From assembly GCA_017610205.1 (NCBI GenBank), contig JAFCCL010000014.1:1-22547 (forward strand): DNA of 22,547 nt, in the 5' to 3' direction. Shown here piece by piece: positions 1 through 22,547 of the stretch. The translations under genes and the position numbers were made by a program. Under the pieces are notes generated by a model. That model had not been told where the DNA came from and made no database searches. It was given only the letters and a program-made list of their open reading frames with translations. The DNA comes from Candidatus Iainarchaeum sp. (GTDB lineage: Archaea > Iainarchaeota > Iainarchaeia > Iainarchaeales > GCA-2688035). Position 1 is the stretch's first letter. Each line of letters starts with the position of its first letter.

Positions 1-70
1 AAACACTCAACTCACCCAACTGCATTTGTTTTATAATCCATTTAACCTTTTTCTTATTCAGCTTCCTCAT
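1..70 (-). CDS. Transposase N-terminus (IS481-like), partial
   Basis: ATG at 70 on the minus strand reads MRKLNKKKVKWIIKQMQLGELSV..., resembling the N-terminal HTH start of archaeal IS481-type transposases. It runs off the window and is not in the ORF track. Confidence 0.65.
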   Translation of the reverse strand, partial: MRKLNKKKVKWIIKQMQLGELSV

Positions 71-137
71 ATAGATTACCAAATCTACTGAGGAAGCTAC
101 TTCTTTTCTAGAGAAGAACATATTTCGGGACAGGACA
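1..137 (-). mobile_element. End of an IS481-family-like (ISA0963-type) insertion sequence, truncated by the window edge
   Basis: The minus strand starts TGTCCTGTCCCGAAATATGTTC at 137, matching the 5'-TGT terminus of IS481 elements. A transposase-like ORF begins 67 nt inside. A truncated host ORF resumes exactly at 138. Confidence 0.7.
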
Positions 138-269
138 GTTCAGGGAAGCTGCCAAAAGTTTAAAAACCCTGACCCGTTGTTTGTGGCAGGCATTGTTATA
201 ATTGCAATCATGTTGCTTTCAATTGCCTTGATTTACAAGTCAAGGAGAGGAAAGAAAGGCAGGGCATAA
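138..269 (+). pseudogene. C-terminal remnant of a membrane-anchored protein interrupted by the IS
   Basis: Reads VQGSCQKFKNPDPLFVAGIVIIAIMLLSIALIYKSRRGKKGRA* (TM helix plus basic tail). The 5' part is replaced by the IS end. Confidence 0.6.
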
Positions 270-314
270 AAAAACAATTAAAAAGAGCAAAAACCTAATA
301 ATAACGGGTTTTTA

Positions 315-869
315 ATGAACAAAAAAGCGCAAGCCAAACTTTCACCAAGTTTTACAAAAGACGACGCTGTTAAGACAGGAAGGTTTCTTGCGTTTTTTAT
401 TATTGTTTACCTGGCATTGTCAATTTCAATCAGGTTTTTTGCTCCAATTATTGTAATAGAGCAGTGGGTTGCTGAAAACGTTTTGGCATTTCTCCAGTTT
501 TTAGGGCACAATGGTTATGTGGCCTTGGGTGAAACCGCTGTAATTCACCTTGAAGGCGGGCAGGCAATTGAAATAAGCGAGCTTTGCACTGGTTTAATGG
601 AAACATTGATTATTGCAAGTGCAATAATTGCATCTGCAGGAATTGACTGGAGGAAAAGGCTTTTTGGCTCTGTTTCAGCAGGGCTTGCAACAATTGTCCT
701 CAATTATGCAAGAATTGTCTTTACAACTTTATTAATTGTTGGCACAGCAGACCTTGCGCTAATTTCGTTCACCCACAACATTTTGTTCAGGGCATTTCTT
801 TTAATTTCAATTGCAGGAATGTACATGCTTTGGTTTTGGTGGGCTGTAAAGGAGCCAAGGACTCTGTAA
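315..869 (+). CDS. Archaeosortase/exosortase family protein
   Basis: Multi-TM protein with the family's Cys (ISELCTG), Arg (LNYARI) and His (FTHN) catalytic motifs. Confidence 0.85.
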   Translation: MNKKAQAKLSPSFTKDDAVKTGRFLAFFIIVYLALSISIRFFAPIIVIEQWVAENVLAFLQFLGHNGYVALGETAVIHLEGGQAIEISELCTGLMETLIIASAIIASAGIDWRKRLFGSVSAGLATIVLNYARIVFTTLLIVGTADLALISFTHNILFRAFLLISIAGMYMLWFWWAVKEPRTL

Positions 870-899
870 AAATCCTTTACAAATAAGGCCAAATAGGCG

Positions 900-960
900 T
901 TTGGATTGCACTCATGGCCATCGTCAGATCATCATCAGAAAGTATTAAGGGTAATCCAAA
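900..960 (-). ncRNA. Candidate C/D-box-like guide sRNA (copy 1)
   Basis: Minus strand: ATGATGA (C box, 935-929), 13-nt spacer, ATGA (D-like, 915-912), inside a terminal stem TTTGGATT/AATCCAAA. The spacer is antisense to CAUGGCCRUCGUCAG, a conserved 16S rRNA segment. Confidence 0.5.
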
Positions 961-1011
961 AAGGGTTTAAAGAATAAGGGTAGTCAAATTTTGACAAAAA
1001 AAGGACTCAAG

Positions 1012-1025
1012 AAAAGTTTATTAAG
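1012..1025 (+). promoter_or_regulatory. BRE/TATA promoter of the NYN1 transcript
   Basis: AAAAGTTTATTAAG lies about 25 nt upstream of the structured leader starting near 1048. Confidence 0.45.
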
Positions 1026-1047
1026 TTCCCTGCTTAACAATATATTG

Positions 1048-1120
1048 TATTATCTCCCTGCCTTTGCTTCGGCAACGGCAGGTTTATTATCTCCAGGGGA
1101 TTGTTCAAAACAATCCCTTG
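1048..1120 (+). ncRNA. Structured 5' leader or sRNA upstream of NYN1: two (TATTATCTCC + hairpin) units
   Basis: TATTATCTCC occurs at 1048-1057 and 1085-1094. Hairpin 1 is CCTGCC-T-TTGC[TTCG]GCAA-C-GGCAGG (1057-1082). Hairpin 2 is CAGGGGATTGTT[CAA]AACAATCCCTTG (1094-1120). Confidence 0.6.
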
Positions 1121-1135
1121 CTTACGGTTTTTCTA

Positions 1136-1678
1136 ATGCGTTTAAAGAAAGAGAAAATCATAGTTTTCATTGATGGAAGCAACCTTTACCATGATTTAGT
1201 AAAGAACTTTGGAAAGGCAAAGCTGGACTTCAAGGCCTTTGCCGACTTTTTGGCTGGCAAAAACAAGCTTGTGCAAGTCTATTATTATAATGCTCCACTC
1301 AATCAAAAAGACAATCCCTCCGCCTACCAAAGCCAACAGCGCTTTTTCTCCTCCCTTAGAAAGATTCCAAGATTTGAGGTCAAGCTAGGTCGGCTTGAGA
1401 AAAGGCCAAAAAGCCCTCCTGTCGAGAAAGGTGTTGACGTTAGAATTGCTGTTGACATCGTTACTCACGCCTACTCCAACATTTATGATATTGGCGTCGT
1501 TGTTTCAGGCGACGCTGACTTTGTTCCGGCAATAAAGACAGTGCAAGACTTTGGCAAAAAAATAGTAAACGTCTGTTTCCCAAAAACCAAGTCATTCCAC
1601 TTAAACCAAATTTGCAACGAAACGATAACAATTGACAAAGAGGCTTTTGACAAAATTTGCTGGAAAAAGAGGGATTGA
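1136..1678 (+). CDS. NYN domain (LabA/DUF88, PIN-like) ribonuclease
   Basis: Motifs VFIDGSNLYH, YYYNAP, EKGVDVRIAVD and VSGDADFVP. ATG 1136 is preferred over TTG 1064, which lies inside the hairpin. Confidence 0.9.
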   Translation: MRLKKEKIIVFIDGSNLYHDLVKNFGKAKLDFKAFADFLAGKNKLVQVYYYNAPLNQKDNPSAYQSQQRFFSSLRKIPRFEVKLGRLEKRPKSPPVEKGVDVRIAVDIVTHAYSNIYDIGVVVSGDADFVPAIKTVQDFGKKIVNVCFPKTKSFHLNQICNETITIDKEAFDKICWKKRD

Positions 1679-1707
1679 AAATAATAAAAGAATTTGGAAA
1701 GTTTTGA

Positions 1708-2219
1708 ATGAGTGGACTGAAGAGAGCTGAAAGATTAAAGCTAGCAGAAAAAAAACCTGAAGGGCTTTCTTGTAAAAGCAAAGACCAAAACTTATGCAGG
1801 TAACAGCAAAGAGGTTGCCCCTCAAAGACAAGGTTTCAAAGAACTGGAATTCAGGGAAGGTAACTGGCATTATAGGGATAGCTATGCTGGTTTTTTTATG
1901 GCGCCTGGTCAAGAAGTTGTTTACTTCAACGACAAACCTTTTTGGGCAATGGCTTATGCCGGAGGAATGCTACCACAATACAGGGAAGACAAAGAGTTTG
2001 CTTCAAAAACATTTTCTTTTCTAAAAAAAGCTTTGTTACAGGTAAAAAAAAACAAGACCGTTCAGAGGCCCAGAAAATTTTAAAGAAGCGGGATGGGAAT
2101 ACAAGGACTCAAGTGAAGGCACTATAACAGACTTCAAAGGAACAGAACAAATATACTATCAAGGAAAAGAGGTCTTTAGGCAAAACTATGTTGGAGGCCT
2201 CATAGAACACAAAACATAA
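1708..2219 (+). pseudogene. DUF5680-like protein with two +1 frameshifts in A-runs
   Basis: Removing one A from A8 (1748-1755) and one from A9 (2044-2052) gives ...FLVKAKTKTYAG...YRDSYAGFFMAPGQEVVYFNDKPFWAMAYAGG...FLKKAL...RPFRGP...FKGTEQIYYQGKEVFRQNYVGGLI...*. The 5' start is uncertain. Confidence 0.7.
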
Positions 2220-2263
2220 GAATAAAAAATAGGCCCAAAAAATTTTCAACGAAAAAAAAGTAT

Positions 2264-2314
2264 ATTACCCTGAGCACATCAGGCTAATTGTCAAATCATC
2301 ATCGGCAAGGCAAT
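2264..2314 (-). ncRNA. Candidate C/D-box-like sRNA (copy 2, related to 900-960)
   Basis: Minus strand: ATTGCCTTG-ccg-ATGATGA-tttgacaattagc-CTGA-tgtgct-CAGGGTAAT. It has perfect C and D boxes and a 9-bp terminal stem with two G-U pairs that form only on the minus strand. Confidence 0.45.
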
Positions 2315-2437
2315 CATATATTATTCGGATTTGTTTGGGCAAAGCATAAAAAGGCGATTTTTTTATAAACTACTAGGCATTTCTACACCGACTTAGTCAA
2401 GAAAAGGTTTAAATAATTGAAGAATGTTATTTAGTCA

Positions 2438-3013
2438 ATGGATTTAATGAATGATATTTTTCCAAAAGTAAGGCTTCCAATAATAGCACTTATTGTGCTG
2501 TATTATTTACAAATTGTTCTCATTACAGCCCTTGACAGTTTTACCACAATACAGTTTGACACAAACTTTAACATCACTGTATTAACCGCCATAAATCTTA
2601 CGTTCACAGTATGTGCCTGGATAGTAATTGCGTGGGCTGGATTAAAAACAGCAAAGGCAACAGAAGGCGGGCCAATTGACGGAGCTTTTGGAGGCGCAAT
2701 GGCGGCAGTAATTGCAGGACTTTTTGTAAGAATTGTTGCATTGCTTTTTTCAATCAGCAGCCTTCCAGTACTAATAGCATACTCACCAATAGGTCCAGCC
2801 GGAGGATTTGCAGGAGGCGTTGTCGGAATATTTTTTGGAATTGTTGCAGTAATTCTTGGGTTCTTTGTTGACCTGATTTTTGGAGCAGGCCTTGGATTCC
2901 TTGGAGCAATGGCACACAAGGCAAGCCCTAAAATTTTTGAAGGCTATGGCCTTGCAACTGCAAAGATTACAGAAGCAAAAGTTTTTAAGAAAAAGAAGAG
3001 AAGAAAAAGGTAA
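2438..3013 (+). CDS. Integral membrane protein, about 4 Gly/Ala-rich TM helices, basic C-tail
   Basis: Hydrophobic segments with GxxxG patterns, ending KKKKRRKR. AAAAGGTTTAAATA promoter lies about 25 nt upstream of the ATG (leaderless). Confidence 0.8.
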   Translation: MDLMNDIFPKVRLPIIALIVLYYLQIVLITALDSFTTIQFDTNFNITVLTAINLTFTVCAWIVIAWAGLKTAKATEGGPIDGAFGGAMAAVIAGLFVRIVALLFSISSLPVLIAYSPIGPAGGFAGGVVGIFFGIVAVILGFFVDLIFGAGLGFLGAMAHKASPKIFEGYGLATAKITEAKVFKKKKRRKR

Positions 3014-3032
3014 CAGGGGATATCACTGTGCA

Positions 3033-3125
3033 AGGGCAAAAGTAGGGCAAAGAAAAGGTGCAAGAAAAGGGGCTTTGGGGGAGGCGTTTTCCGAAGCATT
3101 AAAGACTTGGATTAAGAAAAAGTAG
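3033..3125 (+). pseudogene. Remnant of a small ribbon-helix-helix-like protein
   Basis: RAKVGQRKGARKGALGEAFSEALKTWIKKK* resembles the C-terminal half of small archaeal RHH-type proteins. No start codon of its own. Confidence 0.4.
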
Positions 3126-3229
3126 GCTTATTACTGCTTCTGTATATATCTATAAATAAAACAAGAATAAGCCAAAAGGCTGTAATAAGACTTATAAAGG
3201 ATAATGACCTAAGAAATGACTATAAAGTC

Positions 3230-3271
3230 CCTAGTATGGTTCCAGAGGTTCGCCTCTGGGGCAATGCTGGG
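3230..3271 (+). ncRNA. Long UUCG-capped hairpin upstream of NYN2
   Basis: CCTAGTAT-G-GTTCCAGAGG[TTCG]CCTCTGGGGC-A-ATGCTGGG forms 18 bp with one mismatch. G-U pairs favour the plus strand. TATA-like CTTATAAA at 3191-3198. Confidence 0.6.
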
Positions 3272-3304
3272 AAACTGCATTAGTCTATTTTTTGATGTGA
3301 TTTT

Positions 3305-3955
3305 TTGCCTATTAAAGCGATTGGATTTGTTGATGGAAATAATTTTTACCACAACACGAAGAAAAATGGATTGAACTACAAACAAGCAGACTTTTCTGAA
3401 ATGGTAAAATATGTTTGCAGTAAGAAAGATTAGGAGTATAAAGGATTTTATTATTACAATTCTATTCCAGACCAACGTGAAAATAAAATCACATACTTTA
3501 AACAACTTTCTTATTTTGACCAAGTAAAGAATATGGATAAAAATTTAGACACAATTATAAGGAAACTTCGATATGCTTCAGATAGGGAAATATTAAACGA
3601 ACTCACCAAACGCAAAGAAACGTTAGGCTCGTTGAATTTGTGCAAAGACTGTATGGTAAAAATCAAACCTTGTTGTTATGATTGTGTAATGAAAAAAAGC
3701 GCGAGAGAGAAAGGAATTGATGTTAAGATTGCAATTGAAATCGTACAAAAAGCTTTGGCTGATGAATATGACGCCTGTGTTTTAATTTCGGGAGATTCAG
3801 ATTTTGTTCCAGCATTACAATTGATTGAAGAACGTGGGAAGAAAGCATTTAGTTTATTTATGCGGTGTAGAGGGTATTCTTGGGAACTAAGAAATAACAT
3901 AGAGTTTCATGCAATAAAAAATAAAGATTTTACAAATTTCTTACCATCTGACTAA
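3305..3955 (+). pseudogene. NYN domain nuclease with Cys-rich insert, interrupted by an in-frame TAG at 3431-3433
   Basis: From TTG 3305: MPIKAIGFVDGNNFYH...CSKKD*EYKGFYYYNS..., continuing in frame into the 3533 ORF (CKDC...CCYDC, EKGIDVKIA, LISGDSDFVP). Confidence 0.8.
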
Positions 3956-4001
3956 TCAGCCTTTTATGCAAACCCTACTTTTCATCAGCCTTCAATGCAA
4001 A
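3955..4001. repeat. 18-bp imperfect direct repeat ATCAGCCTTnnATGCAAA
   Basis: Copies at 3955-3972 and 3984-4001, 16/18 identical. Confidence 0.6.
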
Positions 4002-4117
4002 AGAACCAATATATACTACTTTAATATATTAGTTTGCGTTTTTCTTATTTAATGCCTTAAAATGGCAAAACAGGTTTATTTTTTGGTTGTATAAAGATTA
4101 ATATAGTATTGAAGAGA

Positions 4118-4189
4118 AAATTAATTAGGCAATTAATGCAAACAAAGGAAATTGAAATTAATCAGGCAATTAATGCAAAATTAAGCAGG
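4118..4189. repeat. 25-bp direct repeat in the leader of the giant gene
   Basis: AAATTAATYAGGCAATTAATGCAAA at 4118-4142 and 4155-4179 (24/25), plus a partial third copy at 4178-4189. Confidence 0.8.
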
Positions 4190-4203
4190 GGCAAGTGAAG
4201 TAA

Positions 4204-7200
4204 ATGTTTTCGGAAAAACTTGGCGGAATTTATTCAGCGCTTGAAGAAAAGTATTATGCGGTTCTTGACTTTTTGGACGCAAAAGGCGTTCCTGTTTATG
4301 CCTACAATGATGCATTGGAGGAAAGGGGTTTGCCTGCTTTTCCCATAACAATTGCGTTGATGGTAATTTTAATTGCAGGAATTTACGGCATTGTTTTTGC
4401 AGGAACCGGATTAAACCCTGCAATTGAAATCAGCTTTGAAGACCAGTTTAATGAAAGCGTATCAGGGGTTGCAGTAACTGTAAAAGATTCTTTTGGAACG
4501 GTTTTGTTTGGGCCTGAAAAAATTACCAATGGCGAAACAATCAGACCGCAAAGAATTCCGATTGGAACAGAAATTGTAATTGTTTCCGAAAAGTTGGGAT
4601 TTGATGAATCGGAAAAAAGAATTACTGTTAAAAGAAATGAAATCAGCACAAGCATTCAAATGCAAAGGCAAATTAGTGCAATTGATTCAAAGGTTCAGCT
4701 TTTAGACCAGGCAACAGGAGACCCTGTAAGGGGAGCTTCTGTTTCACTTGAATGGCAGGGTTCAACAAAAAATGCTGTCAGCGATAATGAGGGAAAGGCA
4801 AGCTTTGCAGGTGTCCCTGAAAACACTGAAGTGTTTTTGACAGTGCTGGCAGACGGATACGAAACCCTTTCTGCAAGCTATTCATTTAAGGAAAATGAGT
4901 TGAAGGGAATAAGCCTTGTTGGAAACAGTGCAAGCTTTTTGGGAAATTCAAACATAGTTGTAAGCGTCTTTGACGAAACAGGGCAGCCTATTAGCGGTGC
5001 AAAAATAGTTGTAATGGACAGGGAAACCGACACCAGCATTGATGAAAGAACAATTGAGGGAAACGAAGCAATTTTTTCAATTGCCAGAGGTTCAAGCATA
5101 AGGCTTGTTGTTGAAAAGGACGGATTTTTAAGATATGATTCAATGGAATTTGACGAAGGCAGAACTTTGAGACAGGATGAAGAGCTCTGGCCGGTTACAC
5201 TGAATGTAGGCGGAACAAGACTTGCTGTTAGCATATTTGTCGGACAAAATCCGTTGAGTGACGCCATAATTCAATTGTTTGACGTCAATGGAAATTTTGT
5301 TGGCATGAAAACAACAGGATTTGGCGGAAGCGTTGAATTCAACGGGCTTGAACCAAAAGAATATTTTGCCACAGGATACAAACAGGGCTTTTTGCCAATG
5401 TGGAAAAAAATCAATGTTGCAGAAATTGAAAACACAAGCCTTTTCATTGAATCAGCCGACAATTCAAACAGTTCATACCTTGGAATTTCTGTTCTTGATT
5501 CATTTAAGTCAATGGCAAACAATGCAGATGTTACATTTAAAGAAAGAATTGAAGGCAGCGAATACCCGCTTGGAATTCCTTCAATTAAAACAGACATAAG
5601 CGGCTATGCAAGCATTGTTGCAAAAACCGGAACGATGGTTATTGTTGAAGCAAAAAAAGAAGGAGAAGAAGGCATTGGAGAAAAACTCATTGAAGCAAAC
5701 AAAGACAACCAGCTTATTATAGAACTTACAAAGCCGTTTGGAATTGTAAAACTTGAAGTGTTTGACGCTCAAGGAAATAAGGCAGCAGGACACATAGTAA
5801 TTGAAAGTGTTAGCGGAACGCTTTTGTTTGACGGAAACCTTTTTGATGGAAGCGTTTTCTTTGACAACGAAGGCAACACCGAAGCCGTTGTAAATATTGA
5901 AACCGATTCAGGCAAAACCTTTTCACAAAGAATAAATGTACAGGGACAAGAAACAGCAGTAATAAACCTTGGAGAAATTTCAACAAAAATTACGCCAACA
6001 ATAGAATTTGTCGGAATTTTTGACAGCGAAAATTTTCCAGTTGAAGGAATTGCAAAAGGAGAAGATTACTGGCTTGCATTTCAAAGCACCTGGCCAACCG
6101 GAGTTGAAAAAGGCGGAGTGCACGTAAGAATCGGAGCAGACGGAATTGCATTTGTGGATTCACAGGAAGAATGGGTAACAGGATTTGAAGCCACAACATC
6201 AAATTATTTTTACGGAAAAAGCTACCAGCCACTGCCGGCTCCAGGAAACGAAACAGCAGATATGCAAAACTCAGGAATTGCAGGACAGGAAAACAAGTTT
6301 GTAGAATTATACTTTGAAGAGCCAGAAAACACTGTTGCATTCAGGGTAAAGGTTTCATCAAATTACCTCATTTCAAAAGACAGCATTGAACTGCATTACA
6401 GAGCATGGACAGAAGCAGGCGGAAAAATATTCAGAGAACCAACTGACACAGAGCTTGGCGAAAAAATGTTTACAGATACAAAAACAGGACTTTATGCAAA
6501 CACAATTAATGAACAAATTCAGGTTTTTGCAGCAAAACCAGAATGCGAAAATGAATTATGCGGAGCCTACTTCTTTGTGCTTCCAAACGGACTCTACATT
6601 GACAAACAGGATTTCAAAGCAGTTACCGACGAACTTTACGCACTTGAAATTGACCTGAGCTCAAACAAGCCATTGAGCGTTACACTAAAACTTGACACAG
6701 ACAAAGCCTTGCCAAAACTACAATTCACAGGATACGACGTTGACGAATTTGTAGACCAGCAGGAAGGAGAATTAATGCCGCCTGAAACAGACCTTTCAGG
6801 ACAAGGATATCTTGAAGTTGGCGAAGTGAACTGGGAATTGCAGGAAAGCACAAACCCACTTGGATTCACCCAAGGAGGAGAAAGCACTTCGCTGACAATT
6901 AGCGCTTTGGGCGTAAGCCCTGAAAGGCCAAGAAAGGTAAGAGTATATTTTAAAGCAGTAGGGGAAGGCTCTGCTGAAATAAAAATGCAGGCAATTGGAG
7001 AAAGCGTTTTGGACGAAAGCTTTATTTTTGAAATTGAAAGAAACAAGCCATTGCTTGTAAGAATTACCCCAAGCAGTCCGCAAATAGGAGAAGCTTTTAC
7101 AGTAAAGGTTTTGGACGGAGAAGACGGAAGTGCAGTGCAGGAAGCTGTTGTGCAGGTAAAAGATTCAGCCGGCAAAATTGTTGCCTCAGTTATTGGAAAA

Positions 7201-10200
7201 GGAAGCACAAGACACGGATTAAGCGGAGAATATTATTTTAGAAACAGCCTTGACCCAGGCTTTTACACAATCCATACAACCGCGGCAGGATACAAAGAAG
7301 AACAAGCAGAACTTACTATTGCAAGAGACGGAATTCTGGAAGTAAAAAGCCCTCTAAAAATAGATGTTTCAAAAGACTCAGGAGAACAAACAATTTCGCT
7401 TTCAATAAGAAACACAGGAGAAGAACCTGTTACAGAACTTACATACGAAATAGAAAAAGGCGACGACTTTCCTGAAGAATTTTCAGTAAGCGTTACCATG
7501 CCGGCAGAAATAGGAAAAGGACAGGATGGAACAGCCACAGTAAGAGTGCTTGTTAATCTGGATGAAGACAGTGAAGAAAGCCTTTACGGCGAAGCAGACC
7601 TTGTTGTCAAAGGAATGGTTTCAGAAAATTACCCAACAAGCAATATTACAAAATTGCAGATAAATTACAACAAGCAGCTTGACGAAGGATGCCTTTACTT
7701 TGACATAGAGCATTTAATGATAAGGCTAATTGGCAGGGCAGGAAGCACAGGAACAGGCGAAATCGAAGTTGAAAACAGATGCGGTACAGCACTTGACCTT
7801 AGGGCAAGTTCGGAAGCAAAATACCAAGACCCGAATTTAACAGTAACCGTTCCAACACTCAGAATTGAAAAAGACGAAACTGTAAAAGTAACAGTAAGTG
7901 TTTCAAACAGAATTGAAAGAATGAACAGCCTTAACGAAAGACACGATTACACATTAAAGTTTGAATCAAGCCAGATTGCAAAAACAATTCCTGTAACAGT
8001 TGAACTTTCCAACCCAAGAACAAATTTAAGCTATCCTCCAAACATTGCACTCTGGATGGTAAGAAATGCACAGGAAGAACTTGCATATGCACAGGCTCCA
8101 ATGCAAATAATTAACAACAGCCAAATTCCGGTTACAGGATTTAGAGCAGTTGCAAGACCGGAACAATACAATGCCGGCATAACCTTTGACATAAGGCCTG
8201 AAGAGAGATATGGAATAAACCTTTTCCCAGGCCAGCCAATGGCGCCTCAAAGATTTGTTTACGCAGAAACAAAGCAAACAGAAGCATTTCAAAAACCAGG
8301 ACAGGGATATGTTCAGCTATCAGGAAATGTTGAAGGAAGAATACAGCCAAATTTGGGGCTGATAAGGCTAAGCGCAAATTATTCAGGAATAAAATGCCTA
8401 AAAGCAAGCTTTGTTGACAGCTCTGAATTCAGCAGTACTGAAGCAGGAAAAGGAACGCTTGAAAGGGCAATAAAGATAAGGAACGAGTGCGGCGAACCAG
8501 TAAGAATTACCGGCATAACAAAACCTGAAAAAATAAGCGGAAACACATTTGCAATAAGCCCGGGAATAACACTCAACCCAGGAGTTGAAGGCAACTTCAA
8601 GCTAATTCTTTTAAAAAGCCAGGAAACAAAAACAACCGGAGCCATTAAAATGGTGGGGCTTTTAGTAAACCAGGGAAAGTACATTGAATCAAACGAATTA
8701 AGCGTTACACTAAAACTTGGAGAGCTTGCAGCAACAGCAGAAGGAAAGCACACTGCGGAAATATCAATAAAGAAATGCGATTCAGACAGCTCAGAAAGAA
8801 TTGCATTCCCTGTTCTTTCAAGCGACTGCACTGCAGGATACTGTGATGCAGAACAGCTTGCAACATTCCTTACAAACAAAGCAGAAACACTTGTAAAAAC
8901 AGCAAAAGAAAAAGCAAGACGTGCAGACTTCAGTGCCGAAGGCTTTGGAAACTGCTCACAGCCAGAAAAAGAATACTGCAGCTTTGTCGACATGGGAATT
9001 ATTAGCGAAACATTCCCTGTTTTCCTACAGCTTGACAACATGACAAAAGAAGTAATGTTCAAAGCACTGAGAGAAAGCAAGGAAGAAATTAAAGATTACG
9101 ATGTTCTGCAAGGAACAAAAAGCATTGAAAACATTGGAGGAGTTGGCTTTGACTTTGGCAACATAAACCTTGGCGGAAACTTTAAAGGATGCGGAAAATA
9201 TTACGTTGAGCTTATAGGTGCTGCAAGAATTCACAACGGAGAAATTATAGTAAGCAAAAACACAAAAGACTTCTGGATTTCAATAAATGTTATACAGGAA
9301 AGGGTAACAACAGACGAATGCCTGCACAATATTGAAAACGCAGCAAACTTTTTGCCGGTTGACGACGGCTTTACAATTAAAGAGCACTACTTTGCATGGC
9401 CTGGCTTTGTACAGGCAGGAACAGAATTTGGAGACCTGGGAAAAATATTTGCACAAGAGCTTTTTGGAGATGCAGAAGGAAGATACAGAGACAACATTTC
9501 AAGCGGAAGCAACAGAATTGAAATCGTAAAAGGAGATGTAGGAGAAGGGCTTTTGAAGGTAAGAATTTCAAAAAGCGGAGACCCGGAAGTACCAAAAACA
9601 ATTTATGCACATGTTCCGGCAGGATACTCGGAAGACAACAAAATTGTGGAAGACGAAATAGCAAAGGCATTCAAGTCATTCCAAAAAAGATCCTTTTCAA
9701 ACAAAGACTGCATTGGAGAAGACGATTCAGGACAGTACATTGTAATGAAAAGCTATTCAGACCCTGACAAGCTCTACGGCAAGCTTGAAATTAAGGGAGG
9801 AAACAGCCTAAAAATAAGCACTGGTGAAAGATGCACTGACTTCAATGTCACAAGCAAAACAAGCGAAAGCGTGATGTTTGAAACAGACTTTTTAACAAAG
9901 GGAAAAAACCCAAGCAAAAACGGAATAGAACATGTTGCAATAAAGAACACCAAGGGCGAAATTCTTTTGGAGGAAAAGGCAAACAAAAACAAAAAAGAAT
10001 TACAACAACTTAGACTTGTAAAAGACGACAAAGGAACTTACACTGCACAGGCACAATTCTGCATAAAAGGCAACAGCATGTTTACACAGGCAGCAGAAAA
10101 TATTAAGGACATTTCAATAACAGCAAAAAGCATAATTGGCACAACAGAACTTGACAGAAAAACAACACCGCACAAAATTGCAATTGAAGCATGCGGAATG

Positions 10201-12681
10201 CATCCGTATGACCTTATTCCAAAAATGGGAGAGGTTAAAGTAGGCAAAGGCGAGGGTGAAAAAGAAAAACTTGTTGCATACGTCACAATAAACTGGAGTG
10301 TTGAAGACGGCGACCCAAACGTTATTAACATAACCACAATACAAAGAGGAATTGCCGCAGAAGCAGCAATGGACGAAGCAAGAAAAATGTACGGTTCAGG
10401 AACAGACCTTCCGGTTGCAGAACAACCGGCATACATAAGGGAAACTTCGATGAACAAGCTTTTGGGAATTTGGACAGGTTATTTTCCGGCATGCATGATA
10501 ACTTCCATAATATCCAATATAGTTATGAAGATGGGCGGTGGTCTCTTTGGTATTCCGTTAGATGTTACATTAGACTGTTTTCTCCCAGCAAGTTGGGCTT
10601 CAAGGGATGCTGTAAAAGATATTGGAGGAGGAGGAAAAAGTATTGTTGAAAGCATTGAAAACTTTGTAAAAGACTACCTTCCTTTTGGCGAAAGTTTTGT
10701 TGATAGCACTGGAAATTCGACCCTTGTTCCAGAAAATAAGCAAGCAGCAGAAGCTCTTGCAAAAAACGAATTCAGGGAAGATATAGTTCCGGCAGCAGTT
10801 CTTGGAACAACATTGGACAGCTTAAAGCTTGGAGTAAGAAATGGAAACCAAATAATTGGAGAAATTTCCACAAGCCTTGCAAGCAAAAATATTGGAGAAA
10901 CAGTATTTAGAGAATTAAAAAGTGGTTCGCTTAAGGATTTGACAACAGCTGATCCAGCACTTGTCAAAGAAATGCAAGATGTTTATATAAAAGAACTTAA
11001 AAAAAGCATGATGGCAAGAAAAGTAGGAAGAACAAAAACAATTAATGACATAGCACTTGAATCAAGCCAGGAAGCATATGCCAAAATGGGTAATGAAATG
11101 GGCGAGAAGATAATAAAAAGTGCAAATAATCTTGGAACAGGAGCAGCAGGATCGTTAAAGGAGATAGAAACCAAAATTGCCAGCAGCTTCATGGACGAAG
11201 ATGCTGTTGTAAAGGCAAGCAAATTTGGAATAAGCCCTGAGTTAGGTTCAGAAACTATACCAAATACCCCTAGGTATAAGGTTGTTGTAAAAAATAGAAT
11301 TACAAAATACGAAAATGGCGTAAAAGATATGTTTGAAAATAATATCAAAAAGTCTCTAAAAGACCAGTTTGGAACAGATGCTGCTGGAAATAATATCTAT
11401 GATAAATTTTATGAGATAACACCAGCTACTCCAGAAAGCACAAAATTTACAAAAATAATTAATGACGCAATAGACGAAGGCAAAAAAGGTATTATAGCAA
11501 AACAAGACGGCGCACTTACCCCAATAAAAATCGGTGGCGGGCAATGGAATGCAGAAAAAATTACCGATTGGGAATTTAACGCAAAGATTACTACAAATCT
11601 TGATGACGCTGCAAGAGAAACAGTTGCAAGTGTGAGAAAAGAAGGTGCTGAGTTCATTGCCGAAAATGTTGTTGGCAAAAAAGTAGGGCAAGAGATTGCT
11701 GAAAAACTTTTTACAGGCGATGCAAGGCGCGGAGTTACTGGAATTGCCGATGAGGTTATTGATACTAGAAAGGGAGTAGGAGGACTTACAAAAATTAGGA
11801 CATTCTTTACAGGGTCTAACTTGAGAAGATTTATCAATTTGGCTACAACCTGGAATCTTGTAAAAAACCTTGCAAAAGGCGTTGCAAGCGGCGTTGCTTC
11901 AAACTATATGGGTTACCAAGGCTGGAAAGTATACTGGGGCATATTTGGAGAGGATGAAGTTAAGGGAGCCATAACAAGCAGTGTTGGGCCAAGGCCAGGG
12001 GAAGACATTGACGGAGACGGCATAATTGATGATGTAGATGGTTTGCCTGCAAGGCAAGAGCTTGAAAGAGGCCAGACTTACAAGATTATCATTACTGCTA
12101 CAGATTCTGGTAGAAAACATGAGTTTGTAAAGCTTGAGAAAAAGGAAGACTTTGAAAAAATGGACAAGGAGATAGCGGAAGGAAAAGCAGAGCTTTGGGA
12201 AGAACCAGGTTGCAAGAACTTCAAGGACAAAGGAGTTGGAAGATATCTTGGAAACCTTGATCCTGTTCCATCAAAAACTGTAAAGCCAGAGCATGTAACT
12301 GCTTACTACAATTACAATTCAGAGTTTGCAGACGCAAAAAGAGGAGATGCTTCAAGCGTTGGAGACGACCTTTACGAAGACGAACTGGCAGCAGCATTGT
12401 TTGTTGACCCAGGCAGAATTGAGGAATGCACAATTTCAAAAACATGGTATCTTCAAAGGCAGGGCGAAACAAAGGAAGATGCAAAACTAAGGGCTGTTGA
12501 AAGCATTAACTGCGCTGCAGGCGAGCTTAGGCAAGCAAAATTAAGAGCCGGAGCAGGAGCAAGCTTCAAAAATGTTGCAGCAGAACTTGTAAAAGGCCAG
12601 GAGGGTGCTGCAAACTATTCAGCTCTTGCCTTAGAATTCCAGGAAATTTGGGAAAGGTTCAGAATCATAAAAGCAAACTAG
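4204..12681 (+). CDS. Giant (2825 aa) membrane-anchored surface protein with carboxypeptidase-regulatory/Ig-like beta repeats
   Basis: N-terminal TM (FPITIALMVILIAGIYGIVF) and repeated 'V.D..G.P+.GA.V...T...G...F......GY' beta-sandwich units. A Cys-rich middle is followed by a helical region bounded by hydrophobic segments and a DxDGDG Ca-loop at about 12001-12040. Confidence 0.9.
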   Translation: MFSEKLGGIYSALEEKYYAVLDFLDAKGVPVYAYNDALEERGLPAFPITIALMVILIAGIYGIVFAGTGLNPAIEISFEDQFNESVSGVAVTVKDSFGTVLFGPEKITNGETIRPQRIPIGTEIVIVSEKLGFDESEKRITVKRNEISTSIQMQRQISAIDSKVQLLDQATGDPVRGASVSLEWQGSTKNAVSDNEGKASFAGVPENTEVFLTVLADGYETLSASYSFKENELKGISLVGNSASFLGNSNIVVSVFDETGQPISGAKIVVMDRETDTSIDERTIEGNEAIFSIARGSSIRLVVEKDGFLRYDSMEFDEGRTLRQDEELWPVTLNVGGTRLAVSIFVGQNPLSDAIIQLFDVNGNFVGMKTTGFGGSVEFNGLEPKEYFATGYKQGFLPMWKKINVAEIENTSLFIESADNSNSSYLGISVLDSFKSMANNADVTFKERIEGSEYPLGIPSIKTDISGYASIVAKTGTMVIVEAKKEGEEGIGEKLIEANKDNQLIIELTKPFGIVKLEVFDAQGNKAAGHIVIESVSGTLLFDGNLFDGSVFFDNEGNTEAVVNIETDSGKTFSQRINVQGQETAVINLGEISTKITPTIEFVGIFDSENFPVEGIAKGEDYWLAFQSTWPTGVEKGGVHVRIGADGIAFVDSQEEWVTGFEATTSNYFYGKSYQPLPAPGNETADMQNSGIAGQENKFVELYFEEPENTVAFRVKVSSNYLISKDSIELHYRAWTEAGGKIFREPTDTELGEKMFTDTKTGLYANTINEQIQVFAAKPECENELCGAYFFVLPNGLYIDKQDFKAVTDELYALEIDLSSNKPLSVTLKLDTDKALPKLQFTGYDVDEFVDQQEGELMPPETDLSGQGYLEVGEVNWELQESTNPLGFTQGGESTSLTISALGVSPERPRKVRVYFKAVGEGSAEIKMQAIGESVLDESFIFEIERNKPLLVRITPSSPQIGEAFTVKVLDGEDGSAVQEAVVQVKDSAGKIVASVIGKGSTRHGLSGEYYFRNSLDPGFYTIHTTAAGYKEEQAELTIARDGILEVKSPLKIDVSKDSGEQTISLSIRNTGEEPVTELTYEIEKGDDFPEEFSVSVTMPAEIGKGQDGTATVRVLVNLDEDSEESLYGEADLVVKGMVSENYPTSNITKLQINYNKQLDEGCLYFDIEHLMIRLIGRAGSTGTGEIEVENRCGTALDLRASSEAKYQDPNLTVTVPTLRIEKDETVKVTVSVSNRIERMNSLNERHDYTLKFESSQIAKTIPVTVELSNPRTNLSYPPNIALWMVRNAQEELAYAQAPMQIINNSQIPVTGFRAVARPEQYNAGITFDIRPEERYGINLFPGQPMAPQRFVYAETKQTEAFQKPGQGYVQLSGNVEGRIQPNLGLIRLSANYSGIKCLKASFVDSSEFSSTEAGKGTLERAIKIRNECGEPVRITGITKPEKISGNTFAISPGITLNPGVEGNFKLILLKSQETKTTGAIKMVGLLVNQGKYIESNELSVTLKLGELAATAEGKHTAEISIKKCDSDSSERIAFPVLSSDCTAGYCDAEQLATFLTNKAETLVKTAKEKARRADFSAEGFGNCSQPEKEYCSFVDMGIISETFPVFLQLDNMTKEVMFKALRESKEEIKDYDVLQGTKSIENIGGVGFDFGNINLGGNFKGCGKYYVELIGAARIHNGEIIVSKNTKDFWISINVIQERVTTDECLHNIENAANFLPVDDGFTIKEHYFAWPGFVQAGTEFGDLGKIFAQELFGDAEGRYRDNISSGSNRIEIVKGDVGEGLLKVRISKSGDPEVPKTIYAHVPAGYSEDNKIVEDEIAKAFKSFQKRSFSNKDCIGEDDSGQYIVMKSYSDPDKLYGKLEIKGGNSLKISTGERCTDFNVTSKTSESVMFETDFLTKGKNPSKNGIEHVAIKNTKGEILLEEKANKNKKELQQLRLVKDDKGTYTAQAQFCIKGNSMFTQAAENIKDISITAKSIIGTTELDRKTTPHKIAIEACGMHPYDLIPKMGEVKVGKGEGEKEKLVAYVTINWSVEDGDPNVINITTIQRGIAAEAAMDEARKMYGSGTDLPVAEQPAYIRETSMNKLLGIWTGYFPACMITSIISNIVMKMGGGLFGIPLDVTLDCFLPASWASRDAVKDIGGGGKSIVESIENFVKDYLPFGESFVDSTGNSTLVPENKQAAEALAKNEFREDIVPAAVLGTTLDSLKLGVRNGNQIIGEISTSLASKNIGETVFRELKSGSLKDLTTADPALVKEMQDVYIKELKKSMMARKVGRTKTINDIALESSQEAYAKMGNEMGEKIIKSANNLGTGAAGSLKEIETKIASSFMDEDAVVKASKFGISPELGSETIPNTPRYKVVVKNRITKYENGVKDMFENNIKKSLKDQFGTDAAGNNIYDKFYEITPATPESTKFTKIINDAIDEGKKGIIAKQDGALTPIKIGGGQWNAEKITDWEFNAKITTNLDDAARETVASVRKEGAEFIAENVVGKKVGQEIAEKLFTGDARRGVTGIADEVIDTRKGVGGLTKIRTFFTGSNLRRFINLATTWNLVKNLAKGVASGVASNYMGYQGWKVYWGIFGEDEVKGAITSSVGPRPGEDIDGDGIIDDVDGLPARQELERGQTYKIIITATDSGRKHEFVKLEKKEDFEKMDKEIAEGKAELWEEPGCKNFKDKGVGRYLGNLDPVPSKTVKPEHVTAYYNYNSEFADAKRGDASSVGDDLYEDELAAALFVDPGRIEECTISKTWYLQRQGETKEDAKLRAVESINCAAGELRQAKLRAGAGASFKNVAAELVKGQEGAANYSALALEFQEIWERFRIIKAN

Positions 12682-12733
12682 TTTAGAATTTTGAACTAAT
12701 GATAATTTAAGATTTTGCCAAGTATAATTTTTT

Positions 12734-13018
12734 ATGGCAAATACCCGCTTATTGGAATTTCTGATAACAGGCCGTGAATTTGACTACAGTCTTACTGATA
12801 TGGCTGAAAATGCAGGCATTGGCTGGAGTACTTTGCACAGGATTCTGCCAGGGCTTGAAAAACAAAAAATAGTGATTAAAACAAGAGAAATTGGACGGGC
12901 AAAGTTGTACAAATTAAACCAGCAAAATCAGGAAGTAAAAGGACTTATAAAAATATACGACGGCATCATAAAAAAGCAGTTGGAAAAAATAGAGAAAAAA
13001 ACCGTAATAAAAGCATAG
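12734..13018 (+). CDS. Winged helix-turn-helix protein
   Basis: YSLTDMAENAGIGWSTLHRILPGL helix-turn-helix followed by the wing TREIGRAKLYKLN. Confidence 0.85.
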   Translation: MANTRLLEFLITGREFDYSLTDMAENAGIGWSTLHRILPGLEKQKIVIKTREIGRAKLYKLNQQNQEVKGLIKIYDGIIKKQLEKIEKKTVIKA

Positions 13019-13045
13019 CCATCTGCCAAATGCGCAGAAGGCTCT

Positions 13046-13076
13046 TTTTGCACAAAAACCAGGTTTGAATCCAAAA
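13046..13076. repeat. Left copy of an imperfect direct repeat flanking vapBC
   Basis: TTTTGCACAAAAACCAGGTTTGAATCCAAAA; the partner is at 13769-13801. Confidence 0.6.
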
Positions 13077-13126
13077 AATATATACCCCTTTAAAGAGCAA
13101 TTTGAAAAACATATATTTAAATAAAC

Positions 13127-13146
13127 TATTATAACATATTATAATA
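13127..13146. promoter_or_regulatory. Inverted-repeat operator of the TA operon
   Basis: TATTATAA-cata-TTATAATA lies between the TATA box (TTTAAATA, about 13116) and the AGGTGA SD/GTG start. Confidence 0.55.
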
Positions 13147-13157
13147 GGTGATTTTTA

Positions 13158-13364
13158 GTGAGTGTTTTTGAAAGCAAGGTAAGGCAGGTTGGAAGTTCTT
13201 TTGGGGTACTAATTCCAAAAGAGGTTGTTATAGAAGACAAAATAAGAAAAGATGAAAAGGTAAAAGTTGTAATAATAAAAAAAGACCTTTCTCTGCTTGA
13301 AAAGGCCTTTGGTTCAGTGAAGACAAGGCCGTTTAAAAGAGAGCATAAAGACAGGGCGATTTGA
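13158..13364 (+). CDS. vapB: AbrB/MazE/SpoVT-fold antitoxin
   Basis: KVRQVGSSFGVLIPKE AbrB signature; immediately upstream of a PIN toxin. Confidence 0.85.
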   Translation: MSVFESKVRQVGSSFGVLIPKEVVIEDKIRKDEKVKVVIIKKDLSLLEKAFGSVKTRPFKREHKDRAI

Positions 13365-13365
13365 A

Positions 13366-13734
13366 TTGCTGCTGGATACTTATGCCTGGGTTGAATTCTT
13401 TAACGGAACAGAAAAAGGCAAAAAAGTAAAAGCAATTCTTAAAAAAGAAAACTGCTTCACCAGTGCAATTTGCCTGGCAGAATTAAGCGAATGGATTGAA
13501 AGAGAAAACATTAACAGAAAGGAAAAAATGCACGAAATAAAAACCCTTTCTTCAATCCTAAAATTAGACCAGGAAACACTTGAACTGGCAGGCATACTAA
13601 AACTGCAAAAAAGAAAAAAAGAAAAAGGATTTGGGTTAATTGACGCAATAATCCTGGCAACGGCAAAAACTTACAAACTCAAAATAGTAACAGGAGACAG
13701 GCACTTCAAAGAAGAAAACACAATAATGCTGTAA
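13366..13734 (+). CDS. vapC: PIN domain toxin
   Basis: Acidic PIN motifs LLDTYAWVE, CLAEL, GLIDAIILATA and VTGDRHF. Confidence 0.9.
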   Translation: MLLDTYAWVEFFNGTEKGKKVKAILKKENCFTSAICLAELSEWIERENINRKEKMHEIKTLSSILKLDQETLELAGILKLQKRKKEKGFGLIDAIILATAKTYKLKIVTGDRHFKEENTIML

Positions 13735-13768
13735 AAAAACACGAAATTTTACAAAAAAAAAGGCCGGG

Positions 13769-13801
13769 TTTTGCACAAAAAAACCTGTTTGAAACCCAAA
13801 A
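13769..13801. repeat. Right copy of an imperfect direct repeat flanking vapBC
   Basis: TTTTGCACAAAAAAACCTGTTTGAAACCCAAAA. Confidence 0.6.
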
Positions 13802-13825
13802 TTGTTTTTAGATTTTGTTCAATTT

Positions 13826-13894
13826 TTTTGAATGCAAAGAGTTAAATTTGTTATTTTGGCTAATTGGCAAATTTTGAATGCAAAGACTTAAATT
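13826..13894 (+). promoter_or_regulatory. Duplicated 23-bp promoter-like repeat
   Basis: TTTTGAATGCAAAGASTTAAATT at 13826-13848 and 13872-13894 (22/23). The second copy sits at TATA distance from ATG 13919. Confidence 0.65.
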
Positions 13895-13918
13895 CCTCTT
13901 TGCCCTTTTTATTTCCAA

Positions 13919-15601
13919 ATGAATGATAGGGGTTTTAATCTTTTTACGGCTTTAATCAGCTTTCTTCTTATATTGCTTGCAGTGCTGTTGGTGCAGTCAA
14001 TGATTCAGGCTGAAAGAAATGCAACAGACACAGTTGACCATATTGAAAGCAGGTCAAAGCTTGAGGCAACAGCTGAAATGGCAAGGTCTGATGCAATGCA
14101 GGTTTTCAATTATGCTTTGAGAAAAAAAATTGAAGACTGGCTTGTAAGGCCTGATACAGGGGTTGTTTTCTTAAAATTGGAGGACAAAAGCTGGAAAGAA
14201 ATTCAGGACGATTTTGCAGAAAGCAAGTTTGGAGGCGAGCAAGGAAGCCAGTTTGCACACTTCACTGCAGGCAGTCTTGAGGCAATATTTCACCAGCCGT
14301 CGCATTTTGGAAATTACACCATCAGCATTGAGGGAAAGGAAACTTTGGCTGATGGAATAAAGCAGGCAATTTCAAAAAGCCTTGAGGACGATTTTTTTAC
14401 GGTAATTAAATGCAATGGAGACCCAAGGGGGGACAATTGCCCTCTTGGAACATTTTATGTGAATTTGCATCTTGAAAGGCTTTCACAGAAGGAATATGAA
14501 AATTTGCCAAAAATTGTTGTAGTAGACAAGAGTTCAGGAGAGGAATTGAAACAGATTATTCTTCCAAAAACAACTTTTAGAATTTATGTGCCACTGCGTT
14601 TCTTTAAAGCAATTGCAGAGGCAAGGTCTCTTGCACATTACTCAAATTCAGGAGAGGGATTTGACGACGAAGGATGGATTAATACAACAAACGATTATGG
14701 GTTGTTTGCTCCAAGAATCCACAACGAGGTTGAAAAACTTGCTTTGGGAATGTGCGATTTTGGGTCCTGCAAGCCAAGGGAAGACCCTCTTGTTCCAATG
14801 GCGAAAGGAACAGAAATTGATGACATTGCATTGTTTTGCCCTGGAGACAGTACTGTTGCAGCATGGAGCACAACAGATATTACAACACCAATCACAAGCT
14901 ATCCATGGTATTCAGGTGATGTTCCTGAATACTACAATGCAAACAACAACGAGGGATGGGAAAAAATGCAGACAGCTCTTGGAAAGGTTGCAGATGCAAG
15001 AGTTTGCGCTGTTATCAAGGGCGCAAAGGAAGCAGGATATCTTGACGATGTTGAGGATGACAATTTTTCAATTGTTGGAACAGAATGTGATGACTCCGGA
15101 ACAAATCTTGCCTACGACATTGCAGTAAATGTTCAAACAAACGAAAGCAAGCTGGTTGGAGGAGGAACAGGCCCTGTGGAACAGGGCTTAAATCCTGGAA
15201 GAAACATTGGCCTTTTTGGAACAGTTAATGATGTCCAATCCCCAGTTATAAGCACTACTGCAATGACCTGTTCAAGCAATATAGGAGATTATAAGTCAAG
15301 GTGTGCAGAGGTAAACAGCGTAAAGGTTGTTCTTGCATTTGAGGAAAAGGACCCAAATTATATGGTTAGGCGGCCAAAAGAGGGAACTGAAAGACTGTAC
15401 AGAATTGCAGTTTACGACAACACCTACAAGACTTTTACGGCAAACTGGCAGCAGGGAGCACTTGGCTCAGACTTTCTTTACAGCATTGCACCACAGGAAA
15501 CAATGTGCTCAATGGCATCAGGACAAGGATGGCGTTGTACTACACTAGGAGACCCAGGTTCAGTTGGAAGCCCAACAACCAAAGGATGCTCGCCGGGGTG
15601 A
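13919..15601 (+). CDS. Large Cys-rich secreted protein with class III (pilin-like) signal peptide
   Basis: MNDRG|FNLFTALISFLLILLAVLLV start, then a long helix and paired cysteines. Confidence 0.8.
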   Translation: MNDRGFNLFTALISFLLILLAVLLVQSMIQAERNATDTVDHIESRSKLEATAEMARSDAMQVFNYALRKKIEDWLVRPDTGVVFLKLEDKSWKEIQDDFAESKFGGEQGSQFAHFTAGSLEAIFHQPSHFGNYTISIEGKETLADGIKQAISKSLEDDFFTVIKCNGDPRGDNCPLGTFYVNLHLERLSQKEYENLPKIVVVDKSSGEELKQIILPKTTFRIYVPLRFFKAIAEARSLAHYSNSGEGFDDEGWINTTNDYGLFAPRIHNEVEKLALGMCDFGSCKPREDPLVPMAKGTEIDDIALFCPGDSTVAAWSTTDITTPITSYPWYSGDVPEYYNANNNEGWEKMQTALGKVADARVCAVIKGAKEAGYLDDVEDDNFSIVGTECDDSGTNLAYDIAVNVQTNESKLVGGGTGPVEQGLNPGRNIGLFGTVNDVQSPVISTTAMTCSSNIGDYKSRCAEVNSVKVVLAFEEKDPNYMVRRPKEGTERLYRIAVYDNTYKTFTANWQQGALGSDFLYSIAPQETMCSMASGQGWRCTTLGDPGSVGSPTTKGCSPG

Positions 15602-15628
15602 ATGGAACCGAGTCTTGTTTTTATAATT

Positions 15629-16018
15629 TTAATTCTTTGTTTTCTTTTCTTTCCATTCTTTTTTTGCCTTCTTTTTTGCTTCTCTGGCTTCTTCAATGGT
15701 TGATGCCTTTTCGTTTCCGAATACATGCGGGTTTCTTTTCTCAAGCTTGTATTTCAATAACTCTAAAACTTCTTTAGTGGTGAAAAGCCCTTCGTTTTCT
15801 GCTTGCTGGCAAAAATCAAACCAGCTCCAGAGAACATCTCCCAACTCTTCTTTGAGTTCTTCCCAATCCTCTTTGTCTACTGCCATTCTTGCTTCTAGGG
15901 CTTCATCAACCAAATCTTTTTTGTAAAAATTGACAGTGTTGCACTTTGAGTCAGGACATTCTTTTTTGATTTTATTAAGAAGATTTTTTATTTCCAAGAA
16001 GAGTTTTTCGTTAATCAT
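15629..16018 (-). CDS. mazG: MazG-family nucleotide pyrophosphohydrolase
   Basis: ECP..., LVDEALE, KEELGDVLW and KLEKRNPHVFG motifs. Confidence 0.85.
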   Translation of the reverse strand: MINEKLFLEIKNLLNKIKKECPDSKCNTVNFYKKDLVDEALEARMAVDKEDWEELKEELGDVLWSWFDFCQQAENEGLFTTKEVLELLKYKLEKRNPHVFGNEKASTIEEAREAKKKAKKEWKEKKTKN

Positions 16019-16097
16019 TTTTTATCCTTTCGTGTTCCTTTGCAGTTGTCTTTATTTCTTTAATTATTTCTTTTGAAATTAAAATAAGTTTCTGTTT

Positions 16098-16709
16098 TCA
16101 TTTTTTTAAGTAATTTAGAGTCAGTTTTGAATATAAATCAGTATATTTCTTTAGGTGACTTGTTTCTACAAATTCATTGGTGGTGTGTGCCATTAATTGA
16201 TTTCCAGGCCCAAGAACAACAATGTTTGGCTCGTTTTCAAATATTTCTGCTTCAAGGTAAAATGATGCGTCTGTTCCAAATATTGATTGTCTTGGTTTAA
16301 TGTTTGTTTCAAGAATTTTTTCCATTTCTTCGAGTGCAAATTCTGTGAAACTGCTTTTTGTTGAATCAAATGGCCCGTATATTCTTTTTCCAATACTTTC
16401 GAAAAGATTTGTTCCAATAAATTTGTAGCCTGCTTTTGAAAGGTCCTCTTCAGAAACTAGTGATTTTTCCAGGTTTTTTATTTCTTTAATGGTTTCTTTT
16501 AGTGCTTGTTCTGCAAATTCTTTTTTTTCTTCTGGCAAAATTGTTTCAAGTTGTCTTTCGAGAGGCATTCCAACAAGGCTTTCAAAAAAAAATCGGGTTA
16601 TTTTTTTACAACCAAGTTTGCCAAGCGTGTAATTTATTGTTTCAAAAATACCTTGGTTGCTATCAGCCAGTGTTCCGTCAAAATCAAAAATAAGCAATTT
16701 TGTACTCAT
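16098..16709 (-). pseudogene. Chimeric ORF: HAD-hydrolase N-terminus fused to M20 peptidase C-terminus
   Basis: IFDFDGTLADS (HAD motif I plus cap start) with no HAD motifs II-IV. The C-terminus has FGTDASF...VVLGPGN...AHTTNEFV (M20/ArgE-DapE). The likely start is ATG 16709. Confidence 0.7.
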
Positions 16710-16719
16710 ACTATTCACA

Positions 16720-16773
16720 TTACCACTCATAACTTTCTGTCACACACATTATTTGCTGTCCTACTTTTCCCAC
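16720..16773 (-). CDS. 17-aa peptide MGKVGQQIMCVTESYEW
   Basis: GTG start 4 nt after AGGTGA (the same SD type as vapB), with GGAGG further upstream. It fills the gap between the wHTH and HAD genes and is not in the ORF track. Confidence 0.55.
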   Translation of the reverse strand: MGKVGQQIMCVTESYEW

Positions 16774-16795
16774 TTAATCACCTAAAATACCTCCT

Positions 16796-17179
16796 TCATT
16801 TTGATTCATATACTATTGGTTGAATTTTTTTCAACTGAATGGTTGAATTTGGTGAAAAAACTCTTGTTCTGCTTTGCAAAAATCCTTCAACTGGTTGAGT
16901 GTATGCTTCTTCAAGGTTTGTTCCAAATTGCTTGATTTCCCTAATCCACTTAAGGTTTAAACAGTATTTTCTTTCGTGCTTGGCCAGGACTTTGTTTTCA
17001 ACCAGTTTCTTTAATGCTTTGTGCACTGCCTGCTGTGAAACGCTCAAAGAATAGTCTCTTACAACAGCAAAATAAATTTCTTTTAAAGAAAGAGGCCATT
17101 CATTTCCCAAAACATTGACAATCGCATCCTTTACTTTCCCGCCACCATTTACACAACCTGGCGAAGCTACTAATAACAA
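16796..17179 (-). CDS. Winged helix DNA-binding protein
   Basis: KDAIVNVLGNEWPLSLKEIY...SVSQQAVHKALKKLVENKVL...YCLN wHTH pattern. Confidence 0.8.
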   Translation of the reverse strand: MLLVASPGCVNGGGKVKDAIVNVLGNEWPLSLKEIYFAVVRDYSLSVSQQAVHKALKKLVENKVLAKHERKYCLNLKWIREIKQFGTNLEEAYTQPVEGFLQSRTRVFSPNSTIQLKKIQPIVYESK

Positions 17180-17195
17180 AACACATTACTCCCAA

Positions 17196-17280
17196 AAACT
17201 TTGATTGAACACAAGTGCAATCCCAGGCATTTGACCAAACAGGATTACACAAGAGTTCTTCGGCAATGCAAGCACTACCG
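17196..17280 (-). ncRNA. Structured leader upstream of the minus-strand operon
   Basis: Minus strand: CGGUAGUG[CUUG]CAUUGCCG hairpin, then a GUGUAAUCCU/GGGAUUGCAC stem extended by GAAC/GUUC. Several G-U pairs are valid only on the minus strand. Confidence 0.5.
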
Positions 17281-17315
17281 CTGTTATTAGTTTCTTTTTT
17301 TTTGCTTATTATTAA

Positions 17316-17398
17316 TTTTTAGCTAAAAAGGATAACCCTATTATAGTATTTTTATAGCAATGGTTGCTATTTTTATTCTTTTTTCATAACTAAGTTAT
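17316..17398. promoter_or_regulatory. Palindromes in the divergent promoter region
   Basis: TTTTTAGCTAAAAA (17316-17329), ATAGCAA-tgg-TTGCTAT (17354-17370) and ATAACT-a-AGTTAT (17386-17398). Confidence 0.45.
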
Positions 17399-17399
17399 T

Positions 17400-18671
17400 A
17401 TGGAATTGAGGGGTCTTTCGCTTTTGGTAAGCAATCAAAAAAACCATTTTACTAATTTAATTCATAAAAAGCAGGAAAACAATAGGCGCATTAATGTTTA
17501 TTTTTCTGTTAGTTACTCACATCCAAATTACTATTATCTCGCCCAACTTTTTTATCTTTCGCAGTTGGCGTTAAAAAATAATGTTTTTCTTTATCTTTGT
17601 TTAGGCGATACTGTTCTTTTTCGGAAAAAGAGAAGCCATTTTTCAGAACCCTTCAAGGCATATAACAAGGATAAAATGGATTCTTTGATTGAGGAAGTCC
17701 GTTCAGTTGTTGAATCTTTTGGTGTTGATCCAGAAAGAATTTTTGTTTATAAGGCATCCAATAACTGGCAGAAGCTATTGAAACTCGAGGACGAAGAAGT
17801 TTTTTCTTTTTTTAAAGGGCTTAATACCATTCCATCCAAAACCCAGAACATTGGTGAGAAAATAAGTGACATTTTTTATTTGCCAAAAAACACTAAGTAT
17901 GAACTTGGATATGTTGTAAACAAATATCTTGATTTGTTTGTATCAAGCCATTTGCATCAGCTTTTTCCAGAGGATATTGAAAACAAGATTGACATTTTTG
18001 TCGCGGGTAATTATAGCGGACAACTTATTTCAAATTTGCAGGGAATTCTTGTTGATGAAGAATTAATTTCAGAAAGCAGACCAATTATAACTGCTTTTCC
18101 TTTACTCCCTTGCTTTGGACAAAGTTCATCAATAGACCAAACTTTTAATGTGCCTCATTGGGATATGCAATTGGAAGAAATCTATGATGTGATTGAAAAA
18201 TATAATCTTCCAAGAAAACATATTGAAACAATATTAAGGAATTTGATTGCTAAAACAAAAAGAAAAATGATTTTTTCAACAAACGGAAAATCGGAAGAAG
18301 TTGATTTGTCTGAAATTTCTTTAGCTAAATTCCCAGTAAAAAAACAGCGTTTCCTACTGGCACATGCTTTGTTTGATTTTCTTCAGGAAATAAAATCAAA
18401 AAACAATATTAAGAATTGCAGCAATTATTTGGATTTAAAAAATCTGAATGAAATATATGAGCTTAGCAAGGCTTTCAAAAGCCCTCTTACAATAGATATT
18501 CTCACTTTAGCAGATAAAGGACATTCAGTTTCAGAAATTGCAAGAAAACTAAATAAGCATACTTCAAACATATCTACTGCAATAAGCACTCTTAAACAAA
18601 AGGGCCTTGTGCGAATAAATGGAAACGGTAAACTAGAAAAAGCAGTTAAAGTCATAAAAATTAATTTGTGA
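17400..18671 (+). CDS. Degenerate class Ic aminoacyl-tRNA-synthetase-like (TyrRS/TrpRS fold) domain fused to a C-terminal ArsR-like wHTH
   Basis: The C-terminal HTH is clear (SVSEIARKLNKHTSNISTAISTLKQKGLV). The N-terminal ~330 aa follow the order of TyrRS elements by eye: NVYFSV, FLYLCLGD, SFGVDPERIFVYKAS, IDIFVAG, FPLLPCFG, WDMQLEEIYDVI. HIGH and KMSKS are absent. Confidence 0.6.
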   Translation: MELRGLSLLVSNQKNHFTNLIHKKQENNRRINVYFSVSYSHPNYYYLAQLFYLSQLALKNNVFLYLCLGDTVLFRKKRSHFSEPFKAYNKDKMDSLIEEVRSVVESFGVDPERIFVYKASNNWQKLLKLEDEEVFSFFKGLNTIPSKTQNIGEKISDIFYLPKNTKYELGYVVNKYLDLFVSSHLHQLFPEDIENKIDIFVAGNYSGQLISNLQGILVDEELISESRPIITAFPLLPCFGQSSSIDQTFNVPHWDMQLEEIYDVIEKYNLPRKHIETILRNLIAKTKRKMIFSTNGKSEEVDLSEISLAKFPVKKQRFLLAHALFDFLQEIKSKNNIKNCSNYLDLKNLNEIYELSKAFKSPLTIDILTLADKGHSVSEIARKLNKHTSNISTAISTLKQKGLVRINGNGKLEKAVKVIKINL

Positions 18672-18677
18672 TACAGC

Positions 18678-19478
18678 ATGGATAACTACGACCTTGTTAC
18701 TATAGGCCATGTCGGCTATGACTTTCCTGAAACTAAACAGGGGGAAAAAAAGATTCTCGGGGGTGCAGCATACTTTGCGGCCAAAGCAGCTTCTCTATTC
18801 TCAAAAAAATTGGGGATTGTAAGCAGAATTGGTTCAGATTTTGATGTAAGGAACCTGCAAGAACTTGGTATTGACCTTTCCGGAATAAAAGTGATTAATG
18901 GCGGAAAAACATTTAGATGGTATGCAAAGTACGATGAAGAATTTAATGTTATTAGTTCTAGAGGCGAGCTTAATGTAGGCGAAAACATATCCCCTGAAGA
19001 CATTCCCGAAAAGCTATTAAACACACAATTTTTTCATGTAGCAAGTATGCCACCACAAATGCAGAAAAAAATTGTTTCATATATTAAAGAAAAGAATTGT
19101 CAGGCAACAATAAGCATTGATACCATAGAAGCTTTTCTTCTTAAATGGCCAGAAGAAACAAACAAAGTCTTTTCAACTGCAGACATAGTTTTCGTTAATG
19201 AAAAGGAATTCCAACTACTTAATAGTAATATAAGGCAAAACAAACAGATAGTCAAAAAAATGGGTTCAAATGGAGCAGAGGCACTTTTCAATGGGAACAA
19301 ATTCACAGTACCCGCACCAAAAGTCGACAAAGTTTTTGACACTACTGGCGCCGGCGATACTCTTGCAGGAGTTTTTCTCACCCTTCTTGCAAAAGGTGAA
19401 ACAACAAAAAAAGCATTAAAGGAGGCGGTTAAAATTGCTTCAAAATCAGTTACAGCTTTTGGAATCGGACACATTTAA
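18678..19478 (+). CDS. PfkB/ribokinase-family kinase (possibly nucleoside kinase)
   Basis: LGGAAYFAA, VFVNEKE, KMGSNGA and DTTGAGDT signatures. Confidence 0.9.
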   Translation: MDNYDLVTIGHVGYDFPETKQGEKKILGGAAYFAAKAASLFSKKLGIVSRIGSDFDVRNLQELGIDLSGIKVINGGKTFRWYAKYDEEFNVISSRGELNVGENISPEDIPEKLLNTQFFHVASMPPQMQKKIVSYIKEKNCQATISIDTIEAFLLKWPEETNKVFSTADIVFVNEKEFQLLNSNIRQNKQIVKKMGSNGAEALFNGNKFTVPAPKVDKVFDTTGAGDTLAGVFLTLLAKGETTKKALKEAVKIASKSVTAFGIGHI

Positions 19479-20313
19479 GGAGCTAACGGCTCCGACAAAA
19501 GTTTGCTGGAATCTAACTAGTCGCTGCAATCTTCAATGCAAGTTTTGTTATGGCCCTCAAAATATTAAACAAGAATTAAATACAATACAGGTAAAAAAAG
19601 TTCTTGACAAGCTTAAAAAAGCAGGCGTTCAAAGAATTGTTCTAAGTGGCGGAGAGCCTTTGTTGAGAAAAGACATTCATAAAATAATAATACACGCATA
19701 TTCACTCGGCCTTACTATTTCCTTAGCAACAAATGGACTTCTCTTAAACGAAATGTTCCTTGAACAAACAAAGAATTATCTGTCAATGATAGAAATTACA
19801 GTCGACGGACCCGACAACAAAATAGAGGAATCTATGAGGGGAAACAAGAAAATATTCCACCAAATTACCAAAAATCTTGAGATGGTAAAAAGCAAGGGCA
19901 TTCCAATTAAAATCAACACAATGGTCTGCAAAAAGAATTTTCTCTTAATAGAACAAATAGGCCTAATTGTGAAAAAATATAATCCCAAATGTTGGAAAAT
20001 ATTTCAATTCATTCCAAAAAACAGAGGCAGACTCTATAAAGAAGAATTTGAGATAACAAACCAAGAATTTGAACAATTAAAACAAAAAATTACAAACAAG
20101 TTTTCAGAACTAGATATTATCTGGGCATCAAAAGATTTTTTTAATGGCTCATATTTTGATATTTATCCAAATGGAAACGTTATGATTCCAGAAATAGAAA
20201 AGGATAATCAAATTGGAAACATTTTAACACAAAGTGTTGAAGAACTCTGGAACAATACTTTAGTAGACAAAAAAAAACACATACAGCAAGCAGCAGTTCC
20301 ATATGAAAGTTAA
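19435..20313 (+). CDS. Radical SAM enzyme, viperin-like
   Basis: CNLQCKFC, SGGEPLL, ATNG, IKINTMV, WKIFQF, FEITNQEF and SYFDIYPNG motifs. GGAGG at 19421 precedes the TTG start, which overlaps the pfkB end. Confidence 0.85.
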   Translation: MLQNQLQLLESDTFKELTAPTKVCWNLTSRCNLQCKFCYGPQNIKQELNTIQVKKVLDKLKKAGVQRIVLSGGEPLLRKDIHKIIIHAYSLGLTISLATNGLLLNEMFLEQTKNYLSMIEITVDGPDNKIEESMRGNKKIFHQITKNLEMVKSKGIPIKINTMVCKKNFLLIEQIGLIVKKYNPKCWKIFQFIPKNRGRLYKEEFEITNQEFEQLKQKITNKFSELDIIWASKDFFNGSYFDIYPNGNVMIPEIEKDNQIGNILTQSVEELWNNTLVDKKKHIQQAAVPYES

Positions 20314-20316
20314 ACG

Positions 20317-20406
20317 AAGTAACGGAATTCTACTTGCCTACCTGTAATCTTTCAAAGCGATTACAATTTGGTTAATCTCCAAGTTTTTCAAGCTATTCCG
20401 TCACTT
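20317..20406 (-). other. Multi-stem intergenic structure
   Basis: Minus strand: closing stem AAGTGACGGAAT/ATTCCGTTACTT (12 bp, one G-U) with an inner TGTAATC/GATTACA stem. Confidence 0.4.
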
Positions 20407-20440
20407 TTATTAACCACCTACCCCCCACTACTAATACAAT

Positions 20441-21334
20441 ATGCCTTCAAAGAAAGCGCACAAAGCACAGGCTGCATTGGAATACCTTATAACTTACGGT
20501 TGGGCTCTTGTTGCAATTGCCACCATTGTAGGAGTTCTTGTTTTTGTAGCAGGTGGAGGAGTAAACACAAACACCTGCACAACCTTTCTTACAATGATAT
20601 GCAAGGGAATTGGAGTAGACGGAGACACCCTTGTAATGGTGCTTCAAAACTCAAGCGGGCAAAGAATCTCAATAAACCCCTTTTCAGACATCTGCTTTGA
20701 CAACCAATGCGGATACGCAACAATAGAATACAACGGAACAACATACCGCTTTGAAACAGCACAAATAGACACAGGAGCACAATTCACAATACTCGGAGCA
20801 GGCCAAGTCCTCGCAAGCGAAATAAGAATAACCTACGTAGAACAAGCAACAGGACTAGAAAAAACAGTAACCTCAACAATGGGAACAGAAGCACCAGACG
20901 ACATAGAACTAAGCAATGACGGAAAAGACACAGACGGAGACGGGCTAGTAGACTGCAAAGACCCAGACGTGACAGGACCATGCGAATACATTGTAGAAAA
21001 CGGCACGCCAAGCGCAACAACAATACCAGATGGGAGCAACATAACAATCACATTTGGCAAACCAGAAATAGCAGGAGAATGGGCAATTACCACAACAACA
21101 ATAGCATTCTATGTAACATCAGGCGCAGGAGCAGAAGCAAAAGCAAAACCCACTGCGATTCCTACGTGGAGCAGTCCCATAACTGTTAAAACAGGTTGGA
21201 ATTATATTGAAACTTCTGATATCATTACATTGGAAAGCGGCAATGAATTTGATTTAGGTGTTAGCGGAAGCGATATAATTATTTCAAATGAAGATGAGAA
21301 AAAGCCAAAAGCAGTAATGACACTAGAACCATGA
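20441..21334 (+). CDS. Type IV pilin-like protein with class III signal peptide and Ca-binding loop
   Basis: KA|QAALEYLITYGWALVAIATIVGVL start and NDGKDTDGDGLVDCKDPD loop. Confidence 0.9.
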   Translation: MPSKKAHKAQAALEYLITYGWALVAIATIVGVLVFVAGGGVNTNTCTTFLTMICKGIGVDGDTLVMVLQNSSGQRISINPFSDICFDNQCGYATIEYNGTTYRFETAQIDTGAQFTILGAGQVLASEIRITYVEQATGLEKTVTSTMGTEAPDDIELSNDGKDTDGDGLVDCKDPDVTGPCEYIVENGTPSATTIPDGSNITITFGKPEIAGEWAITTTTIAFYVTSGAGAEAKAKPTAIPTWSSPITVKTGWNYIETSDIITLESGNEFDLGVSGSDIIISNEDEKKPKAVMTLEP

Positions 21335-21407
21335 TAAAAAGTAACTTTTTAACGTTAAAAGATAAACTATAAGCTTTAAAAAGAACAGGAACAGCAATAC
21401 ATACAGA

Positions 21408-22547
21408 ATGGACCTTAAAAAGGCAGCCTTAATACTACTAATATTACTAATATTTTCCTGCTCTGTTTACTCAGAAGACCTAACACCACAAACAAAAAAA
21501 TACATCGTCTTGTTCTCTGAAAACGCAGACAAAACAGTAGCAGAAAACTATGGCACAATAGAATACGAATTTACAACAATAAACGCCATACTAATTAACC
21601 TAACAGAAAAACAAGCCCAAACACTAGCCCAAGAACCAGGCATTAAAAGCATTGAAGAAGACCAAGAAATACAAATAGGAACAGCTGCCAGCACGCAAAC
21701 AAAAAAAGAAGACGAAATTACAATAATGAGCGAAGGAACTCAAATAACAAGCCACACCACAGGAAGCCAATGGAACCTTGAAGAAACAGGAATAAACGCA
21801 GAAAACGCCTGGAACAACTTCAATGTAGACGGTCAAGGAGTAACAATAGCAATCATTGACTCAGGAGTCAACTACAACCTCCCAGACCTAAACGGAGCAA
21901 AATACCTAGGCGGATACGACTACTGCGTAACAGGAACAGGAACAAGGTGCAGCGGAGAAGACACCAACCCAATGGACGAATACGGCCACGGAACAGAAAT
22001 GGCAACAGCAATGCTTGGAGAAGGAACAACAATATCAGGAATAGCACCAAACACACAATACTACGCAGTAAAAATCACAAACAGCGACAGCAGAAGCAGT
22101 ACAAGCACTCTACTCAAAGCACTTGACTGGGTAGCAGCACAAGGAGGAGCAGACATAACATATATGGGAGTATATACATATATTTCTACAAGCAACGGCA
22201 TATTTATTCACACACATTACGAAGATGGCTGGCTCTTTGTTTCACCAGCATATGATTCTATAGCAATATGTCCTGCTGCATATACATATGTTATCGGAGC
22301 TGGCGCCCATTCACGTTATGAACCACAGAGTGTAATGAGCACTACAGGCTATTACGCCGAAGTCCTTGCTCCAGGTGAAGAAGTTCCTGTTTTGGCTTTG
22401 GATGGCAGCATAGTAAATGCTGCCGATTCAGTTGGTGTTGCCGCAGCCCAGGTTGCAGGCGCACTTGCTTTGATGATTGATTACAACAGACAACAGGATT
22501 TGGGTTATGACAATACTGCTTTATGGGACGTTTTGAATTACAGTGCA
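21408..22547 (+). CDS. Secreted S8 subtilase-like protein with I9-like propeptide, catalytic Ser absent (partial, runs off window)
   Basis: 380 open codons, not in the ORF track. Signal peptide, then KYIVLF...IKSIEEDQ propeptide, GVTIAIIDSG (Asp), YGHGT (His), GIAP and LAPG. DSVGVAAAQVAG replaces SGTSMAAPHVAG. Confidence 0.85.
   Translation, partial: MDLKKAALILLILLIFSCSVYSEDLTPQTKKYIVLFSENADKTVAENYGTIEYEFTTINAILINLTEKQAQTLAQEPGIKSIEEDQEIQIGTAASTQTKKEDEITIMSEGTQITSHTTGSQWNLEETGINAENAWNNFNVDGQGVTIAIIDSGVNYNLPDLNGAKYLGGYDYCVTGTGTRCSGEDTNPMDEYGHGTEMATAMLGEGTTISGIAPNTQYYAVKITNSDSRSSTSTLLKALDWVAAQGGADITYMGVYTYISTSNGIFIHTHYEDGWLFVSPAYDSIAICPAAYTYVIGAGAHSRYEPQSVMSTTGYYAEVLAPGEEVPVLALDGSIVNAADSVGVAAAQVAGALALMIDYNRQQDLGYDNTALWDVLNYSA

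Follow-up and report, generated by a model that had tools for sequence, protein, structure and literature searches.

A viperin-like radical SAM enzyme and a PfkB-type kinase encoded beside a TyrRS-like putative regulator in a Candidatus Iainarchaeum genome

Which genes of a compact, low-GC island in a small archaeal genome (Candidatus Iainarchaeum sp., contig JAFCCL010000014.1) belong together, and what might their products make? The window (the whole stretch of 22,547 nucleotides that was analysed) contains at positions 15629-20313 six ORFs arranged as two divergent units, which the initial annotation had joined into a single pathway. The coordinates and domain calls of these tightly packed units stand, with a gap of 6 nt between the genes of F1 and PfkB and an overlap of 44 nt between those of PfkB and the radical SAM enzyme. 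The features are as follows.

15629..16018, minus strand: small MazG-type NTP pyrophosphohydrolase, 129 aa
16098..16730, minus strand: chimeric remnant ORF, 210 aa, with a HAD N-terminal third and an M20 C-terminal end (partial Pfam coverage)
16720..16773, minus strand: GTG-start ORF of a supposed 17-aa peptide, judged a non-gene, which runs in a different frame into the start of the following ORF
16796..17179, minus strand: F3, small putative winged-HTH protein, 127 aa (weak family-profile wHTH matches)
17180..17399, no strand: divergent control region; inverted repeat of 9 nt at 17214-17250, palindromic blocks directly 5' of the F1 start codon
17400..18671, plus strand: F1, putative regulator, 423 aa, with a degenerate TyrRS-like body (about residues 1-340) and a C-terminal ArsR-like wHTH (about 345-420) (AF2/Foldseek, profiles)
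18678..19478, plus strand: PfkB (ribokinase-fold) kinase, 266 aa
19435..20313, plus strand: viperin-like radical SAM enzyme, 292 aa, TTG start, without a SPASM domain (PADLOC pVip, NCBIfam, PDB, AF2/Foldseek)

The radical SAM enzyme was earlier called viperin-like, and its best matches are indeed viperin models and viperin structures. It is matched by the PADLOC pVip model PDLC02904 (3.9e-47), and its best NCBIfam model is viperin_w_prok, which aligns nearly end to end (residues 21-284 against profile positions 2-278 of 281) with 143.9 bits, below the cut-off of 180; the runner-up, NirJ2 (124 bits), covers the core only. Mouse viperin is the top PDB sequence match (9.4e-18), and the best full-length plasmid match is to a Methanomethylovorans hollandica protein that PGAP names viperin (31.5% identity, 90% of the query). 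The AF2 model (pLDDT 90.4) has as its top Foldseek match mouse viperin with CTP (6q2p; TM 0.82/0.82, rmsd 2.4, 280 columns), and this superposition takes in the C-terminal extension. In a tree of 39 rows with three named viperin references, sequences P0001-P0007 cluster with these PGAP-named viperins, to which the island enzyme is sister, apart from SPASM and MoaA-like enzymes (SH-aLRT only 84). The CxxxCxxC and GGE motifs are intact, and C31, C35 and C38 are invariant. In the PDB sequence alignment S124, K220, N222 and K247 of mouse viperin correspond to S71, K159, N161 and K188, and R245 is aligned to a cysteine; the first four lie inside the RSAD2 pocket in the available text of a docking study (PMC11970327). 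By HMM, sequence, predicted structure and tree, this protein is thus probably a relative of viperin, though it scores under the curated cut-off. The locus had also been thought unexpected in a DPANN genome, which is fair in degree only: none of the 215 genomes of the phylum passes the curated cut-off, and the gene described here scores best among them. A search of six other genomes of the genus gave no radical SAM match at E<=1e-25, and known defence genes sought among the six proteins were limited to the pVip match. The GC content of the stretch is 33.2%, against 37.6 +/- 1.8% for the genome, and equally low values occur in only 2.1% of 1273 genomic intervals of 4.7 kb. Sporadic distribution and low GC together fit an accessory gene.

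The adjoining kinase is confidently assigned to PfkB (PF00294, 82.2 bits against a cut-off of 25.8). Its best NCBIfam matches are ribose-1-phosphate and nucleoside kinases, all far under their own cut-offs, and in its best PDB match (3kd6, 7.3e-30) the GG and GAGD motifs align. It has ten homologues at 44-79% identity, whereas housekeeping-type PfkB proteins, present in 75 of the 215 phylum genomes, reach at most 37%; the paralogue of that type in the same genome, on contig C16, has 35% identity (33% by tblastn). Judged by sequence, the island protein belongs to a small, island-specific subfamily distinct from the housekeeping type.

The minus-strand arm beyond F3 is of another character. MazG itself is well supported (PF03819; 63.1 bits, cut-off 22). 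The 210-aa ORF covers only positions 1-75 of 178 of the HAD_2 profile and 125-204 of 206 of Peptidase_M20, of which the last 80 residues or so are left. Over residues 4-76 it shares 70% identity with a complete 214-aa HAD in a housekeeping context on contig C18 of the same genome, and the likeness ends there. By its sequence this ORF is dead debris, a chimera of two gene remnants. That all six genes and the 17-aa peptide build one modified nucleoside or nucleoside-peptide, in a copy now partly deleted, is accordingly improbable. The genes do adjoin within one low-GC stretch, MazG copies lie a few kb from radical SAM genes at two more places (G062 C20 and C16), and the E. coli plasmid NZ_CP027324.1 encodes a viperin-like radical SAM enzyme (27.8% identity, 85% coverage) followed by a deoxynucleoside kinase and the NTP pyrophosphatase NudI, so that a pyrophosphatase partner is not absurd. 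Yet the remnant lacks most of both folds, and its HAD part is a shortened copy of a gene from elsewhere. MazG matches occur in 24 of the 215 genomes with up to four copies each, mostly next to GNAT genes, and in G062 a decarboxylase and a class II aaRS stand between the MazG and wHTH genes. In L082, the one close relative with DNA visible downstream of the small wHTH gene, a secreted-protein gene follows rather than HAD or MazG. MazG is therefore most likely an unrelated neighbour outside the operon system. The spacer holding the 17-aa ORF is carried by no relative, and nothing was found in support of either the peptide or a nucleoside-peptide product. Partial deletion applies to the HAD/M20 ORF alone, whereas the products of the core genes are as long as their closest homologues (radical SAM enzyme 292 aa, PfkB 266 aa, F1 423/424 aa).

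The viperin-like enzyme, PfkB and F1 probably recur together elsewhere. In G159 the end of a contig carries F1 (56% identity) and, after it, PfkB (61%). In metagenomic data, where co-occurrence means homologues listed on contigs of identical length, homologues of the radical SAM enzyme (78%), F1 (74%) and PfkB (79%) each occur on one Logan contig 18,828 bp long, a second trio (P0003, P0316 and P0132) is listed on one of 6,456 bp, and F1 and PfkB pair on contigs of 3,339 and 2,990 bp. The two trios suggest that these genes probably travel together. Neither PfkB nor F1 was found beside any of the nine other viperin-like loci of the phylum.

The annotation of F1 as an aaRS-like protein with an HTH is borne out. 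The top Foldseek matches of its AF2 model (pLDDT 85.2) are TyrRS or TrpRS throughout, and with A. fulgidus TyrRS (2cyb) 285 of 319 residues align at a VIA Z of 20.3, even though sequence identity to aaRS structures is 10-16% and a Pfam search gave no match to PF00579. The C-terminal HTH matches CzrA/ArsR (E 7.6e-5) and also HTHs of the Csa3/CasR type. In a non-significant profile alignment with TyrRS, HIAQ lies opposite YLAQ and KMSKS is without a counterpart, while the TyrRS Asp and Tyr...Asp, positions which hold the amino acid, lie opposite D70 and Y171, both invariant, and D178, which 13 of 15 rows conserve. From model and sequence, F1 appears to be a full-length TyrRS fold that has seemingly lost HIGH and KMSKS and is fused to an ArsR-like wHTH. 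The genome retains ordinary TyrRS and TrpRS, both on contig C17. At E<=1e-10 the family numbers 123 cluster representatives out of 1.84 billion, and we rate it a new kind of regulator and the most original part of the locus.

The case for F3 as a wHTH protein is more tentative: its family profile resembles wHTH proteins of the PDB, but weakly (AdcR E 0.028, PF0095 0.041, Fur 0.27), and no Pfam match was obtained. It adjoins or is close to F1 in 9 of 17 loci, and in L082, which points to a conserved divergent partner of F1. The control region between them is 66% identical to its counterpart in L082, against 50% at third codon positions of F1, and L025 too has an inverted repeat there, with one compensatory change; folded as RNA the region is unremarkable (z -1.4). 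The conserved core is F3 divergent from F1, PfkB and the radical SAM enzyme, a smaller unit than that first proposed. Could this core be a decaying, non-functional remnant of a horizontally acquired island? The adjoining gene remnant, the atypical GC content and the TTG start of the radical SAM gene would agree with this, but it is quite unlikely given that the three core ORFs are uninterrupted and of the same lengths as their homologues, the catalytic motifs (CxxxCxxC, GGE, GG/GAGD) are intact, and the control region is conserved above third codon positions.

The explanation that we prefer, at about an even chance, is a regulated viperin-type system of these four genes which makes a modified nucleotide. 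The substrate, product, antiviral role and regulatory logic that we infer would be as follows. An NTP would be bound in the viperin-type pocket and dehydrated to an analogue of the 3'-deoxy-3',4'-didehydro (ddh) type, which might poison viral polymerases. PfkB could phosphorylate a salvaged nucleoside, or re-phosphorylate the ddh-nucleoside, and thereby feed the substrate pool, a role taken by the P-loop kinase CMPK2 for canonical viperins. F1 and F3, as putative DNA-binding proteins, would regulate the operon through the conserved divergent region of 220 bp, with the catalytically disabled TyrRS-like body of F1 possibly serving as a ligand sensor.

A viperin-fold enzyme and PfkB might instead serve the cell itself, producing or salvaging a modified sugar or nucleotide (for a cofactor, lipid or surface glycan) under a metabolite-sensing switch. 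Relatives of F1 elsewhere adjoin genes for GcpE, polyprenyl synthases, HD proteins and methyltransferases, so that the presence of F1 is by itself no sign of defence; neighbours of F1/F3 relatives include GcpE, two polyprenyl synthases and a radical SAM enzyme fused to an HMG-CoA-reductase-like domain, and the genome also has an F3 paralogue that diverges from a pair of genes for an HTH protein and a 592-aa radical SAM protein. The score under the viperin cut-off and the setting among secreted or surface-type genes point the same way. This setting had been described as one of surface-protein genes, which is partly upheld: an S8 subtilase comes after the flanking 297-aa ORF, whose N-terminus is matched by many paralogous sequences genome-wide, but a Pfam search with this ORF and the flanking 560-aa ORF gave no match. 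We regard such a metabolic role as possible but doubtful, since the top affinities of the radical SAM enzyme are all to viperins, its distribution and GC are those of an accessory gene, and the genome already has a housekeeping PfkB.

Among known systems, F1 shares its whole-enzyme fold (Z 20.3) with archaeal/eukaryotic-type TyrRS, from which it differs in its 10-16% identity and in lacking a PF00579 match and a KMSKS counterpart. BirA, a class II aaRS-like biotin ligase with a wHTH, and NadR are enzyme-derived one-component regulators. Archaeal RbkR is another, in the available text of its description (PMC5397151). Like F1, these proteins combine a ligand-binding enzyme fold with a winged HTH, a fusion by which a small molecule can control transcription; F1 is distinguished by a TyrRS fold of class I that takes in the anticodon-binding helical domain, by a C-terminal HTH and by the apparent loss of HIGH and KMSKS.

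The E. coli plasmid cluster shows the same three chemistries as the viperin-like enzyme, PfkB and MazG described here, and both clusters are uncharacterised. Its kinase and pyrophosphatase folds are different, and its genes are co-directional and contiguous, whereas MazG here lies in the opposite arm, past a gene remnant. In Anabaena, too, a deoxynucleoside kinase adjoins a viperin, and these two cases set a precedent for a viperin-like gene with a nucleoside kinase next to it. In the available text of one source (10.1101/2023.09.13.557418) the described viperin partner kinases are P-loop NMP kinases; a kinase of the PfkB/ribokinase fold has no known earlier link to viperins and, in the reading to which we give about half our confidence, replaces the usual partner. 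From viperin (RSAD2)/CMPK2 and from pVips whose nucleotide kinases are adjacent or fused, the locus further differs in its score below the NCBIfam cut-off, in its two dedicated putative DNA-binding proteins and in its host phylum, of whose 215 genomes none passes that cut-off. As in those systems, however, a viperin-fold radical SAM enzyme of about 290 aa with a C-terminal extension, no SPASM domain and several conserved pocket residues is encoded in one transcription unit with an adjoining kinase.

The stretch from 15629 to 20313 lies on a contig (C12, 22,547 bp, taken here in its entirety) of a 1.37-Mb, 92%-complete genome and contains six ORFs, arranged as two divergent units:

15629–16018, minus strand: MazG domain protein, 129 aa (PF03819, 63.1 bits)
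16098–16730, minus strand: HAD/M20 ORF, 210 aa (HAD_2, profile positions 1–75/178, plus Peptidase_M20, 125–204/206)
16796–17179, minus strand: F3, putative winged HTH (wHTH) protein, 127 aa (no Pfam match)
17400–18671, plus strand: F1, regulator, 423 aa (sole sequence matches are weak HTH matches in the last 90 residues)
18678–19478, plus strand: PfkB kinase (82.2 bits)
19435–20313, plus strand: radical SAM protein, 292 aa

On the plus strand a 6-nt gap lies between the first two genes, and the second and third overlap by 44 nt. The GC content of the stretch is 33.2% versus 37.6 ± 1.8% genome-wide in 4.7-kb windows, and 2.1% of the 1273 windows are equally low. Rfam gave no match in the window, and no tRNA genes were found; the PHROGs matches were all generic (radical SAM, kinase, unnamed families) and gave no pointer to a virus origin. 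Elsewhere the contig encodes a PIN-domain (VapC-like) protein (13366–13734) with paralogues on contigs C9 and C3, two NYN-domain nucleases (1064–1678 and 3533–3955), a giant 2825-aa ORF with CarboxypepD_reg domains (4204–12681), and, cut by the contig end, an S8 subtilase that carries an I9 propeptide (21408–22547). The N-terminal ~40–80 residues of a 297-aa ORF (20441–21334) have about 20 paralogous matches on 12 other contigs of the genome, and its family looks large, with a common pilin-like leader; in another genome (G072) a relative with 54% identity is located ~3 kb away from a MazG copy. The initial annotation had joined the six genes and a 17-aa peptide into one pathway for a modified nucleoside; it described something real, but extended it too far.

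The radical SAM protein (PF04055, 86.8 bits) retains the CxxxCxxC and GGE motifs, with C31, C35, C38, G72, G73 and P75 invariant across eight sequences. Its best PADLOC matches are two prokaryotic viperin (pVip) models (3.9e-47 and 1.4e-46, scored without a curated cut-off). The best NCBIfam model is viperin_w_prok (NF038283), which aligns end to end at 143.9 bits, short of its curated cut-off of 180, and is followed by NirJ2 (124 bits, core only). Mouse viperin is the best match in a sequence search of the PDB (9.4e-18). An AlphaFold model built from eight sequences (pLDDT 90.4) retrieved mouse viperin with CTP (6q2p) as the top Foldseek match (TM 0.82/0.82, rmsd 2.4 Å over 280 columns); the top ranks are mostly viperins (mouse, Trichoderma, Nematostella), with SPASM enzymes among them at lower TM-scores. 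In the predicted structure a viperin-type C-terminal extension closes a partial (β/α)6 barrel and there is no SPASM or twitch domain; a search for PF13186 (SPASM) gave no match. In the PDB sequence alignment three residues of the mouse NTP pocket, K120, R194 and R245, fall on R67, R135 and C186, the last a cysteine in place of an arginine; the base-binding Asn of the β-8 loop did not map. The same alignment places mouse S124, K220, N222 and K247, pocket residues of viperin according to the accessible part of a docking study (PMC11970327), on S71, K159, N161 and K188.

Beyond these comparisons, the best full-length match in a plasmid search, at 31.5% identity and 90% coverage, is named a viperin by PGAP and comes from Methanomethylovorans hollandica, and a profile search of genome contigs with five radical SAM sequences retrieved only an unrelated radical SAM protein from Blautia. 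A quick maximum-likelihood tree of 39 radical SAM proteins, including three PGAP-named viperins, contains a 15-row group (SH-aLRT 84) that is set apart from the SPASM-type and MoaA-like enzymes. It unites the window's own clade (P0001–P0007), the three named viperins, P0008, a fusion protein from locus L028, two enzymes of the phylum and an E. coli enzyme whose gene adjoins one for a deoxynucleoside kinase. The window's clade branches as sister to the subgroup in which the named viperins stand, and does not fall within it. Across the 215 genomes of the phylum none passes the curated viperin cut-off and two reach an E-value of 1e-30, the window's gene being the best match to the viperin model. 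On this evidence we call the enzyme a divergent viperin-family member and not a certified pVip. The viperin-like label of the initial annotation is thus upheld by the best PADLOC, NCBIfam, PDB and Foldseek affinities, at a score below the curated cut-off.

The partnership of viperin with a nucleotide kinase is regarded as a conserved hallmark. The kinase encoded here is a member of the PfkB/ribokinase family (PF00294, 82.2 bits versus a cut-off of 25.8) and has kept the GG and GAGD motifs of the anion hole and catalytic Asp, with 'ILGGAAYF' and 'DTTGAGDT' aligning to 3kd6, its best structural relative by sequence (7.3e-30). No specific model comes near its cut-off, the best in NCBIfam being ribose-1-P kinase (72.6 bits versus 330). 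Ten homologues form a subfamily with 44–79% identity to it, whereas ordinary PfkB proteins, found in 75 of the 215 genomes including the window's own (C16), share just 29–37%. According to the accessible portion of one study (10.1101/2023.09.13.557418), the known viperin partners are P-loop NMP kinases, which adjoin 5% of archaeal viperin genes; ribokinase, DPANN and MazG go unmentioned in that portion of its main text, and its supplements may bear on the point. A literature search for viperin with PfkB returned no relevant description, though published supplementary tables may list this clade or PfkB neighbours. In the proposed viperin-type module, the PfkB kinase would substitute for the nucleotide kinase that viperins usually have.

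Homologues of the three plus-strand genes probably recur together. The nearest relatives in a large protein collection, at 78% identity for the radical SAM protein, 74% for F1 and 79% for PfkB, each come from a Logan contig of 18,828 bp; three further homologues (P0003, P0132, P0316) have a contig size of 6,456 bp in common, and contig sizes of 3,339 bp and 2,990 bp are common to pairs of F1 and PfkB. From these identical sizes we infer that the homologues are linked on the same contigs. The closest F1 in an assembled genome (G159, 56% identity) is followed by PfkB (61% identity) at a contig end. A metagenome-contig search with the F1 sequence alone gave no match, and an alignment-based search gave a single contig (L082, JGI, 2,413 bp), in which F1 (70% identity) is divergent from F3, itself followed by a gene for a secreted protein, not by HAD or MazG. 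At none of the nine other viperin-like loci of the phylum does PfkB or F1 lie beside the viperin-like gene.

F1 itself combines two parts. Its model, built from 15 homologues (pLDDT 85.2), matches archaeal and eukaryotic tyrosyl-tRNA synthetases in Foldseek over the whole enzyme (best E-value 9.8e-10, the top 50 better than 1e-6); against the A. fulgidus TyrRS it reaches Z 20.3 in VIA, with 285 of the synthetase's 319 residues aligned to model residues 1–336. The predicted fold comprises a Rossmann catalytic domain and a helical anticodon-binding domain, as in TyrRS (class Ic aaRS). F1 has no match to PF00579, to which the normal TyrRS and TrpRS encoded elsewhere in the same genome score 183.6 and 98.1 bits; a search of the PDB with the F1 profile has no aaRS among its matches, and hhalign comparisons with the genome's own TyrRS (Prob 0.06%) and with 27 TyrRS sequences of the order (Prob 2.3%) are not significant. 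The predicted link to the aaRS is accordingly one of fold only, without support at the sequence level. The second of these alignments, a global one, agrees with the fold match although it is not significant: it sets YLAQ under HIAQ and leaves KMSKS without a counterpart, while the invariant D70 comes to lie opposite the Asp of 'LVADWHA', and Y171...D178 opposite the Tyr...Asp of 'YPCMQAAD', positions that hold the amino acid in TyrRS. These features suggest a TyrRS that has lost catalysis but may have kept the ability to bind an amino-acid-like ligand.

The last ~80 residues of F1 probably form an ArsR-like wHTH, to judge from matches of the 15-sequence profile to CzrA (7.6e-5) and other ArsR-family chains in the PDB (to 2.6e-4); HTH_metalloreg in NCBIfam scores 24.6 bits (cut-off 55), and the Pfam HTH models all stay below their cut-offs. 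The TyrRS fold (Z 20.3) together with this putative wHTH vindicates the initial description of the protein as aaRS-like with an HTH. The family is a small one of 123 members at E ≤ 1e-10 among 1.84 billion cluster representatives, nearly all of 380–430 aa, and one homologue in the same taxonomic family carries the source label 'Candidatus Diapherotrites archaeon', in keeping with the DPANN origin assumed in the initial annotation; a search of the ESM Atlas gave no usable match. Our literature searches brought up no protein that joins a TyrRS-like body to a DNA-binding domain, and as far as they go F1 is a previously undescribed use of the aminoacyl-tRNA synthetase fold. In the proposed module this pseudo-TyrRS-wHTH protein would act as the controlling sensor.

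Although F1 is matched in 30 of the 215 genomes of the phylum, near full-length copies occur at only 16 loci in 15 genomes. When the ORFs of all 16 were clustered with those of the window (17 loci), the F3 family adjoined or lay near F1 at nine loci, and radical SAM genes of several kinds lay within a few genes of it, likewise at nine. The latter include ~500-aa MoaA-like enzymes (three loci), an HMG-CoA-reductase-like fusion and SPASM-type enzymes in a larger conserved cluster; further neighbours encode GcpE, polyprenyl synthases, an HD protein, methyltransferases and a TrmB-like regulator. As the neighbours of F1 differ between loci, F1 and F3 look like a regulatory cassette with varying cargo. 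The fusion (L028:10548-12653) is a 701-aa protein that joins a viperin-like radical SAM part (65 bits, 4–265/281) to an HMG-CoA-reductase-like domain (245.5 bits); its gene is two genes away from F1 and F3, and GcpE is convergent with F1. The window's own genome has an F3 paralogue of 45% identity on contig C14 (67743-70888), and divergent from it stand an HTH-like ORF of 306 aa and a radical SAM gene of 592 aa.

At the three MoaA-like loci (L035:296-3684, L037:998-4374 and L036:6443-9263) F1 is divergent from the radical SAM gene, whose products score 153–191 bits against archaeal MoaA, below the cut-off; a CYTH-domain protein follows at two of the three. A search for MoaC in these three genomes (86–93% complete) gave no match, so the enzyme probably does not serve molybdenum cofactor synthesis and may represent another NTP-modifying module. 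The neighbours of F1 in other genomes may lead to further uncharacterised NTP-modifying radical SAM enzymes. A bolder proposal, to which we give little credence, is that the F1 family is a new archaeal class of sensor-regulators, whose pseudo-TyrRS would bind an amino acid, an aminoacyl-adenylate-like ligand or a tRNA-like RNA, and whose signal would switch on interchangeable nucleotide-modifying effectors. On that same improbable scheme the effectors would be the viperin-like enzyme with PfkB, the MoaA-like radical SAM enzyme with CYTH (no MoaC match) and HD hydrolases. If true, F1 would provide genome-reduced DPANN archaea with an inducible arsenal of antiviral nucleotide analogues.

The 220-bp region between F1 and F3 is 66% identical between the window and L082, whereas third codon positions of F1 in the same two loci are just 50% identical. 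Upstream of F1, positions 17214–17250 hold an inverted repeat (GTGCAATCC...GGATTACAC), which recurs with one compensatory change at another locus (L025) and in degenerate form in L082; palindromic blocks directly precede the F1 start. Since the repeat folded as RNA is not unusually stable (z -1.4), DNA operators are the likelier interpretation, with the repeat as a candidate.

Viperins are among the few immune enzymes common to humans, bacteria and archaea, and to our knowledge almost nothing has been learned of the regulation of the prokaryotic ones. The best-supported reading is a regulated viperin-type module, with PfkB for the usual kinase and a pseudo-TyrRS-wHTH sensor; because its product and role are matters of deduction, we consider it evenly poised between right and wrong. 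Its main rival, by which the same genes serve a non-immune metabolic role, is conceivable but rather less than probable. If the viperin-type module is correct, the kinase partnership was re-invented with an unrelated fold in a lineage obliged to salvage nucleosides, and a viperin is under dedicated transcriptional control. The initial annotation had thought such a locus unexpected in DPANN archaea. It is uncommon but not paradoxical, because, as far as the accessible part of one study goes (PMC11291487), the number of defence systems in these archaea is low, with a mean of 2.6 per genome, and viperins are reported nine times more often in Asgard than in other archaeal groups.

The claim of a single pathway turns on the minus-strand genes. 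The 210-aa ORF shares 70% identity over its residues 4–76 with a HAD protein that is intact, 214 aa long and encoded on C18 of the same genome, and the similarity goes no further than residue 76; the remainder is the C-terminal end of an M20 enzyme, and a complete catalytic fold is absent for both HAD and M20. The ORF is a remnant of both folds, and therefore the suggestion that the cluster is partly deleted is correct for this ORF alone. The supposed 17-aa peptide corresponds to an ORF with a GTG start at 16720–16773 that overlaps with the gene after it, and we reject it. MazG is a clear family member (63.1 bits versus a cut-off of 22, profile 4–74/74), matched in 24 of the 215 genomes, with a maximum of four copies per genome and the closest copies mostly beside GNAT acetyltransferases. 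One 1.2-Mb genome (G062) has four copies of this small gene (contigs C27, C16, C20 and C36; 76%, 71%, 65% and 37% identity to that of the window), of which the C16 copy adjoins two radical SAM genes; in this genome a decarboxylase and a class II aaRS lie between MazG and a wHTH gene. That all six genes and the peptide constitute one pathway is unlikely given the remnant ORF, the discarded peptide, the secreted-protein gene that follows F3 in L082 and a multi-copy MazG linked mostly to GNAT, even though MazG copies lie near radical SAM genes on C16 and C20 of G062 and a viperin-like radical SAM enzyme is encoded together with a deoxynucleoside kinase and NudI on an E. coli plasmid. In view of these G062 copies and the plasmid cluster, MazG may have a functional link with the viperin-type core. 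On that plasmid (NZ_CP027324.1, 116684–118694) the three genes stand in a row, adjoining an IS600-family (IS3-like) transposase gene, and this viperin-like, uncharacterised cluster combines the same three chemistries as the radical SAM enzyme, PfkB and MazG of the window.

What the first reader, a model, noticed from the sequence alone, without database searches (positions are those of the whole stretch)
17400..18671. Aminoacyl-tRNA-synthetase fold apparently repurposed as a transcription-factor sensor domain
Seen: a clear C-terminal wHTH. The preceding ~330 aa track archaeal TyrRS by eye: beta1 NVYFSV, NYYY at the HIGH position, LCLGD for ILLAD, GVDPERIFVYKAS, IDIFVAG for VDVAVGG, PLLPCFG for PVLTGLDG, no KMSKS, and DMQLEEIYDVI for DDSPEEIRAKI. 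Inference: a catalytically dead class Ic synthetase sensing an amino acid, adenylate analogue, peptide or tRNA and regulating the island. I know of no described regulator with this architecture.
Basis: inference. Interest (0 to 1): 0.8.

Follow-up and report, generated by a model that had tools for sequence, protein, structure and literature searches.

The report
Dead tyrosyl-tRNA synthetase fused to DNA-binding domain
A small archaeon encodes a protein that is predicted to be a complete but catalytically dead copy of the enzyme that loads tyrosine onto tRNA, fused to a DNA-binding domain, so an old translation enzyme seems to have been turned into the sensing half of a gene switch.

Summary

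- **Sequence signal.** Likeness to TyrRS is marginal: hhalign E 0.044, and no Pfam hit.
- **Motifs.** HIGH is replaced (Tyr44 where TyrRS has His) and KMSKS is gone. A few TyrRS-invariant pocket and core residues survive: D70 in 50/50, W123, D178, F180, D198, P228 and P252.
- **Dimer.** A homodimer through the CP1-equivalent region is predicted (ipSAE 0.48, best control 0.00).
- **Family.** It is small and patchy: 72 representatives, and full-length copies in 15 of 201 related genomes. It has no Pfam or NCBIfam model, and five literature searches found no description.
- **Neighbours.** A PfkB kinase and a viperin-like radical SAM gene lie directly downstream. A small winged-helix gene lies divergently upstream.

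Best reading (confidence 0.6): a dimeric one-component regulator with a TyrRS-derived sensor. The ligand and the target genes are inferred, not shown.

The parts
17400..18671 (+). Gene for the 423-aa TyrRS-like/wHTH fusion protein ('REG')
   Evidence: ORF. There are 8 close and 72 representative homologues, most about 400-425 aa and matching full length. AF2 models have pLDDT 81.3 and 90.1.
17400..18170 (+). Residues 1-257: Rossmann-type catalytic-core equivalent with the CP1-like insertion. It holds the degenerate HIGH position (N43-Y44) and the degenerate KMSKS position (around P252-x-W254).
   Evidence: Strand/helix order. Alignment to TyrRS. Conserved residues: D70 50/50, G108 48, S120 46, W123 45, D178 40, F180 40, D198 39, P228 45, P237 46, P252 49. 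The predicted dimer interface is residues 70-75, 88-90, 120-149 and 166-173.
18171..18419 (+). Residues 258-340: helical/beta domain equivalent to the TyrRS C-terminal (anticodon-binding) domain
   Evidence: VIA alignments run to model residue 336-343 and to the end of the TyrRS chains. Conservation here is mostly hydrophobic. The TyrRS H-P-x-D-L-K columns keep the same residue in only 0-18% of family members.
18438..18668 (+). Residues 347-423: ArsR/SmtB-type winged helix-turn-helix. It ends at the wing, with no helix after it.
17316..17398 (.). Upstream region with three short perfect palindromes: 17316-17329 (7+7, no spacer), 17354-17370 (7-N3-7, overlapping a TATA-like T-rich stretch) and 17386-17398 (6-N1-6, just before the ATG). 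These are candidate operators.
   Evidence: Shuffle test: 3 observed against 0.74 expected, 4.3% of shuffles reach 3. No shared motif was seen in the 14 homologous upstream regions. Operator function is inferred.
16796..17179 (-). Small (127 aa) winged-helix-like protein, divergently transcribed. It is a recurrent partner of the fusion gene.
   Evidence: The same protein cluster lies divergent and adjacent in the window, L039, L041, L045, L046 and L049 and in L006, which is 7 of 16 copies. Alignment A4. No Pfam, NCBIfam or PADLOC hit.
18678..19478 (+). PfkB-family (ribokinase-like) kinase, starting 7 nt after the fusion gene's stop codon
   Evidence: PF00294 E 5.6e-23. NCBIfam's best hits are ribose-1-phosphate and nucleoside kinases, all below cut-off. 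A PfkB homologue also starts 3 nt after the fusion gene in L005.
19435..20313 (+). Viperin-like radical SAM protein (candidate prokaryotic viperin), overlapping the kinase gene by 44 nt
   Evidence: PADLOC pVip 'associated with kinases' E 3.9e-47, profile positions 5-260 of 262. NCBIfam viperin_w_prok 143.9 bits, below the cut-off of 180. PF04055 E 2.4e-24.

Best explanation
The gene encodes a homodimeric one-component transcription regulator.

**Sensor half.** Its sensing and dimerising part is a complete paralogue of archaeal-type tyrosyl-tRNA synthetase, with the Rossmann core, the CP1 dimer interface and the C-terminal helical domain. It has lost the HIGH and KMSKS motifs, so it can no longer make aminoacyl-adenylate.

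**DNA-binding half.** A C-terminal ArsR-type winged helix lacks a dimerisation helix of its own. It is presented in two copies by the synthetase-like dimer and binds DNA.

**Proposed mechanism (inferred).**
- A small molecule binds in the remodelled former Tyr-AMP pocket. Candidates are an amino acid, an aromatic compound or a nucleoside-like compound.
- The residues proposed to line that pocket are the conserved D70, Y/H171, Q174, D178, D198, N43-Y44 and P252-x-W254.
- Binding changes the relative position of the two winged helices. That changes repression or activation of the gene's own transcription unit.
- In this genome that unit is the fusion gene, the PfkB kinase and the viperin-like radical SAM gene. 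The divergent small wHTH gene may also be controlled.

**Shown here, by prediction and comparison:** the fold, the domain order, the motif loss, conservation at positions aligned with the TyrRS active site, the predicted dimer interface, and the gene order.

**Inferred:** DNA binding, ligand binding, the ligand's identity, and the target genes.
For: **Fold.**
- Foldseek's top hits are all TyrRS, from E 1.4e-8.
- The ranking is TyrRS > TrpRS > bacterial TyrRS/TrpRS > CDPS > Gln/Glu/Lys/CysRS. Viral TyrRS models also come top.

**Winged helix.**

**Loss of catalysis.**
- TyrRS H46 aligns with Y44 (Tyr 43/50, His 3/50).
- The KMSKS columns keep the TyrRS residue in 0-4% of members, and 28-50 of the 50 have gaps there.
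- In G-x-D-Q, D183 is kept in 10% and Q184 in 2%.

**Retained TyrRS-invariant residues**: D70 100%, W123 90%, D178 80%, F180 80%, D198 78%, R214 70%, P228 90%, P252 98%. D178 aligns with the TyrRS Asp of the Q-A-A-D-I-F helix. In M. jannaschii TyrRS, Asp158 and Tyr32 bind the tyrosine hydroxyl (PMC9499402, passages read). Mapping the genome's own TyrRS to M. jannaschii numbering is my inference.

**Dimer.** ipSAE 0.48 (three runs: 0.44, 0.55, 0.48) against a best control of 0.00. Runs share at least 72% of contacts, and partner pLDDT is at least 78. The tool's mark was reached by 20 of 30 solved homodimers and 1 of 23 monomers. The interface is residues 120-149 and 166-173, the CP1 equivalent, and includes the conserved S120 and W123. 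The likeness to solved TyrRS dimers may drive this pass.

**Not needed for translation.** The genome has a canonical TyrRS (HIAQ, KMSKS) and a canonical TrpRS.

**Gene order.**
- A 7-nt gap to PfkB, then a 44-nt overlap into the viperin-like gene.
- PfkB is again directly downstream in the nearest genome-collection homologue.
- The divergent small wHTH gene is present at 7 of 16 copies.
- Upstream palindromes overlap a TATA-like stretch.
Against: - **Weak sequence signal.** hhalign gives probability 1.2% and E 0.044. A family HMM of residues 1-340, searched against 2988 ORFs of the genome, ranks the TrpRS ORF 364th and the TyrRS ORF 1183rd of 2368 scored. The case therefore rests on predicted structures and on fitted alignments.
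- **No coordinates.** I had no residue-level superposition, so 'pocket-lining' is inferred from alignment to TyrRS.
- **wHTH scores.** Its Pfam and NCBIfam scores are all below the curated cut-offs.
- **No shared operator.** No common motif was seen in 14 upstream regions. The window's palindromes are only mildly enriched.
- **Variable neighbours.** They include kinase plus viperin-like, MoaA-like-kinase plus CYTH, a sugar-type cluster, GcpE, polyprenyl synthases, HD, NUDIX and KsgA. No conserved regulon points to a ligand.
- **Tyrosine site only partly kept.** The Tyr32 equivalent is Tyr in 36% and Phe in 42%. The Q166 equivalent is never Gln. The Q184 equivalent is kept in 2%.
Confidence: 0.6

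Rival explanations
1. It is a tRNA- or aminoacyl-tRNA-binding protein. One version is an enzyme that uses aminoacyl-tRNA without ATP, like cyclodipeptide synthases or the whole-synthetase-like transferases of natural-product pathways. The other is a sensor of tRNA charging. The winged helix would either help hold RNA or couple tRNA status to transcription.
For: - The whole TyrRS architecture, including the C-terminal tRNA-binding domain equivalent, is kept.
- A Ser is conserved just after strand 1 (S36, 37/50). CDPSs use a catalytic Ser together with a Glu (AlbC Ser37 and Glu182; PMC12945691, passages read).
- The same review describes AlaRS-like and IleRS-like enzymes that keep the synthetase architecture and use aminoacyl-tRNA.
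- Protein-language-model neighbours include clusters with CDPS and PvcA members, but scores are 0.88-0.89, below the 0.9 lead level.
- Radical SAM and other biosynthetic-looking genes lie nearby in 8 of 16 copies.
Against: - The aligned anticodon-recognition columns are not conserved: H314 0%, P315 8%, D317 16%, K319 14%. D317 of the genome's own TyrRS is, by my mapping, the equivalent of M. jannaschii Asp286.
- Conservation in residues 258-340 is mainly hydrophobic.
- The position aligned with TyrRS Q166 is Lys, Met or Leu, never Glu.
- There is no CDPS Pfam hit.
- The C-terminal domain matches DNA-binding ArsR repressors closely (rmsd 1.9-2.0), and its recognition helix is conserved.
- No tRNA gene lies in the window.
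Confidence: 0.15
2. It is a transcription factor in which the synthetase-like domain is only a dimerisation scaffold. There is no ligand, and regulation comes from protein level or from the partner wHTH protein.
For: - The best-supported retained function is the CP1-type dimer interface, which holds the conserved S120 and W123.
- Most TyrRS substrate-binding residues are lost.
- The wHTH lacks a dimerisation helix of its own, so it needs a dimerising partner domain.
- A second small wHTH gene is a recurrent neighbour.
Against: - An invariant Asp (D70, 50/50) and further conserved polar residues lie at positions aligned with the TyrRS active site, not only at the interface. These are N43, Y44, Q174, D178, D198 and R214.
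- A 340-residue, two-domain scaffold is costly in genomes of about 1-1.4 Mb.
Confidence: 0.15
3. The TyrRS likeness is an artefact of structure prediction. Residues 1-340 would then be an unrelated Rossmann-like domain, for example a CARF-like or USP-like nucleotide sensor as in Csa3-type regulators.
For: - No significant sequence match to any synthetase.
- The wHTH's best HMM matches are the wHTH of Csa3, CasR and CARF regulators.
Against: - Two models from different alignment depths give the same topology with pLDDT 81 and 90.
- A different predictor (ESMFold2) gives a confident fold with a CP1-type dimer.
- Two aligners recover one colinear register, with the family's most conserved residues on TyrRS-invariant residues.
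- The Csa3 and CARF HMM matches cover only residues 334-420.
Confidence: 0.05

Closest known systems
Archaeal/eukaryotic-type tyrosyl-tRNA synthetase (class Ic; e.g. PDB 2cya, 2cyb, 1j1u, 1n3l)
   Same: - Predicted dimer through the CP1-equivalent region.
- A handful of invariant residues are retained: the Asp after strand 2, Trp123, the D-x-F of the pocket helix, the Asp at strand 4 and two Pro.
   Different: - No HIGH, no KMSKS and no G-x-D-Q, and the anticodon motif is not kept.
- No Pfam PF00579 match.
- Carries a C-terminal ArsR-type wHTH.
- The genome has a separate canonical TyrRS.
Cyclodipeptide synthases (class Ic-derived, aminoacyl-tRNA-dependent)
   Different: CDPSs lack the C-terminal synthetase domain and have no wHTH. 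Here the match to TyrRS is far stronger, there is no CDPS Pfam hit, and no Glu sits at the position aligned with TyrRS Q166.
BirA (biotin protein ligase/repressor) and NadR: enzyme-derived regulators with an HTH (recalled, not checked in a call)
   Same: The same design principle: an adenylate-forming or nucleotidyl-transferase type domain joined to a winged helix or HTH, so that ligand state controls DNA binding. BirA's catalytic domain is class II synthetase-like and NadR's is HUP-class.
   Different: BirA and NadR are active enzymes with an N-terminal HTH. Here the domain derives from a class I (Ic) synthetase, is apparently inactive, keeps the tRNA-binding domain equivalent, and has its wHTH at the C-terminus.
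ArsR/SmtB family repressors (e.g. CzrA 1r1u, SmtB, CadC)
   Different: It has no helix after the wing for dimerisation. It is not a roughly 100-aa stand-alone protein. Dimerisation and sensing are proposed to come from the 340-aa N-terminal part.
Csa3/CasR-type regulators (CARF Rossmann-like sensor + wHTH)
   Same: A Rossmann-type N-terminal sensor followed by a C-terminal wHTH. The wHTH gives the best HMM matches to this group (NCBIfam E 1.1e-6, PADLOC E 2.1e-7). It sits next to a candidate defence gene.
   Different: The HMM matches cover only residues 334-420. The N-terminal part models as TyrRS, and no CARF chain is among the listed structural matches.

Membership tests
Tyrosyl-tRNA synthetase / class Ic aaRS (Pfam PF00579) | Sequence match to the family model | tested here: not met
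   - No PF00579 hit even at E up to 10.
- The family profile finds no synthetase in the PDB sequences.
- hhalign against a TyrRS alignment gives E 0.044, probability 1.2%.
- The N-domain HMM ranks the genome's own TyrRS 1183rd and TrpRS 364th of 2368 ORFs.
Tyrosyl-tRNA synthetase / class Ic aaRS | Rossmann core + CP1 insertion + C-terminal helical domain, in that order | tested here: met
   [not shown]
Tyrosyl-tRNA synthetase / class Ic aaRS | HIGH signature (ATP binding) | tested here: not met
   TyrRS H46 aligns with Y44. Among 50 members it is Tyr in 43 and His in 3. The Q49 column is all gaps.
Tyrosyl-tRNA synthetase / class Ic aaRS | KMSKS loop | tested here: not met
   Same-residue fractions in the family are K231 0%, M232 0%, S233 4%, K234 0% and S235 4%. 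Between 28 and 50 of the 50 members have a gap in these columns.
Tyrosyl-tRNA synthetase / class Ic aaRS | Tyrosine-binding residues (M. jannaschii Tyr32 and Asp158, PMC9499402 passages; the others are recalled) | tested here: inconclusive
   - The Asp equivalent, D178, is kept in 80%, with Glu in a further 12%.
- The Tyr32 equivalent is Tyr in 36% and Phe in 42%. In the window's protein it is Y34.
- The Y162 equivalent is Tyr in 48% and His in 32%.
- The Q166 equivalent is kept in 0% and the Q184 equivalent in 2%.
- The mapping rests on a sequence alignment, not on a superposition.
Tyrosyl-tRNA synthetase / class Ic aaRS | Anticodon recognition motif in the C-terminal domain (Asp286 of M. jannaschii TyrRS, PMC9499402 passages) | tested here: not met
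   The aligned columns H314, P315, D317, L318 and K319 keep the TyrRS residue in 0, 8, 16, 18 and 14% of members.
Tyrosyl-tRNA synthetase / class Ic aaRS | Homodimer through CP1 | tested here: met
   Prediction only: ipSAE 0.48 against a best control of 0.00. At least 72% of contacts are shared between runs and pLDDT is at least 78. The mark was reached by 20 of 30 solved homodimers and 1 of 23 monomers. The interface is residues 120-149 and 166-173. The pass may reflect memory of solved TyrRS dimers.
ArsR/SmtB-type wHTH transcription factors | Winged helix fold with recognition helix | tested here: met
   [not shown]
ArsR/SmtB-type wHTH transcription factors | Family HMM above the curated cut-off | tested here: not met
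   Pfam HTH_5 scores 18.9 bits against a cut-off of 22. NCBIfam HTH_metalloreg scores 24.6 against 55. The family profile does reach ArsR/CzrA chains at E 1.5e-5 to 3e-5.
ArsR/SmtB-type wHTH transcription factors | C-terminal helix after the wing for dimerisation, and metal sites | tested here: not met
   The protein ends in the wing strands (E404-406, E412-414, E418-421) with no further helix.
ArsR/SmtB-type wHTH transcription factors | Sequence-specific DNA binding | not testable with these tools
   Only candidate palindromes were found upstream.
Cyclodipeptide synthases | Family HMM (PF16715), and a catalytic Ser plus Glu (AlbC Ser37 and Glu182, PMC12945691 passages) | tested here: inconclusive
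   - No Pfam CDPS hit.
- S36 is conserved in 37/50 after strand 1.
- No Glu sits at the column aligned with TyrRS Q166.
- No residue-level superposition on a CDPS was available.
Csa3/CARF-wHTH regulators | CARF sensor domain N-terminal to the wHTH | tested here: inconclusive
   The Csa3, CasR and CARF HMM matches cover residues 334-420 only. No CARF chain appears in the 50 listed rows of either wide structural search, and that does not exclude the family.
Prokaryotic viperin (the neighbouring gene at 19435-20313) | Full-length match to pVip models | tested here: inconclusive
   PADLOC pVip gives E 3.9e-47 over profile positions 5-260 of 262. NCBIfam viperin_w_prok gives 143.9 bits, below its cut-off of 180.

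The most novel reading that the evidence does not exclude
The TyrRS-derived module may still recognise a translation-related molecule. Candidates are tRNA-Tyr or its fragments, a tyrosyl-adenylate-like nucleotide, or a nucleotide made or used by the neighbouring kinase and viperin-like enzymes. The protein would then couple translation or infection status directly to transcription of an antiviral nucleotide-modifying operon. That would be a protein counterpart of a T-box-type tRNA sensor, acting on DNA, in DPANN archaea.
Probability: 0.1. Interest if true: 0.9.

Novelty: new variant of a known kind. Interest (0 to 1): 0.62.

Why it matters
Synthetase paralogues are known as enzymes (CDPS, GluQRS, MshC, AsnA) and as allosteric subunits (HisZ). 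A class II-like ligase with an HTH, BirA, is a textbook regulator. All of these are recalled, not checked in a call. A complete class I (TyrRS) copy that has lost catalysis and gained a DNA-binding domain would add a new sensor fold to one-component regulators. It would also be a clear case of an ancient translation enzyme turned into a signalling module, in archaea with very small genomes.

The protein is a compact, testable candidate for biochemistry (dimer, DNA site, ligand screen). If the ligand proves to be an amino acid or a nucleotide, it could serve as a scaffold for biosensors, given how readily the TyrRS pocket has been re-engineered. Its position in front of a kinase and a viperin-like gene also offers a handle on how such candidate antiviral operons are controlled in DPANN archaea.

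Tried and rejected
**Sequence searches with no synthetase signal**
- Single-sequence search of the PDB found only a chance hit, E 0.36.
- The family profile against PDB sequences found only wHTH proteins.
- The N-domain HMM against all ORFs of the genome gave no synthetase signal. It gave one weak local hit to a 162-aa ORF on contig 16 (E 3.5e-4), which I did not follow.

**Other readings of the domains**
- RiPP-recognition-element reading of the C-terminal domain: rejected. The element order is helices followed by wing strands, as in ArsR. The PqqD-type matches were E 0.09-0.6.
- CARF reading of the N-domain: the HMM matches cover only the wHTH.
- ESM Atlas: all scores were below 0.9 (CDPS and PvcA clusters at 0.88-0.89), so these are leads only. 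No structure search was possible.

**Operators and context**
- A shared operator motif across 14 upstream regions: none seen.
- The bacterial promoter/terminator scan was uninformative for an archaeon.
- No tRNA gene lies in the window.
- The divergent 177-aa ORF in L005 is not a significant member of the small-wHTH cluster (hhalign E 0.21).

**Collection scans**
- The search for related loci with the 50-row alignment: no conserved stretch.
- With the 7-row alignment, genome contigs gave 4 loci.
- Two metagenome-contig scans found no relative. One attempt got no answer from the machine.
- The first phylum-wide genome search got no answer and was repeated with n=200.

**Expression and earlier notes**
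- Sequencing runs: none was listed, and no RNA holder was listed.
- Earlier findings of this scan: nothing by place, sequence or words.

**Literature**
- Five searches found no description of a TyrRS-like or class I synthetase-like domain fused to a wHTH.
- A viperin preprint (10.1101/2023.09.13.557418, passages read) mentions kinase neighbours of viperins. The terms regulator, helix-turn-helix, synthetase and DPANN had no occurrence in its main text.
- Supplementary files of papers were not consulted.
Full report
**What is there.** The window has a 423-codon ORF at 17400-18671 on the + strand.
- Pfam, NCBIfam and PADLOC see only a C-terminal winged helix-turn-helix on residues ~335-420. All those scores are below the curated cut-offs: TrmB E 3.7e-5, ArsR-type HTH_5 E 1.4e-3, NCBIfam Csa3-HTH E 1.1e-6, PADLOC Csa3 E 2.1e-7.
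- Nothing in these libraries covers residues 1-340.
- A single-sequence search of PDB sequences found nothing meaningful.

**The family.** It is real but small.
- A word-indexed search of 5.8 billion proteins gave 8 proteins, including the window's own. One is named by its source as a helix-turn-helix regulator of a Candidatus Diapherotrites archaeon.
- An exhaustive HMMER scan of 1.84 billion cluster representatives gave 72 proteins at E ≤ 1e-3, of which 54 were ≤ 1e-10. Most are 390-430 aa and match over the full length, so the two-part architecture is conserved.
- I aligned the 7 closest as A1. A2 has 50 rows, 49 homologues plus the query, all of at least 378 aa with near full-length matches. 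I dropped the 28 other proteins returned (fragments and wHTH-only proteins).

**Fold.**
- AlphaFold2 on A1 gave pLDDT 81.3 and pTM 0.72. On A2 it gave pLDDT 90.1 and pTM 0.77, with the same secondary structure.
- Foldseek against the PDB returned only TyrRS and TrpRS chains at the top. Human TyrRS 4q93 scored E 1.4e-8, and A. fulgidus TyrRS 2cyb had TM 0.57-0.58 normalised to the target.
- Searches of 48,161 PDB representatives that do not rely on Foldseek gave a clean hierarchy for both models:

|---|---|
| Archaeal/eukaryotic TyrRS | 16.9-19.6 |
| Archaeal/eukaryotic TrpRS | 15.3-16.2 |
| Mitochondrial/bacterial TyrRS | 12.3-15.5 |
| Bacterial TrpRS | 10.8-15.7 |
| Cyclodipeptide synthases (residues 1-237 only) | 8.6-11.0 |
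| Gln/Glu/Lys-I/CysRS, MshC, USP proteins | 8.4-9.2 |

- The match runs through the C-terminal helical domain, so the whole synthetase is represented, not just a Rossmann fold.
- Among viral models the best matches are giant-virus TyrRS.

**Sequence-level link to TyrRS.** It is weak.
- The genome (1.37 Mb, 24 contigs, 92% complete) has a canonical TyrRS with HIAQ and KMSKS, and a canonical TrpRS.
- hhalign of A2 against 28 TyrRS, picked by me from the 120 listed and aligned as A3, gave E 0.044 and probability 1.2%. The alignment is 269 columns long and colinear.
- An HMM of residues 1-340 did not find the synthetases among the genome's ORFs. TrpRS ranked 364th and TyrRS 1183rd of 2368.
- In that alignment, 8 of the 24 family columns with consensus ≥ 74% carry the residue of a TyrRS column that is ≥ 90% conserved. 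Random pairing gives a mean of 0.70, and column shifts give 0-2. This count is inflated, because aligners seek identities.
- Read the other way, only 10 of 130 TyrRS columns conserved at ≥ 95% keep their residue in at least half of the family. Kept: M1, D73 (D70, 100%), W125 (W123, 90%), D169 (D178, 80%), F171 (F180, 80%), D176 (D198, 78%), R192 (R214, 70%), G199 (G221, 56%), P203 (P228, 90%) and P237 (P252, 98%).
- Lost: the G-F-E-P-S-G stretch, the HIGH histidine (Tyr in 43 of 50), KMSKS (0-4%), D and Q of G-x-D-Q (10% and 2%), and the H-P-x-D-L-K stretch of the C-terminal domain (0-18%).
- So it is not a member of the TyrRS enzyme family by that family's defining motifs. It is best read as a very divergent paralogue.

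**What the conservation suggests.**
- The invariant or near-invariant polar residues are N43, Y44, D70, Q174, D178, D198 and R214. They lie at positions that align with the TyrRS active-site strands, loops and pocket helix.
- D178 aligns with the Asp of the TyrRS pocket helix. In M. jannaschii TyrRS, Asp158 and Tyr32 hydrogen-bond the tyrosine hydroxyl (PMC9499402, passages read). Mapping to that numbering is my inference.
- In the window's protein and its close relatives the Tyr32 equivalent is Tyr (Y34), and Y171 and D178 are invariant.
- This fits a remodelled but still used ligand pocket. It does not identify the ligand.
- The aligned anticodon-recognition Asp (Asp286 in M. jannaschii, same paper) is not conserved. 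That argues against canonical tRNA-Tyr recognition.

**Dimer.**
- A two-copy prediction (ESMFold2) passed the tool's mark. ipSAE was 0.48 (runs 0.44, 0.55, 0.48) against a best control of 0.00. Runs shared at least 72% of contacts, and pLDDT was at least 78.
- That mark was reached by 20 of 30 solved homodimers and 1 of 23 monomers.
- The interface is residues 70-75, 88-90, 120-149 and 166-173. This is the CP1 equivalent and includes the conserved S120 and W123.
- Because TyrRS dimers are solved, the pass may reflect likeness rather than independent evidence.

**Distribution and context.**
- In 201 genomes sampled from the phylum, 70 have some match. Only 15 have a full-length copy, giving 16 copies because one genome has two. 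All 15 are in the same order. In the window's own genus it is 1 of 6 genomes.
- Named records point to Iainarchaeum/Diapherotrites, which are DPANN archaea.
- I examined 16 copies: the window, 13 fetched regions and two short contigs.
- A small wHTH-like protein (window 16796-17179, −) lies divergent and adjacent in 7 of the 16, and is two genes away in one more.
- Radical SAM genes lie within the flanks in 8 of the 16, but belong to different subfamilies:
  - In the window, a viperin-like gene at 19435-20313 (PADLOC pVip E 3.9e-47; NCBIfam 143.9 bits, below the cut-off of 180). It is preceded by a PfkB kinase at 18678-19478.
  - In three loci, a MoaA-like radical SAM fused to an AAA_18/dCTPase-like kinase. 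It is divergent and adjacent, and a CYTH gene follows it in two of the three.
  - In three loci, a SPASM-type enzyme within a sugar-like cluster that also holds a class I LysRS-like fragment.
  - In one locus, a radical SAM-HMG-CoA reductase ORF.
- Other immediate neighbours are HD, NUDIX, MazG, KsgA, an ATP-grasp protein, GcpE, polyprenyl synthases and methyltransferases.
- In the nearest genome-collection homologue (56% identity) a PfkB gene again starts 3 nt after the fusion gene, and then the contig ends.
- In the window, the 7-nt gap and the 44-nt overlap suggest one transcription unit: fusion gene, kinase, viperin-like gene.
- Three short palindromes lie upstream. One overlaps a TATA-like stretch. 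They exceed shuffles only modestly, and no motif is shared with the other 13 upstream regions.

**Reading.** My confidence for each reading is:

| Reading | Confidence |
|---|---|
| Dimeric one-component regulator with a complete, catalytically dead TyrRS paralogue as sensor and dimerisation module, and a C-terminal ArsR-type wHTH | 0.6 |
| tRNA or aminoacyl-tRNA-binding protein or enzyme | 0.15 |
| Ligand-free dimerisation scaffold | 0.15 |
| Prediction artefact | 0.05 |

- Precedent for the second reading comes from CDPSs and from the synthetase-like transferases reviewed in PMC12945691 (passages read).
- The fold and the motif loss are well supported. DNA binding, ligand sensing and the target genes are inferred.

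**Novelty.**
- No Pfam or NCBIfam model covers the N-terminal part.
- Five full-text searches found no description of such a fusion.
- Enzyme-derived sensor domains on HTH regulators are a known theme (BirA and NadR, recalled). I therefore rate this a new variant of a known kind, of real interest to people who study synthetase evolution and archaeal regulation.

Noticed in passing
window 18678-20313: A PfkB-family kinase and a viperin-like radical SAM gene overlap by 44 nt (PADLOC pVip 'associated with kinases' E 3.9e-47; NCBIfam viperin model below cut-off). This is a candidate antiviral nucleotide-modifying pair in a DPANN archaeon. Its kinase is ribokinase-type, not a nucleoside-monophosphate kinase.
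   Followed up: partly
L047:3436-4440 (-), also in L048 and L050: A 335-aa protein with a class I LysRS-like catalytic fragment and a zinc ribbon (PF01921 E 7.9e-17). It sits in a cluster with radical SAM-SPASM, DegT aminotransferase, a PEP-utiliser mobile domain, an epimerase and a nucleoside 2-deoxyribosyltransferase-like gene, next to a homologue of the fusion gene. It is a second synthetase paralogue in the same neighbourhood.
   Followed up: no
L042:2340-3842, L043:6443-8056, L044:1647-3143: A MoaA-like radical SAM domain is fused to an AAA_18/dCTPase-like kinase domain (498-537 aa), divergent from and adjacent to the fusion-gene homologue. A CYTH-domain gene follows it in L042 and L044.
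   Followed up: partly
window 16098-16730 (-): One 210-aa ORF joins a HAD hydrolase N-terminal piece (residues ~10-86) to the C-terminal piece of an M20 peptidase/deacylase (residues ~120-205). It looks like a chimeric or decayed gene.
   Followed up: no
window 4204-12681 (+): A giant 2825-aa ORF whose only Pfam matches are CarboxypepD_reg-like domains. It is probably a large surface protein.
   Followed up: no
window 1064-1678, 3533-3955, 13366-13734, 15629-16018: Two NYN-domain genes, a PIN-domain gene and a MazG-type pyrophosphohydrolase lie in the same 22-kb stretch. With the viperin-like gene, this gives the window the look of a variable or defence-type region.
   Followed up: no
G000 contig C16:91414-91902 (-): A 162-aa ORF gives a weak local match (E 3.5e-4, 16.9 bits) to positions 52-105 of the N-domain HMM, the strand-2 region with the invariant Asp. 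It may be chance.
   Followed up: no
L041:10548-12653 (+): One 701-aa ORF combines a radical SAM domain (residues 15-167) with a full HMG-CoA reductase domain (323-680). GcpE and NUDIX genes are nearby. Whether it is a true fusion or two merged genes was not checked.
   Followed up: no
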